In this document: piece by piece, positions 1 to 64,000 of the stretch
Position numbering within the stretch: position 1 is the stretch's first letter
Layout of the letters: each line of letters begins with the position of its first letter
Assembly: GCA_004431415.1 (NCBI GenBank)
Contig: QPMI01000127.1
Location: 186,001 to 250,000 of the forward strand
Length of the DNA: 64,000 bases
Source: Cyanophora paradoxa CCMP329
Taxonomy: Eukaryota > Plantae > Glaucophyta
Direction: 5' to 3'
Program-made: the position numbers and the translations under genes
Notes under the pieces: generated by a model
The model's database searches: none
Told to the model about the DNA's origin: nothing
Seen by the model: the letters and a program-made list of their open reading frames with translations, nothing else

Positions 1-411
1 CTGCTGAAGGTCGTCCTGAGGTGGCACTGCGACAGGCGGACTTGGCGCCTGCTCCTTGGGCGCCTCCACCCGCTCCTTGACAGACGTTGGCTCCTTCTCC
101 GGCACAACGTTGGCGTTTCTGTCGAACTTGACGCGCAGAACCTTGTTTCCCCATGAGCGCTGCCTGTCGATCTCCGCCTGGACGGCAGGGCCAAGCTCCT
201 CGATCTTGTCCTTGCTCGCCAGCGCCACCGGGATCCGCCCCACGTGGCTTGGCTGGCCCAGTATTCGGAAGTAAGCCCAGTCGCCGGGCGGCAGGCTCGC
301 GTACAGCCCCATCGGAAGCTTGTAGGCGTGGCGGTCGACGACGCGCGGTTTGCGCTTGCCCTCCTTGCTGCCACATGAGCGCTTGCGCTTCTTGACAGTC
401 GCGTCCGCCAT
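1..411 (-). CDS. Hypothetical protein with N-terminal NLS-like KKRKR; runs off the window start
   Basis: ATG at 411, open for 137 codons to base 1 (MADATVKKRKRSCGSKEGKRKPR...). TATA-like, Inr-like and dyad motifs lie upstream. Confidence 0.75.
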   Translation of the reverse strand, partial: MADATVKKRKRSCGSKEGKRKPRVVDRHAYKLPMGLYASLPPGDWAYFRILGQPSHVGRIPVALASKDKIEELGPAVQAEIDRQRSWGNKVLRVKFDRNANVVPEKEPTSVKERVEAPKEQAPSPPVAVPPQDDLQQ

Positions 412-456
412 TGCGCCACCCAGAGTGAGCCCGCCCCGCTCGCCCGCCCCTATAAA
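403..456 (-). promoter_or_regulatory. Pol II-like core promoter and leader, shared with the 644-1192 gene
   Basis: 403-439 matches 1184-1220 at 35/37 nt. Minus strand has Inr-like TCACTCT (428-422), TTTATA about 25-30 nt upstream, and GC boxes. Confidence 0.6.
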
Positions 457-464
457 GCCGCCCC

Positions 465-498
465 GAACCGCCCCCGTCCCCGCACCCAGGGGTGGTTC
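465..498. promoter_or_regulatory. 34-bp dyad copy
   Basis: GAACCGCCCC-N14-GGGGTGGTTC. Confidence 0.75.
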
Positions 499-507
499 CG
501 GGTCCGT

Positions 508-572
508 CGCCAACCCGAGCCGCCAACCCCAGCCGCCAACCCCAGCCGCCAACCCGAGCCCGCCAACCCGAG
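508..572. repeat. Tandem ~13-bp repeat GCCAACCCSAGCC, 5 copies
   Basis: Directly visible in the intergenic region. Confidence 0.8.
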
Positions 573-643
573 CGCACCCCAGCTTGGCAGAGGAAGGAGC
601 ACTTTATTCGAATATCTCAAATCTCTCTACGTGCACAGCGTGC

Positions 644-1192
644 TTACAAATCAGCAGGCTGAGGGTTGACGGGGTCGTTCCAAGTCGGGTTCGCGTCACA
701 GCCGAAGATGAAAGTAGCGCAGCGGGGTTTACGGAAGTGGGTGCGTGGATACGGCAGCTCGATCGGGCCGCCTTCAGGCCACTCCGAGCGCCACTCGCAC
801 CCCAGCCCCCCAAGGATGCCACGGATGCGCTCCTCGTCCGTGATTGGAGCACGGTTCGTCTTCTCGCACCACTCGCGGTACAGGTCGAGCAGGTCCTCCT
901 TTCGGATATACCACTTCTTGTAAGTGCGGTCGTCCCGTGTAATCGTGGCATCCAGCTCAACCTTGATGCGCCCGGTCTGCATGAAAGAGGCAAAGCAGCC
1001 CTCCGGTTGCGCCGCCAGCTTCCGTGCACGCGCCCCGCGCTCCAGAGCTGCGTCGTAGGCGCAGCGCCTCTTCTTGACCTCGGTCTCCAGGGCCCGCACC
1101 TCCGCTTGAGCTTGCTCGGAGCGCTTGATGACTTCCATCATCTCCTCGAAGGTTGTCGCAATCTCGCGCTCAGCGCCCTCGATGTCCGCCAT
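644..1192 (-). CDS. Coiled-coil protein with a D5-C-terminal/winged-helix-like domain; paralog of 8996-9748
   Basis: LLDLYREWC...GCEWRSEWP...IELPYPR...FIFG aligns with MLDYLAWC...GCQRLAEWP...IRLPYPR...FFFG. Confidence 0.75.
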   Translation of the reverse strand: MADIEGAEREIATTFEEMMEVIKRSEQAQAEVRALETEVKKRRCAYDAALERGARARKLAAQPEGCFASFMQTGRIKVELDATITRDDRTYKKWYIRKEDLLDLYREWCEKTNRAPITDEERIRGILGGLGCEWRSEWPEGGPIELPYPRTHFRKPRCATFIFGCDANPTWNDPVNPQPADL

Positions 1193-1254
1193 CGCGCCGC
1201 CCAGAGTGAGCCCGCCCCGCCCGTCCCGGGCCCCCCAGCCCCGCACTGCCGCCA

Positions 1255-1288
1255 GAATCACCCCAGCCAGGGCCACCCGGGCCGATTC
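1255..1288. promoter_or_regulatory. 34-bp dyad copy
   Basis: GAATCACCCC-N14-GGGCCGATTC. Confidence 0.65.
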
Positions 1289-1849
1289 CCCGCGTCGCCG
1301 TACCCCCACCACGCCGCGCAACCCCATTCGTCCGTTTTTCACGCCCCGTCCAGGGCACCCCCACCCCGCTCAATAGCCCGCCAATCGCAACTCAATAGGC
1401 ATATATTCGGGTATATGTCCATTCACAGGGTGTATACATATACGCATACCGCGCGTCCCCGTCACAATCACCCCCCCTCCCCGTGCCTCCCCGCACCCGT
1501 ACCCCCGCACGCCTCGCCCCCACCCGCCCCCCGGTCGCTCCCAGGGGGGGTACCACCACCCTCGAAAAACGCAGGGTATTAGGACGACAACCTTAGTCAC
1601 GACGCTCGCTCACGGTAAGAACCACGGTTTCTACGGTCGTGGGACCAGTGGGCTAAGGTTGTCAACTCGGAACCCTGGGGATTTCGTGGGTCGGCGGTAC
1701 CCCCCCGGGACCGGCGTGCGGGGGGGTCGAGCCAGGCGTGGCCCGCCACGGGTACGCCGACCCGCCACCGCCACGCGTGACTCCCGTGACTCCCGTGGCA
1801 CCCGTGACGCGGGCGGTGGGGTGCAGCCGCACGGGCCTGGTGTGAGCTT

Positions 1850-1904
1850 GCTAGGGCGCTCGCCCCTCGGGGTCCGGGCCGGGGGCCGGCGTGGGAAAGA
1901 TTTC
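1850..1904 (+). repeat. Cassette-boundary repeat, copy 1
   Basis: GCTAGGGCGCTCGCCCCTCGGGGTCCGGGCCGGGGGCCGGCG followed by TGGGAAAGATTTC; 41/42 identical to 4270-4311. Confidence 0.85.
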
Positions 1905-1926
1905 GGTGCGATTGTTGAGAGAGGGC

Positions 1927-2592
1927 ATGGAGCCGCGATTTGATCGTTTTGGCGAGCTTCCCGTCGAACTGCAGGCCAATATTCTCATCGACCAGCAGTC
2001 GGGGGTCCGTCAGAACAAAGAGAACCTGCACATGCTTCTGACAGATTGTCGCACGCGCTCGGCGCTCACGTCCGAGTGCAAATGGTTTGCGATGGCGGGG
2101 GGCGCTGCCATACGAGCACTGCCGAATGCATTTCTCCAGTTGGCAATGGCATGGGGTGGCGCGAGGCATGCAATGGGACGGGGGCCGCTCGACGACGGCA
2201 GCGATGTCTACGGCTATTTTCGCAATGTCGAACAAGGTCTTCAACGCATGATGGAGATCGTCTACGATCGAGCCAATCTACCCGGCCAGATCCCCCGGCT
2301 CCTTGAAATGGCCCGCGATTTTCGTCGCAGGTTCATTGACACTCCGCCGATTCAAGCGCTAGCCCTAGCTGCAGACGCGGCGTGGAGGGACTTGGACAGA
2401 GCGATGGATTCATTCTCAGGGACCGTGGATGAAATTGACAGGTTCGCCCCGCTCGCGGCCAAGGCCGCCCTGGCGGACCGCATCATGGCCCGGAAGGCGG
2501 AGGCCGCCGCCGCCGAAGCCGAGGCAGCCGCCCGCCGCTTCCGCCGTCGATCCCGCCCCCGCCGCCGAACCCGATCCCGTCGCGGGGGCTAG
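1927..2592 (+). CDS. F-box-like protein with Arg-rich C-terminal tail
   Basis: N-terminal FGELPVELQANIL; ends AAARRFRRRSRPRRRTRSRRGG. Confidence 0.75.
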   Translation: MEPRFDRFGELPVELQANILIDQQSGVRQNKENLHMLLTDCRTRSALTSECKWFAMAGGAAIRALPNAFLQLAMAWGGARHAMGRGPLDDGSDVYGYFRNVEQGLQRMMEIVYDRANLPGQIPRLLEMARDFRRRFIDTPPIQALALAADAAWRDLDRAMDSFSGTVDEIDRFAPLAAKAALADRIMARKAEAAAAEAEAAARRFRRRSRPRRRTRSRRGG

Positions 2593-2626
2593 GGCACTCT
2601 CCCCTCAGGATCCGGGCGGGGCGGAG
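2588..2626 (+). repeat. Cassette-boundary repeat, copy 2
   Basis: GCTAGGGCACTCTCCCCTCAGGATCCGGGCGGGGGCGG; contains the TAG stop of the upstream gene. Confidence 0.75.
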
Positions 2627-2629
2627 GGT

Positions 2630-3289
2630 TTACATGGGCCTGTCGAGAGGAAGCTTACGGGGAGCCTGCGTCGCTTTGTTTGGCGTTAAGGGTTCGGAGA
2701 TCTGGATGTACTCGCCAGCAACCTCAAAGTCGTTCGGGGTCGTGTATTCGAAGGGCGGGTGGTACAATCGTCGTGCCCAGTGTCGGACTCCGCGCATTGC
2801 GGCTTGAAGGGGGCCCGCCATGGGGAAGCTTTCGTACATCCAGTATGCGCCCGCGAAAGCTGGCTGAACGCCATATGCATCCCGATAGTACGGGGCGGCG
2901 CCTTTCACGGCGGGTTCGATTTTGAAGCGCGATTGATATGGGTCTGCCACAAACCCCTGCTCGATCGCGACATCGATAATCGATCTAATCATCAGGCGCC
3001 CCAGGCCCTCAGTATAGAGCCTAAGATCTCGAGGCCCATTCCAGTTGTAGTTGTACAATCGCGTGATGACAATGTCGCTGTTATCCCTCGAAAGTTTGGC
3101 ATGTGCGTCTGCAATTGGGAAGCCATCGTCTCTCTTTATGGTCACTGAGGCAAGGGTCCCCTCGGAGCTATCGATATCCATCAGATGCACGTCTAGCCAT
3201 ATTGCAAGCAGACCCCCCTCCCTGGTTGGGGCCAATCGACCAGGGATAGCGTATCGCCGCCTGGCGTACGTGATATCCGTGAAACCCAT
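2630..3289 (-). CDS. Putative GNAT-fold acetyltransferase, inverted within the array
   Basis: YTEGLGRLMIRSII resembles GNAT motif A and AAPYYRDAYG resembles motif B; visibly lower GC. Confidence 0.55.
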   Translation of the reverse strand: MGFTDITYARRRYAIPGRLAPTREGGLLAIWLDVHLMDIDSSEGTLASVTIKRDDGFPIADAHAKLSRDNSDIVITRLYNYNWNGPRDLRLYTEGLGRLMIRSIIDVAIEQGFVADPYQSRFKIEPAVKGAAPYYRDAYGVQPAFAGAYWMYESFPMAGPLQAAMRGVRHWARRLYHPPFEYTTPNDFEVAGEYIQISEPLTPNKATQAPRKLPLDRPM

Positions 3290-3315
3290 TTCACTCGAGG
3301 GCGCGATTCTTTTTG

Positions 3316-3408
3316 GCCGCCCGCCGCTTCCGCCGCCGACCCCGCCCCCGTCGCTAGGGCACTCGCCCCCCTCGGGACCCGGGCCGGAGTCGGCACGGGA
3401 AAGATTTC
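3316..3408 (+). repeat. Orphan Arg-tail coding remnant plus boundary repeat, copy 3
   Basis: 3316-3357 reads AARRFRRRPRPRR* with no in-frame ATG (stops at 3271 and 3280), then GCTAGGGCACTCGCCCCC...GGGAAAGATTTC. Confidence 0.8.
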
Positions 3409-3428
3409 TGGGTGTTTGACAAGACACC

Positions 3429-4274
3429 ATGTGGTCTTTTTTGGGGGGCTTGTCTTCTACGAAGCCCGGATCGTTTTCAGACTTCATACAGTCGGAGCAG
3501 CCGATGTCTGCCGAGATTGGGCGCGAATCGCCTCTGGTCCCCTTGCTTTCCATAAATGGCGTCAACGAGAACATCGCCAGATGGCTGGACCCGCGCGATC
3601 TGGTGGCACTGTACCAGACATGCCCGCGGACACGGGAGGGGATGCGGGGCCCCGTGGCCGATGCCTGCGCTAAGGCCTTCCTCGCTTCCAGGCCCTGGAA
3701 AAGGCGACGTGGTCTTGCGGCGCTAGAGGAGGCGGCTTATAAAATCAAGATCTTCGCACGGGATCATGGGGGTATCTTCCAGCTGATCCGGGATATATTC
3801 GGAAATTCCGTAAACATCCGGCCCGGTATCCCAGTTGCAGCAACACACGAAAGTGAGAGGAAAATGCACGAGGCAGTTGCTAACCCAACAGTAGATACTG
3901 TGCTGGCATTCCCTCCGATGACCGTGCATATCCTCAAAGCGGCACTCCACGCCTACATTCCTCAGTGGACGCGCGATGCAATACTTCGCCAAGACCGGCT
4001 CTATGCGGCGTTCAAAGCAATGGAGCATCTCGAGACCTTGACCAGGGTAGGCAATCATCCATCGGTCCTGCCTGTTTCAGCCCTGCCTTTTTCCGTGAGC
4101 GCTGAAGATCTGGACGCCCCCGTTGCAACATGGTCCCCCATGACTCTGGCAGAGTGGGAGGCCGCGAACCCGCGCCCCGTGCAACCAGTCCGCCCGCCCA
4201 GACCACCCGCCGCCGCCCGCCGCTTCCGCCGCCACCGAACCCGCCGCCGAACCCGATCCCGCCGCAGGGGCTAG
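3429..4274 (+). CDS. F-box-like protein with WEAANP motif and Arg-rich tail
   Basis: IARWLDPRDLVALYQTCPRTR; WEAANPRPV; ends AAARRFRRHRTRRRTRSRRRG. Confidence 0.8.
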   Translation: MWSFLGGLSSTKPGSFSDFIQSEQPMSAEIGRESPLVPLLSINGVNENIARWLDPRDLVALYQTCPRTREGMRGPVADACAKAFLASRPWKRRRGLAALEEAAYKIKIFARDHGGIFQLIRDIFGNSVNIRPGIPVAATHESERKMHEAVANPTVDTVLAFPPMTVHILKAALHAYIPQWTRDAILRQDRLYAAFKAMEHLETLTRVGNHPSVLPVSALPFSVSAEDLDAPVATWSPMTLAEWEAANPRPVQPVRPPRPPAAARRFRRHRTRRRTRSRRRG

Positions 4275-4311
4275 GGCGCTCGCCCCTCGGGGTCCGGGCC
4301 GGGGGTCGGCG
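4270..4311 (+). repeat. Cassette-boundary repeat, copy 4
   Basis: 41/42 identical to 1850-1891. Confidence 0.85.
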
Positions 4312-4333
4312 CCAATTTTCTCTGCCACCGGGT

Positions 4334-5323
4334 ATGGTCCCGCGGGCAGCGAGGATGTCGCGCTTCGCCTTCATCAACGAGCTCCCCCACATGCAGCGTC
4401 TCGCGCGGCTCATACGCCTGGGCGAGTCGTTCCAGCGGGGCGTGCTCGGCACGACGCGGGAGGTCGTCGGAGACATGCCTGCCCCCCCCGTCCTCGCGGA
4501 GCCAAACGTGGACGTTGCCCAGCAATTCGGCGTCGATATGATGGGGTTCATGTACAAGATCGCGGGGAACATCCCCCCGTACGTCCGGCTGCCCAGGCTC
4601 AGGGGAATGTTCCTCCAATTCAAGCGCGAGCTCGTCGCCGTCGCCCTCCTGTGCCAGGAACACCCCGGAAACGACCTGAGAGCGTGCCTTTTCGACCCGC
4701 TGAACGAGATGTTCCTCAAGGGCCAGATCAAGGCTGTCGAGGACGAGGCGAACCTCATGCAGTTGGCGCTCGTTCAAGTTGCGTACTACCTGATCCCACG
4801 CGACTGGATACGGGGTCCGATCCGCCTCCGGCAGGCCTGCCTTGAGGAAATCTGGACCTTCTACGCATTCGTGGACAGGCATTTCTCCACGGGGGCACGG
4901 CAGCGGCCCATTCCGCAATTTCTTCGGAAGCTCTGGAACAGGGAGCCCGATCGCGAGAGATCAAGATTGCGTTCGCTAGACTACGAGAAGCTCGTCGAAT
5001 ACTTGGCCATGGCGACACGCCTCAAGACCATCGTGAAGCTCTATATAAACCCCCCGGGCCCGGCGGTGCTGAGCGACGACGACTTCGATCGAATTATGCA
5101 GTTTGCCTACGACAATCGGCAGGTAATCGACCTGCACCCATTCGGCGAGCGGGCATACAGCGACAAGGCCCTCGAAATCACGCGCGGCCTGACGGAAGGC
5201 GATGAGGTCCCCGTCATCCCCGTCATCCCCGTCGCCCTTCAGGCCCCCCGCCAGCTCCGCGACCCGGCGGACGGCATGTACGCCGCGCGCGGCTACACGC
5301 GCCCCGCGTCCCGCTGGGGCTAG
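4334..5323 (+). CDS. Hypothetical helical protein with degenerate tail (YAARGYTRPASRWG)
   Basis: Long ORF with coding-like composition; its stop lies inside the boundary repeat. Confidence 0.75.
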   Translation: MVPRAARMSRFAFINELPHMQRLARLIRLGESFQRGVLGTTREVVGDMPAPPVLAEPNVDVAQQFGVDMMGFMYKIAGNIPPYVRLPRLRGMFLQFKRELVAVALLCQEHPGNDLRACLFDPLNEMFLKGQIKAVEDEANLMQLALVQVAYYLIPRDWIRGPIRLRQACLEEIWTFYAFVDRHFSTGARQRPIPQFLRKLWNREPDRERSRLRSLDYEKLVEYLAMATRLKTIVKLYINPPGPAVLSDDDFDRIMQFAYDNRQVIDLHPFGERAYSDKALEITRGLTEGDEVPVIPVIPVALQAPRQLRDPADGMYAARGYTRPASRWG

Positions 5324-5370
5324 GGCGCTCGGTGCTCGGCGTCCGGGGCGGTGGGCCGGCGCGGCGTTTC
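5319..5370 (+). repeat. Cassette-boundary repeat, copy 5 (degenerate)
   Basis: GCTAGGGCGCTCGGTGCTCGGCGTCCGGGGCGGTGGGCCGGCG. Confidence 0.65.
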
Positions 5371-5382
5371 TTGTCGGCCTGA

Positions 5383-6036
5383 ATGCAAGGGGCAGAGATG
5401 GACGTGTACATCCCGCCGCATGATGGCGCGTGGAGGGGCGCCGGCCGCCGCACCCTGGTCTTCGCGGACGTGGCGCGCGAGGCCGCGGCGCTCATCCGCG
5501 CCGGCGGGCTGCGCATCGAGGACGACGAGTACTCCCAGGTGGAGCCGGCGAGCTACGAGCCGCTTGCGCGCATAAACGAGCTGGGGCTCGTCACGTTCGA
5601 CAGCCAGGACGCGCGGCCCTCGGCGGGCGACACGGAGAGGCCGTACGTCGAGGGGTTCATGTTGCCCGGTGCCGCCGAAGCCTTCGTGGACGCGTTCAAC
5701 GCCTCCACCGACAAGGTGGCGCTCCTCCTGCACCCCAGCTCGGACCACGCCTGGGCCTCCCGGGTGATCGTGACTCGTCGAGGCGATGGGCACCCCGAGT
5801 CGTGGCAGCAACTGCGCATCGACCCCGAGTCCTACGCGTGGCAGCAGCGCCGGATGGGCCTCCGCCCCGGCGGCTCCCTCCTGGTGGCGTGCATCGACCC
5901 CAAGTGGGGGCGGCGGGCCACCGGGCCCGGCGGGCTCTTCGGCGACGTCGTTCGCGTCCTCGAGGGGCTCGCGGGGGTCCCGCCCTCGCGCTCGGCCGCC
6001 GCCGCGCGCGTCCGCCGCCGGTCCCGCCGGGGGTAG
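5383..6036 (+). CDS. Hypothetical protein with short Arg tail
   Basis: LARINELGLVTFDSQ...ERPYVEGFM; ends AAAARVRRRSRRG. Confidence 0.75.
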   Translation: MQGAEMDVYIPPHDGAWRGAGRRTLVFADVAREAAALIRAGGLRIEDDEYSQVEPASYEPLARINELGLVTFDSQDARPSAGDTERPYVEGFMLPGAAEAFVDAFNASTDKVALLLHPSSDHAWASRVIVTRRGDGHPESWQQLRIDPESYAWQQRRMGLRPGGSLLVACIDPKWGRRATGPGGLFGDVVRVLEGLAGVPPSRSAAAARVRRRSRRG

Positions 6037-6071
6037 GGGCCAGTTTTTTCTTTTTCAAGTGATAAAGTACA

Positions 6072-6344
6072 ATGGCCACGTACGGACCGCATCTGCCCCC
6101 CCCTGAATATCTTGCCGTCGAGTTAACAAAGCATTTGATTGAAAAACCGGGGCAGCCAATCCCTTCGGACTTGCAGCGCCTTCTGGATCTGAGAGAGGCA
6201 GCACGGCCCCGGTTCACGTCGCCGTACCGGCGCCGGCGCCGGAGCCGATCGCCCCTGCGCCGGTACCGAGCCTCGTCTTACTCGCGGCGCCGGCGCGCCG
6301 CTCGGAGGTCGCGGTCGAAGTCGCGCGCCCGCCGCCGGCGCTGA
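6072..6344 (+). CDS. Small protamine-like basic protein
   Basis: C-terminal half is R/S-rich; AT-rich motif directly upstream. Confidence 0.7.
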   Translation: MATYGPHLPPPEYLAVELTKHLIEKPGQPIPSDLQRLLDLREAARPRFTSPYRRRRRSRSPLRRYRASSYSRRRRAARRSRSKSRARRRR

Positions 6345-6398
6345 GGGGCGAGGGGCCCGCGAGCCTGCGAAAAGTTACTTTGGTTAGTGTATCGCGCG

Positions 6399-7235
6399 AT
6401 GAAGCGCCCCCTCGAGCTCAAGCCGCCCTTCGACCTGACCCCCGCCGCGCCCCCGCCCGAGGCGTCCCTGCTGGGCGTCCTGGGCGCGGTCAGCCCCGAT
6501 GTCTTCGGGAAACTTTCGCCCGAATCGCGGTGCGCGCTGACCCAAGTGAACCAGCACACGCGGCGGACCTACCCGGAGTACGAGCAGGCCCTGCACGGCG
6601 CGTGGGCGCGGCACGGCGCGGAGCTGGCCGCTTGGCGCGCCCGGCGCGCTCGGGTGGCGCTGGGGAACGCGCTCAAAATGTTCGCGACGCTCGACGAACG
6701 GACGGAGGTCGCGTTTCCGAAGATCGAGCGGACGCTGCCGGATATCAGGGGCAATCTCCGACTGGCGATCAGGGCACGAGCGCCCGTGCGGGCGGCGTTC
6801 GCCGCCGGCGCCACCCCCACCGCCGGCGAGCTCCTCGCGTGCGTCCAGGCCCTCAGGGTTCTGTATACCAGCGCGGCCGCCGAAGCCGGGATGCTCGAGC
6901 TCAAGTTGTCACAGGGCAAGCGCGGCTCGGTCTGGACCGAGATCTACAGGAGGCAGAACGACCTTGCCCAGCGGACCCTCGCCCTCCTCGGCGCGGGGGA
7001 GGTCATCGCGCGCCTCGGGCCCGCGACTCGCCTTACGATCACGGAGTTAACTCCGCCCTCCATGGCCGACTGGGAGGCCGCGAACCCCCGCCCCGTGCCG
7101 CCCCCGCGCCCCCTCGTCGGTCCCGCCCCGGGCCCCGCCGCCGCCCGGCGCTACTCCCGCCGCAAAACCCGCCGCTCCAGGCGCACCCGATCGCGGTCCT
7201 CTCGTCCGCGTCGCCGCCGGACCCGCGGGGGGTAG
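6399..7235 (+). CDS. Divergent F-box-like/WEAANP family protein with Arg tail
   Basis: SLLGVLGAVSP...ALTQVNQHTRRTYPEY; DWEAANPRPVPPPRP; AAARRYSRRK tail. Confidence 0.8.
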   Translation: MKRPLELKPPFDLTPAAPPPEASLLGVLGAVSPDVFGKLSPESRCALTQVNQHTRRTYPEYEQALHGAWARHGAELAAWRARRARVALGNALKMFATLDERTEVAFPKIERTLPDIRGNLRLAIRARAPVRAAFAAGATPTAGELLACVQALRVLYTSAAAEAGMLELKLSQGKRGSVWTEIYRRQNDLAQRTLALLGAGEVIARLGPATRLTITELTPPSMADWEAANPRPVPPPRPLVGPAPGPAAARRYSRRKTRRSRRTRSRSSRPRRRRTRGG

Positions 7236-7261
7236 ATTTTCCGCATCTACAGTATCGCGCA

Positions 7262-8125
7262 ATGGACCGAAAGCGGCCTTCGCAGCCCCCCCCGTCCCTC
7301 GATCGCGACCTGGCCCCCGCCACATCCCCGCCCCCGGCGTCCCTGCTGGGCGTCCTGGGCGCGGTCAGTCCCCTTGTCGCGCGGAACATGTCGCCCCGAT
7401 CGCAGTACGCGATCTCCCAGGTAAGCCGGCATACCCGCCAGACGTACCCCGAGTATCAGCAGCCCCTGCGCGAGGCGTGGGCGCGGTTCAACGACGAGCT
7501 GTCGGCTTGGCGCCTCCGCCGCGCTCGGGCGGCGCTGGACGACGCATTTGGTAAGTTGGTGGTCGTCACCTTTGACTTAAACCGCCGCGTTCGATCTGCC
7601 GAGGAGCTCGTTCTCGGAAGACAGGACAGCAGGGAGGTCCAGGAGGCCCTACAGAGTTTGAAGGCGGCGAGGGTGGGTGTGAACGGGCCCGTATTCCCCT
7701 CGGCCGGCGAGATCCTTGCGTTTGCTCAGGCGATCGTGACGCTGTACGAGCGAGCCCTCTTGCTTTCGGCTCGGAGAGACCGGGAGTGGGCGTATCCAGG
7801 GTGGGTGGGCTCGAGCACCATCACCGATCGCTTCGACCTCGAGCTTTCCATGGCCAGGAGTGTCCTTGACACGCTCCAAATGGGGGAAGTCATTGCCCGC
7901 CTCGGTCCCGATGTCCGACCGGTTAGAGCTCGAGAGAGCATAAATTTAGACGACTGGGAGGCCGCGAACCCCCGCCCCGTGCCGCCCCCGCGCCCCCTCG
8001 TCGGTCCCGCCCCGGGCCCCGCCGCCGCCCGGCGCTACCCCCGCCGCCAAACCCGCCGCAACTCTCGCTCCAGGCGCACCCACCCCCGCCGCTCTCGCCG
8101 GTATCGCCGTTCCCGGCGTCGCTAG
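7262..8125 (+). CDS. Tandem paralog of 6399-7235
   Basis: Same N-terminal block; identical 87-bp block (7068-7154 vs 7952-8038); AAARRYPRR tail. Confidence 0.8.
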   Translation: MDRKRPSQPPPSLDRDLAPATSPPPASLLGVLGAVSPLVARNMSPRSQYAISQVSRHTRQTYPEYQQPLREAWARFNDELSAWRLRRARAALDDAFGKLVVVTFDLNRRVRSAEELVLGRQDSREVQEALQSLKAARVGVNGPVFPSAGEILAFAQAIVTLYERALLLSARRDREWAYPGWVGSSTITDRFDLELSMARSVLDTLQMGEVIARLGPDVRPVRARESINLDDWEAANPRPVPPPRPLVGPAPGPAAARRYPRRQTRRNSRSRRTHPRRSRRYRRSRRR

Positions 8126-8145
8126 GGCGGCGTCGCCCACCCGAC

Positions 8146-8177
8146 GAATCGCCCCGGAGCGGGGGCGGGGGTGATTC
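8146..8177. promoter_or_regulatory. Dyad copy (32-bp variant) followed by CCAAT
   Basis: GAATCGCCCC-N12-GGGGTGATTC, then CCAATC at 8179. Confidence 0.7.
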
Positions 8178-8258
8178 GCCAATCATTGCGTCAATATCTC
8201 CGCTCAAAAGGGCCGCGGCGGCTTGAGTCCGGCATTTTGCCACTCGGAAACGCCCCTC

Positions 8259-8943
8259 ATGGCCCCGCCAACCCAGCTCGCGCAAGCCGACCCCGCCTGG
8301 TTCGACCTGATGAAAAAGCTGCAGGGCGACAGCAGCTTCACGGCCCAGCGCGACGAGTACTCCGTCATCTCGGCGCTCGCCCAGGCCGCCCTGGAGACCC
8401 AGAGGGCCCACGGGGAGCTCAAGAGGGCGCTCGCGGCCGGGGCGCCGCCGGGGCGGAGGGAGGCCGCGCTGAAGCGCCTCAAGGAGGAGCTCTGGTTCGA
8501 GTTCAACTGGAGGGTCAACTTGGACTGCGTCGGCAGCGCGCACCGCGCAAAGCTCGCGGAACGGCTGTGGCAGCTCATGGACGACCCGGCGGCGGCGCTC
8601 GCCCACGTCTCCAGCACCACGCGGGCCTGGCGAGTGACGCTGCGGTCGGTCCTGCGGGACGCTCGGGACGCCGGCATCCGCGGCACGTGCCTCGACCCGC
8701 AGCTGGTCGAGCGGATGGCGCTCCTCTCGGAGGCGCAGGTGGACAGCCTCGGCCTGCGACCACGTCGTGTCCGTCGCGCGCGCCCCGGCCCCCGGCGGCG
8801 AGTTCGAGAGTATCCTCATCGTCGTCGACGAGACCGGGTGCAGCTGGGACCTCCTCGCCGACATTGCGCGCTTCGCCAGCGCGGACGAGGCGCGGCGGCG
8901 CGCCGAGGAGTTCGCCCGCGCCCTCGGCTTCCCCCCCGCGTAG
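8259..8943 (+). pseudogene. Frameshifted or internally deleted paralog of 9990-10958
   Basis: N-terminus PAWFDLMKKL...QRDE matches PTWLDLAKHL...QRDH. After ~8750 another frame gives WDLLADIARF...AEEFARALGFPPA*, matching WYVLADTRAF...ALEFGRSLGFPPPK. Confidence 0.6.
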
Positions 8944-8995
8944 AGTTTCAAACAATGCAAGAGCCGTCTGATTCTCAAACAATACAAGAGCCTAT

Positions 8996-9748
8996 TTACT
9001 CGTCCGTCGAGTCGTATCCATCTATGTCGGGGATATCGAGCCCGAAGAAGAAGGGGCCCGCGAGCAGGCGGGGCTCGGGGGGCACCGCGGCGCCGTCTGG
9101 GCCGCGGCGGCGCTGGCCCGCGCGATTGCGCGGGTAGGGGAGCCGGATCAGGCCGCCCATGAGGTCGGGCCACTCCGCGAGGCGCTGGCAGCCCCGCCGC
9201 TCCAGCTCCTCCGTCACCGCCCACTCGTCCGCGGCGGGCCGCCCTACGCGGCGGCACCACGCCAGGTAGTCCAGCATGAACTCCCGCACGGGCGTGTAGA
9301 GCCGCCGGTGCGTCCTGCCCCCGTCGATCGTCACCGTGTCGTGGCTGAACCTCTGCGCCGGCGGGTCAGCGGCGCCGGCGGAAGTGCGACGCGCGCGCAC
9401 GTATTCGTGGTAGTTCAGGAAGTCGCCCAGCGGCGCGATTCCCGTGCGGCGCGCGGCGTCGAACGCGCGCTTCTCCACCGCCGCCTCGAACTCGCCGCGC
9501 AGCCGAGCGACGTCCGCGGCGCGTGCGCGCACTACTGCTGCGCGCGCCTGAACCTCCTCCTTCAGCTTGCGCGCCGCCTCCGCTGCGCGCTCCGGCTCCG
9601 CGCCTTGCGCGCGTGCCTGCTCGCCGCCCGCCGCCGCCTCGGCCTCCCGAGCCTCGGCGTACGCTAGCCGCGCCTCGTGCAGCGCCACCATTGCGAACGT
9701 CGCCCGCTGCCAGGCCTCGTTGGCGGCCCCCGCGGCGACCTCGGTCAT
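8996..9748 (-). CDS. Paralog of 644-1192 with an in-frame 48-nt intron (9353-9400)
   Basis: GTGCGC donor, CTGAC branch site, GCGCAG acceptor. Removing it improves collinearity with the paralog. Confidence 0.75.
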   Translation of the reverse strand: MTEVAAGAANEAWQRATFAMVALHEARLAYAEAREAEAAAGGEQARAQGAEPERAAEAARKLKEEVQARAAVVRARAADVARLRGEFEAAVEKRAFDAARRTGIAPLGDFLNYHEYVRARRTSAGAADPPAQRFSHDTVTIDGGRTHRRLYTPVREFMLDYLAWCRRVGRPAADEWAVTEELERRGCQRLAEWPDLMGGLIRLPYPRNRAGQRRRGPDGAAVPPEPRLLAGPFFFGLDIPDIDGYDSTDE

Positions 9749-9835
9749 CGCTGCGCTACGGTTCCACTAGCGAAGAATGAGCGAACCGGCGCCAGTCGTA
9801 TCAAGTTCAATGATTGTTTGATGTACCCCTTGTCC

Positions 9836-9933
9836 GAACCACCCCACAAGGGGGTGGGGTGTGATTCCAGGTCACGTGTCACGTGAGCAAAAAAATGACG
9901 AATGACGCCCCCTGACGGGGACGGGGGTGATTC
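9836..9933. promoter_or_regulatory. Two dyad copies (9836-9867, 9900-9933) flanking tandem CACGTG E-boxes, between divergent genes
   Basis: GAACCACCCC-N12-GGTGTGATTC; GTCACGTGTCACGTGA; GAATGACGCC-N14-GGGGTGATTC. Confidence 0.7.
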
Positions 9934-9989
9934 GACCGTTAAACGGCCCGCCGCCGGCCCGCGGGCCCCGGGCACACATCGACGAAGGC

Positions 9990-10958
9990 ATGCACATGAT
10001 CGCCCTGACACCGACGGCACCCCAAGAGACGACCCCAACCTGGCTTGACCTGGCCAAGCACCTGCTGGGCGAGGACGGATTCGAGGAACAGCGCGACCAC
10101 GCCATCATGCTGAACGTCTTCCGCCGGTGCAGCCCCCAGGTGGCGGCCGAGTTCGCGGCGACGCGGCACGCGGGCGACCGGGCCGCGGCCGCTTCCAGCC
10201 CCCAGGAGGCGGCCAGGGCGGCGTCGGAGCTGGCGGTGTGCTCGGAGCGGCTGAAGGCCGCGTTCCTCGCGGCGTGCGAGCGCCAGCTCGTCGCGCTCTG
10301 CGGCGGCATCGACGGCAACATGCTGGACCGGCTGCGCTCCCTCGCCTCGCGGCTCATCGAGAACCCCCGCACGGCCTGCGACGAGCTCGTCGAGTACGAC
10401 AGGAGGTGGCAGGCGACGCTCGCGCGCCTCGCCGAGGCCGCGCGCGTGGCCGGGATCCCCGAGGAGCACCGCGAGCAGGCCGCGCTCGCCGCGACGACGT
10501 TCACCGCGGCGGACATCGACCACCTCACGCTGCTCACGCGGCTGATCAAGCGCGCCCAGGCCCTCGACTCCCGCCCCCTGGCGCCGGGGGTTCCCGTGAA
10601 GCCGGTGCGTCGCCCACCCGACGTCGCGCACCCGACGTCGCCCAACCGACGAACCCGACCGCAGGTCCTCCAGGGCCCCGACGAGGTCTTCTTCTGCGAC
10701 CTCATGTACTTCCGCCAGACCGGGAGGCGGCTGATGCTGGACGAGGACTTCGCCGACCTCCTGAAGATTTGCAGGGAGACGGGGGTCTGCCACGGCGTCG
10801 TGGCCGGCGGCGAGATCTGCGCCGTCCTCAGGGTCACCGACAAGTCGGACCAGGACTGGTATGTCCTCGCCGACACGCGGGCCTTCCCCTCCGGCGAGGC
10901 CGCCATCGGGCGCGCCCTCGAGTTCGGCCGCTCCCTCGGCTTCCCCCCTCCCAAGTAG
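9990..10958 (+). CDS. Hypothetical protein with possible in-frame 60-nt intron (10605-10664)
   Basis: Long ORF; GTGCGT...CCGCAG segment encodes a low-complexity insert. Confidence 0.75.
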   Translation: MHMIALTPTAPQETTPTWLDLAKHLLGEDGFEEQRDHAIMLNVFRRCSPQVAAEFAATRHAGDRAAAASSPQEAARAASELAVCSERLKAAFLAACERQLVALCGGIDGNMLDRLRSLASRLIENPRTACDELVEYDRRWQATLARLAEAARVAGIPEEHREQAALAATTFTAADIDHLTLLTRLIKRAQALDSRPLAPGVPVKPVRRPPDVAHPTSPNRRTRPQVLQGPDEVFFCDLMYFRQTGRRLMLDEDFADLLKICRETGVCHGVVAGGEICAVLRVTDKSDQDWYVLADTRAFPSGEAAIGRALEFGRSLGFPPPK

Positions 10959-10999
10959 GCCAGGCAGAAGTGTTGCAATTCGAGACTCGTTCCACTGTG

Positions 11000-11602
11000 T
11001 CAACGCTTAAGGATGGTCCGAGCGACCACAGATTCCGCACTGGTCGACGGGCACGTGTAGTAGGTGGGGCCCACGGGGGCCGAGGGGAGCTGTCCCCCCT
11101 TTAAAGAGGGCTCGGGGGCGAGGCCGGCCGCCATGGCCTCGCACGCGTTCGCGAAACGCCGACCCGTTCCGCGCTCGCACACGGGGCGGTCGACGGTGCG
11201 GCAGCCCGTCGCGCTCAGCGGGAGCATGGACTCCTCGAGGGACTCCCAGGGCTCCACGATGTCGCCGCGATCATTCCTGCACCGCGACGGGTAGACGGCC
11301 AGGTGGAAACCGCCGGGACCGGAGCGGTACTTCCGGGCGGGGTCCTGGGAGCAGGGAATGAGGTTGGCGGCTTCCAGCTCGGGGCGGGCCGAGCGCAGCA
11401 GCCCCGGAGGGCCCACGGGGATGGGCGGACCGGAGAGGGGGTCGGCGATCACGGCCGGCAGCGCGGCGGGGGGCGGGCCCAGCGCGGCGGGGGCGACGGG
11501 GGCCGGGTCGATCGCGCCGCGGCTCATGTACTTGTACGTCGCAAAGGCGATCCCGACCGAGGCCGCCACGACGACGGCCCCCCAGAGTGTGCGCGAGTCC
11601 AT
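11000..11602 (-). CDS. Membrane-anchored protein with Kazal-like Cys motif
   Basis: N-terminal TM (LWGAVVVAASVGIAF); DRPVCERGTGRRFANACEA. Confidence 0.6.
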   Translation of the reverse strand: MDSRTLWGAVVVAASVGIAFATYKYMSRGAIDPAPVAPAALGPPPAALPAVIADPLSGPPIPVGPPGLLRSARPELEAANLIPCSQDPARKYRSGPGGFHLAVYPSRCRNDRGDIVEPWESLEESMLPLSATGCRTVDRPVCERGTGRRFANACEAMAAGLAPEPSLKGGQLPSAPVGPTYYTCPSTSAESVVARTILKR

Positions 11603-11679
11603 TTTACTCTCTCCGGTGATACTTTTCGCCAGCGCTCCCGGGCCCGCCGCCGCTCCCGCTCCCGCTCCCGCCGGCGGCG

Positions 11680-12291
11680 CTAGGCGTGCAGGCGCCAGGC
11701 GAGGAGGGTCGCGAGGCCGCCCACGAGGCACCACATGCTGCCGATCGCGCGCTCGCGGTTGTACGCGATGGTGCTCCAGGCGAAGGTCCCGAGCGTGAGC
11801 GCCGTGTACGCCTTGCCTACGGAGCGGGGCCGGGCGTGCATCGCGAAGGGGGCGGCGAGCAGCATGGCGAAGGCGCACCACTCGGCGAACTCCACCTTCT
11901 CCGCCCAGGGCCACTGCAGGTGGCGCGAGTCGCAGCAGGGGGCGAGGACCGTCTCGGGGCCCTTCGCGGGGGTGCGGCGGGCGAGGAAGACGAGCGTGAA
12001 GATGCAGACGACGGCGATGTGCAGGGGGCTCGGGCGCGGCCCGGGGGCCCGCTCCAGGAAGGCCGCGAGGGTGGCCGCCAGGGGCTCGGTCGCGATGACG
12101 TACCAGAGGGCCTTGCCGACCCAGGGCCCGCCCCCGCGCCACGCGAAGAACTCCAGCAGCTGCACGAGGCCGTAGTGCAGGCCCGCGCCGGCCACCCAGC
12201 GGTCGTTGGGCAGGGCGCGACGCCACAGGCCCGCGCTGCTCGCCGCGATCGCAAGGAAGGAGCCGAGGCTGACCTCGGCCGAGAAGCACAT
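11680..12291 (-). CDS. Multi-pass membrane protein, MCFS...SMWC family common in NCLDV
   Basis: MCFSAEVSL, VQLLEFFAW, HLQWPW and GSMWCL motifs. Confidence 0.75.
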   Translation of the reverse strand: MCFSAEVSLGSFLAIAASSAGLWRRALPNDRWVAGAGLHYGLVQLLEFFAWRGGGPWVGKALWYVIATEPLAATLAAFLERAPGPRPSPLHIAVVCIFTLVFLARRTPAKGPETVLAPCCDSRHLQWPWAEKVEFAEWCAFAMLLAAPFAMHARPRSVGKAYTALTLGTFAWSTIAYNRERAIGSMWCLVGGLATLLAWRLHA

Positions 12292-12339
12292 CGTCGCTCA
12301 CGCGTGGGCGCCTGTTTTTTTGCACGCTCACAGCAAGAA

Positions 12340-13149
12340 ATGGGCGACGCCCAGGGCAGAAGCGCCCTGCTGGGGCTTGCAGCGACCAACGGGGTCGGCG
12401 AGGACTTCCTCCGGTCCGTGGACCCCACCGCCCTCGCCGCGCTCGGCCAGACGTGCCGGGGGATGAGGGCTGCGACGCGCGAGCAGCTCGAGAGGGCCCG
12501 CGCCGACTACCCGCGCCTTCTTGAAGAGTGGAGACAGAAGAAGGCTCATCGCGAGATTAGTCAAAGGTTGCTCGATAAGCTCGCGACCTTCCTCCGGGAT
12601 CTGAGGGAGACAGACAGCTGGGCGCGACTCTTAGAAGGGGCTGAATTCCTCCGAAACCGGGAGAGGGGAGGCGCGGCACTCGCCGAAGAGGTGCGAATGC
12701 TCGCGGATCAGCCGGAGTACCTTTTCGAAGTTGGGAAGCTGGATGCGCGGAGTCTGGTACAGCACGCCCGAGATCTTGAATGGGCGATCGGCGCAGTCGC
12801 CAGGAAACTGGCACAGTACCCCGACGGTCCAACAGGCCTTGAACGCTTCGGCAAATTCTTGGGGGGTGACTTCCTAGATTATCTGCGAAAAGTGGTGTAC
12901 GAGCTCGGCAGAGACGCAAAACCGTTTGAGACGCAGCCAGATCCGGCGTGGCTGGCGGCCAACCCGCCCCCGCCGCCCCCCTACTGGTCCCCACCCCCCG
13001 ACCCGCCGCGCTGGCCCCCGCCGCCCGAGGTGTCGCAGCCGCCGGCCCAGGCCCATCGGTTCCGTCGCCGAACCCGGCGTCGCCCAACCCGGCGTCGCCG
13101 AACCCAGCGTCGCCGCCCCCGGAGTCGCTCGGGTCGGCGACGCCGGTAG
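12340..13149 (+). CDS. F-box-like protein with WLAANP motif and Arg tail
   Basis: FLRSVDPTALAALGQTCRGMR; WLAANPPPPP; ends AHRFRRRTRRRPTRRRR... Confidence 0.8.
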   Translation: MGDAQGRSALLGLAATNGVGEDFLRSVDPTALAALGQTCRGMRAATREQLERARADYPRLLEEWRQKKAHREISQRLLDKLATFLRDLRETDSWARLLEGAEFLRNRERGGAALAEEVRMLADQPEYLFEVGKLDARSLVQHARDLEWAIGAVARKLAQYPDGPTGLERFGKFLGGDFLDYLRKVVYELGRDAKPFETQPDPAWLAANPPPPPPYWSPPPDPPRWPPPPEVSQPPAQAHRFRRRTRRRPTRRRRTQRRRPRSRSGRRRR

Positions 13150-13153
13150 GCGC

Positions 13154-13187
13154 CTCGCACCCCCGCCCCGGGCGGCGGGGGTGGTTT
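13154..13187. promoter_or_regulatory. Dyad copy (partial left arm) followed by CCAAT
   Basis: ctcgCACCCC-N14-GGGGTGGTTt; CCAAT at 13193. Confidence 0.55.
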
Positions 13188-13239
13188 CGCGGCCAATGTT
13201 GCGCACAGACCGGCTGCGTGGCCCTCAGTCGACGCGCCG

Positions 13240-13575
13240 ATGCAGCCCCTCCCCGAGCTCGTTCCGGGCGCGATGGACAGGCAGGCGTACTACGAGGGCC
13301 TGCGGGCCCGGGACCGCGCGCACAGGCTGCACGCCGAGGCCGGGCTGGCAGCAAAGTCCGCGGGCGACGAGCTGATGCGGATGTACTTCGAGCAGCAGCT
13401 CGCGGACCACGCGTGGGCGCTGAAGTCGCTGCAGCTCGCGCACCCCATCGACGTGTTCGTCCGCGAGGCGTACGCCCCCATCATCTCCGGCCTGGAGGGC
13501 CTCATCAAAGCCGCCAGCCCCCTTCCCCCGCGCCCCCCCCGCCCCCCGCGCGCCCGAAGATGCGTGTCTCAATGA
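13240..13575 (+). CDS. Small hypothetical protein
   Basis: ORF with high GC3 downstream of a dyad. Confidence 0.6.
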   Translation: MQPLPELVPGAMDRQAYYEGLRARDRAHRLHAEAGLAAKSAGDELMRMYFEQQLADHAWALKSLQLAHPIDVFVREAYAPIISGLEGLIKAASPLPPRPPRPPRARRCVSQ

Positions 13576-13601
13576 AACCAATCTCAATTCCGTTCACGAG
13601 C

Positions 13602-14423
13602 CTACACGAGGGAGGCAACCTCAAGGTCGTCTAGGGCGTCCTCGATGGCACTATCGAAGCCGCGGAGGTCGCGGTCGCTCTCCTGGTCAAAGGCGTCGCT
13701 GTCGTAGTTGAGGACGTACTGCGCCGAGCGGGAGAGCTGGTCCTGCACGTGCTGCAGAACGCGCCGGTTGCGCCGGCGGGCCGCGGCGAGCTCGTTGCCG
13801 CAGAGGGTCGCGGCGCGGGCGCAGTCGAGCAGCGAGCCGATCTCGCCGGAGATCGCGGGGTGCATCACGGGGGCGGGAAGGGCCAGGGCGAGGCTCTGGG
13901 TGGTGGAGTACATCCGCCACACCAGGCCGTTCAGCTCGGCGACGCGCTCGTCCACCTCGTCCTCGGCGGGGGGCGGCAGCGCGGCCGTGACGATCGGACG
14001 GCCGAAGTGGGGGCGGGGGGCCTTGGGGCGCGGGAGGGCGGAGCGGGCGTGGGGGCGGACGGGGTGGGGCAGCTGCGGCGAGTCGTTCCCCTGCTCCATG
14101 ATGACGGTCGCCGGCGCCCCGGGGCGGGCGCCGCGGGCGGGGTCGATGGGGATGAAGACGGAGCGCATGCCCGTGCGGGGGATGTCGACGGGGGAGGACC
14201 GGACGGCGGGGGGGGAGTCGACCGGACTTGGGGGAGTCCAGACTTGGGGCGGGGGTGGGGTCGGGGGGCGGGGGCGGGCCTCGACCTCGAGGTGGCGCGG
14301 CGTGGACTGCAGCACGCACTCCGCGAGCCACGCCTGGGCCGGCGAGGGGGGCTCGGCCGGGAGGGGGGCCACCTTGTCGAGGATGGAGGAGAGCGTGATG
14401 AGGGGGGTCGGGGCGGAGGCCAT
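13602..14423 (-). CDS. Pro-rich hypothetical protein with helical C-terminal domain
   Basis: ATG at 14423; coding-like codon use. Confidence 0.7.
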   Translation of the reverse strand: MASAPTPLITLSSILDKVAPLPAEPPSPAQAWLAECVLQSTPRHLEVEARPRPPTPPPPQVWTPPSPVDSPPAVRSSPVDIPRTGMRSVFIPIDPARGARPGAPATVIMEQGNDSPQLPHPVRPHARSALPRPKAPRPHFGRPIVTAALPPPAEDEVDERVAELNGLVWRMYSTTQSLALALPAPVMHPAISGEIGSLLDCARAATLCGNELAAARRRNRRVLQHVQDQLSRSAQYVLNYDSDAFDQESDRDLRGFDSAIEDALDDLEVASLV

Positions 14424-14492
14424 GGTCGGGGGCGCGACACGAACAAGAATGAGCCGGGTCAGGCCGGCGCCGGCGCTCGAACCTCGAAATAT

Positions 14493-14591
14493 CCAATCAG
14501 CCCGAATCACCCCCGGCGAGGGTCACGCGGGTGGGGGTACGACTCGTCACGTGACCCGAATCACCCCCGGTGCCTGGACCTGGGGTGATTC
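14493..14591. promoter_or_regulatory. CCAAT, partial dyad (14504-14537), GTCACGTGAC and a perfect-arm dyad (14558-14591), between divergent genes
   Basis: GAATCACCCC-N14-GGGGTGATTC at 14558-14591. Confidence 0.8.
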
Positions 14592-14649
14592 GGAGGTCGA
14601 GTGCCGGGCCCCGGGCCCGGCGGGTCGCCGGCAGTCTCAAGCCTCGAAA

Positions 14650-15636
14650 ATGAACATCCTCCACCCCGACCTCCCGGTCTCGAGCATGGAGTTCGTCGCC
14701 CTCGACGCCGTGCCGCACGCCGCGGCTTGGCAGTCGCACGTCCGGTTCCCCGGGATCCCCGGAATGGTCGACATGTATATCGCGCCGGCGCTGTCCCTCG
14801 AGGGCCTCGCCGCCGCCGTGATCCCCGAAGGCGCCTGCGTCGTCAAACGGTTGGACGGATTCTTCACCCTCCTGCACATCCACCGCACCCCGGTGCCCGA
14901 CCCGGAGTTCTTCGCCGAGTGCGACGCGGTCCTGAAGATGATCAACCACTGGATGTGCAGCGCAAGCGTAAAATCCTCGCAGCAGGCGGAGGTTGCGCAG
15001 TGGAAGGGTCGGCGCGCCGTCGTCGATCCCGTCGCCGACCTGTTGATCGCCGACCCGATCGCCGACCCGATCGCCGACCCCAGCGTCGACCCCAGCGCCG
15101 AACCCATCCCGCGACCGAGGCGCGCGCGCGTCAAGGCGGCCGGCGGCGGCGCGCCCGTGCTCAGGCTGCCGGTCGCGCCGCTCCTCTCGTCGGCGGACCA
15201 GACCCTTGCGGTCGACCCCGGGCGTGCCTGCGTCATCGGGCGCGTGACCGGCAACTACCTCTACTTCCACGTGCACCGCACCCCGGGCTTCGAGGACCCG
15301 CTCTTCCCAAGGTTCTTCAAAGAGTGCGCGGAGGCGATGGAGCAAATCCACTACTGGATCCGAGTCACGGAGGTCCGGACGAGGCACATGTGCGCCGTGT
15401 CGGCCTACAACTACAAGCGCGAGGACATCTCGCTCGGATCCCTGCCCCCCTGCCTCATCCAAACCAACAGCGAGAGCGCCCTCCCCGACATCAACTTCGC
15501 CGAGCCCCACGCCCTGCCCCTCCACCTCGCCCCGCCCCACCGGCTCCCATCCCCCCCCTCGCGGCCGGCCGCCCGCCCCGGGCCCGCCGACCCCAGCTCC
15601 TTGATATGTCAGATAGCGGCCGCGGGGGCAGCGTAG
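14650..15636 (+). CDS. Hypothetical protein with an internally duplicated domain
   Basis: ACVVKRLDGFFTLLHIHRTP...FFAEC...INHW versus ACVIGRVTGNYLYFHVHRTP...FFKEC...IHYW. Confidence 0.75.
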   Translation: MNILHPDLPVSSMEFVALDAVPHAAAWQSHVRFPGIPGMVDMYIAPALSLEGLAAAVIPEGACVVKRLDGFFTLLHIHRTPVPDPEFFAECDAVLKMINHWMCSASVKSSQQAEVAQWKGRRAVVDPVADLLIADPIADPIADPSVDPSAEPIPRPRRARVKAAGGGAPVLRLPVAPLLSSADQTLAVDPGRACVIGRVTGNYLYFHVHRTPGFEDPLFPRFFKECAEAMEQIHYWIRVTEVRTRHMCAVSAYNYKREDISLGSLPPCLIQTNSESALPDINFAEPHALPLHLAPPHRLPSPPSRPAARPGPADPSSLICQIAAAGAA

Positions 15637-15678
15637 ATCGTGTGATTTTTATCGAGAGTACATGTACAGTAGGCGAGA

Positions 15679-16059
15679 ATGGCGACCGGGAAGCTGATGA
15701 TGCCGGACCTAGATGACATCAAGGCCGCCGCCGCGAGCATGAGCTCGGCGGTGAAGAATAAGATCGAGGCGCTCCGGGAATCGGGCATGTCCATGGAGGA
15801 GATATGGAGGCTCGTGAGGAGCGTAGTATCGAAGGAAGTGGAGGCTGGAGAGGCTGCGAGCGTAGCAGGGTGGGGTGCGGGGGCGGTGGGGCTCGCGGTG
15901 GGCGGGGCGGGCGCGCTGGGCGCGCTCGGGTACCGCGGGTACCAGGCGATCCGCGGCCGCCTGCGGACCCGCACCCGCCGCCGGAGCGAGCTGCGCCGCG
16001 AGGTCTCAAAGTTCCGCAGGCGCCACGGGTCCCTGAAGCGCTCCAGGAGCAAGCGCTGA
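15679..16059 (+). CDS. Small protein with Gly/Ala hydrophobic segment and Arg tail
   Basis: GWGAGAVGLAVGGAGALGALGY followed by RGRLRTRTRRRS. Confidence 0.7.
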   Translation: MATGKLMMPDLDDIKAAAASMSSAVKNKIEALRESGMSMEEIWRLVRSVVSKEVEAGEAASVAGWGAGAVGLAVGGAGALGALGYRGYQAIRGRLRTRTRRRSELRREVSKFRRRHGSLKRSRSKR

Positions 16060-16674
16060 GTCTCCGGGCGCCTCGCCGCTTCCCGGTGGCCCGTCCACGC
16101 CCACCCCCATGTGCTCGCAGACGCGGGCGCAGAGGGCGATGAAGTCGCCCTCCGCGAGGTCCAGCTTGGCGGTGTTGATGTAGGTGCCCGTCAGCTGCAC
16201 GTTGCCCGGCTCGTACCCGCGCGAGCTGTCGATGCGGTCGAGGCTCGCGTTGTGTATGTGGCAGCGCAGGCCGAGGGGCGGCTTGACGTCGGTGACGAAG
16301 GTCATGGGCGCGTCCGTCAGGGCGCACCGCCCACCCTGCGCGGCCCAGAGGGCCGCGACGTCGGCGTACGAGATCGTGAACGCCCGGCCCCTGGAGCGGC
16401 CCTTGCCCTTGACGGGGTCGCAGCGGTCCCGCGCGCTCCGCCAGGCGTGCCGCAGGTAACCCTCGAGCCGCGGGTCCTCGCCGACGTTGTGCAGCCGCCA
16501 GAGCTTGCGCGGGTGCGGGTGGTGCACGTCGCAGAGCGAGTGCGTGATCTGTGCCCGTCGCCCGCAGCCCGCCCGTGCGCACGCGCGGGGCACGACCCCG
16601 TGCCTCCTGCAAACCCCGCCCTCCACCGCCGCCGTCCGCGGACAGCCCCGCACCCAGCACCAGTGACCGGCCAT
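16006..16674 (-). CDS. HNH-like endonuclease with N-terminal Cys/His zinc-finger repeats
   Basis: QGGRCALT...NASLDRIDSSRGYEPGNVQL...INTAK. Confidence 0.8.
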   Translation of the reverse strand: MAGHWCWVRGCPRTAAVEGGVCRRHGVVPRACARAGCGRRAQITHSLCDVHHPHPRKLWRLHNVGEDPRLEGYLRHAWRSARDRCDPVKGKGRSRGRAFTISYADVAALWAAQGGRCALTDAPMTFVTDVKPPLGLRCHIHNASLDRIDSSRGYEPGNVQLTGTYINTAKLDLAEGDFIALCARVCEHMGVGVDGPPGSGEAPGDSALAPGALQGPVAPAEL

Positions 16675-16731
16675 AGCGAGTCGACGTCATTAGCACAGAA
16701 CATTTACAGTGCGCGCGGGACGCGCTGTCCT

Positions 16732-17170
16732 CTACGTCTTCCTCCTCCTCTTCTTCTTCTTCGGCGCCTCCTCCTGCGCCCGGGATCAGCGGGGGCGCGG
16801 CCGCGTCTCGCCCGGCCCGTGGGCGTACCTCGCCGATGTCGACAATGGGCGCGACGGAGTCGATGTTCATGCTGGAGCTGCTCGACCTCCGCTCCGTGGG
16901 CTCGCTTCTCTCCCACAACGCTTCGAGGAGAGCGAGAGCGCGGCGGGCCGCCTCCGGATCCTCCTCGACCGCCCCCTCGCCCGCCTCCTCGCCCGCCTCC
17001 TCCTCCTCATCATCATCCTGCGCGCGGGCGCCCGTGAGGATCGGAGGTCGGGCGCGTACATCGGCCACGCACGGCGCCGGCGACGCGGGGCGGCGCGTAG
17101 CGTCGAGCAGCCGTTGCCGCAGTCGTTGCCGCAGCCTCCTCGCCCGCCCCCTCGCCCGCCTCCTCGTCCG

Positions 17171-17202
<32 letters not shown>

Positions 17203-19068
17203 GATTCGCCGGACTCGGCCGACCCCAAGCGATCCTCGAGGACCTCCTTGTCTTTCGTCACGAGCCTGGGCCTCTTCTGCGCGCCCTGTAAAGAGTAAAG
17301 AGAGGCGGCGGTGGCGGGCGGGGGACAGGTGCACCCTCCTCTGGGCGGCGCCAATCCGGTCCTGTGTCAGCTTCTTCTCGACCGCTTCGAGTCTCTTCTG
17401 TTTCTGCAACGGAGCGGCTCAGCATTTTCCGGCGGAGGGCGGGCGGCAGGCTCGCCACGGTAGACAGGTTGTCCCGGTCCGCCCCGGCCGCCTTCACCAG
17501 CCCCGCTTTCACCAGTGCCTCGGTGGCGGCAGCCGACATCGCGCTGAATTTATTCCCCCACCTGCCCCCCTTCTTGCCCAGCGGGAAGTTGTGCAGCTCC
17601 GTCACCCTGTCGCCTTTTCATTCAACGGGCCCCAGGGCGGGGCTGGGCGCGTACACTTCCGATGTGATGGGCCCGTCCCTGATGCTTTCGAAGAGCCGCC
17701 GCACCGGCTCTTCCATTTCACTCTTCTTGCCCATCCTGACGTAGCACTCCTGGATGCCCGCCGAGAAGTCCTGCGCGCGCAGTCACAGGGCGCGGAGGCG
17801 GTCGGAGGAGGGCGAGCGCACATGGTCTGGGCTGCTGTTGCGGATGAGGTAGCAGTCCAGGAGGAGGCGGATTTGCTGGCGGGCTTTCTTGGTGGAGAGG
17901 CCTTCGTCCCCGATTCCGGCAAGTTGTAAGAGCTCGTCGCCGAAGAACGCCCTCAGATGGGCGAGGTCGCCGCCGCCGAAGTACTTCTTGAAGTGGGAGG
18001 GGAAGCCTGTGTTGCCGCTGTAGAACGACCGGAGGATTGGAGCCCAGTACGGCGTGTCCGTCTTGGGCAGATGCTCCACTAAAGCTGTCTTGATTGTTTG
18101 AAACGCCGTCCTGTTCGAAGGGTATCCGTAAGTCAGGGCGGCCGCGGGCGGCGGGCACAGGCGCACAAAAGATCCGGCTCCAGGACGGGGTTGTACTTGC
18201 CGCGCACATCCTCCGGGCTCTTCGGCTCCCTGCCGAGAGCAGCGAACGGTGAGGCGGGCGGCGCGCGGGCGGCGCGCGGGCGGCCCGGGCGGCACTTTGG
18301 CTGGCTGCGCTTTTTCGCAGACGCCGCCGCCGTCGCCGCCGTCGTCTGAATGGCGCCGGGGGGGCTGCGCAGAATCAGCGGCGGCGCGCGCAGGGTGGCG
18401 GGGCGGGGCGCGCTACACTGGGAACCATTCGCCGACGCCGAATAGCTTGTCGCTGTCGCAGCAGCAGAAGATCACTGGCTGCTTGCTCTGATCGAAAAGT
18501 GGGCCGCATCCCCATGGACACGTCAGCTGCTTCCCGGCGAGATGCCCGATATAGTGCGCCGTTGCCATGACGACGTGGTGCGTGTGCTGCGCGCCCGCGC
18601 TGCCCTCGGCGGCGCAGCAGGGGCCCGTGGCGGTCGCGAACAGCAGAGTATCGTTGCCCGTTCCGAAGCGCGGCAAGCTCCTGGCTCGCGTGTATGCGGC
18701 GACACCGAGCAAGGCTGCCGTCGCGGCGTCAGCTCTCTACCGCGCCCGGCGCGGCGGAGTCTCACCGTCGCGGAAGGCGTGCTGCGCGACCGGAGCGTGA
18801 GTGGCGGCGCGCGGCGGCGCGCGCGGCGTGCGCGGCAGCGAGGGCGTACATTCGCAGGGAAGTCGGCGAAGGCCGAGAGCTCCTCCACGGTGTGCGTGCC
18901 AGCCACGGAAAGAACGGGCTGTGGGACATCCACGAAGTTCGTGCGGTTGGCCAGCTGCCCCGTCGGAAACGGTGGAGGGAACAATGGACCACAATGCGTG
19001 GCCGCTGGCGCTGGATCGGCCGAGGAGGGGCCCGCGCGCACGATGAGCGCGCTCTCATCGTCGGACAT
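16732..19068 (-). CDS. Spliced gene, 12 exons and 11 GT-AG introns; acidic protein ending in NLS PKKKKRRRKT
   Basis: Introns: 18782-18849, 18715-18765, 18365-18416, 18230-18295, 18111-18166, 17771-17821, 17607-17654, 17404-17458, 17286-17334, 17018-17072, 16774-16828. Joining the exons gives one open frame from MSDDESAL to the TAG at 16732. Confidence 0.8.
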
Positions 19069-19427
19069 CGATGCGCGTGACGCGCCGGGCGGGCTGGACA
19101 ACGCTAGCCGCGATGGGAACTGATGCAAACAAGGATACGCGCTTGGCGCTGCTGCCGGGGGCGCTGAATGAACGCGATACGTTGCTCGGTCGCCAACGGG
19201 GTTAGAGGTCGGGTTAGCGACTCGGGTTGTAACCAACGCCGTACCCCCCTCTTCGAACCCGCCCGAGGGTATTTCGGACTTAGACGGCGCAGAGAATGCC
19301 GTGGATGCCGACGCTTACCGGACCCCGAGTGCGCCCCGAGGCCCGCATGCCGACAGTCAGTGCACTCGATTAAACAGGCGCCGCTGTCCACTACTTCTAC
19401 TTCTAGGCCGCTATGCACCACTTCTGC

Positions 19428-21809
19428 CTACTTCTTCTTCGCTGTCTCCATCATCTTCGTGACGATCTTGCCATAATCTTTGAAGGAAGCTAACATGTAC
19501 CCTATGCTGCCGCGCTTCGCCTTGCTGAGATCACCGAGCTCGTCCCACACCCCGCTGCGATGGGGGAGCCCAAGGAAACGCACGAGGGTGCCGTACCCAT
19601 CGAAAGCACTCAGCGTGGTCTCGAACGCATTCGCGATCGGTCCGAGATCGCGGACAGTGGTCGCCGCCTTCAGTTGCTCGCAGAGCTTCGCACACTGAGC
19701 AGGCATGGCGAGGCCGAGCACCTTCTTCGCGTCTACGATCGCCTCCAGCAGGCGGGTGACGCGTTCGGCGTTCTTGAACTCGCCCGCCCACGCCGCTGCG
19801 GCAGGGTAAGGGCGGCGCTCGTGGCGTCTCGGAGGGCGTGCGCACGGAGTTCGACCCGGGCCTTCTTCGATTTCGGTCCCGTCGTGGCCGCGGAGGACGC
19901 GGCGCGCTTGGACCTGCTTGCAGTCGGCGGGCGGTGGGCGCAAGCTTGGGCCGGCATGGGCGCACGGGGTCGTGACCGCCTGGCCCTCCGCCTCGCCCTC
20001 CGCCTCGCCCTCTGACTCCTCCGAGGACTCCTCTGCCGCCCCCTCCGCCGGCTCCTCCGCCGGCTTCCCCACCGGCTTCCCCGCCGCCGCCGCCTTCGCC
20101 GCCGCCGCCTTCGTCTCCTTCGCCGGCGCCTGCGTCGCCTCCTTCGCCGCCTCCTTCGCCTCCTTCGCCTCCTTCGCCTCCTTCTCCGCCTCCTTCGCCG
20201 CCTTCGCCTCCTTCTCCGCCTCCTTCGCCGCCTTCGCCTCCTTCGCCGCCTTTGCCTTTGCTGCCGCCGCCGCCGCCTTCCCCGGCGACGTCCCCGGCGA
20301 CGCCTCCACCGCCTGGAAGCTTTCCGGCGGCGACGTCGTCACGGTCGGCGCCTGCTCACAGCTTCAGACCTTTGCGGCAGGGCAGGGGCGTGCCCGGCGC
20401 ACCCTGCGGCCCGTCTGCTCGGCCCGCGCCGTCAGCGCCGCCGTCGTTCTGTCGAGCTCCCCCTTGATCTTCTCAAAGTCCTCCTGTGCATTGGGCGCGT
20501 TATGTCAAGTGAACGTGGCCAGGGGCGCGGCGGCACCTTTTCCTCGTCCTCGTCCGCGGCGTCCGTCGGCTGTCGTCCTTGTTAGCGAATGCACCCGGGG
20601 GGCTCGAGGGGCGGGACCTCTTCTTCGCCCTCGTCCTCCGGTCCCGCATCGGCCGCTGCCGCCGGCGTGACCGCTGCCGCCGGCGTGACCGCCCCCACCT
20701 CCGTCCCCGCCTGCAACCCGGAGGTTCAGACGCGAACCGCCGATGGGACAGAGAGAGGCACCTGTACGGTGGGCGCGGCTGCGGGAAGCGGAGCCGCCGG
20801 GGGTATGGCCGGGGGCGCGGCTGCGGGAAGCGGAGCCGCCGGGGGCATGGCCGGGGGCGCGGCTGCGGGAAGCGGAGCCGCCGGGGGTATGGCCGGGGGC
20901 GCGGCTGCGGGAAGCGGAGCCACCGGGGGCTCAGGTGCGGCAGCCCCCGCCCCCCCCTTGCAGGCGGAGGGGTCAGAGCGGGCCGTCGAGCGGGAACGGG
21001 GGCAGGCACCGCTGCGGGTGCGGCGGCGGAGGCAGCGGCGGAGGCGGCGGCGGGTCCAAAGCTCCGTTCCCACCTACGCGAGCGATCAGCGGCGGGCACG
21101 GTGGGCGCGACAGGCGGGCGTACGTGTCGTCCCTGTTGGGTCTGTAATGCGCTGCCTCGGGACACTTGTGCTGGCCGAAGAACCGCGCCATGGCGGACTC
21201 CTTCGAGCAGAACTGACACAAGCCGATCGGAGGGCTGCTCGGATCAACGTCCGCCTTCAGCTCGAGCTCCCCACTGCAGGCTCCGCAGCCGAAGGCCATG
21301 TCGGCGCGCCAGTACGCGACGGCCGAGCCGGTCGGGCATGTGACCAGCCACGCCTTGCCTTCGCGCCCCCTCTGCCTGTCGCGTCGGACCAGCTCCCGCG
21401 CAAGCGCCTCGCTCTGCTCGTCGGCCTGCAAGGCGCGCGTGACCGCGGCTCTCTCTTCCTCGGCTGCGGGCGCCCGTTTGGTTTGACCGGTGCTCGACTC
21501 GACGGCGGCGGCGGCACGCGCGCACCAAGGCGACGGGCTGTTATCGCGATGGACTTGGTGATATCTCTGGCATCTTGCTCGATCGTCGCCAGAGGACCAC
21601 TGACCTTCGCCCTGTGAGCAAACTGCAAACAAGCTCAGCGCGACGGCGCGCGGCGGCGGCGAGGCAGCGACAATCACACGAACACTGTTAAGCTCCAAGG
21701 CGACGTTGAAGTCATCCTCTCTGCCTAGAACGACCAAGGGCTCGAAGATGGTCGCGCGAAACTGCGACTGGCCCACAGTCGCTGTGCGCCGCTCCAGGAT
21801 GCCGGACAT
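19428..21809 (-). CDS. Spliced gene, 11 exons and 10 introns; Cys-rich region, Pro/Ala repeats, KEAK repeats
   Basis: Introns: 21623-21683, 21464-21525, 21074-21123, 20957-21009, 20711-20761, 20570-20617, 20484-20536, 20352-20402, 19914-19965, 19796-19845. Joining gives one frame MSGILERR...METAKKK*. Confidence 0.8.
20770..20920. repeat. Coding 42-bp tandem repeat, about 3.5 copies (APLPAAAPPAIPPA)
   Basis: GGGCGCGGCTGCGGGAAGCGGAGCCGCCGGGGGYATGGCCGG units. Confidence 0.85.
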
Positions 21810-21929
21810 CGCTCTTCTACGTGCTGCCGAGCTATACGCGCCTGCTCGAGCGATGCGCGAGCGCCGGGTCTAACGGACAACAACAGCCGACGGAATGTTA
21901 CGACAGAGACACTCGGGTTTGCGACTTAA

Positions 21930-22080
21930 CAGATCACGTACCCGACTTAATAATTTTTATTGATTTCATACAACAATTAATTAATTCTTCTGATGAAATG
22001 ATATATATATATGTTGTACTTTTACATAACATAATTAATAGTTTTAATCTCATTTCCATCATTGAAATTATGGACTTGGC
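21930..22080. other. AT-rich non-coding island
   Basis: Sharp drop in GC with many AATT/TAAT motifs, between divergent genes. Confidence 0.8.
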
Positions 22081-22090
22081 ACGTGCCGCG

Positions 22091-22124
22091 GAATCACCCC
22101 TGACCCTGTGACATGGGGTGATTC
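22091..22124. promoter_or_regulatory. 34-bp dyad with perfect arms, flanked by CACGTG
   Basis: GAATCACCCC-N14-GGGGTGATTC; CACGTG at 22080 and 22128. Confidence 0.8.
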
Positions 22125-22229
22125 GCCCACGTGATCTTGATTTCAAGTCAATCACATCGGCGCCCCCGGTCGCCGCCTCGCCGCATTGCGTTCATTTGTT
22201 AAGTCCGCTGCACCACCCTTCGTCGCGAC

Positions 22230-23159
22230 ATGGAGGAGGATCGCCCGCTCGCCGCCTGGTGCCAGTGCTTCCTTCGCAACACGGGCTACGTCATGATGGA
22301 CCCCCGGCGCGCCATCGACGGCACCAAGGTCCCTGAGCTCTTCGCCCCTCTCGATCTGCTCGTCAAGCGCTGCGCTCTCTTCATCGAGGGGCAGCGGGGC
22401 ACCCCCTTCCGGTTCGACGGGACGGGACCCGAGCTGGACTTCCAGGCCGACCTCGAGGACGCGATGCGCATCGCCGTCACTCTCGACAACTGCACCATCC
22501 TGCCAGCGGAAGAGGCGGGTGTCGTGCCGGGCGTCCCGGGCGACCAGGGCCCCATGGTGCGCGTCGCCAACCCCAGCCATCCGTGCAGTCGCGCACCCGA
22601 CGCGCCCGGCGGGTCGCGCTTCCGATGGACGCCGCTAACCCAGGATCCGTCGCGTCAGGTTCTCGGCTGCGCGCTTGTTGCGTTCGAGACGGCCTACCCC
22701 GGGCCTGGGCGCGCCCTGCCCCTCTCTAGGCTGGCCTACGACATCCCGCGCATCCGCCGGCGCGCCGACCTCTACCCCGAGAGCCTCGGCTCGTACCTCC
22801 GCCGCCGCCCCCGCACCCCGTCCCCGCCGCCAGAGCGCCGCCGCCGCTCCCGCTCCCCGTCCCCGCAGCGGCAGCGGCGCCGCCGCTCCCGTTCGCCATC
22901 TCCGGCCCGCGAGCGCCGCCGCTCCCGCTCGCCTTCTCCGGCCCGCGAGCGCCGCCGCTCCTACACCCCGTCGACGCCGAGAGGCCGCAGCCGCAGCCGC
23001 AGCCCCGCGAGGGGTCCACGGCGCGACGTCTCCCCGCTCCCCCCCGGCCCGCACCCGCCCCTCCGCCCCGTCTCGCCGGTGGCACCGGCCGCGCCCCTCG
23101 GCCGCCTGCCCTTCTCCCCCGCGGGCGAGCTTGTTGGGGGAGGCTCCCCCGCCCAGTAG
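22230..23159 (+). CDS. Protein with SR-like RSRSPSP repeats; probable in-frame intron starting at 22557
   Basis: RRRRSRSPSP repeats; GTGCGC donor at 22557, CTAAC branch at 22635, in-frame AG at 22643 or 22658. Confidence 0.7.
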   Translation: MEEDRPLAAWCQCFLRNTGYVMMDPRRAIDGTKVPELFAPLDLLVKRCALFIEGQRGTPFRFDGTGPELDFQADLEDAMRIAVTLDNCTILPAEEAGVVPGVPGDQGPMVRVANPSHPCSRAPDAPGGSRFRWTPLTQDPSRQVLGCALVAFETAYPGPGRALPLSRLAYDIPRIRRRADLYPESLGSYLRRRPRTPSPPPERRRRSRSPSPQRQRRRRSRSPSPARERRRSRSPSPARERRRSYTPSTPRGRSRSRSPARGPRRDVSPLPPGPHPPLRPVSPVAPAAPLGRLPFSPAGELVGGGSPAQ

Positions 23160-23183
23160 TTTTTGTCAGGGTCTTGGTATGGA

Positions 23184-23513
23184 ATGGCATTCTTGCTCTC
23201 CTCTCCACTGCGCAACGCCCTCGGGGTGGAGCCACCCTCTCACTTAGCGGGTACGGCTCTGGAAGTGACGGCAAAGGCCGCGCGGGGGGCGAGGGCTTCG
23301 AGGCCCGCGGACCTGCTCTCGGTCCTCCCCGCGGGCGCCGCAACGCACGTGTTCCACGCAATCCTGGCCTATCTGGATGCCCGCCCGCGCGCAAAGGGGC
23401 TTTCGCAGAAGGAGATGACGGATGCGATAGCGGCGGGGATCCGGGAGGCCCGGCGACTGCGCTCCCTGTCCCGGCGACGACGCTCTGGCCGCCGCAGGCG
23501 CTCGCGGCGCTGA
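23184..23513 (+). CDS. Small Arg-tail protein, paralog of 23590-24099
   Basis: LAYLD...EMTDAIAAGIREARRLR versus VDYLG...EMKAAVTAGIREAQRIR. Confidence 0.7.
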   Translation: MAFLLSSPLRNALGVEPPSHLAGTALEVTAKAARGARASRPADLLSVLPAGAATHVFHAILAYLDARPRAKGLSQKEMTDAIAAGIREARRLRSLSRRRRSGRRRRSRR

Positions 23514-23589
23514 CTCGGCCCCCTAGGGCTTCGTGTCCCCTGATTAGAATTTGTCATGGGCTTGAGTATATAGTGGGGTCCACGGGACG

Positions 23590-24099
23590 ATGGTATTTTC
23601 CGGCGCGGCCAGCACGCTCCTCTCATACATACCGGGGGCGACAACCCTGGTGGGGCTGACCGCGGGGCTCCCGCCATCCGTGACGTATCTCATCCTCCGC
23701 GCTGTCGTCGACTACCTGGGCCGACGGGGAAGAACCAATCAACCCCTCACAGAGGCGGAGATGAAGGCCGCGGTGACGGCCGGCATCCGCGAGGCGCAGA
23801 GGATCCGCACGCGCTTGACGAGGCCGCGCGCCGCCGACGACAGCGGCGCTGCACCGGAGAAGTCGGGGTTACCGGAGAAGCCGCGTTCAAGCGAGAAGAG
23901 AGGGCGCTCGCGCTCCCGCCGGTCCCGTCGAAGCTCCCATCGTACCCGTCGCTCCCGTCGCAGCTCCCATCGTACCCGCCGCTCCCGCCGCGAACGCCGC
24001 TCCCGCCGCCGCTCCCGCTCGTACTCCTCGCGCGACTGGCGCTACCTGCAGCAGCTGAAGGCCCTCTCGACCGTCAGCGCCGGGGCCGACCGCGCGTGA
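23590..24099 (+). CDS. Arg/Ser-rich basic protein
   Basis: RSRRSSHRT repeats; paralogous core. Confidence 0.75.
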   Translation: MVFSGAASTLLSYIPGATTLVGLTAGLPPSVTYLILRAVVDYLGRRGRTNQPLTEAEMKAAVTAGIREAQRIRTRLTRPRAADDSGAAPEKSGLPEKPRSSEKRGRSRSRRSRRSSHRTRRSRRSSHRTRRSRRERRSRRRSRSYSSRDWRYLQQLKALSTVSAGADRA

Positions 24100-24441
24100 G
24101 GACGCGCGCCCTCGTGTAGTCCGAGTGGGGTACGTAAACGCTACCCCCGAGGACGTGCCCCCCAAGGGAGCGGATACTCGGAAGCCTCGTGCCGTCGGGC
24201 CAGATCCGCGGGCGGGCGTCGGATCTGGACCACGCGCGGGGCACGGACGCCAGGAGCCCCTCCACGCCCCGCCCCGCCGTCGATGTTCTCTCTATTCGCA
24301 GGGCGTGCACCCTCTCCGCCGGCGCGCAGCGGCGCGAGAGCCGACTCGCCCCGGCGGGCCGGGTGCGCCGTCGGGTGCGTCGTCGGGTGCATCGGGTTGC
24401 CATCGGGTTTGCGACGGTTTACTCTATTCCAACAAATCTAG

Positions 24442-24717
24442 CTAGCTGCCGGCTACCCGTTCGCCTAGAGAGCGTCTATCTACGCTCACAACCGCGCCGC
24501 GCTCGAGCGCTTTCACGATTTGATCCTCGTTGCCGTCCACCTCCAGGAGCACCGTGCACCCGATCAGCAGCTGGGTGCGCTGCACGCCGCGACGGTTGAG
24601 GACGCGCACGAAGACGCCGCCGCCCTTGACGACGCTCGTCCGCCCGAGGTACACGTGCCTGGTCGCCTCGCCCGTGTCGCCGCTGCCGATGTTGGAGGCG
24701 CCGGATACGTTCTCCAT
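24442..24717 (-). CDS. Small hypothetical protein
   Basis: ATG-initiated ORF downstream of a partial dyad. Confidence 0.5.
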   Translation of the reverse strand: MENVSGASNIGSGDTGEATRHVYLGRTSVVKGGGVFVRVLNRRGVQRTQLLIGCTVLLEVDGNEDQIVKALERGAVVSVDRRSLGERVAGS

Positions 24718-24784
24718 CGCACGCCGTCTTCACATCTGAGACCCGAGAGAATTCCCACGCGGTCGCGACGGCCGCCCCCGCGCA

Positions 24785-24818
24785 GGCGCACCCCGGGCCA
24801 GCGCCCCAGGGGTGGTTC
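24785..24818. promoter_or_regulatory. Dyad copy (partial left arm)
   Basis: ggcgCACCCC-N14-GGGGTGGTTC. Confidence 0.55.
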
Positions 24819-24829
24819 GACGCCAAGTC

Positions 24830-25100
24830 ATAATTATCGAAATTGCATAGATGTATAGGCATGTTTGCCGTCTTTTGCTGATAAAAATGCGAGTTAACAA
24901 TACTCCTGTTATGTAAAATCGAATTCTGTTAATTCCAAGTGGGGGTGTACCCCTTTCAAGTCCCAATTATCAAAATTACCAACCTTTGGCTAATTCGACT
25001 TGGAATTACTAGTTAAAATGCAAAATTAACAATAATTCTGTTATTGAAAATCGTAATTCTGAAAACTTGCACATTTTACGTACCCCATCGGACGTCATGA
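24830..25100. other. AT-rich island dense in AATT
   Basis: Repeated AATT motifs within otherwise GC-rich DNA. Confidence 0.8.
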
Positions 25101-25215
25101 TTGCGTAGTTCGCAGGCGACCGCTTTGACAGCACCGGCGAGCGAGCGGCGGCGAGCGGCGGGAAGCAGCGGCGAGCGGCGGGAAGCAGCGGCGAGCGAGC
25201 AGAGCAGCCGGCGCA

Positions 25216-27353
25216 ATGCGGTCCCGCCCGATTCGCCTCGGTAGTTTGGAGGAAGTCGACATGATTCCGAATCCTTGCTACATCGGGCGCGCCGCGCTTG
25301 AGCACAAGCCGGACTTGCATGTGCTGGTATCTAAGATGCGGGAGAAGGTGCGCACGCGGCGGCGCGTCCGCGCTGTCTCGGCTGAGCGCGCGCATCTCGC
25401 AGGCGCTTCTCCGCGAGATGTTCGACAACGGCATGGCGCCGGAGGATGTGCATCGATACCAGCTGTATCGGGCGGCGCGGATCCACAAGCTGATCGACCC
25501 GGCCGTCGAGGAGAGCGCGTACTACGTGGCGAGCTACGCAAAACCCGCAGACGTGTTCTACTGCCAGACTTGCTTTACGCCCTGCTCGGCGGGTTTCGTG
25601 GCGCTGGAGGTCTGCGCCGGCTGCAGAGGGTCCGTGTTGCTCGGCTGCGAGATCTCAACGGCGCGCTCGGCCGCTGTCAAGACCCAGCCTACCTGGTCCC
25701 ATATCGCCGCGTTCCGACAACCTTGGGAGACCACGTTTGAGCTGTTCAAGCTCCTATACGATGCCTGCCGTAATGTGCTCTGGCGCCTCGGATACTCGGT
25801 GGCGGCGACCGAGCTCTGCAACGCCGTGCGCCCCTGACCCCTCTGCGCACTCCTGCTGCCGTGACGCGCGCCAGCAGCTTCATCGCGCATTCCCCGAGCT
25901 AGGAGGCTGGGACATGGCCAACCTTGTCTCCCTTATCGGCACGGGAACCAAGGTCTCCTCCCGCGCCCTCGCCCCGCCCCCGCCCGCGCCCCCCCTGGCC
26001 GACGTGTGTCGCAGAAACCGCTCAAGATCGGCGGGCCCGACGACTCCGACGACTCCGGCGGGCCCGGCGGCTCCGGCGGGCCCGACGACTCCGGCGGCTC
26101 CGGCGGGCACCCTGCCGCTAGCCCGACGGACCCGCCCGCCCAGCAGACGCCCCCGCCCCGCACCCGCATCCTTCTCCGCTCCCCCGCCACCGGCTCCGGG
26201 GGCGGCTGCCCCGTCTCAGGCCGAGGTTCGCCCCGCCCCTCCCGCAGCCCGCCCTGGCTCACGCCCCCGCAGACTGATGTTATCACCGTCACCTCATCGG
26301 ACGACGACGGCCGGGGGCCGCCGCCCCCCGTCCGCCGGGCTCCGCCGCCCCCCGCCCGCCCGCTGTTCCCCACCGCCCGGACGACGCGGGTGTCGGTCGC
26401 TCGCTCGCCGGGGCCGACGCCGCCGGCCAAGGCGACCGCGGCCAAGGCGACCGCGGCCAAGGCAGCCGCGCGAAAGCGCGCCCGAGGGGCGGCCGCGGGC
26501 ACGCGCCGCAAGGCCGCGGGGGCAGGCGGAGGGCGGCGCCTGCCCCCGCCCCGCCAAGAAGACGAAGAAGGCGGCGGCGGAGGAGGAGGAGGAGGAGGAG
26601 GACGACGAGGATGCGGAGGAGGACACCAAGGAGGGCAGCGGCAGCGAGAGTGGCGGCGAGGGCGGCGAGGGCGGCCCCGCCGCAGGCGGCGGGGCGAGCG
26701 ACGACGACGGCGGCGACGGCGACGACGACGGCGGCGACGGCGACGACGACGGCGGCGACGACGGCGGGGGCGCGCAGGAGCGCGAGGCCGCCCCCGCCCG
26801 TCCCGTCCGTCCCGCGCAGCGGCCGTCGCCGCGGTCTCTCGCATCTCGGCGAGCCTCCAGGCGTCGGAGCTGGCTCCGCCGCCCCCCCGGAGGCGGCGGC
26901 GGCGATCCCGCCCCCGAGGAGGTGACTCTTTCCGGCCGCCCCCGCATCGTCCCCGCCGCCGCGCCGCCGCCGCCCTTCGCGCCGCCGCCGAGCAAGGCGG
27001 AGGTGCGGCGCAAGGCGGCCTGGGACATCCTGTCACAGCTGCCGGGGATTCTCGGCGCCCGCACGCCCGAGGAGGTCTCGCTCCAGGGGAAACGGGGCCT
27101 TGTATCGGTCTTCCGGCACATCCTCTGGGCCTGCGAGCCGCTGGCGAAGGCCACGCGTGGCGCCCGAGAGATTATGGACCGCGCCCGCAAGCTCACATCC
27201 CCCGAGGAAGTCTACAAGGAGCTCATCTGGGCAACCCGCGTCGTGGGCCCGGATCAACTGGCGGATCCGTGCACGTTCTCGCGGCTCTTCTCTCTGTACG
27301 ATTCGAAAGAGCTCGTCCTAGGTCACCTAGCTCGTGTAGATCCGGTAGACTGA
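25216..27353 (+). CDS. Spliced gene with at least 4 introns; CxxC motifs and acidic tract
   Basis: Introns 25348-25402, 25826-25874, 25953-26014 and 26226-26272 each join frames correctly. Junctions near 26100-26160 and 26480-26550 are unresolved; start may be 25261. Confidence 0.65.
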
Positions 27354-27402
27354 TTCAATCCCTGTGCATTTCTTCGATTCCTGTAATTACTTCCCTCTCC
27401 CT

Positions 27403-27922
27403 TCACACTGCTGCATTTTGCGGGCCCTCTCCGAGCAGCTGGGCCACGAGGTCGGCGATGGTGGCCTCCTCCACGGCGGGATCGGGGCCTGCGGCGGGCG
27501 AGGGCGGCGCGGCGGGCGGGGGCGGCCAGGCGCTCGGGACGTGGATCGCGGCCACGGGACGGGGGCAGGCGGGGCGCGCCGAGGCCCCGGCGGGGAGGCG
27601 GGCGGCGGGGCGCCGCGGGGCGGGGCGCGGGGCGCGGGCGCACCATCATCTCCTCGGTACGCCCCGCGACCACGGCGAGGTCGCGGGCGTGGGCCGCCGA
27701 GGCGGCCTCCAGGGTGCGTATGCGGGAGAGGAGGGGCCCGAGGGCCGCCACGAACGCGGAGCCCACCGTGGCGACGCTGTCCTCGCAGAGGGCGGTGCGC
27801 GCCTCGAGGGCCCGGAGGGCGGCGCGCGCCGGGGCGGCGAACTCGTCGTGCACGGCGGCGAGCTCGTCGACGCGGGCGCGAAGGGAGGCGGCGTCGAGCC
27901 GGGCGCGGGTCGCGGGCTCCAT
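27403..27922 (-). CDS. Coiled-coil hypothetical protein; frame switch or intron in the GC-rich middle
   Basis: MEPATRARLD...EEMM; another frame gives a plausible C-terminus EEATIADLVAQLLG...AAV*. Confidence 0.45.
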
Positions 27923-28002
27923 TCCGGTGCGCCTTGGGAGGGGGCGCACCTTTTGTGGCCCCCGAAAAGAACGTGACCGCTAGCAGTAAGGAACGGGCGG
28001 GG

Positions 28003-29271
28003 ATGGCGACGTCGGCCATAAAGAATGTCGCGATGACGGGCCTGAAGCTCGGCATGGCGGCCGGAAGGATGGGCGCCAAGCTGGCGGGGTCGAGGCTCTC
28101 CGCGCTCGCGGGAAAGTCCCTGGCCGTCGGCACCAAGGGAGGCACTTCGCTCGGCGCGAAGCTGGCGAGCAAGTCGAAGGGCTTCGCGAAGGAGGTCGTC
28201 CAGGACGTCGTGGTGCAGGCCGCGATGACGGGCGGGCTCGCGGCGGCCTCGGGGGTGTTCAAGAGCCCCGAACTCCCGGACGGTAAGGGGGGGAGCCAGA
28301 CGGAGGAGGAACTGAAGCTGATCGCCAAGGAGAAGGAGGCGCTGGCCGGCGACCTGCTGAAGGCGATCAACGAGATGGAGAAGGCGGAGCTGCAGGTCCG
28401 GCTCGCAGCGGTCGACCGGTACGAGAAGGAAATGCGCGAGCTCCGGGCGGGGGAGCGCAAGGTGCGCGAGGAGATGGCGAACCTGCGCAGGGAGAGCGTG
28501 GCGGCCTGGGCGAAGGAGATGACCGCCCAGTCCGCCGAGGATCGGCTGATGGCGCTCAAGAAGGTGGAGGAGAACCTGATCCCCTCGGGCCTGTACCTCT
28601 TCCAGCCCGACGGCACGGAGAAGGAGCAGTACTTCTTCATCCCCGACGCGCTGCTGTCCCCGGGTGCGCTGGGTCCCGAGGGGCTCGCCATCCTCCCGAA
28701 CCGGGTCCTGCAAATCGATGCGAAGATGACCTTCAGGGGGTTCCTCGACAAGTACCCCGGGGTCGCGCCCTGGCTCACGCCCGGCAAGGTGGAGCTCGAC
28801 GACCTCAACAAGTTCCTCGAGGAGCTCACCGCCGTCGCGGCCGAAAACATCGAGAGCGCCGAGGACTTCTTCAAGGAGATCGACGAGGCCTTTCAGTTGG
28901 GCTGGTTCAAGGAGGAGGAGGTTCACGACTGGCATTTCTGGGACGAGTGGACCCCCGCCGCGAGCTACGCGAGCTTCGCGGCCCTCCTGGACTTGCAGAT
29001 CGGGGAGGAGGAGCGCGCGGGGAAGATCCAGAGCTCGAGCAGGTCGCCCCCATCCGACCAGCTCGACGCGCCCCCCGGCGTCGTCAGCCTGGCGGACGTG
29101 GCGGGCGAGATCGAGTCCCGCCCCCTCATCACCGCCGGCCGGGTCACCCCCTCCGGCGCCGCGGGGTCGCGGTCGTCGTCCTCGTCGAATGATGCGCTCG
29201 TGTGGGGCGCGGGGGGCGCGGTGCTGCTGGCGGCGATCGCCGCGGTCGTGATCGCGCGCAGACGGCGGTGA
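28003..29271 (+). CDS. Coiled-coil protein with C-terminal membrane anchor
   Basis: Ends LVWGAGGAVLLAAIAAVVIARRRR. Confidence 0.8.
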   Translation: MATSAIKNVAMTGLKLGMAAGRMGAKLAGSRLSALAGKSLAVGTKGGTSLGAKLASKSKGFAKEVVQDVVVQAAMTGGLAAASGVFKSPELPDGKGGSQTEEELKLIAKEKEALAGDLLKAINEMEKAELQVRLAAVDRYEKEMRELRAGERKVREEMANLRRESVAAWAKEMTAQSAEDRLMALKKVEENLIPSGLYLFQPDGTEKEQYFFIPDALLSPGALGPEGLAILPNRVLQIDAKMTFRGFLDKYPGVAPWLTPGKVELDDLNKFLEELTAVAAENIESAEDFFKEIDEAFQLGWFKEEEVHDWHFWDEWTPAASYASFAALLDLQIGEEERAGKIQSSSRSPPSDQLDAPPGVVSLADVAGEIESRPLITAGRVTPSGAAGSRSSSSSNDALVWGAGGAVLLAAIAAVVIARRRR

Positions 29272-29322
29272 GAGCCCCCAAGGCGGGCCAGAATTTATCG
29301 GGCGCGAGTGGTAGTAGAGAAC

Positions 29323-29559
29323 ATGGGCGTGTTTTCAATTCTCACGTCCCCCATTCGGGCGGTGGGCAGCACGCTCGGTCTCGTCGGGTCCTCGACCGTC
29401 GGCGGGCTCGGCGTCGGCGGCCTGATCGGCGGGCTGACCGGCAGCAGGAGCTCGTCGAGCTCGTCGAGCTCGTCGAGCTTTCTCCTGGGCGTCGTGATCA
29501 CGCTCGTCATCGTCGCCCTCATCCTGGGCCTCCTCTTCTACGCCGTGCTCCGGCGGTGA
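29323..29559 (+). CDS. Small membrane protein, possibly myristoylated
   Basis: MGVFS start; C-terminal TM helix. Confidence 0.7.
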   Translation: MGVFSILTSPIRAVGSTLGLVGSSTVGGLGVGGLIGGLTGSRSSSSSSSSSSFLLGVVITLVIVALILGLLFYAVLRR

Positions 29560-29605
29560 TCGCGAACAAATATGTTCGCCCAGGTTGAAGGGGCCGCTCC
29601 ACTAA

Positions 29606-30835
29606 ATGTCCGCTAGGTTGCTCGGCAGCGTTCCTTCCCTTCCTACCTTTCGCGCCCCTGGGGCCCCTAGCGCCCCTACCATCCGCCCCGTCGACGGCCT
29701 CAACCTCGGCACCGTTCGAGCCCCCGGGACCGATTTCAGCACCCCAGACATCGGTTATCGGCCGCCGAGCGTAGTCGGGAGGCCGGGCGACCTGGGCTCC
29801 AGCCTCGACATCGACTCCGCGATCTCGCGCCCCCAGACGGGAGCCGGGACCGGTGGGGTGGGCGACATCGGGACCGTGCGGGCCGGCGCGGGCGACATCA
29901 ACACGCGGACCGGGACGGCGGGGAGCGCGGATCTGGATGCACGATTCGGCGACACGATATCGACGCGCCCGCGCGAGAGCGACATGGACGCCGCCGCCGC
30001 AAGCAGACTGGACATCAACAAGAAGGTCGTACTGGAGATGCCGACCCCCTCGAAGCAGTGGTCGACGACTAAGAGGGTCACGGTGGGCGTCGTGGCGGGC
30101 ATCGGCGGCCTGATCGGCCTCAACGTCGTGTCGAATCTGATCAAAGACACGAGCGACAAGCTCACCGGTGTGGGGAAGGAGGACGAGAAGGACAAGGACA
30201 CCCCGCCGCCCACCCCGCCGCCCAACCCGCCCCCAGGCACCCCGGGGAACGACCCGAACAAGAACAAAACCATCAACACGGGCGGCCAGAACGCCCAGCT
30301 CCAGAACAAGGCGACGGGGGACGAGCCGCCGCTGCCTCCGGGGCTGCCGAACGACGCGATCTACGACCCCGAGACAAACCTGTACTACGACGCCAAGACG
30401 GGGGAGCCCATCGTCGACAAGCAGGGGCTCCCCGTCATGTACATCCCGCCCTTCCTGCCCCAGGACCCTAGGGTCTGCATGATGGACCCGGAGTCGGGGG
30501 CCTACTTCAACCCCAAGACCATGGAGTGGTACGTCGACGAGAACGGCGACCCCATCCTGAACCCCTGGTCGGCGGCCGTGAAAAGCGCCAAGCAGCGGCG
30601 CCTGATATTCATCAGACGCCCCAGCCTCCCACGAAACACGTTCCACTCGTCCTCGCGCCCCTTCATGGGCTCCGGCGGCCTGTCCGCGTCCGCGTCTGAG
30701 AATAGTTTGATCGCGCGCCCCACCTTTGCTACCTTGTCCTTCCACGCCGGGAACACGTCGTCGGTGAAAGTCTTCTTGAACTCGCCCACGAGGACGGTCG
30801 GGTCGACCATGCCCGCAGGGTCGAGGCGTGCGTGA
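29606..30835 (+). CDS. Membrane protein with YD-x-x-T-x-x-YY repeats; 3' end uncertain
   Basis: TM VGVVAGIGGLIGL; YDPETNLYYDAKTG. After ~30570 the frame overlaps the antisense gene. Confidence 0.65.
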   Translation: MSARLLGSVPSLPTFRAPGAPSAPTIRPVDGLNLGTVRAPGTDFSTPDIGYRPPSVVGRPGDLGSSLDIDSAISRPQTGAGTGGVGDIGTVRAGAGDINTRTGTAGSADLDARFGDTISTRPRESDMDAAAASRLDINKKVVLEMPTPSKQWSTTKRVTVGVVAGIGGLIGLNVVSNLIKDTSDKLTGVGKEDEKDKDTPPPTPPPNPPPGTPGNDPNKNKTINTGGQNAQLQNKATGDEPPLPPGLPNDAIYDPETNLYYDAKTGEPIVDKQGLPVMYIPPFLPQDPRVCMMDPESGAYFNPKTMEWYVDENGDPILNPWSAAVKSAKQRRLIFIRRPSLPRNTFHSSSRPFMGSGGLSASASENSLIARPTFATLSFHAGNTSSVKVFLNSPTRTVGSTMPAGSRRA

Positions 30836-32088
30836 ACTCTTTCGTAGGCGGCCCATGCCAGGGAGGGTGTTGCCTCCCCCCATCTGGGGCGCTCCCTTTG
30901 CGGTACGGCCTCAATGAGGTACGCCACCTCCGCTGGGTTCAAGTTGACAAAGTGGATGTCCCCGACCCTCAGTCCCGTCTCGGAAGCGAAGCGGTTGGCT
31001 GGCCCCTCGCGTTGACCGCCTCCCTCGTCGCTCCCGCTCCTTGACGAGGCGGACTGCGACGACGCTGCGCGCGACCCCGACCGGGTGCTTCCCCGCGACG
31101 ACTCTGCCCCCCAGGGCCTGGGAAGGTCGCGTGGGGAAACGATGTCCCATAGGGACCCAAGGAACTCCTCGAGCCTGCCCCTTCCGGGCGTGCGACCACC
31201 TCCCTCGAGGTCGTGAATCGGGAGATCGTCGCCCTCGTGGGACCCCTGTCCGATCTTGGGTTTGAAGAGCTGCGGCACCGCCGGGGCCGTTTGCGGGCGC
31301 GTGCGTGCAGGGGGTCCCGGGTCCAGGATAGGTGGTACGATCGCCGAAGGCGGCAGGGTAACCGGAGATGGCGGCGTCGCGGCGAACGATCCGGGGCGTC
31401 TCCCCGGGGTCATCGCGGCGAGCACACCCGGCGAGAGGACGTCCGTCCCGATGGAGCCCGACCCAGCGTTCGAGGCGGGCGAGCCACCAGCTGCAGGGGC
31501 CGCCGTTGGGCCGGGAGTCATCGATCCGCCGCTGGAAACGGGCGAGAGGGGGCGGAAGGAGCTGGTTGCGGTGGGCTTCTCGCGCGGGGGGGGCGGGAGC
31601 GGTGCAGACATTGGACGAGGCGGCGGCGGCGGCGGCGGCCTTGCCCCCAGCAGATAGTTCGCCCCGAGCGGCCGCTTCCCTTTCCAACGGGCGATCTGGA
31701 CCGGATCGACGTTGGGAAATTCGAAACCCTCGACAGGGGCGCGGAAACCCTGTTCCTTGAGTTTCTCCACAAGGGCCGCGTTCTGGCGCGCATCGAACTC
31801 CGCTAGCTCTCTCAGTCGTTCCTCTGTGAAGTTCCTGTTTCCCTCTTCAAATTCGGCCTGCTTTCTCTGTTCCCTCGCCTCCTCCTGCGTCCGAAGAAAC
31901 CGTTCAATCTCTTGGGCCCGTTCGGTTTCTATGTCCTCCGGTCGCCGGTCTATGGGCGCGGGTTCGCCTCCTACACCTCCCACCGTCAACGGGCGTCTTT
32001 GGAGGGGCCGGCTAACGACCCCTTTCACGAATCTCAAGAGGTTTTTCCGCTCCGTGTCCACTCGCCTAAATGCGTCGATCGCGTTCAT
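30502..32088 (-). CDS. Pro/Ser-rich hypothetical protein with charged N-terminal coiled coil
   Basis: Long ORF from ATG 32088. Confidence 0.7.
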   Translation of the reverse strand: MNAIDAFRRVDTERKNLLRFVKGVVSRPLQRRPLTVGGVGGEPAPIDRRPEDIETERAQEIERFLRTQEEAREQRKQAEFEEGNRNFTEERLRELAEFDARQNAALVEKLKEQGFRAPVEGFEFPNVDPVQIARWKGKRPLGANYLLGARPPPPPPPRPMSAPLPPPPREKPTATSSFRPLSPVSSGGSMTPGPTAAPAAGGSPASNAGSGSIGTDVLSPGVLAAMTPGRRPGSFAATPPSPVTLPPSAIVPPILDPGPPARTRPQTAPAVPQLFKPKIGQGSHEGDDLPIHDLEGGGRTPGRGRLEEFLGSLWDIVSPRDLPRPWGAESSRGSTRSGSRAASSQSASSRSGSDEGGGQREGPANRFASETGLRVGDIHFVNLNPAEVAYLIEAVPQRERPRWGEATPSLAWAAYERVHARLDPAGMVDPTVLVGEFKKTFTDDVFPAWKDKVAKVGRAIKLFSDADADRPPEPMKGREDEWNVFRGRLGRLMNIRRRCLALFTAADQGFRMGSPFSSTYHSMVLGLK

Positions 32089-32143
32089 CAATAGTCTTCA
32101 GTGAGTGCACGCCAAAAATTATCCAACCTGGACAGTGAGAACA

Positions 32144-33969
32144 ATGGGGGGGCCATTCTATGAGGATATGTACAGTGATCTTGCACCGGCAACGGACGCC
32201 ACTCATGGCGTGGACATCTCATCTGTGTGGCATGCGCTCCACCCAGTGTTATCTGGGAGCAGCACCTGCAGCAGTCGCTACCACGTGGACCTCCGCAACA
32301 AGTTGCAAGGCTTGACGCAAATTGCCACAACAGAAGGCGCCCGGGAGCTGAAGGGCCCGAGCGAGAGCGTGGTGGCACGGAGGGCGGCGGTCGTTGCCTA
32401 CGCCAGATGGGTCGTTTGTGCATTTCTCTGCTCCCAGGCAGCGACCGTGATACAAACACTGCTCAAGATCGCCCAGGAAGCCAGTGGTGGGAAAGACAGG
32501 ATTAAGAACCTGTCATCGCTTACACACAGTGGAATTTTGGACAAAGTCGGACTCGGCAGGTCCGAGAAATGGAAGGTGTTTGCGGAGAGGGTTTACAAAG
32601 TCCTCGTGGCATTTGCCACTGCAATCAGAGGGGTGGAACTCCCTGGCGTGTGTCAATCTCCGGATGCTGACATCGTTTTGCCCAGCGACGCCGCCGTGCC
32701 GGACGCAGGGGAAAACCTGCGAAGCAAGTGCGTGGTGAGCCTCGTTAAAGTGGTTCTAGAGGCAGTAAAGAAGAGGGACGACCTGAAAGACGACGAGGCG
32801 AAGCGGGAGGCTGTGGCAGATATAAAGACCAAGCTCATCGGAAGTACTTTCTTCACTATGTGGCGTCCCATTCTTGTGGCATGCGACGTCATCTGCAGCA
32901 TCCTGAACGTGAACTTCAGTACGGGTTCGACCTGGGACCTTAAGAAGGACTACGACGCGGCCGCAATGAGAAATGAGTCAGACGTCGACGGCATCAGGTG
33001 GAACAGCGAGCCTTCCAATATACACCCGGCCATCGACGAGCTCGTGGCGCAGATTTGCACCGTCGCTGTTAGCCTGACCTCGGGTGACCTTGCAAACGTC
33101 GCTGCTATCGGGAAAGACATTGACTCGCGGAGAATTATCCCGAGCGACCGAACGGTGGCGGCCCTCATCGCAGCGACCGGCCACGGGAAGCACAGGAAGT
33201 CTCGCGGTCGCTCCCGCCGTGGGCGCGACGACGACGAGGACGGCGACAGCGACGACGACATGCAGACGTTCGCGGAGCTGATGTTCATGCAGAAGCTCAT
33301 GCAGGCCAACGCGGGCGCGGGGGGCGCAAACAATCTCTACGGCACTGGTAAGAAGCGGAGCTCCGGCCCCACCCCCGTCCCCTTCCCAGGCGCGATGAAC
33401 GGAAACCCTTTCGACCTGACTTCTCTTCTGATGTGGAAGGAGCTGATGAAGAAGGACGGCAAGAAGCCCGACTACATGGACATGATGTTCCCCCAGGTGG
33501 CCATGATGAACGCCATGGCGGGGCGTGGCAAGATCGGCGGCATGGACCCCACGGGCTTCGTGCCCGGCCTCAGCCCCTCGTGGCTGCCGTGGTTCATGAT
33601 GATGAAGGACAAGAAGAAGAAGGACGACGACGAGGAGGAGGAGGAGGGCAGCAGCTCTAAGAAGAAGCAGTGGGAGTTCAACCCCTACTTCGGCCTCGTG
33701 CCAACCGGCGGGATGGCCAAGTGGATGAAGATGGCCCCGCTCCTCGGGTGGCCCGGCATGGGCTTCCCGGGGGGCGGCGCCCCGGGCGTCGCCCCCGGCT
33801 ACCAGTACCAGGAGCCGCCGTCCCAGCCGCGCCCCCGCAGCCGCCGCGCCACCGCCCGCAACCGCCGCAACTCCTACCGCGCCGCCGTCGTGCGGGTCCG
33901 CTCCGCCCGCGCGCCGCCGGGCGCGGCCCCGACGGCCGCTTCCTGCCCACCGACGATCGCGACTACTGA
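32144..33969 (+). CDS. Probable core protein with Met/Gly-rich region and basic C-terminus; frameshift near 33910
   Basis: A one-base shift gives the end RGPDGRFLPTDDRDY* at 33969 and removes a long overlap with the next gene. Confidence 0.65.
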
Positions 33970-34544
33970 GTGTCCTGCGGGGCCGCCGGCGCCGCGACCG
34001 CCGCGAACGGCCCGCCCGCCCCGTCGATCTTTCGGCCTTGCGCCACCGCCCGGCGCACGACCGCCGCGCACATGCGCAGAAAGGCCTCGGTGGGCAGGTC
34101 GCTCTTCGCCGAGTTGACCTGGGCGCACACGAGGTGCACGTTGTCGCGGGTGTACCCCCCTCTCGAGTCGATGCGGTCGAGGGAGGCGTTGCGGGGGTTC
34201 AGCTGCGTGCCGCGCCCCCCCTTGCCGCACCCGCCGGTGTGCGTCATGGGGAGCCCTGTGAGGGCGCAGCGCCCCCCCTGCGCCCGCCACATCGCGTGCA
34301 CGTCCTCCGCGGAGATGCCCAGCTCGCGCTTCCGCTGCGCGCACCTCGCGCGCGCCTGCATGTACACGCACTGCAGGTACGACCGCAGCCGCGAGCGGTA
34401 CCGCCGCTCCACCTCCCGCTGGCACGACTTGCAGTTCCACTGCAGGCCGTCGCGCGAGAGGGTCGCCTTGTGGAACTCGCCCCGCGGGAGCGTCCTCTGG
34501 CACCCGCCGCACTGCTTTGACTCGCCGGGGGCCGGGGGCGACAT
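33963..34544 (-). CDS. HNH-like endonuclease with N-terminal CxxC zinc finger
   Basis: CGGC...CKSC; QGGRCALTG; NASLDRIDSRGGYTRDNVHLVCAQVNSAK. Confidence 0.8.
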   Translation of the reverse strand: MSPPAPGESKQCGGCQRTLPRGEFHKATLSRDGLQWNCKSCQREVERRYRSRLRSYLQCVYMQARARCAQRKRELGISAEDVHAMWRAQGGRCALTGLPMTHTGGCGKGGRGTQLNPRNASLDRIDSRGGYTRDNVHLVCAQVNSAKSDLPTEAFLRMCAAVVRRAVAQGRKIDGAGGPFAAVAAPAAPQDTQ

Positions 34545-34629
34545 CGCGGGGTGCCGTGGTCGCTGTCGGGTTCGGGGTTCTCTTTGGCTTCGGCCGCGAA
34601 GCAGTTCCGCGGCGGTCGAACGCGACGGC

Positions 34630-35610
34630 CTACTCCCCCAGCGGCTTCAGGAAGTACGGCGTCTCGTTGGGCTCGAAGTAGCTCACGTTGACTCCCTGGC
34701 CGCGGGCCTCCTGCAGCCAGTACTGCACAAAGTCCTTGCGCGCCTGCCTCTCGCCCCCGTTGCCCTTGTACGCCTTGTTGTTCAGGTATTCCGTCTCGAA
34801 CATACCGTCGACGTCCTGCATGTGCTTGACCACACCTTCCCTGTTCGCCCTCGCGCGCGGCTCGATCAGCTGCACGTTGAGGACGAAGAAGCCCTCAGGC
34901 GTCGCGACCAGGTGTCCCACGGTGCCCCCGCCCTCCCGCTCGTTCAGCACGAGCCCGATGTCCTGCGCGCTCGGAGTGAAGAGCGCGCACTCCTCCGTGT
35001 TCTTCTGGCCCTTGACCCGCTGGCACCCCCTCACGTGCGTGTGGAACTCGTATCGGTCGTGCGGCACGTGCGACGTCGAGAACCCCCCTTGGCTGGTCGT
35101 GTTGTTGTTGATTCGCAGGCATTCCTGCGCCCCCTGCCCTCCCCGCTGGCAACCGCTGTCGGTGAAGGTCCCGCCGTACTCCTTCATCTCGCCCATCATG
35201 TCCTTGAGCCTGTCCACCGTGCCGTCGGAGAGCCCGAAATCCAGCCGGTCGTGCACATCCGGCGCGAGGTACCTCCCCGCGGCGAAGCTCTCGATCTCGA
35301 GATCGTCCTCCTCGTCCTCCTGTCGCGCGACCCTCCGGAGCCTCGCGGCCGCCGGGAGCGAGAGGGGCATGTGCGCCACGGAGGTCGTGCCGCTGCGGAA
35401 GATGTGCGGCGGGGGGCGGTTGAAGAAGGTGTCGATGAGCTCGTCGTCTCGGGCCCGCCCCGGGACCCCCATGCGCCCCGCCAGCTCCCTGCCCTGGTTC
35501 ATGCGGAGGAAGTACACGTCCGGCTCGGCCACCCTCCGCTTCCGTGCCCCGCGCGGCGTCGGCGGGTTCGCCGGCGGTCGCCGCTTCGATTTGCGCCTGC
35601 CTTGCGGCAT
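34630..35610 (-). CDS. JAB/MPN (JAMM)-like metalloprotease-domain protein
   Basis: EYGG...FHTH...PSAQD...HLVATPEG; basic N-terminus. Confidence 0.65.
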   Translation of the reverse strand: MPQGRRKSKRRPPANPPTPRGARKRRVAEPDVYFLRMNQGRELAGRMGVPGRARDDELIDTFFNRPPPHIFRSGTTSVAHMPLSLPAAARLRRVARQEDEEDDLEIESFAAGRYLAPDVHDRLDFGLSDGTVDRLKDMMGEMKEYGGTFTDSGCQRGGQGAQECLRINNNTTSQGGFSTSHVPHDRYEFHTHVRGCQRVKGQKNTEECALFTPSAQDIGLVLNEREGGGTVGHLVATPEGFFVLNVQLIEPRARANREGVVKHMQDVDGMFETEYLNNKAYKGNGGERQARKDFVQYWLQEARGQGVNVSYFEPNETPYFLKPLGE

Positions 35611-35664
35611 TCCTGTATTGTTACAATGGATGTACAAATTAATAGGTTCATATTGAATTCGACG

Positions 35665-36786
35665 ATGGTGCTACCGAGCACGGGGCCCGTTAAATTCAGC
35701 CAGGTGCGGGCCGAGTACGGTCTCTCGGGGCCCTTCAAGCTGGGGGCGACGGGGAGGGGGCTCGACACCAGCGTGCCGCAGTCCGGGGCGATCCGCATGA
35801 GCGATTTCCTCGGAAGGAACTGGTACCCCAAGAGCGGCCTCCAGCTCTGGCTGGACAGCCGGTTCCCCTCGTCCTACCCCGGCTCTGGCTCCGTGTGGTA
35901 TGACATCAGCGGGTACGGTCGCAACTTCTCCATCAGCGGCCTCGCCTACGACGCCGCCAACAAGCGCATGACCGTCAACTGGGGGAGCGCGTCGGGGCCC
36001 GCCTCGTCCGCCTTCGGCATCAACACCGAGCACACCGTCGAGGTCGTGTGCCACCCGACGCAGCTGTCGGCCTCCACCTTCATGAACTTCCAGGCCACTG
36101 ACGGCACGCGCATGATCCTTCTCCACCTCCCGTGGGACAACAGCAACGCCTACTACGACGTCCGCGGCTGCTGCGACGCCATCCACCGCATCAACTACGG
36201 CATGTCCAACGTCCTGACGCGGAAGCACTTTGTCTTTCGCACGAAGACCTCCTCCTACCCCCACCGCCAGATCTACGAGAACGGGATCGAGCGGATTTGC
36301 TCCTACGGGAACGGCACCTCGGGCGGCTACACCTGGGGCGGCCCCTCGTTGTTCTTCTCCGGCTCCTGGCTCGGGTACGTCCACCTCATTCGGCTGTGGA
36401 ACCGGCCCCTGAGCGACGCCGAGATCACCCAGAGCTACAACGCCATGAAGGACGCCTTCGCCCTCCCCGCCCTCCCGGGCATGTCCGTGCCCAACGCACC
36501 TCCCGGCCTCGGCACGGCCTGGGCGACCTACAACTCCATCGAGGTCTTCTTCGACATCCCCTGGGACGGCGGTGCTCCCATCATCGAGTACGAGCTGGCG
36601 TTCTGGGCGTCGCCGTACACGGGGAACGCCCTCACGACACGGGGCATGTACCCCCAGCAGGATTCGTGGAACCGGCACGGCAACTCGGGCCCCATGCTCT
36701 GGTACGGCGCATGGCGAACCGCGGTGCGCGCGCGGAACACGGTGGGCTGGGGTGGGTACTCGGGCTTTGCGTACTTCAACCTTTAG
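35665..36786 (+). CDS. Adhesin-like protein: fibre-tip N-terminal motif, LamG-like domain, FN3 domain
   Basis: LPSTGPVKFSQVRAEYG...PQSGAIRMSDFLG; LWLDSRFPSSYPGSGSVWYDISG; DGGAPIIEYEL...VRARNTVGWG. Confidence 0.75.
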   Translation: MVLPSTGPVKFSQVRAEYGLSGPFKLGATGRGLDTSVPQSGAIRMSDFLGRNWYPKSGLQLWLDSRFPSSYPGSGSVWYDISGYGRNFSISGLAYDAANKRMTVNWGSASGPASSAFGINTEHTVEVVCHPTQLSASTFMNFQATDGTRMILLHLPWDNSNAYYDVRGCCDAIHRINYGMSNVLTRKHFVFRTKTSSYPHRQIYENGIERICSYGNGTSGGYTWGGPSLFFSGSWLGYVHLIRLWNRPLSDAEITQSYNAMKDAFALPALPGMSVPNAPPGLGTAWATYNSIEVFFDIPWDGGAPIIEYELAFWASPYTGNALTTRGMYPQQDSWNRHGNSGPMLWYGAWRTAVRARNTVGWGGYSGFAYFNL

Positions 36787-39700
36787 CGATCCGCGCCTCG
36801 AGCTCCTCTACACGTGAAGCGAGCTCTTTCACCGCCTCGACGAGAAGCCCCGCGAGGTTTCCGTATGCCAGCGAGAGGTACCCGCCCTCCTGCTCGCGGA
36901 CTGCTTCGGGCAGCACCGCGCGCACCTCCTGGGCGATCAGGCCCGTTCCGCGGGAGGCCGCGCCGTCCGCTTCGGTGCCGTGCGGGTCCACGCGCGCGAA
37001 CGTGACGCCTCGGATCGCTCTTACCTTCTGGAGCGCGCCCCGGATGATCCGCACGTCGCGCTTGAGTCGCGCGTCCGAGAACGCTGTGATGTCGTTCTGG
37101 GCGACGATGTTCCCGTAGTTCACGGACTCCGTCTCCCCCGAGGCACCCCCGACGTAAAGGTTCTTGGCGATGTACGCGCCGCCCCGGCAGACCAGCCCGC
37201 CCGCCGGCGCGGTGGACCCCTGCGTCGTGTTGGTGGTCGTGATCGTCCCCGACACCGAGAACGAGGCGGGCATGCGCGCGGCATCGAGCGTGCCTGTCGT
37301 GATCTTGGCGGCGTCGAGCGCGGGGACGCGCGCCGCATCCAGAGTGGGGATGCGCGCGAGGGCGAGGGTCCCCGTCGCGACCTTGGCGGCGTCGAGGTCG
37401 GGGATGCGCAGCGCGTCCAGGGTGCCTGTTGTGATCTTCGTGGCGTCGAGGCTGGGGACGCGGAGGGCGTCCAGCGTACCCGTGGTGATCTTGGCGGCGT
37501 CGAGGTCGGGAACGCGCACCGCATCGAGTGTCGGGATGCGCGCAAGGGCGAGCGTGCCCGTGGCGACCTTGGCGGCGTCGAGGTCGGGGATGCGCAAGGG
37601 GTCCAGAATTCCGGTTGCAACCTTCGCGGCATCCAGGTCGGGGATGCGCAAGGGGTCCAAAATTCCGGTCCCAACCTTGGCGGCGTCGAGATTCGGAACG
37701 CGCAGGGCGTCCAGGGTGCCGGACACTAACTTTGCGGCGTCCAGGTCGGGGATGCGAAGGACGTCCAGCGTGCCCGTGGCGACCTTGGCGGCGTCGAGGC
37801 TGGGGATGCGGAGGGCGTCGAAGGTGCCCGTCGTGATCTTGGCGGCGTCGAGCGCGGGGACGCGGGCCGCGTCCAGCGTGGGGATGCGCGCGAGGGCAAG
37901 GGTCCCCGTTGCGACCTTGGCGGCGTCGAGGTCGGGGATGCGCAGCACGTCCAGCGTGCCTGTGGCGACCTTGGCGGCGTCGAGGCCGGGGATGCGGAGG
38001 GCGTCGAAGGTGCCGGTCGTGATCTTGGCGGCGTCGAGCGCGGGGACGCGTGCCGCGTCCAGCGTGGGGATGCGCGCGAGGGCAAGGGTCCCCGTCGCGA
38101 CCTTGGCGGCGTCGAGGTCGGGGATGCGCAGCACGTCAAGGGTACCCGCTGTGAGTTTCACGGCGTCGAGGCTGGGGATGCGGAGGGCGTCAAAGATACC
38201 GGTCGTGATCTTGGCGGCGTCGAGCGCGGGGACCCGACCCGCATCCAGCGTGGGGATGCGGGCCAGCGCCAAGGTGCCGGTGGCAATCTTGGCGGCGTCG
38301 AGGTCGGGGATGCGCAGGGCACCCAGCGTGCCCGTGGCGACCTTGGCGGCGTCGAGGTCGGGGATGCGCGCGGCGTCCAGGGTGCCGGAGGTGATCTTTG
38401 AGGCGGGGAGTACCGGGATGAGACCAACGCCAATCTCGCCCGAGAGCAGCGACGAGCTGAGAAGGGATGTTGTTGTGAGGATGGTGGAGGGTACAGCGCC
38501 CGGTTCGAGCGTCGCTATGCCGTCGGTCGTCGGCGCCTTGAACTGGAACGCCGTCGACCCCACGTTCGTCTGGATGTATCCGGCGGAGTCGAGGAGCCCA
38601 TGGCGGATGAATACGCCGGCGTTGCTGCTCGCGACGCTGGACCCATCTGCGGGCTTGTTGAGCTGGATGCTCTTGTCGGTCACCTCCACGTTTGTAGAAG
38701 TCACCGTCTGTGTAACCCCGACAGACAGCGTGCCCACGATGTTGACGATGTCGCTGTTGCCTCCGATGTTGATGGTGGTCACGCCGCTCCCCGTTCCGAT
38801 GTCCACTTGCTGGGTTGATGTTGCTGTACCGATCTTAACGAGCGTTGCGTTCGCCGTCCCCAGCTCCAGGGTCCGCGTGGCAGCCGTGCCGGTGGTGTCC
38901 ACGCTGACGGCGCCGGTGCCCATCGCGAACCCGGGCCCGGCGAGGGCCACCCCGACGTTCACGGACTTCGCGACACCGAGACCACCGGCCAGCGTCACCG
39001 AGCCAGTCTGTTTCGAATCGCTCTCCAACGCCGAAGACACGGCGAGCGTGCCGACTCCGACAGCCCCCGTGGACGTGAAAGCCGCGGGGATGCGCTCCGC
39101 AGCAAAGGTGCCTGTGGTGATCTTGGCGGCGTCGAGGTTGGGGACGCGCACAGCGTCAAGGGTCGGGATGCGCGCGAGGGCGAGCGTCCCCGTGGCAATC
39201 TTCGCTGCATCGAGATCAGGGATGCGCGCAGAGCCGAAGATGCCCGTCGTCATCTTCGCCGCATCAAGGTCGGGGACGCGAGCGGCGTCGAGAGTTGGGA
39301 TGCGCGCAAGAGCGAGCGTGCCCGTGGCGACCTTGGCGGCGTCGAGGCTGGGGATGCGAAGGGTGTCAAAGATACCGGTCGTGATCTTGGCGGCGTCGAG
39401 CGCGGGGACGCGCGCAGCATCCAGCGTTGGGATGCGCGCGAGGGCAAGGGTCCCCGTTGCGACCTTGGCGGCGTCCAGGTCGGGGATGCGAAGGACGTCC
39501 AGCGTGCCCGTGGCGACCTTGGCGGCGTCGAGGCTGGGGATGCGGAGGGCGTCGAAGGTGCCGGTCGTGATCTTGGCGGCATCGAGCGCGGGGACGCGCG
39601 CCGCATCCAGCGTGGGGATGCGCGCGAGGGCAAGGGTCCCCGTCGCGACCTTGGCGGCGTCGAGGTCGGGGATGCGCAGCACGTCAAGGGTACCCGTTGT

Positions 39701-42700
39701 GAGTTTCACGGCGTCGAGGTTGGGGATGCGCGCCGCCCCCAGGGTGCCGGTGGCGACCTTGGTGGCGTCGAGGTCGGGGATGCGCCCGGCGTCCAGCGTG
39801 CCGGATGTGACTTTGGAAGCTGGGAGGGCGGGAATGAGACCGACCGCGACCTCGCCCACGAGCATAGTCGAGCTGAGATCGGACGTCGTGGTCAGGATGG
39901 CCGAGGGCGCCGCACCCGGCTGGAGGGTCACCACGCCGTCGGCTGCCGGCGCTTTGAACTGGAAAGCCGCCGAGTCCGCGTTTGTTTGGATGTAGCCGGC
40001 GGAGTCTGAGAGGCCGTGTCGAATGAAGACACCGGCGTTGCTGCTCGCGACACTGGACCCGTCCTTTGGCTTGTTGAGCTGAATGCTTCTCCCCGCAACA
40101 CTCGCGCTCGCCAGCTCGACGGTGTCGCTGCCGCCTCCAATCACAATGGTGGTGGCCCCGGCCCCTGTGCCCAACTCGACCCTCTGCACGCCCGACGCAG
40201 TACCGATCTTTACAAGTGTAGCATTGGACCCCCCCACCTCCAGGGTGCGCGTGGCGGCCGACCCCGTGGTGTCCAGGCTCACCGTGGCCGTGCCGAGGGC
40301 GAACCCGGGTCCGGAAAGCGCCCCTCCCATTGCTTGCGCGCCGAGGGGGCGCAGGAAGGCAAACCTGGCATCGTCAAGGAGCTCCACTCGCGCCACCCGG
40401 AGCGTGCGCGCGCTCGTGAACGTCAGCGTGTATGTGGGGTACGGGTCCGTGCGGGCCGGGAGGTGGAGGACGCGGCGCGCCCCGGGCCCCCAGGTCAGGT
40501 TGGACCACGACTGCAGGGTGACGTACGCGGGGGTCCCCGCCCCACCCGCATTTGCGACGAGTGTCGCCCCGGTCGGGCGCGCCACGCCAAGAAGCGTGAC
40601 GGCGACCGCGCTCAGGGGGCGCGGTATGTCGAAGGTGTACGTAAGGGAGGGCGTCGTGGGGGCCGCCACCTCATAATATGTGCTGGGGTCGCTGTCGAAC
40701 GCTCGCCAACCCGTGATGCTTGCGTTGCCCGAGGCGAGGAACGGCGCCGGAGTGGAGGCGCCCGTCATGGGGACCACCATGTCGACGAGGGAGGTGGCAG
40801 CTGCGCACCGAAGGGCGTCCAGGGAGCCGGAGCCCAGGGAGACATCGCGGTTGTAGAGGCCTGCGGGTCCCAGCGCCTCCTGGGCCACGTCCAGGATCTC
40901 GACGCGCTCGATGCGCGGCGGGGCACCGTCCGTCGTCGACGTGACCCAGACCCGGAAGGCCTGCCGCGGGGGCGAGCGGGCGGCAAGGTGGAAGACGCGC
41001 CTGCGGGAGGAACCCCAGGGGGAGCATGCGAAGGTCTCGAGCGCGACAAAGGAAAGATCCGTCATGGTGGCACTGTCCGCAACGGGCGCGGCGTCCAGCT
41101 GGACAGCGAGCGGGCGCGTTTCAGAGGTGCCGCTGCAGGTGACGGCGATCGCCGTGACACGGCGAGGCACGTCGAACGCGTACTCAAGCGTGGCGAACGG
41201 GGCGGACGTGTCCATGACGTAGTAAGTGGAGGGGTCGCCATCGAAGGCGCGCCACCCCTCGTGGCCCGAGGCGCCCGAATTGTTTGGGGCGAGAAACGGG
41301 GCAGGGGCGGCCGCGCCCGTCATGGGGGCCACCATGTCCACAAGGAGCACCGAGGACGCGCTCGGACCCGAGGAGAGGGTGCCGGTCCCAAGGTCGACAT
41401 CGCCCAGCGAGCGGGGGACGGTATCCGCCAGCTCGCCGAGGAGCTCGACCCGCGCAACCTCGATGGCCCCGCTGTACCCCGTTATGTCCACTGCAAAGCG
41501 GCTGGAGGTGAGCGCCGGCGATACGAGAAACACGCGCCGAGGAGTGGGCCCCCACTCGGCCGTCTGAAAGGACCGGGTCTCGGTGGGCGCACTCCCCGGG
41601 GGTTTGGTCGAGACGGCCACCACACACCCTGCCGCCTTTACCGTCGCAGAAGCCAGTCGGATTGCGACGGCGGAGACGCGCCGCGGCCCGTCGAAGGCGT
41701 ACTCCACCGAGAAGGGGGCGGGGGCCGTCGCCGAGGCGAAGGAACCTGGTGCACCGTCGAAGGCGTTCCGGGCACCCATCGCGGTGCCGGACGCTCCGGC
41801 AGGCGACACAACCTGGTCGACAAGGAGGGACTCCACGGCGACACAGGGGTGGGTGAGGGGCTCGGCGCGGCGCGGGAAGACCGCACCGGCCTCGTCGAGC
41901 AGCTCCAGGCAGGATACGCGGAGCTCGCCTGAGAACCCGGACAGGGTTACACGGAACGAGGTGCTCGGTGGGGTGCGCTCGGGGAGCATGAAGACGCGGC
42001 GCGCTGGGGCGCCCCAACCCGTGAAAGCGAGCGGGACGAACTGGGAGGCGACCGGGTCCTGGTACTCAATCACCGTGCTGCTCGGCCTGGAGGCGCCAGC
42101 GACCGTGACGGCAACCGCCGTCAGGCGCACCGAACCCCAGGCAAGCGTGGACAGTGAGATCGTCCAAGCGTCCGGCGCCGTCGCGACCGAGAACGTCTCC
42201 GCGTTCCCGTCCATGGTGCGCCACGCGTCGGCGGAGCCGGAGACGGAGCTCAGGGGCGCTGTAGGCTCAGAGGAGCTCAGGATCGGTGCAAGGTTGACCA
42301 GGGTGGCCTGGGGTGCACATGCCCGTGCCGCGACCGAGCCCATCCCCATGTCCAGGGCATGGTCGATGAAATCGGGGAACTCGATTCCTGCTTGCACGTT
42401 TGTGAGGCTGGAGCCGTCGCCCGCGAAGAACCCGGCCTGTACGCGCCCCGACACGGTGAGCGAGTCCACGAAGGGGCTGGTTCCTGCGAGGGCACCCGCG
42501 ACCGCCTGGGGTTCAAGCACGCCCGTCAGGGCGGACCCGTCCCCCGCAAACGAGCCGGCCTGAACGTGCCCGGAGGCATCCAGCGAGGCCACGCGCATGT
42601 CCGCACCCTCCAGTGATGGCAGCAGGTTGTCGTAGTGTGCCGCCTCCACTGCCCCCGATGCAACCACCGAGGCCACGTGAATGGCGCGGTTGTCGAGCGC

Positions 42701-42814
42701 GTCCTCTATGTTTCGGAGGTTGCTCCCATCACCCTCGATCACTCGTGAGCTGATGAGCCGTGCACGCACGATGGCAGCCGAACCTCCGCGCCTAGTTCCC
42801 GTCGCGCCTGTCAT
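36776..42814 (-). CDS. Giant fibre protein: discoidin-like repeats, LDAAKITTGT repeats, C-terminal S74 intramolecular chaperone
   Basis: WRAFDGDPSTY-type repeats; many LDAAK(V/I)xTGTL..RIP units; SDARLKRDV...GLIAQEV...YGNLAGLLVEAVKEL. Confidence 0.85.
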   Translation of the reverse strand: MTGATGTRRGGSAAIVRARLISSRVIEGDGSNLRNIEDALDNRAIHVASVVASGAVEAAHYDNLLPSLEGADMRVASLDASGHVQAGSFAGDGSALTGVLEPQAVAGALAGTSPFVDSLTVSGRVQAGFFAGDGSSLTNVQAGIEFPDFIDHALDMGMGSVAARACAPQATLVNLAPILSSSEPTAPLSSVSGSADAWRTMDGNAETFSVATAPDAWTISLSTLAWGSVRLTAVAVTVAGASRPSSTVIEYQDPVASQFVPLAFTGWGAPARRVFMLPERTPPSTSFRVTLSGFSGELRVSCLELLDEAGAVFPRRAEPLTHPCVAVESLLVDQVVSPAGASGTAMGARNAFDGAPGSFASATAPAPFSVEYAFDGPRRVSAVAIRLASATVKAAGCVVAVSTKPPGSAPTETRSFQTAEWGPTPRRVFLVSPALTSSRFAVDITGYSGAIEVARVELLGELADTVPRSLGDVDLGTGTLSSGPSASSVLLVDMVAPMTGAAAPAPFLAPNNSGASGHEGWRAFDGDPSTYYVMDTSAPFATLEYAFDVPRRVTAIAVTCSGTSETRPLAVQLDAAPVADSATMTDLSFVALETFACSPWGSSRRRVFHLAARSPPRQAFRVWVTSTTDGAPPRIERVEILDVAQEALGPAGLYNRDVSLGSGSLDALRCAAATSLVDMVVPMTGASTPAPFLASGNASITGWRAFDSDPSTYYEVAAPTTPSLTYTFDIPRPLSAVAVTLLGVARPTGATLVANAGGAGTPAYVTLQSWSNLTWGPGARRVLHLPARTDPYPTYTLTFTSARTLRVARVELLDDARFAFLRPLGAQAMGGALSGPGFALGTATVSLDTTGSAATRTLEVGGSNATLVKIGTASGVQRVELGTGAGATTIVIGGGSDTVELASASVAGRSIQLNKPKDGSSVASSNAGVFIRHGLSDSAGYIQTNADSAAFQFKAPAADGVVTLQPGAAPSAILTTTSDLSSTMLVGEVAVGLIPALPASKVTSGTLDAGRIPDLDATKVATGTLGAARIPNLDAVKLTTGTLDVLRIPDLDAAKVATGTLALARIPTLDAARVPALDAAKITTGTFDALRIPSLDAAKVATGTLDVLRIPDLDAAKVATGTLALARIPTLDAARVPALDAAKITTGIFDTLRIPSLDAAKVATGTLALARIPTLDAARVPDLDAAKMTTGIFGSARIPDLDAAKIATGTLALARIPTLDAVRVPNLDAAKITTGTFAAERIPAAFTSTGAVGVGTLAVSSALESDSKQTGSVTLAGGLGVAKSVNVGVALAGPGFAMGTGAVSVDTTGTAATRTLELGTANATLVKIGTATSTQQVDIGTGSGVTTINIGGNSDIVNIVGTLSVGVTQTVTSTNVEVTDKSIQLNKPADGSSVASSNAGVFIRHGLLDSAGYIQTNVGSTAFQFKAPTTDGIATLEPGAVPSTILTTTSLLSSSLLSGEIGVGLIPVLPASKITSGTLDAARIPDLDAAKVATGTLGALRIPDLDAAKIATGTLALARIPTLDAGRVPALDAAKITTGIFDALRIPSLDAVKLTAGTLDVLRIPDLDAAKVATGTLALARIPTLDAARVPALDAAKITTGTFDALRIPGLDAAKVATGTLDVLRIPDLDAAKVATGTLALARIPTLDAARVPALDAAKITTGTFDALRIPSLDAAKVATGTLDVLRIPDLDAAKLVSGTLDALRVPNLDAAKVGTGILDPLRIPDLDAAKVATGILDPLRIPDLDAAKVATGTLALARIPTLDAVRVPDLDAAKITTGTLDALRVPSLDATKITTGTLDALRIPDLDAAKVATGTLALARIPTLDAARVPALDAAKITTGTLDAARMPASFSVSGTITTTNTTQGSTAPAGGLVCRGGAYIAKNLYVGGASGETESVNYGNIVAQNDITAFSDARLKRDVRIIRGALQKVRAIRGVTFARVDPHGTEADGAASRGTGLIAQEVRAVLPEAVREQEGGYLSLAYGNLAGLLVEAVKELASRVEELEARIAKG
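37270..39830 (-). repeat. Two blocks of coding tandem repeats (54- and 78-bp units) in the fibre gene
   Basis: Blocks at about 37270-38420 and 39085-39830, each preceded by a duplicated GFAxGT...SNAGVFIRHGL...FQFKAP domain. Confidence 0.85.
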
Positions 42815-43043
42815 CCCACGTATACCCAGACAGAAGCACAATTTTACGAAGAGCTTGCACTTTGCAAGAATTCACTTTTGTCCCACCTACCTCACAAACG
42901 CAACGACACCCTGGTTGTTGTTCTTGAATGTATAAGTCCGGCCAGCAGAGAGCGACATCCTTTAACAGACCCCGTGAATTTCTAGCGACCATCGCAATTT
43001 CGGTTCATGTATTTGTTCATGTGGCCCTAAGCTACCTAGCTGC

Positions 43044-43532
43044 CTACCCACGCGAGTCCATGTCAAAAGTGATGGTCCTGTCGTCCACTGTGAACTTGTA
43101 GCCACACTGCTGGCGGAGCTGGTCGCGCCGCCAGGAGCCGTCCTCTCGCTTCCGCATGACCCAGATTCCGTGCTCGTGGCCGCGGTAGAAGGTGTACGCG
43201 ATCGAGCGCCCCGAGGGTGAGATCGCCGCCGTGAACTCGAAGACGACCCCAAGCTCTGGCGAGGATTCGGGCACCTTGACGGCGTCCGACGACAGCGTGC
43301 CCGCGAAGGAAACGACGCGGCCGACCCGGGCTGCCGGGTCGTAGGCGGCGCAGTTGAAGAAGGTGCCGTCGTCGGAGACCCTGGCGAAGAGGAGCTCGCC
43401 GGAGCACTCCTCGCACCCGACGACCCGACCGCCGCTCCGAACCTCGACGTAGCGGCCGCCGGCCCCTTCCTCGACGACGCGGAGCTCGTGCTCGCCGACG
43501 CGGAACTCCATTGGAGAATGGGGGGCCGTCAC
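43044..43532 (-). CDS. Beta-propeller (TolB/PD40-like) fragment protein
   Basis: AAISPSGRSIAYTF...GIWVM. Confidence 0.55.
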   Translation of the reverse strand: MTAPHSPMEFRVGEHELRVVEEGAGGRYVEVRSGGRVVGCEECSGELLFARVSDDGTFFNCAAYDPAARVGRVVSFAGTLSSDAVKVPESSPELGVVFEFTAAISPSGRSIAYTFYRGHEHGIWVMRKREDGSWRRDQLRQQCGYKFTVDDRTITFDMDSRG

Positions 43533-43560
43533 CGCCGCCGCGTAGTCGTACCGGCGACCG

Positions 43561-43594
43561 GAATCACCCCCACCCCCGGGGGTGGGGGTGATTC
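43561..43594. promoter_or_regulatory. 34-bp dyad that is a perfect palindrome, between divergent genes
   Basis: GAATCACCCCCACCCCCGGGGGTGGGGGTGATTC. Confidence 0.85.
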
Positions 43595-43681
43595 ACCAGG
43601 TGCCGACAAGGTCCCGCGCGCCGCGCGGGTCGCCATACCATGTCTTCGTTTCTCTGCTGCTTGCCTACCTCGAAATCGACA

Positions 43682-43987
43682 ATGGCGGTCTCCAGGCAGC
43701 GCGCCGTGGAGGCCCTGGAGTCGGCGATCGTGGCGCCCACGGGACTCGTTCGGGAGGCGGCCCCCCCCTCCGACCTGGTCGCCGCCATCGACCGGTCCCT
43801 GACTGCATCTCGGACTCATCTCGCCCTCTGCGTCGACCGGATTCCTGCATCGGACCGGGCCTACCAGGCCGTCTGGGCCGCGCTGGACGCCGCCGTCGGA
43901 CTGGAGGCCACGGTCGCGGCGCTATCTCTTGCGGCATCGAGCGCCCCCCCCGCCCCCCCGCCCCCTTCGCCGAGGGAAGAAGCGTAG
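43682..43987 (+). CDS. Small helical hypothetical protein
   Basis: ATG-initiated ORF (alternative start 43640). Confidence 0.55.
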   Translation: MAVSRQRAVEALESAIVAPTGLVREAAPPSDLVAAIDRSLTASRTHLALCVDRIPASDRAYQAVWAALDAAVGLEATVAALSLAASSAPPAPPPPSPREEA

Positions 43988-44042
43988 TCGTGTTGCGTTG
44001 GACGGCGTTTCCACAAATTTCAGAGCCCATTGGTAGCCCCCG

Positions 44043-45110
44043 ATGCCCCCGAGAGCCGCGCCAAAGCCCGAGACGCTCCCCGTCCGCGATCGCCCGCCCA
44101 TGGACAGGGACGAGGCCGCGCAGACGGTGCGGGACCTGTTGCATTACCTGCGCACCGCGGGGCCCGAGGGGATTCCCGAGGAGGCCTTCAACGACGAGCT
44201 CATGCCGCGCGCCGGTCGGGGGGTCTCGGGCGCGGGGGGGCTCATGGGCGAGCTGCAGCGCGCCTTTGCCAGCAAAAAGGGGAGGAACGTGAACGAGTTC
44301 CAGGCCTACGTCAGCTACCGGTGCTCTAAGCTGACAAAGACGGAGCACAAGGAGATCTTCCGCAACCCCCGCGAGTTCCCGAAGGGGACCTCCCCCTTCG
44401 GGGTCTTCATGAAGCAGGTGACGGCGGATTACAATGCCCTCAAGGAGGGCGATGAGGGACGCGAGACGCTGCGGAACATCTGGGAGGCCCACCAGCGCAC
44501 CAAGAGCCGCGCGCCCAACCTCCCCGACCTCCGGCTCGACGAGCGCCGCGTCACGGATCCGAGCCCCTACGATCGTGACGTTGTCGGGAGCAGGCGCAGC
44601 CCCGGGAGCCGGTACGATCCCCGCGACCGCCCGCTCACGGAGAAGGAGTACTACCGCTACGAGTACGACGACGACTACGAGCACGGCCGTATCCGCCGTT
44701 TCGACGAGGACGCCAGCCGATCGCGCCGCGACTGGGAGACCAAGTTCGGCAGCCGCGACGACCGCGACGCGTGGCTCGGCGAGCGCACCCCGGCTTCCCG
44801 TCGCTACCGCGAGGACGATGCGCGCCACCGCCTCGACCTTGGCCCCGGCATCGCCGGGCCGGGCCGCCCGCTCTCGGAGTCCCGCGACCGCCAGAGGGAC
44901 GACGACGACCCGAGGTACGAGGACTACATGCGCGACCGGCGCGACGACGAGTTCGGAGCGCGCACCGTACGGCGCGCGGCCCCGCGGCGGGGCGGACGCA
45001 CCGCGCGGGATCGCGAGCCCGCCGAGCCGCCCGAGCCCATCCCCCCTCCCCCCGTCAGCTCGGCGCCATCGCGGCGCGGGGGGCGCGGCAGGGCTGCAGA
45101 CACCCGGTGA
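44043..45110 (+). CDS. Hypothetical protein with R/D-rich low-complexity C-terminus
   Basis: Long ORF with high GC3. Confidence 0.75.
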   Translation: MPPRAAPKPETLPVRDRPPMDRDEAAQTVRDLLHYLRTAGPEGIPEEAFNDELMPRAGRGVSGAGGLMGELQRAFASKKGRNVNEFQAYVSYRCSKLTKTEHKEIFRNPREFPKGTSPFGVFMKQVTADYNALKEGDEGRETLRNIWEAHQRTKSRAPNLPDLRLDERRVTDPSPYDRDVVGSRRSPGSRYDPRDRPLTEKEYYRYEYDDDYEHGRIRRFDEDASRSRRDWETKFGSRDDRDAWLGERTPASRRYREDDARHRLDLGPGIAGPGRPLSESRDRQRDDDDPRYEDYMRDRRDDEFGARTVRRAAPRRGGRTARDREPAEPPEPIPPPPVSSAPSRRGGRGRAADTR

Positions 45111-45131
45111 ATTCCGACAAAACGCAACTAT

Positions 45132-46523
45132 CTAGTCCCACCCGGGCACCGCTTCGTCGTCGTCCGCGCCGGGGTAGACCACCGCGAAACCGGGGTGCGA
45201 CGAGGTCTCCTTCGGCGGGGCGGGCACCTTGGCGGGGGCCTTGGGGCGCGCCCCGCGCCCCTTCTGCTGCGGTACCGGTGCCGGGGGCGCAGCACCCACT
45301 GCCGGCGCCTTGGTCACCCGCACCCGGCGGGAGCCCCCGCCGTACATGGAGGACGCGTCGGTCTCCGCCTCGCTCGGGGGCGGCGCGATAGACGCGGCGT
45401 CCTCGAAATCCTCGGCGGCGGGGGCGCTGGGTGCCTCGTCGGCGGGTGCCTCCTCCTCGGGCTCCGGGCGGTCTTCTGTGCGCTCTTCCTCGGCGTGCGC
45501 CTTCTCCTCCTCGCGGGACTCCCGCTTCTCGGCGTCGCTCCCAGCGCTGTCGTCGCTGCCGCGCCCGCGGTCCGACCTGCGACGGGAGCCGCGGGAGGAG
45601 CGGCGGCGCGCCGGGCGCGCGCGCGAGCTCCTGCCGTCGTCGTCGGAATCGCTCCCGTCGCGCGGTGTCGGGGGCGGGAAGGGGGGCATCATGCCCGGTG
45701 GGAAGGGGTAGCGGGCCCCCGGGTAGCCCGGCGGTAGCCCGTAGGGCGGGAAGCCGTAGAAGCGCGGCGGCGGCATCCCCGCGGGCATCCCGGGCACCCC
45801 CTGCGCCCCGGGCATGCCAAGCGGCACCTGGGGCGCCGGAAGACCGGTGCCCGCGGCAGCGGGATCCCCCGGCGGCATGGAGGCGGCGCCCGCCGCCTCC
45901 TTGTCCCCGTGGCGGTCCTCGCCGTCGCTGTCGGCGGCCGAGGATGCGCCGTCGTCTTCGCGCTCGGCGGCGGCGGCGAGGCAGGTGTCGAGGATGCTCA
46001 CCATGGGGAGCATGTGCACGAGAGTGACCTCGACGGCCTTGGCGATGATCTTCATGACCTGGTCGCGGGCCGACGGGATCGCGTGCGTTGCCGGGGACTC
46101 CACCTCGCACAGCAGGGAGTAGTAGTCCGCCAGCGAGACGGCGGAGTTCATGATCACGGAGCGCGTGAAGGCCTCGAGAGGGGGCACGGCGAGATCCAGC
46201 CCCTTGGTGCGGCCGTTCTGCAGCGAGAGCATGACCTTGGCGTTGGCGAGGAAAATGCCCTTCACGATCTTCATGAGGTCCGGGCAGGCGGACAGGAGCC
46301 GCTTGCCCACGGCGCCGATCTCCTCATTCCAGTTCCGCGTCCCCCGGCAGAGGTTGCGGAAGGCCTCCGAGCGCTGGGCGCGGTGCTGGCCCGCGGCGCG
46401 CGCGTCGTCCTTCAGGTCCAGGAAGACGCCGAGGATCACGGGCGCCGTCGAGGTCACAAGAAGCTCGGTGAGGTTGCGCTGGGCGTAGCCCGGCGACTCC
46501 GCGTAGCGGCTCCCGGCCACCAT
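45132..46523 (-). CDS. Conserved NCLDV protein (DUF5764-like)
   Basis: EAFRNLCRGTRNWN...IFLANAKVMLSL...LAVPPLEAF...MLPMVSILDTCL matches the family pattern as I recall it. Confidence 0.65.
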   Translation of the reverse strand: MVAGSRYAESPGYAQRNLTELLVTSTAPVILGVFLDLKDDARAAGQHRAQRSEAFRNLCRGTRNWNEEIGAVGKRLLSACPDLMKIVKGIFLANAKVMLSLQNGRTKGLDLAVPPLEAFTRSVIMNSAVSLADYYSLLCEVESPATHAIPSARDQVMKIIAKAVEVTLVHMLPMVSILDTCLAAAAEREDDGASSAADSDGEDRHGDKEAAGAASMPPGDPAAAGTGLPAPQVPLGMPGAQGVPGMPAGMPPPRFYGFPPYGLPPGYPGARYPFPPGMMPPFPPPTPRDGSDSDDDGRSSRARPARRRSSRGSRRRSDRGRGSDDSAGSDAEKRESREEEKAHAEEERTEDRPEPEEEAPADEAPSAPAAEDFEDAASIAPPPSEAETDASSMYGGGSRRVRVTKAPAVGAAPPAPVPQQKGRGARPKAPAKVPAPPKETSSHPGFAVVYPGADDDEAVPGWD

Positions 46524-46590
46524 CCCCTGTATCCCCCTCGTGTCTACCCAATCGCCGAGAGAAAAATGGGACACCTTGGACCGCGGGCGC

Positions 46591-46914
46591 CTACCGCGTC
46601 AGGTAGTACGCCCCGAACCCCGCGAGCGCCGCCGCACCCACGGCCGCCGTGACGGGGTCCGTCTGCGGCGGCGGGTCCGTGGGCTTCGCGGGCTTGAGGT
46701 AGTAGTACGTGCCCGCGCCGGCCAGGGCGGCGACGACGAGGGCGAACCCGTACCCCTGCAGATTTTGCGGCAGGTAGCGGTTCATGCTGTCGTTGACGGA
46801 ATCGGCCGCGCCCTGGATGACCGGCGTGGCGCCGGCAGAGTGGCCCGAGAAGAACTTGTCGACCCCCGACGGCCCGTAGTAGGAGGCGGCGTAAAAGCGA
46901 CCGACGTCGTCCAT
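46591..46914 (-). CDS. Small membrane protein
   Basis: Two hydrophobic segments ending in YYYL/YYL. Confidence 0.65.
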   Translation of the reverse strand: MDDVGRFYAASYYGPSGVDKFFSGHSAGATPVIQGAADSVNDSMNRYLPQNLQGYGFALVVAALAGAGTYYYLKPAKPTDPPPQTDPVTAAVGAAALAGFGAYYLTR

Positions 46915-47031
46915 GTTCAAGCCCTCTCGCTCTCGTTACAACACACACGCATGAAAATATTCGCGGGGAGGGAGGGGGCGGGGGCGCTCGCGTCGCCACC
47001 CCGACGTCGGGTTCGACCAACCCGATGCGCG

Positions 47032-47065
47032 GAACCACCCCCGCCCCCGGAAGGTGGGGTGGTTC
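47032..47065. promoter_or_regulatory. 34-bp dyad with perfect arms
   Basis: GAACCACCCC-N14-GGGGTGGTTC. Confidence 0.8.
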
Positions 47066-47103
47066 CTGGCAACTCGCCCCCAGACGTTTCCCCAGCCGGC
47101 TTC

Positions 47104-47538
47104 TCATTCCCGGTTCGAGAAGAATACCTTGTAGGCGACGAGAGCGAGGACCACCCCACCGACCGCGTACACCACCTGACGTCGCGAGTTCTCCGCGGCC
47201 CCCGACGAGGCAAGCGCGGGTGCGCTGGCTGCCGTGGCCGCGGCGACGACCTCCGGGGCAACGGCGATGGCCTGCGCCGCCGCCTGCGCCGCCGCGGTCG
47301 AAGTGACGGGCTCGCTGACCACCACGGGGGCGGTCATGGGCGCAGGCGTCGGAGTCGCCGCAGCGATCCCAGCGCCGCTGTACGCCGAGGCGAAGTCCGT
47401 TCCGTCGTACGTGTCCGCCATGAAAGCCCGCGACGCGCCGCGCGCGCCGTAGGAGTCGCCGGCCGGGGCCGTTCTGCTCTTACCCCACCCCTTCGTCAGG
47501 CGCGAGATCGTGGACTGTCCGCCAGGGTTCGACTGCAT
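47104..47538 (-). CDS. Ala-rich tail-anchored membrane protein
   Basis: C-terminal VVYAVGGVVLALVAYKVFF. Confidence 0.65.
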   Translation of the reverse strand: MQSNPGGQSTISRLTKGWGKSRTAPAGDSYGARGASRAFMADTYDGTDFASAYSGAGIAAATPTPAPMTAPVVVSEPVTSTAAAQAAAQAIAVAPEVVAAATAASAPALASSGAAENSRRQVVYAVGGVVLALVAYKVFFSNRE

Positions 47539-47609
47539 GGTTCCCCCCTCCCTGTCTTTCTTGATATGACTGGCGATATATTTTTCGGGGCAGATACCAA
47601 GAGAGGAGA

Positions 47610-48379
47610 ATGCAACCGAACGCCGACACCATTGACCTGACCGCCACGGCGAGCCCGCCCGCGACCGGGCCGCCCCCGCCTTGCGCGGCGCCCCCCGCCG
47701 CCCGAGCCCCAAGCGCACCCTCGATGCCGCCTTCGGTGCCGCGTCGGCGGCCGCCGTCGCCAACCCGGTCGCGGCGGTTCTCGCCGCCCCCACCGGGGCG
47801 ACGACCGCCGCCGATCTCGACGATTCCGACGACGACAAGAACAGCAATGCCTTCGACATCGAAGACGAGGACGATGACGACCCCCTCCTCTGCGAGCTGG
47901 ACGACGAGATCGCTGAGGACAGCGCCCCCGTCGCCGGACCTGACGAGGCCGAGGAGTCGGAGACCGAGGGGGAGCCGGTGGAGGAGGCGCCGCGCCTGCT
48001 GAGCTGCGTCACCCGCTCGGGCCGGCAGGTGTTCGCCCCGCGCCGCTACTCTCCAAAGGACATCCCGCTCGACGACCACGACGACAGTGAGGAGGAGGAG
48101 GAGGACTTCGAAGCCGTGGATGTGGAGGAGGGTTCCGAGGGGGGCTCGGCGAGCGACGAGGAGGAGGACGAGGAGGACGAGGAAAGCAACGACTCCTTTG
48201 TCGTCGATGACGACGAGGAGGGCGATGGGGACGAGGACTACGTCGAGTCCGAGGACGCCGAGTCGACGGATGCCGAGGAGGAGGACGAGGAGGCCGACGA
48301 TGCCGAGGAGGCCGACGATGCCGAGGAGGAACCGGAGCCGGAGATCGTCCCCGAGACCCCCGAGGGGGCCGAGAAGTAG
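47610..48379 (+). CDS. Highly acidic protein; 1-nt frameshift in the C run near 47691
   Basis: One extra C joins ATG 47610 to the D/E-rich frame containing TRSGRQV. Confidence 0.65.
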
Positions 48380-48380
48380 A

Positions 48381-49346
48381 TCACCAGGCGCCCTCGTAGG
48401 GGGCCGCATTGTAGAGCCTGCTGTTGTAGCTCTTTTCGGCAGTGAAATGCAACTCCGCGGAAGGGGTCGCCCCTGCGGTATAACCAAATGTCGCCTCCAC
48501 GCGGGGGCGGACTTCGAGGATGGGGTTGGGTCGCAGCGGGCGCGTCAGCTCGGGGGGGCCCGGCGTCCAGCCGGTCGAAGCGGTTTCGGGGTCGTTTCGG
48601 GGGAGCGCCTCCCACGCGACGGCGGCGTACTTGGTGCGGTCCGGCAGGAGGCCGCCGGTCCGAACGTTCTCGCCCTGGTAGGGGAGCGAGTCGGGTATGT
48701 AGAGGTTGCGGGCCAGGAGGTCGGTCTCGTCGTAATCGTCGGCGTACGGATCCTCGAGGGCGCGCTCCGCGAAGAGCCCCCCCACCGTCGGTGCCGTCGG
48801 CGGCGGCACGATCCTCGGCGCGACCACGCGTCTTCCTGAGCGAGGCATGGCGGTGAGCTCACCGTACCCCTCGGCGCGGTGGTGCGGCAGGGTGTCCGGG
48901 GGGTTGTCGTGGATGACGCCCGGGGCGCCGCCCCACTTGCGGGCGGGCGCGAACGGAATCTCCGTCAGGTCGCGCGCGGCGCCGGGGCCCGGGTCCGGCA
49001 GGGTCCCCGGCGCCCCGCGCGAGACCATGATGTGGGAGGCGGGCAGCTCGCGGAGGCGGAGGCCCGGCACCACACCGTCGTCGGAGCGGGACGGGAGCCC
49101 CCGCGCCAGGTTCGGCCCCAGCGGGCCCATCGCGTTGGCCTCGGCCGCGGCCAGAGTCTCCAGAGCCGGCTGTCGCACGTCCGAGGCGCGCCATCTCGCG
49201 GCGTGGCGGAGGTCGGGGAGGGGGTCGCGCGTCAGGACGACGACGCCCTGCTGCTCGATTCCGGGGGTGTGAAGGGTCGACCCCTGGGCCGCGAGCGCGG
49301 CGGGGGTCGCGCGGGGCAGGAGGAAAGGCGCACCCTGCACAGGCAT
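48381..49346 (-). CDS. Pro-rich hypothetical protein
   Basis: 321-aa ORF with ATG. Confidence 0.7.
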   Translation of the reverse strand: MPVQGAPFLLPRATPAALAAQGSTLHTPGIEQQGVVVLTRDPLPDLRHAARWRASDVRQPALETLAAAEANAMGPLGPNLARGLPSRSDDGVVPGLRLRELPASHIMVSRGAPGTLPDPGPGAARDLTEIPFAPARKWGGAPGVIHDNPPDTLPHHRAEGYGELTAMPRSGRRVVAPRIVPPPTAPTVGGLFAERALEDPYADDYDETDLLARNLYIPDSLPYQGENVRTGGLLPDRTKYAAVAWEALPRNDPETASTGWTPGPPELTRPLRPNPILEVRPRVEATFGYTAGATPSAELHFTAEKSYNSRLYNAAPYEGAW

Positions 49347-49378
49347 GTGGTTGCTATAGGAGGGGCGAGATCTTTAAA

Positions 49379-49666
49379 TCACCGGAAGATCTGGTCGCCT
49401 CGCTCCACCGCCCAGAAGGCGGTGGGTCGCGGGTAGGCGGTCGCGTACAGAGTGTCCGGAGGGGAATCTCGGAGCACGAACTCCGGCTTGACGCCGTCCT
49501 TCTTGAAGTAGGCGGGGGTCTCCGCCTCCCGCCGGAGCTGGTCCGACTTCTGGATGACGTGGAGGGGCAGGACGTCGGGCGGGGCCTGCCTGGGGGCGAT
49601 CTCGCCCACGGAGGTGATGATGGTGGGGATCGGCGGGAGCCCGCTGGCACGGTTCACGCTTGCCAT
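49379..49666 (-). CDS. Small hypothetical protein
   Basis: ATG 49666; divergent from 49743 across an A-tract. Confidence 0.6.
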   Translation of the reverse strand: MASVNRASGLPPIPTIITSVGEIAPRQAPPDVLPLHVIQKSDQLRREAETPAYFKKDGVKPEFVLRDSPPDTLYATAYPRPTAFWAVERGDQIFR

Positions 49667-49742
49667 CTCTGGATGACTTGAGGCGCCCAAAAAAAACGAG
49701 CGCGTCGGCCGCACCCCAATCGCTTTCGGCGCATAAGCCGCG

Positions 49743-50009
49743 ATGGCCTTCGCGATCTTCGCGCTCGCAGCGCCGCCGGGGGCCGAGCCGAGGCTGTGCA
49801 AGGACTGCATCTACTATCAGCGGGACCCCCAGGACCGCGAGGAGGGGAAGTGCTGGGCGTTCGTTGAGATGTCCCCTGTGACTGGGCACATGGTCACCCT
49901 GGCGCGCTGCTCCCTGGAGAGGCGCCCGCCCCTGGGGCGCTGCGGACCGGGCGGTCGCATGTTCGAGCGCGCCCCCCGCCACAAGCGCTCGTTCGCCCCG
50001 GGCCCCTAG
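49743..50009 (+). CDS. Small Cys-rich protein
   Basis: CKDCIYY...KC...VTG...C...CGPGGRMFE. Confidence 0.65.
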   Translation: MAFAIFALAAPPGAEPRLCKDCIYYQRDPQDREEGKCWAFVEMSPVTGHMVTLARCSLERRPPLGRCGPGGRMFERAPRHKRSFAPGP

Positions 50010-50068
50010 CGCGCGCGGTCGTCGACGCAATCAGTATATATTGTACATATCCTGAAGACACATTTCGG

Positions 50069-50251
50069 ATGCCGCCTGCCCCCGCCCACCCCCCCTGCAT
50101 CCGGGTCCCGTGGAGGCCGGGGCAGACGCCGCTGGGGATCGAGAGGCTGCACCCGTTCGACAAGGAGCCGGACAGGACCTGCCGGCCCCACGCTGTCTCC
50201 AGGGATCCGCTCATCGACGACGAGTACGGATCGTTCCTGGCGGGGCGCTAG
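50069..50251 (+). CDS. Small hypothetical protein
   Basis: Short ATG ORF after an AT-rich spacer. Confidence 0.4.
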   Translation: MPPAPAHPPCIRVPWRPGQTPLGIERLHPFDKEPDRTCRPHAVSRDPLIDDEYGSFLAGR

Positions 50252-50445
50252 TACCTGGAGGGGCGGAGGGTGTCCGGCAGCGCGGAGAAGTCGGGCTGCA
50301 GGCGGTCGGTCAGGGGGCGCGCCGGGGGCACGGCACCCTGCCGGGGCGGCACTGCCGTGATGCGCGAGTAGAGCTGGTCCGGGGGGATGGGGCGCGAGGG
50401 CCCGAAGTTGACGGGGGCCGAGGAGAGGGAGGAGCCGGAGTACAT
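50248..50445 (-). CDS. Small hypothetical protein
   Basis: Short ATG ORF filling the gap. Confidence 0.45.
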   Translation of the reverse strand: MYSGSSLSSAPVNFGPSRPIPPDQLYSRITAVPPRQGAVPPARPLTDRLQPDFSALPDTLRPSRY

Positions 50446-50463
50446 CGTGTATACACGTGGCGC

Positions 50464-50853
50464 TCATTTTTTCATGAGCGCCTGCACCGTCGCGAGCGCC
50501 TGCCCGATCCGGAAGAGCTCGCCGACGCCGCGCAGGATGTCCTCCCGCTCGGCCGTGCCCGCCTTCTGCCAGGGCACGTCGATCGGGAAGATGTCCAGGA
50601 CGGGCCGCAGCGATTGCACGACCTCGGGTCGGTCGAGGAGCCCCGTGTCGAGCCGCAGGAGCTCCTGACCGTGCGGTGCGACGGCGAGCGTGAACGTCTG
50701 CCAGGCGGCCGAGGGGTCCGTCCTGGTGAGCATCTCCAGCGCGAGCCTGTACCCCGTCGTGGAGAGCCCCGACGCCCGCGTGCACGCCATGTCCCCGAGG
50801 CTCTGCAGGAGCTCCAACATCTTCGTGTTGAACTGCGACTCGTACCTCTGCAT
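50464..50853 (-). CDS. Conserved NCLDV small helical protein
   Basis: FNTKMLELLQSL...TDP...F...VAPH...W...REDI pattern resembles a prasinovirus/mimivirus family. Confidence 0.6.
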   Translation of the reverse strand: MQRYESQFNTKMLELLQSLGDMACTRASGLSTTGYRLALEMLTRTDPSAAWQTFTLAVAPHGQELLRLDTGLLDRPEVVQSLRPVLDIFPIDVPWQKAGTAEREDILRGVGELFRIGQALATVQALMKK

Positions 50854-50924
50854 TCCCCGTGGCGCTCCCCGTGTCTCGAAGAACACCGCCCTATTTTTTT
50901 CGGCGCACGTTTGCGAGCGCGGTC

Positions 50925-51529
50925 ATGCCCGACATCTCCGATCGGGTCACCGCAGCGGTGCGCGACCTCGCCGAGGCGTACGCCTCGGGGGAGCGACGCG
51001 CCGCCTTCACTCCCATCGAGATCGCCGCCGCCGAGATCGTCCGCCGGATCGCGGGCGGCGCCTCCGCCGCGCGTTCCAACCCGGTCGTCGCCGCCATGCT
51101 CGACGACGTCCACGCCTGGGTCGCCGCTGCCGCGGGGTCCGACCCCGCGGTCGAGCGCGCCCTCGCCCTCGCGTGCCGCGTCCTCTGCACCGACGAGGGC
51201 GTCTTCGACGTGGAGGTTGCGATCAAGGCCGAGGGCGAGCAGACGCTCGTCGCCCTCCACCAGCTGCTCCGGCGCGCCGCGGCGCCGGCCGAATCACCCC
51301 GCCCTCGGGGGGCGGGGGTGGTTCCGGAGGGCTGGGGCGGCGCGCTCGACTTCGCCGCATCGATCACAACCCACCCCGCGTTCCGCTTGCGCGGCAAAGA
51401 AATCCTGTCCGACCTCGAGCGAGTCGTGCACGCGCTTCTCCTCCACCGCCTCCAGTCCCGCTCCGGCCGCGCATGGACCCCGGCACCGGCGCCGCCCCCC
51501 ACGCCCCCCCACCCCCACCACCCCCCTGA
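50925..51529 (+). CDS. Hypothetical helical protein
   Basis: ATG 50925; one extra base in the C-rich tract 51480-51526 puts TGA 51527 in frame. Confidence 0.6.
51291..51324. promoter_or_regulatory. 34-bp dyad inside an ORF, about 150 bp upstream of the next gene
   Basis: GAATCACCCC-N14-GGGGTGGTTC. Confidence 0.75.
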
Positions 51530-52062
51530 GCCAGGGCGAGCTTCTCCTCCAATCATTGGAGTTGTTCTACGACAAGGAGGCCCACCGGGCGGTACTCGAG
51601 AACATTCTCGTCAAGCGCGAGGGGCCCTCCCTCCGCCTCTTCGACTGGCTCTGCACCAACTACGCCAAGAAGCACGATCTCATCATCAGCGACCCGTCGG
51701 GTCGCCCCCTTAAGCTACACAACGAGTACAAGAGGGTCCTGAAGAGCTACTCGAAGCGGAACTTCGACCCCTTCTGCCGCCGATTCCCCTACCACATCCG
51801 CAAGGGCGATCTCTGCCTCCGCACCTCCATCGGCCAGATGAACTTCTTCCGGTGGGCCATCCAGTGTGGGGTCGTCGCGTACGCGAGGGAAAACCTCGAA
51901 GCAATCGAGGGGGACATGAACAGCAGCATGGAGCGGAGGCGGGCGCTCAAGCGCGAGGCGATCGAGCAGACGGGCGAGTACCGCCGGAGCCACATCTCCG
52001 ACGCGCCGAAGCGGTCGGCCGACATCCACGACAGCATGGGGGTCACGATCCGCTTCCACTAG
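51473..52062 (+). CDS. Conserved NCLDV protein (SLR..DW..TNY family); 1-nt frameshift near the start
   Basis: SLRLFDWLCTNYAKK...YSKRNFDPFCRR...TSIGQMNFFRWAI...IEGDMN. Confidence 0.8.
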
Positions 52063-52274
52063 TCGCTCCCGTCCTCGACGGAGACGAGCGCCTCGCCTGC
52101 GTCGCCGCTGTCGCTCTCATCCCCGCTGCTGCTGTCCTCGCTGTCGCTGTCCGTATTGTCGCCCTCGGTGGTGGTGAAGGCGTCGCGCATCTCACGCGCG
52201 TATCGCGTGTCCCGCGCGCACAGGTAGGTCCCGTAGGCCACCGCGGTGCCGGCCACCGCCAGTAGGATGAACAT
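52059..52274 (-). CDS. Small membrane protein with acidic tail
   Basis: MFILLAVAGTAVAYGTYL. Confidence 0.55.
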   Translation of the reverse strand: MFILLAVAGTAVAYGTYLCARDTRYAREMRDAFTTTEGDNTDSDSEDSSSGDESDSGDAGEALVSVEDGSD

Positions 52275-52308
52275 TGTAGCGCCCCTGTGGTTTGTGTCGA
52301 ATATCATT

Positions 52309-52950
52309 TCAGACCGCCGTGACGCGCGCGCGGAGTGCGAACGCCAGGCCCGCAAGGGCGAGCACCGCCACCCCAATCGTGACGGAGAGCGAGATCCGAT
52401 CCGCCTTGCGCGCGTCCGCCTTGAGCCTCTCGACCCTCTCCTGGATCCCCCTGGCCGTGTCGGTCGCCGCGACATCGAACGCCCCGAGCTGCGCCAGCAG
52501 CACCGCCATGTCCGCCTTGTCCCGCTCGAGCGCCCGCACCCGCTCGGTGAGGGCCGCCACGGTAGCCTGGTGCTCCCTGCGGAGGGTCGCGACAAAGACC
52601 AACGCGGCCGCAGCCGTGTCGCGGTGCACCGTCAGCTGTAGAGTTTTGGGGGGGGGCGAGGTGGCTTTCTGGAGTTCCACCTCGATGTCTGCAACGGAGA
52701 CGGTGAAATAGGGGTTCGCAACGGGCTCAGGCCGTATCAGGGGTATCGCGGGTTTGGCCTCGACCTCCTGGGCCACAAAACCGTCCAGAAGGTTTTGGGA
52801 AATGTTGACACCGACAAGCCCCAGCGAAACCTTCCGCACGGCAGAGACAAAGGGCGCGGGTTCGGCCTCGACCTCCTGCAGCGGAAGATCGACAACCCGC
52901 GGGGTCCGCAGGCCGGTCGCTGTATCCGGCTCAAACAAAGCGTAAGACAT
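52309..52950 (-). CDS. Coiled-coil protein with C-terminal TM
   Basis: Ends VTIGVAVLALAGLAFAL. Confidence 0.65.
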   Translation of the reverse strand: MSYALFEPDTATGLRTPRVVDLPLQEVEAEPAPFVSAVRKVSLGLVGVNISQNLLDGFVAQEVEAKPAIPLIRPEPVANPYFTVSVADIEVELQKATSPPPKTLQLTVHRDTAAAALVFVATLRREHQATVAALTERVRALERDKADMAVLLAQLGAFDVAATDTARGIQERVERLKADARKADRISLSVTIGVAVLALAGLAFALRARVTAV

Positions 52951-52981
52951 CGTGCTGGTATAAAAGAATGCACAAAAAGTG

Positions 52982-53230
52982 TCAGATGGCCATGCGGTAG
53001 GCGGCGAGGGCGAGGGCGAGGGGCGCCATCCAGACGGGGATGCAGGTCTCCCCGTCGCCGCACCCGAAGCTGCAGGGCCGACCGCGCCCGTCGCAGAGGA
53101 ACATGGGCCGCGGGCGGAGCGTGTGGATGAGAAGGAAGGAGCCGACGAAGGCGACGAGCGCCGCCTGGAGCGGAGCGTCGAGGCGGCGAAGGAGGTTGTT
53201 CATGCCGAAGGTGCCGGTGACGACGTCCAT
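52982..53230 (-). CDS. Conserved NCLDV small two-TM protein
   Basis: RP..MF..DG....FG.G...T.IPVW pattern. Confidence 0.7.
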   Translation of the reverse strand: MDVVTGTFGMNNLLRRLDAPLQAALVAFVGSFLLIHTLRPRPMFLCDGRGRPCSFGCGDGETCIPVWMAPLALALAAYRMAI

Positions 53231-53240
53231 GGCGCGTGTC

Positions 53241-53582
53241 TCATCCAGTAGCGGGGATGGGTTTTTTGGCGGAGCGCGCCCAGCGGAGGAGCAGGAGGAC
53301 CAGAGCGAGGGCGACAGCGAGGGCGGCCGCCCAGTACCAGGCGACCGCGGCGGCGAGCACGAAGGCCGTGAGCCTTCGGAGGCAGAGCCCGCGGCACGCG
53401 TCGGTGTGCCGCTCCCAGAAGGAGGCCGGCACGTCGGTCATGCGGGCGCAGATGTCCGGGAGCGGGAGGCCGCCCCAGAAGAAGAGGGTCGGGCCGTGGA
53501 AGTAGAGCACCGTCAGGGGGACGACGACCGCGTAGTACACCGCGAGCTGGAGTATCCCCATGGGTCCCGCGGGGGCCGCCAT
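53241..53582 (-). CDS. NCLDV-type membrane protein
   Basis: LYFHGP..FFWGG...DICARMT....FW.....C. Confidence 0.65.
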   Translation of the reverse strand: MAAPAGPMGILQLAVYYAVVVPLTVLYFHGPTLFFWGGLPLPDICARMTDVPASFWERHTDACRGLCLRRLTAFVLAAAVAWYWAAALAVALALVLLLLRWARSAKKPIPATG

Positions 53583-53646
53583 GCCAGGGCTTGCAGGAGA
53601 AACGCACCTTACATAATCTTTGCGGTTTTTATACGCACCGAGCCGC

Positions 53647-53985
53647 ATGGAGCCGTTCCCCCCGATGTACCCCTTCCAGGGCCAGCAGACGCAGATGGGC
53701 CCCGCCATGCTGCCCGCGCTCCCCGTGATCCCGCCGGTCCACTACCAGGTGCCTACGATGGCCCAGATGTTCCCGTTTCCGAGGCCGCCGCCCCAGGCGG
53801 CGCACCTCGGTCCGATGTGGTACGTCCTCCTCGCCCAGTCAAGGGAGCGCCAGAAGGAGCGGGCGAAGGCTGCGGAGGCTGCGAGGGCCGCGGAGGGGGC
53901 TGCCGCGGCGGCAGCCCACCTGTACGCGCGCGCGCCGGGCTGGGGGTACGCGAGAGCGGCAAATTATATGCGCCCCATGTATTGA
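53647..53985 (+). CDS. Pro/Gln/Met-rich small protein
   Basis: ATG ORF downstream of a T-tract. Confidence 0.6.
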   Translation: MEPFPPMYPFQGQQTQMGPAMLPALPVIPPVHYQVPTMAQMFPFPRPPPQAAHLGPMWYVLLAQSRERQKERAKAAEAARAAEGAAAAAAHLYARAPGWGYARAANYMRPMY

Positions 53986-53987
53986 AG

Positions 53988-55982
53988 ATGCCGCGTGTAA
54001 GGTCGAAGAGGCGCACGCGGACGCGGACCCGGTCGAGGCGGCGCGCCACGCCCTTCCGGCCCCGCGCCGCCCCCCCGGTGCCCCGCGCACCGTACCCTTC
54101 GCCGGCGGCCTACCCACCACCGTGGTCCTGGGGGGGCGACCCGCCCCCGCCGCTCGGCCCCCTGTCGCCGATGCTGCAATCCCCGATGGGGTGGGCGTAC
54201 ATGATCGGGGGTGGCTCGTGGGGCGGGGGCGCCCCGGCCGCCCCCGGTGTCGCGAAGCCCAAGGCCGTCGTTCCTGATTCCGAGGAGCGAGTGAAGGAAG
54301 AGGAGGAGAAGGAGACGGCGAGATTGAAAGCCCTCGAGGAGAGGCGGAATGCCGAACAGAGGAAGGCTGCCGAGGCGGCGGAGGCGGAGGCGAGAAGGGT
54401 GAAGGCGGCGGAGGCGGAGGCGAGAAAGGTGAAGGCGGCGGAGGCGGAGGCGAGAAGGGTGAAGGCGGCGGAGGCGGAGGCGAGAAGGGTGAAGGCGGCA
54501 GAGGCGGCAGAGGCGAAGCGGAAGCAGGAGGCGGAGCGGAAGCAGGCGGCGGTGGTGGCGAAGCGACGGGAGGCGGAGGCGGCGAGGCGAAACCTAGAGG
54601 AGAGGGCAAATGCCGTTCGAGCAGAGAATGAGGCGCGCGCGGGGCTGGCGGCGGAGACGGCGGCGGAAGTGGAGGGGCGAAGGCAGGCGGGGCTCGCGAA
54701 CGCCACGCGAGAGGGCGAGGCGGATTTGGACCCGGCGCGCGCCATGCTCAGACTGACGGGGGCCATCGACACGTTGAAGGCGCGAGAGGGCGCATCCATT
54801 GCGGGCGAGCTTATGAACGAGGCCGAGGATGAGGTGCTTCAAATACTGCAGTCGGGGGTTGGCCCGGCGGAACATGAAGCGGCGGTGGAGGCGATGAGGG
54901 CCACAACGGAGCTAGCGAGAGCGACGGCACTGGAGAAAGAGCGTTTGGAGAAGGCGGAGGCGGACAGGGCGCGCCAGGACAAGATCATGAGAAAGGCGAT
55001 AGAGGACGAGGAGAAACGCTTGCAGGCAGAGCTCGCGGCGGGAGTCGGTGGGTTCATGGACTCGATGGTGGGCGACGTCGCCAGTTCTTTGGACAAGGAG
55101 AAGGAGGCCGTGCTCGACGAGATCAGAGCCGTTGGGAACGCTGGACTGAAACAGGAAAGTGAGCTCGCCATCCGCAATATGAACAACGGCGATTCAACAA
55201 TGCGCGATCCGTTTAGAAGTATCGACGACCTTGCAAGCTATCTCGTTGCCACGTTCGCTTACAGAAGAGAATCGCTGGAGCAGGCGATCCTGGATGTCCA
55301 AAAGGGACGACCCATTGCAGGTGTGGTAAAGTCAACCGAAACCTCCCTCCAGACTGTGCAAGCGTGGTCAGGGTACCTGCAGGAGCTTCTCGGACGGCTG
55401 GCAGCCACAGGCTACAGACAAGGCCACCATGCGGATCGTCTCAAGCGCCTGCTGGCGGCGAATGACGAGGGCGCCAAAGGCATCCAGGAGAAACTGCAGG
55501 CGCGAAAGACCGTACTGGAAGAGTTCCACAAAAGGGCGCGACCAGTGCTGGCCCTTGTAGGGACCGAGAAGGTGCAGTCTCTCCGGCGCGAGTTCGTCGA
55601 GCGGATGGCAAAAAGAGAGGCGATGGAAAGGCGGTACAGTGCCAATTATGGAAGAATCTTTGGGACGGGGGCGTGGGGCCCATCGGCGGCTGCCAGGGTC
55701 GACACGATGGCGGAGATATTGACGGCGATGGATGCGGAAGAGGCAGCAATGCATGCCTTTTACGAAGCGATCCTGGATGAAACGCCACCGGAATCAAGGG
55801 GCATGGTTGAGCAGAGAAGAAGCGAGTGTGAGGCTGATTTGGCGAAAATGAGGGAGTTGCATGTGCGCAGCATGCACACCCTTAAGCTGGTCATGGGCGG
55901 TGGATCCCCGCCCCCGAGACCCGGCGCCAGCTCGCAGCCATTCCGAGCAACACCATACATTCGACAGTGGTACAGCTGGTGA
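53988..55982 (+). CDS. Long coiled-coil protein with N-terminal Arg-rich segment and AAEAEARRVK repeats
   Basis: MPRVRSKRRTRTRTRSRRR; 30-bp repeats at about 54375-54510. Confidence 0.8.
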   Translation: MPRVRSKRRTRTRTRSRRRATPFRPRAAPPVPRAPYPSPAAYPPPWSWGGDPPPPLGPLSPMLQSPMGWAYMIGGGSWGGGAPAAPGVAKPKAVVPDSEERVKEEEEKETARLKALEERRNAEQRKAAEAAEAEARRVKAAEAEARKVKAAEAEARRVKAAEAEARRVKAAEAAEAKRKQEAERKQAAVVAKRREAEAARRNLEERANAVRAENEARAGLAAETAAEVEGRRQAGLANATREGEADLDPARAMLRLTGAIDTLKAREGASIAGELMNEAEDEVLQILQSGVGPAEHEAAVEAMRATTELARATALEKERLEKAEADRARQDKIMRKAIEDEEKRLQAELAAGVGGFMDSMVGDVASSLDKEKEAVLDEIRAVGNAGLKQESELAIRNMNNGDSTMRDPFRSIDDLASYLVATFAYRRESLEQAILDVQKGRPIAGVVKSTETSLQTVQAWSGYLQELLGRLAATGYRQGHHADRLKRLLAANDEGAKGIQEKLQARKTVLEEFHKRARPVLALVGTEKVQSLRREFVERMAKREAMERRYSANYGRIFGTGAWGPSAAARVDTMAEILTAMDAEEAAMHAFYEAILDETPPESRGMVEQRRSECEADLAKMRELHVRSMHTLKLVMGGGSPPPRPGASSQPFRATPYIRQWYSW

Positions 55983-55989
55983 ATCCTAC

Positions 55990-57752
55990 CTACGCGGCGA
56001 AGGGGTCGCCGCCGTGGAGCTGGCGGAGCAGGTGGAGGCGCGCGGCGACGCGGTCGCCCTCCGACGCGAGCTGGGTGCCGATGACCTCGAAGTACGAGGG
56101 GTCGGCGGCCTTGGCCGCCTCGGTCTTGTCGGGGAAGAGGACGTCGCGGAGGTAGCGCTCGTGCGGGATCGGCGGCGAGGCGAAGCTGCGGCAGGAGTTG
56201 CCGTCGAACGCCTTGCCGCAGTAGCAGCGCTGCACGCGCCCCTGCTTGGTGTAGAGGAAGTAGACGTTCGAGCTGCCGTGCTCGCCCTTCTTGTTCATGC
56301 ACCAGTGTCCACGGGTCCGGACGCGGTACACGCTGCCCCGCGAGGTCCTCTTGAGGAGCACGTCGCGCACCTCGGGCGCGCCGGGCCAGCCAAAGAAGAG
56401 GTCCAGCGCGATCGCGCGGTGGCCCTCGCTGTCTGCGCCGAGCCGCTCGACGCCCTCGCCGTTCCATTCGTCCGCGCCCTGCTCGCCGGGGGCGGGCGCC
56501 TCCTCGGCCTCGTCGCCCGCCGCCCTCGTCGCCCGCCGCGAGGGCCTCCCAGAGGCCCCTGAGGCCCCCCGCGCCCGCGCTTCCGCCCCGCGGCCTGCTG
56601 CTGCTGCTGCTGCTGCGGCTGCGGCGGCGGCTGTTGCGGTTGCGGCTGCGGTTGCGGCTGCTGCGGCGCGCGGGGCCCCGCGGCGGCGCGCCTCTGCCTC
56701 TCCTCGGCGATTGCGGCCCGCTGGCGCTCCTCCTCCTCGCGTGCCCGCTGCGCCGCCGACGCCTGCTTGCGATCCCAGGCCTCCTCGGGGGGGAGCCAGT
56801 CGGGGCGGAACCACGCGGGCCTCGTGAGCGGCGTGGGGGGCTCCGCCAGATCCGTCCGGATGCTCCCCTCGCGCAGCATCACCTCGGGCTCGAGGATGCG
56901 CCCCAGCTCCTCGGGCCAGAGGCGTCCGTCGGAGCGCACGACCGCGTGGGGGCGGTACGCGCGCCCCTCGTCGATCTTACCCCTGCCGCCGCACTTGGTG
57001 CACCCCTCGCGGCGCCCCGTGCGGTCCTTGCACTCCTTGCACTTGGACATCTTGCTCATGAGGAGCATGCGCAGCCCGGAGCCGCGGAAGACGGACTCGT
57101 CGACGATCTCCCGCCACGCGGCGCGTCCCGCGCTCTGCTCCGGGAAGCGCTCCACGAGGCGCTGGACCACGCCGAGGCGGATCTCGTTCGCCATCGCCAT
57201 GTCGAAGGCGAGGCGGGGCCACAGGAGGTGGACGCCGGTCTTGATCCCTTCCGCGACCGGCTTGGACTGCGTCAGGCAGACCCAGACCGCGAGCTCCTCC
57301 GGTCCCATCGACGGGAAGAAGTCGGCGAACACCCCCTGGACGGCGCGGACGATGTCGATGACGCGGTCCTCGGGGACGCGCTCCGCGTCGACGATGTCGA
57401 GGTCCATGAAGGCGCGGCAGACCTTCGTCTTCGTCTCCACGATGTACGCGCGCCCGCCGCCGTACATGTGCGCGATCACCTTGCCGTAGAACGCGTTCAC
57501 CTTGGCCGGCTGCAGGATCTCGAGCGAGCCGCCGTCCAGCATGAGGTGCGTCACGGTGCGCCCCCGCTCGCCGGCCCGGATCCAGAGCTTCTCGGACAGG
57601 AGCCACGATCGCAGCTCCGACGGCGGACCGGAGTCCGGTCGGGGTTGCGCGAACTCGGTCATGCGTCGGGTGCGCGACGCGCCCGGCGCGGCGGCGCCAC
57701 CCTGCGCGGCCGGTGCGGTCGTCGCCCTCGCCTTCGCCCCCGCCACGCTCAT
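55990..57752 (-). CDS. NCLDV archaeo-eukaryotic primase (AEP) with C-terminal zinc-binding domain; 1-nt frameshift near 56565
   Basis: THLMLDGG, FMDLD, KTGVHLLWP, VDESVF..GLRM; second frame gives WCMNKKGEHGSSNVYF...QRCYC...C. Confidence 0.85.
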
Positions 57753-57810
57753 GGCGCTTTCCAGTTGTCTAAGGGGCGGGGGATTGTGTGGCGCGCCCTG
57801 GGCGCGCCCT

Positions 57811-57844
57811 CAATCACCCCCGCCCCCTGGGCTTGGGGTGGTTC
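57811..57844. promoter_or_regulatory. 34-bp dyad upstream of the primase
   Basis: CAATCACCCC-N14-GGGGTGGTTC. Confidence 0.75.
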
Positions 57845-57873
57845 ACCCCCACTGCGCTCGGGTGCGCGACCCT

Positions 57874-59040
57874 CTACCGGCGCGAGCGACCCGACCGCGT
57901 GCGGCGGCTGCGGCGGCTGCGGCTGCGGCTGCGGCTGCGGCTGCTCCGGCGCTGCGTGGGCATGCTCTGCGGCGCGCGCGACAGGTACGGCGTGCCGAAG
58001 GACGAGTACGAGTCCATCGTCGACGGGTAGATCGCGCCGGCCGACGGCGCAGGCGTCTGGTCGATGAGGCTCGACGCGTACTGGTAAGGCTGGAGGTTCA
58101 TGTTGTCGAAGGGCGAGAGTCCCCCCGCGACGAGGTCGTTGCCGTTGCCCATCATGTATTGGTTGAGGAAGCCGGTGGCCTCCGGGTTGTAGTCGAACCC
58201 CTTGAGGCCACCACGGCCACCTTTGCCTGGGCCCCAGAGGTCCATCGCCGTCCCCGATGTAGGGCAGAACACCTTCTCGGCGCGCCCGGATGACAGGGGT
58301 ACGGGTTGGTTATTGATGTCGAGGTACAGGGGGGGTCGCTGGTCCTCTCCGCAAGGACCGAAGATCCTGCCGTCCTCCTCGGCGCGAGCCAAACTCAAGA
58401 CATGGCCCTGCTCGACGAGTTCATCGATGACGCCCGTGAACGCGTCCGGGAGGCCCTTGGCGCGATCGATGAGCTTCTTGTGCTCCCTGAGTGCCTGGAT
58501 CTGAGCGGCAATGTACATTCCCTGGGGCCCCGGGATGGCCTGGAACTTCTCGAGCATCTTGATCTGGCGATCCACCTCCTTGATCTGGACGGCAGCGAGG
58601 GCGCTGATCTGGGCCTTGCGCGAGATAGTCAGCTTGTCCACCATGTCCTTCTGGATCTGCATGGTGTACAGCGACTGGAGCGCCGCCAGCTCGGCCCCGC
58701 TGAGGGTCTTGTGGACCAGCGGCTCCTGCAGGATATCTTTGAGTCTGTCGGAGTCGAGATCCTCCAGCGAGGGCGACGTGATCATGGGGGGGTGCATGGC
58801 GTCCGGGGCGCCAGTAGAGCCGTCTAGGCGCATGTTCTTCAGCTTGTAGGCCGCCATGGACAGCAGGATCTTGATCTGCGGTCGGGCCTGGTTCCGTATG
58901 CCGGACAGGTACGCGTGCCACGACCCGTCGGCTACACCGGCCGCTGCGGCCGGTACGGGACCATAGCCACCGGGGCCGTACACGCGGGCCATTGCGGCGT
59001 GGCGAACGTCGGGGGCGCCGTAGTTCATGCCGGCGTCCAT
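57874..59040 (-). CDS. Probable core/structural protein with RS tail
   Basis: Ends QRRSSRSRSRSRSRRSRRTRSGRSRR. Confidence 0.75.
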   Translation of the reverse strand: MDAGMNYGAPDVRHAAMARVYGPGGYGPVPAAAAGVADGSWHAYLSGIRNQARPQIKILLSMAAYKLKNMRLDGSTGAPDAMHPPMITSPSLEDLDSDRLKDILQEPLVHKTLSGAELAALQSLYTMQIQKDMVDKLTISRKAQISALAAVQIKEVDRQIKMLEKFQAIPGPQGMYIAAQIQALREHKKLIDRAKGLPDAFTGVIDELVEQGHVLSLARAEEDGRIFGPCGEDQRPPLYLDINNQPVPLSSGRAEKVFCPTSGTAMDLWGPGKGGRGGLKGFDYNPEATGFLNQYMMGNGNDLVAGGLSPFDNMNLQPYQYASSLIDQTPAPSAGAIYPSTMDSYSSFGTPYLSRAPQSMPTQRRSSRSRSRSRSRRSRRTRSGRSRR

Positions 59041-59135
59041 CGGGTCGAGTGCTTACTCTTAGCCGCAGAAAGTTTCGCGCGGCCCGCCCCGTTCGGGCCG
59101 CCCCCACTTTTCTTGGCGCGCCCTCCCGAGGGGCC

Positions 59136-59741
59136 ATGGCGGCGCCCGAGCTCCTCGACCTCCCCGACGAGATCCTCGTCCTCGTCGCGGCGCGGCTCGA
59201 CCTCGCCGCCCTCGCGGCCCTCGCCCGGACCTGCCGCCGCCTCGGCGCGATCGCAGCGCTCAACGACGTCTGGGTGCCGCACTACCGGGGCCTCACGCAC
59301 CCCGAGGGGCGCATCGGCCCGGGCAGCGTCCACGAGGGGCCCGTGACGTACCGCCGGTGCGCGCGCGCCCACATCCCGTACCCCGGCCTCGAGCACCTGG
59401 ACGACCCGGTGCCCAACCCCGGCAACGCCGTCTGCCGCAACCGCGCGCACTACCGCGACCTCGAGCAGCCCGAGCTCCGCGCCCGCTTCCGCGACTTCCG
59501 CTTCCAGGTTGGAAAGCGCCGCCGCCGGGAGCTCCTGGAGCGCCCCGAGAACAAGTTCACCCCCGCCGACCAGCGCGGCGAGTGGCGCGCCGTCATGACC
59601 ATCGCGCGCCAGCTGCGGTTCCTCGACGGCCTCGAGGAGAAGCGCGCGCGCGTCCGCCGCATCGAGGCGGCCTTCGCGCCCATCCGCGAGCGCGAGGAGC
59701 GCTCGCGCCGCCGCCGGTCCCGCAAGGACGGCGACGACTAG
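59136..59741 (+). CDS. F-box protein
   Basis: LLDLPDEILVLVAARLDLAALAALARTCRRL...W. Confidence 0.85.
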   Translation: MAAPELLDLPDEILVLVAARLDLAALAALARTCRRLGAIAALNDVWVPHYRGLTHPEGRIGPGSVHEGPVTYRRCARAHIPYPGLEHLDDPVPNPGNAVCRNRAHYRDLEQPELRARFRDFRFQVGKRRRRELLERPENKFTPADQRGEWRAVMTIARQLRFLDGLEEKRARVRRIEAAFAPIREREERSRRRRSRKDGDD

Positions 59742-60040
59742 CGCCGCCCCCCTCGGCGGCGGCGGCGGGCCGACCGCGACCGCGACCGCGACCGCCTTCG
59801 CCGGCGGAACCGGGGCGCGCCGGCGAACCCGGGCGGCATGAGCGACATGGAGTCGTAGGGCGATATGCCGCCCTGAATGAGACTCGGACCGCCCATCGGA
59901 GGGGGGCCGAAGGGCGGCATCATGCCCATCGGAGGGGGGCCAGAGGGCGGCATCATGCCCCCGCCGCCCATCGGGGAGAAACCGGGCGGCATCATGCTCA
60001 TGCCGCCCATCGGAGAGAAGCCGCCAGGTGTGATGTCCAT
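59738..60040 (-). CDS. PPMGG-repeat protein with Arg tail
   Basis: MMPPGFSPMGG repeats; ends APRFRRRRRSRSRSRSARRRRRGGRR. Confidence 0.7.
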   Translation of the reverse strand: MDITPGGFSPMGGMSMMPPGFSPMGGGGMMPPSGPPPMGMMPPFGPPPMGGPSLIQGGISPYDSMSLMPPGFAGAPRFRRRRRSRSRSRSARRRRRGGRR

Positions 60041-60084
60041 CGCGGTTGCGAGGCGTATTATACAATCCTGCCTAGATTAAAACG

Positions 60085-64000: not shown

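Follow-up and report, generated by a model that had tools for sequence, protein, structure and literature searches.

How does a gene with eleven spliceosomal introns come to lie in a dense array of intronless genes of giant-virus type, and does it belong to the virus or to the alga in whose assembly it is found? The question is raised by a gene of Cyanophora paradoxa CCMP329, termed here G1, which is situated in the 64,000-nt stretch of DNA that we analysed (from here on, the window). Nucleocytoviruses are described as generally lacking spliceosomal introns, the exceptions being decaying endogenous elements, pandoraviruses and a few chloroviruses (PMC12768974).

Structure and product of G1

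G1 occupies positions 16732..19068 of the minus strand, with its ATG at 19068 and a TAG stop at 16732, and is made up of 12 exons and 11 introns that encode an ORFan protein of 574-576 aa (public model tig00000492_g1506.t1). The original prediction, made from the letters alone, had proposed eleven GT-AG introns of 48-68 nt, and all of them were found on the minus strand. Intron 1 (18782..18849; 68 nt, GTACGC..CTCAC..CAG) is followed by exon 2, the predicted 16-nt micro-exon (18766..18781), which the public model also contains, and by intron 2 (18715..18765; 51 nt, GTGAGA..CTGAC..CAG), which holds an in-frame stop. Intron 3 (18365..18425) starts either at 18416, as first read (52 nt), or at 18425, as in the public model (61 nt), and the frame is the same in both cases. 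Intron 4 (18230..18295; 66 nt) is the only one that is stop-free in frame; it is succeeded by intron 5 (18111..18166; 56 nt) and by introns 6 (17771..17821; 51 nt) and 7 (17607..17654; 48 nt), both with an in-frame stop inside. Intron 8 (17404..17458) has a GT donor at 17458 (55 nt) or, in the public model, a GC donor at 17455 (52 nt), again without effect on the frame, and intron 9 (17286..17334) measures 49 nt. Lastly, intron 10 (17018..17072; 55 nt) has an ambiguous donor, 17072 or the in-frame alternative 17084, and removal of intron 11 (16774..16828; 55 nt) brings the exon with the NLS-like sequence into frame.

Splicing yields a CDS of 1731 nt, that is, one continuous frame of 576 codons plus the stop, which ends in PKKKKRRRKT* as had been predicted. 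This frame depends on the introns, since retention of a single one leaves G1 truncated or frameshifted for 10 of the 11, in-frame stops are present in three of the four introns whose length is a multiple of three, and the longest stop-free run of the unspliced sense strand is 218 aa. GT-AG ends were found in all eleven introns, one of them with the GC alternative, and the strict branch site CTGAY/CTCAC in seven, as had been claimed for most; the donors GTGCGC and GTACGC, which had been called frequent, occur in five. A scan for these intron motifs gave 10 matches in G1, whereas 1000 order-2 Markov simulations averaged 0.72 and never exceeded 5; this result is partly circular because the motif set was derived from G1's own introns. 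The counts leave out the output of a home-made gene finder, which called too many introns (14 in G1 and optional ones in many ORFs). The exon-intron structure of G1 is confirmed as real.

A query with exon 6 returned a single protein, the EukProt entry Cyanophora paradoxa tig00000492_g1506.t1 (574 aa; hereafter P0001). P0001 has the same 12 exons as G1 with two donors shifted, and it equals spliced G1 exactly once the donor of intron 3 is placed 9 nt upstream (18425) and the GC donor of intron 8 (17455) is used. According to the published description, the annotation of tig00000492 was produced with BRAKER1/AUGUSTUS trained on host RNA-seq (PMC6704402). P0001 is a prediction and not a proof of splicing, and it indicates that the introns of G1 look host-like to a host-trained predictor; RNA hints might be a source of the GC donor in the public model, which was kept out of our case. 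Contigs of four runs presumed to be RNA, with the same species label and of uncertain strain, held repeat tracts only and no joint at the predicted introns; assembled contigs cannot prove absence.

Could the gene be an artefact, in that the assembly has fused host with viral DNA or that GT-AG pairs have arisen by chance in a GC-rich sequence? Chance falls far short of explaining the frame logic and the motif excess described above. Chimeric misassembly, which had been named as a way in which the prediction could fail, was not borne out either: both edges of G1 are bridged with 0 differences by contigs 13511-17196 and 17173-20200 in the two DNA runs examined (2/2), contig depth over G1 is 97-119, like that of its flanks, a comparison that had been proposed as a check, and all sampled words are present in 20 of the 20 listed DNA datasets, which may share one source. 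What speaks for an artefact is that the two bridging contigs overlap by only 23-24 nt at an acidic repeat (near 17173-17196), with no contig spanning all of G1, and that there are assembly errors nearby. In this regard, contigs of both DNA runs have one extra base relative to the window, always in G/C runs, at 26180, 26517 and 26910, all three within the intron-rich gene G3 described below, and at 14025; these sites are probably long-read errors in the window, which distort the public G3 model. A chimeric join at G1 is unlikely, and we consider an artefactual origin of any kind hardly credible.

The predicted product of G1 has a Cys/His-rich segment (exon 3), a helical core (about aa 216-429), acidic tracts (exons 10-11), a SIM-like motif at aa 556 in which IVDI is combined with acidic residues, and the C-terminal basic, NLS-like run. 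A homology search with the spliced protein, proposed as a check, was carried out with phmmer over 1.84 billion representatives and found P0001 itself only, and no known fold emerged. Exon 6 had no homologue in viral contigs and P0001 none in metagenome contigs, aa 70-420 gave no usable match in the Atlas, NCBIfam, PHROGs and PDB sequences gave no match, and Pfam returned only BUD22, on the acidic tail with an E value of 0.23. In addition, no second protein of C. paradoxa or of another eukaryote was returned for G1 from the cluster representatives searched. The single-sequence structure model of the full-length protein had a pLDDT of 39.7, and the model of exon 6, with five helices, one of 66.8; the latter had no match in Foldseek, and a Cmr5-like bundle fold considered for it was rejected, its best VIA Z of 5.0 (rmsd 4.1) being background for helical bundles. 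Any function assigned to G1 would be read from short motifs that easily arise by chance.

A nucleocytovirus-like array in the Cyanophora assembly

The EukProt record of P0001 places the window in the C. paradoxa nuclear assembly (tig00000492), and three more ORFs of the window are EukProt proteins. Apart from G1, the window is densely packed with long ORFs, most of them without introns, and its gene content includes a C962R-type AEP primase, DUF5764, a peptidase S74 tail protein, F-box and an HNH nuclease. The primase (56295..57752, minus; PF23162, E 2e-14) is a nucleocytovirus marker whose best Atlas clusters are Nucleocytoviricota, and a comparison with viral contigs gave no homologue for it; no capsid, polymerase or packaging ATPase genes were recognised within the window. 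Two features by which nucleocytovirus GEVEs are recognised were found here, a dense intronless nucleocytovirus-like array and its presence in the nuclear assembly of a eukaryote. The original prediction had left two settings for G1, an intron-dense viral gene of a nuclear phase or a host-style gene inside an endogenized virus, and as far as context goes it is the second that agrees with the C. paradoxa assembly and the nucleocytovirus-like flanks.

The intron-rich genes are interleaved with intronless genes of viral type at viral spacing: an intronless HNH/endonuclease VII-like ORF (16006..16674, minus; phrog_3322, E 4.7e-13) starts about 58 nt after the G1 stop, and intronless RS-rich ORFs lie between G2 and G3, the two other intron-rich genes. 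A second ORF with a similar SLDRIDS motif (near 34150-34200) is found at about 34100-34544 (minus). At 36776-42814 (minus) there is an unbroken ORF of 2012 aa with a C-terminal peptidase S74 chaperone domain, likely a virion fibre protein. That this ORF is unbroken suggests a little-decayed element, and a CpG o/e of 1.04-1.21 across the window suggests a young one. Long Arg/Ser-rich tails were observed on many intronless ORFs (1927-2592, 5383-6036, 6399-8125, 12340-13149, 22230-24099 and 59738-60040), several of which start with F-box-like segments, with one Pfam F-box match at 59136-59741. Additionally, an ORF of 326 aa at 34630-35610 (minus) has an HTH...PS..D pattern that, by eye, we take to resemble a JAB/MPN metalloprotease motif, and the ORF at 60085-60882 (plus) reads by eye like a SET-domain protein.

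The whole window is virus-like, with no host junction within it. We infer that the element is integrated into a host chromosome; an episome is possible. Giant endogenous viral elements have been reported in C. paradoxa, where methylation is described as enriched in genes of viral origin and most methylated genes as silent (PMC12344493). They resemble the element studied here in species and in the clustering of genes of nucleocytovirus origin, and the accessible part of that account is without contig names, intron analysis or mention of G1 (PMC12344493). Literature searches found no paper naming contig tig00000492 and, in the accessible parts of the work on viral elements of Cyanophora and glaucophytes, no study of their introns.

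Neighbouring intron-rich genes and shared elements

G1 had been described as a hidden intron-rich gene alone among intronless ones; its introns are there, but it is not alone, since two neighbours share the pattern. G2 (19428..21809, minus), the next gene upstream of G1, has 10 predicted introns of 48-62 nt and an open frame of 616 aa with CxxC pairs, acidic tracts and KKAR; eight of the introns, tested individually, are each required, and the first two are needed only as a pair. G3 (25216..27353, plus; public model tig00000492_g1510.t1), about 6 kb from G1, has at least four introns, and its product contains CxxC motifs, a SIM-like VITV with SSDDD, KKTKK and acidic tracts. The three genes are clustered within 10.6 kb, and all three proteins have a Cys-rich segment, acidic tracts (17-18 D/E in 30 aa) and basic runs, with a SIM-like motif in those of G1 and G3. 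Similarity between G1 and G3 was not detectable, a G2 exon had no match among longer proteins, a G3 exon returned no second protein of C. paradoxa or of another eukaryote, and none of the three proteins had a viral homologue. With a scorer trained on G1, 10 sense-strand matches were obtained in G2 and G3 together, where its rate in the rest of the window would predict 1.2; the P of 5e-7 for this excess is overstated because the regions and the branch rule were picked after viewing. The same scorer gave 28 scattered single matches in the other 53 kb of the window, where a few single introns are possible.

The predicted host-type introns counted here are limited to this subset of the viral array, with 25 introns in the three genes. 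Host genes of C. paradoxa are reported to have 9.2 introns per gene with a mean length of 86 bp (PMC6704402). By number, G1 (11 introns) and G2 (10) are at the host level; by length, the comparison suggested by the original prediction gives a median of 52 nt here against that host mean. Phase 0 is seen in six of the 11 G1 introns and in six of the 10 G2 introns, and GC3 (0.82-0.83) is within the range of the intronless ORFs (0.65-0.99).

Such a distribution bears on whether intronless viral genes could have gained their introns after integration, by decay of the element or by an introner burst. For endogenous nucleocytoviruses, the presence of introns has been interpreted as a sign of decay (PMC12768974), and introners are known to colonise viral elements (PMC12166617). 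However, the 25 introns are mutually dissimilar, the best local score being 44 against a maximum of 39 in 100 shuffles and driven by low-complexity CGC runs, and no terminal inverted repeats were found among them; near-identical copies with terminal repeats, by which introners are recognised, were not seen. Such dissimilarity speaks against an introner burst. Furthermore, they are packed in three genes while long neighbouring ORFs (up to the one of 2012 aa) are unbroken, and the CpG values given above suggest a young element. We judge a gain after integration to be quite improbable.

Additional elements flank these genes. TGTAA, a candidate host-type poly(A) signal, lies about 25 nt past the stop of G1 (16704..16708, minus) and also after that of G3 (27382). 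This motif is present within 100 nt after the stop in two of the three intron-rich genes (G1 and G3) versus 0 of 42 listed intronless ORFs, a difference noticed post hoc. UGUAA is known as a poly(A) signal in green algae, and no literature joining Cyanophora with UGUAA was found. Upstream, the 18-nt AACCCGAGTCGCTAACCC element is situated about 140 nt before the ATG of G1 (19211..19228, minus) and is arrayed again at 512-555, in the virus-like left part of the window. At 512-570 (plus) we observed short tandem AACCCGAGCCGCC-type repeats beside a TATA-like box; these lie upstream of the gene at the left edge of the window (minus, from 411), which encodes a product with a basic NLS-like run at its N-terminus, and the same element is found upstream of G1.

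Upstream of G2 there is a strongly AT-rich island (21871..22120, minimum GC 0.16) that holds GTTATGTAAAA at 22020-22030, and upstream of G3 another one (24801..25130, minimum GC 0.27) that holds it at 24908-24918. These are the window's only two copies of GTTATGTAAAA and its two strongly AT-rich islands; overall homology between the islands is not significant, 36 of 500 shuffles reaching the score. The G2 island is bounded by a full palindrome (22092-22123) and the G3 island by a partial one (24788-24817). This palindrome, AAYCACCCC-N14-GGGGTGRTT, is intergenic and dispersed over the viral array, with six full copies (14559-14590, 22092-22123, 43562-43593, 47033-47064, 51292-51323 and 57812-57843), partial ones at 13157 and 24788, and 21 half-sites against 0.78 expected; no exact match was found in viral contigs. 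It looks like a site for a dimeric protein, as in a promoter, an origin or a packaging element, and its owners could be divergent intronless genes rather than G2 and G3.

Origin of the intron-rich genes and comparison with known systems

The reading that we favour on balance, and hold to be somewhat probable, is that G1-G3 are a nucleocytovirus's own class of host-style genes, spliced in the host nucleus, which may act as nuclear regulators in latency or early infection. In favour of viral ownership, the palindrome and the upstream element of G1 are common to the intron-rich genes and the viral array, and no host donor gene was seen, there being no second protein for G1 or for the G3 exon. With no viral homologue returned for any of the three proteins, the case for viral ancestry is a positional one. 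Against this reading, the methylation of viral-origin genes reported for C. paradoxa, where methylated genes are mostly silent, fits a silenced relic rather than a working latent virus.

Since introns with GT/GC-AG ends and branch sites cannot be removed without the host spliceosome, mRNA of G1-G3, if there is any, must be made in the nucleus. If the genes are viral, they would be transcribed there by host Pol II, spliced, and processed at the 3' end by the host, with TGTAA after two of the three stops as the candidate signal. Their products would then be imported into the nucleus through the C-terminal basic run, and the acidic tracts and the SIM-like motif may bind histones or SUMO-marked chromatin, as the motifs suggest. 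Such binding to chromatin could keep the viral locus from being silenced, or prime it. The introns would be older than the integration, either gained during a long nuclear residence or brought in by host genes captured long ago.

G1-G3 could instead be host genes, or cargo of a host transposon, that became lodged in the viral array, by capture shortly before integration or by later insertion, kept their host introns and have no role in the virus life cycle. In intron number, intron size, phase bias and recognition by a host-trained predictor, the intron-rich genes are like ordinary host genes, which fits this explanation equally well, and nuclear proteins of eukaryotes often have acidic and basic low-complexity tails. 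A host paralogue or glaucophyte orthologue was not returned among the cluster representatives, which counts against it, although the donor may be unannotated or lost and many host genes are ORFans too. Capture with introns kept is described for the KDM4-like genes of the Amoebidium GEVE (PMC11244446), and the TET gene of the punuivirus, introduced below, probably came from a host transposon (10.64898/2026.10.09.758095). In contrast, no terminal inverted repeats surround the intron-rich blocks here, and these form two blocks that are split by viral-type genes and have upstream elements in common with the viral array. We regard lodged host genes as possible but doubtful.

The punuivirus is a latent GEVE of Chlamydomonas reinhardtii whose latency genes have spliceosomal introns, with introns in 61 of 506 genes (mean 2.5 per gene and 176 bp) and eight in the TET gene (10.64898/2026.10.09.758095). 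Both systems have a minority of host-style genes with GT-AG, C-rich introns in an intronless integrated nucleocytovirus array of a photosynthetic protist, and in architecture G1-G3 appear to match the punuivirus latency class, in that introns are confined to a subset of genes. The punuivirus introns are backed by RNA-seq, 6mA and virion production, whereas the Cyanophora locus is known from DNA sequence alone. Furthermore, the introns of the Cyanophora locus number 10-11 per gene and measure about 52 nt, they cluster within 10.6 kb and lie in ORFans, and the host is a glaucophyte.

Other systems offer partial parallels. The KDM4-like genes of the Amoebidium appalachense GEVE are likewise multi-exon, host-like and predicted to act in the nucleus, among intronless genes, but they are recognisable JmjC demethylases of host origin, some of them transcribed, whereas G1-G3 have no recognisable domain or donor (PMC11244446). 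Intron-rich mirusviruses, pandoraviruses and a few chloroviruses also carry spliceosomal introns that imply nuclear processing, with CTGAC/CYSAC-like branch sites (PMC12768974). In contrast to these, the Cyanophora context is nucleocytovirus-like (C962R-type AEP), the DNA is part of a host assembly, and the introns lie in non-structural ORFans, without enrichment in morphogenesis genes. Endogenous giant viruses with intron-bearing genes are already known; what is new is an intron density at the level of host genes, the clustering of these genes and a glaucophyte as host.

Introns in endogenous giant viruses were long put down to decay, and the punuivirus shows that they can be a mark of latency genes instead. 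The latency reading predicts what is seen here, a young-looking element whose introns are concentrated in three adjacent, probably nuclear ORFans. A more far-reaching proposal is that the giant virus of C. paradoxa is intact and latent, possibly able to reactivate, and that its latency would be run by three clustered ORFan nuclear regulators with host-level introns (10-11 each), host-type 3' signals and AT-rich promoters of their own. We think this rather unlikely. Methylome, nanopore and RNA data have already been generated for C. paradoxa, a model alga kept in culture (PMC12344493, PMC12695648), and since these data exist the question is testable by re-mapping. If G1-G3 are simply lodged host genes, the locus would be a case of ordinary host-virus gene mixing. 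If the latent-virus proposal is true, it would be a glaucophyte counterpart of the punuivirus, and the two-part latent/lytic design would have arisen across Archaeplastida.
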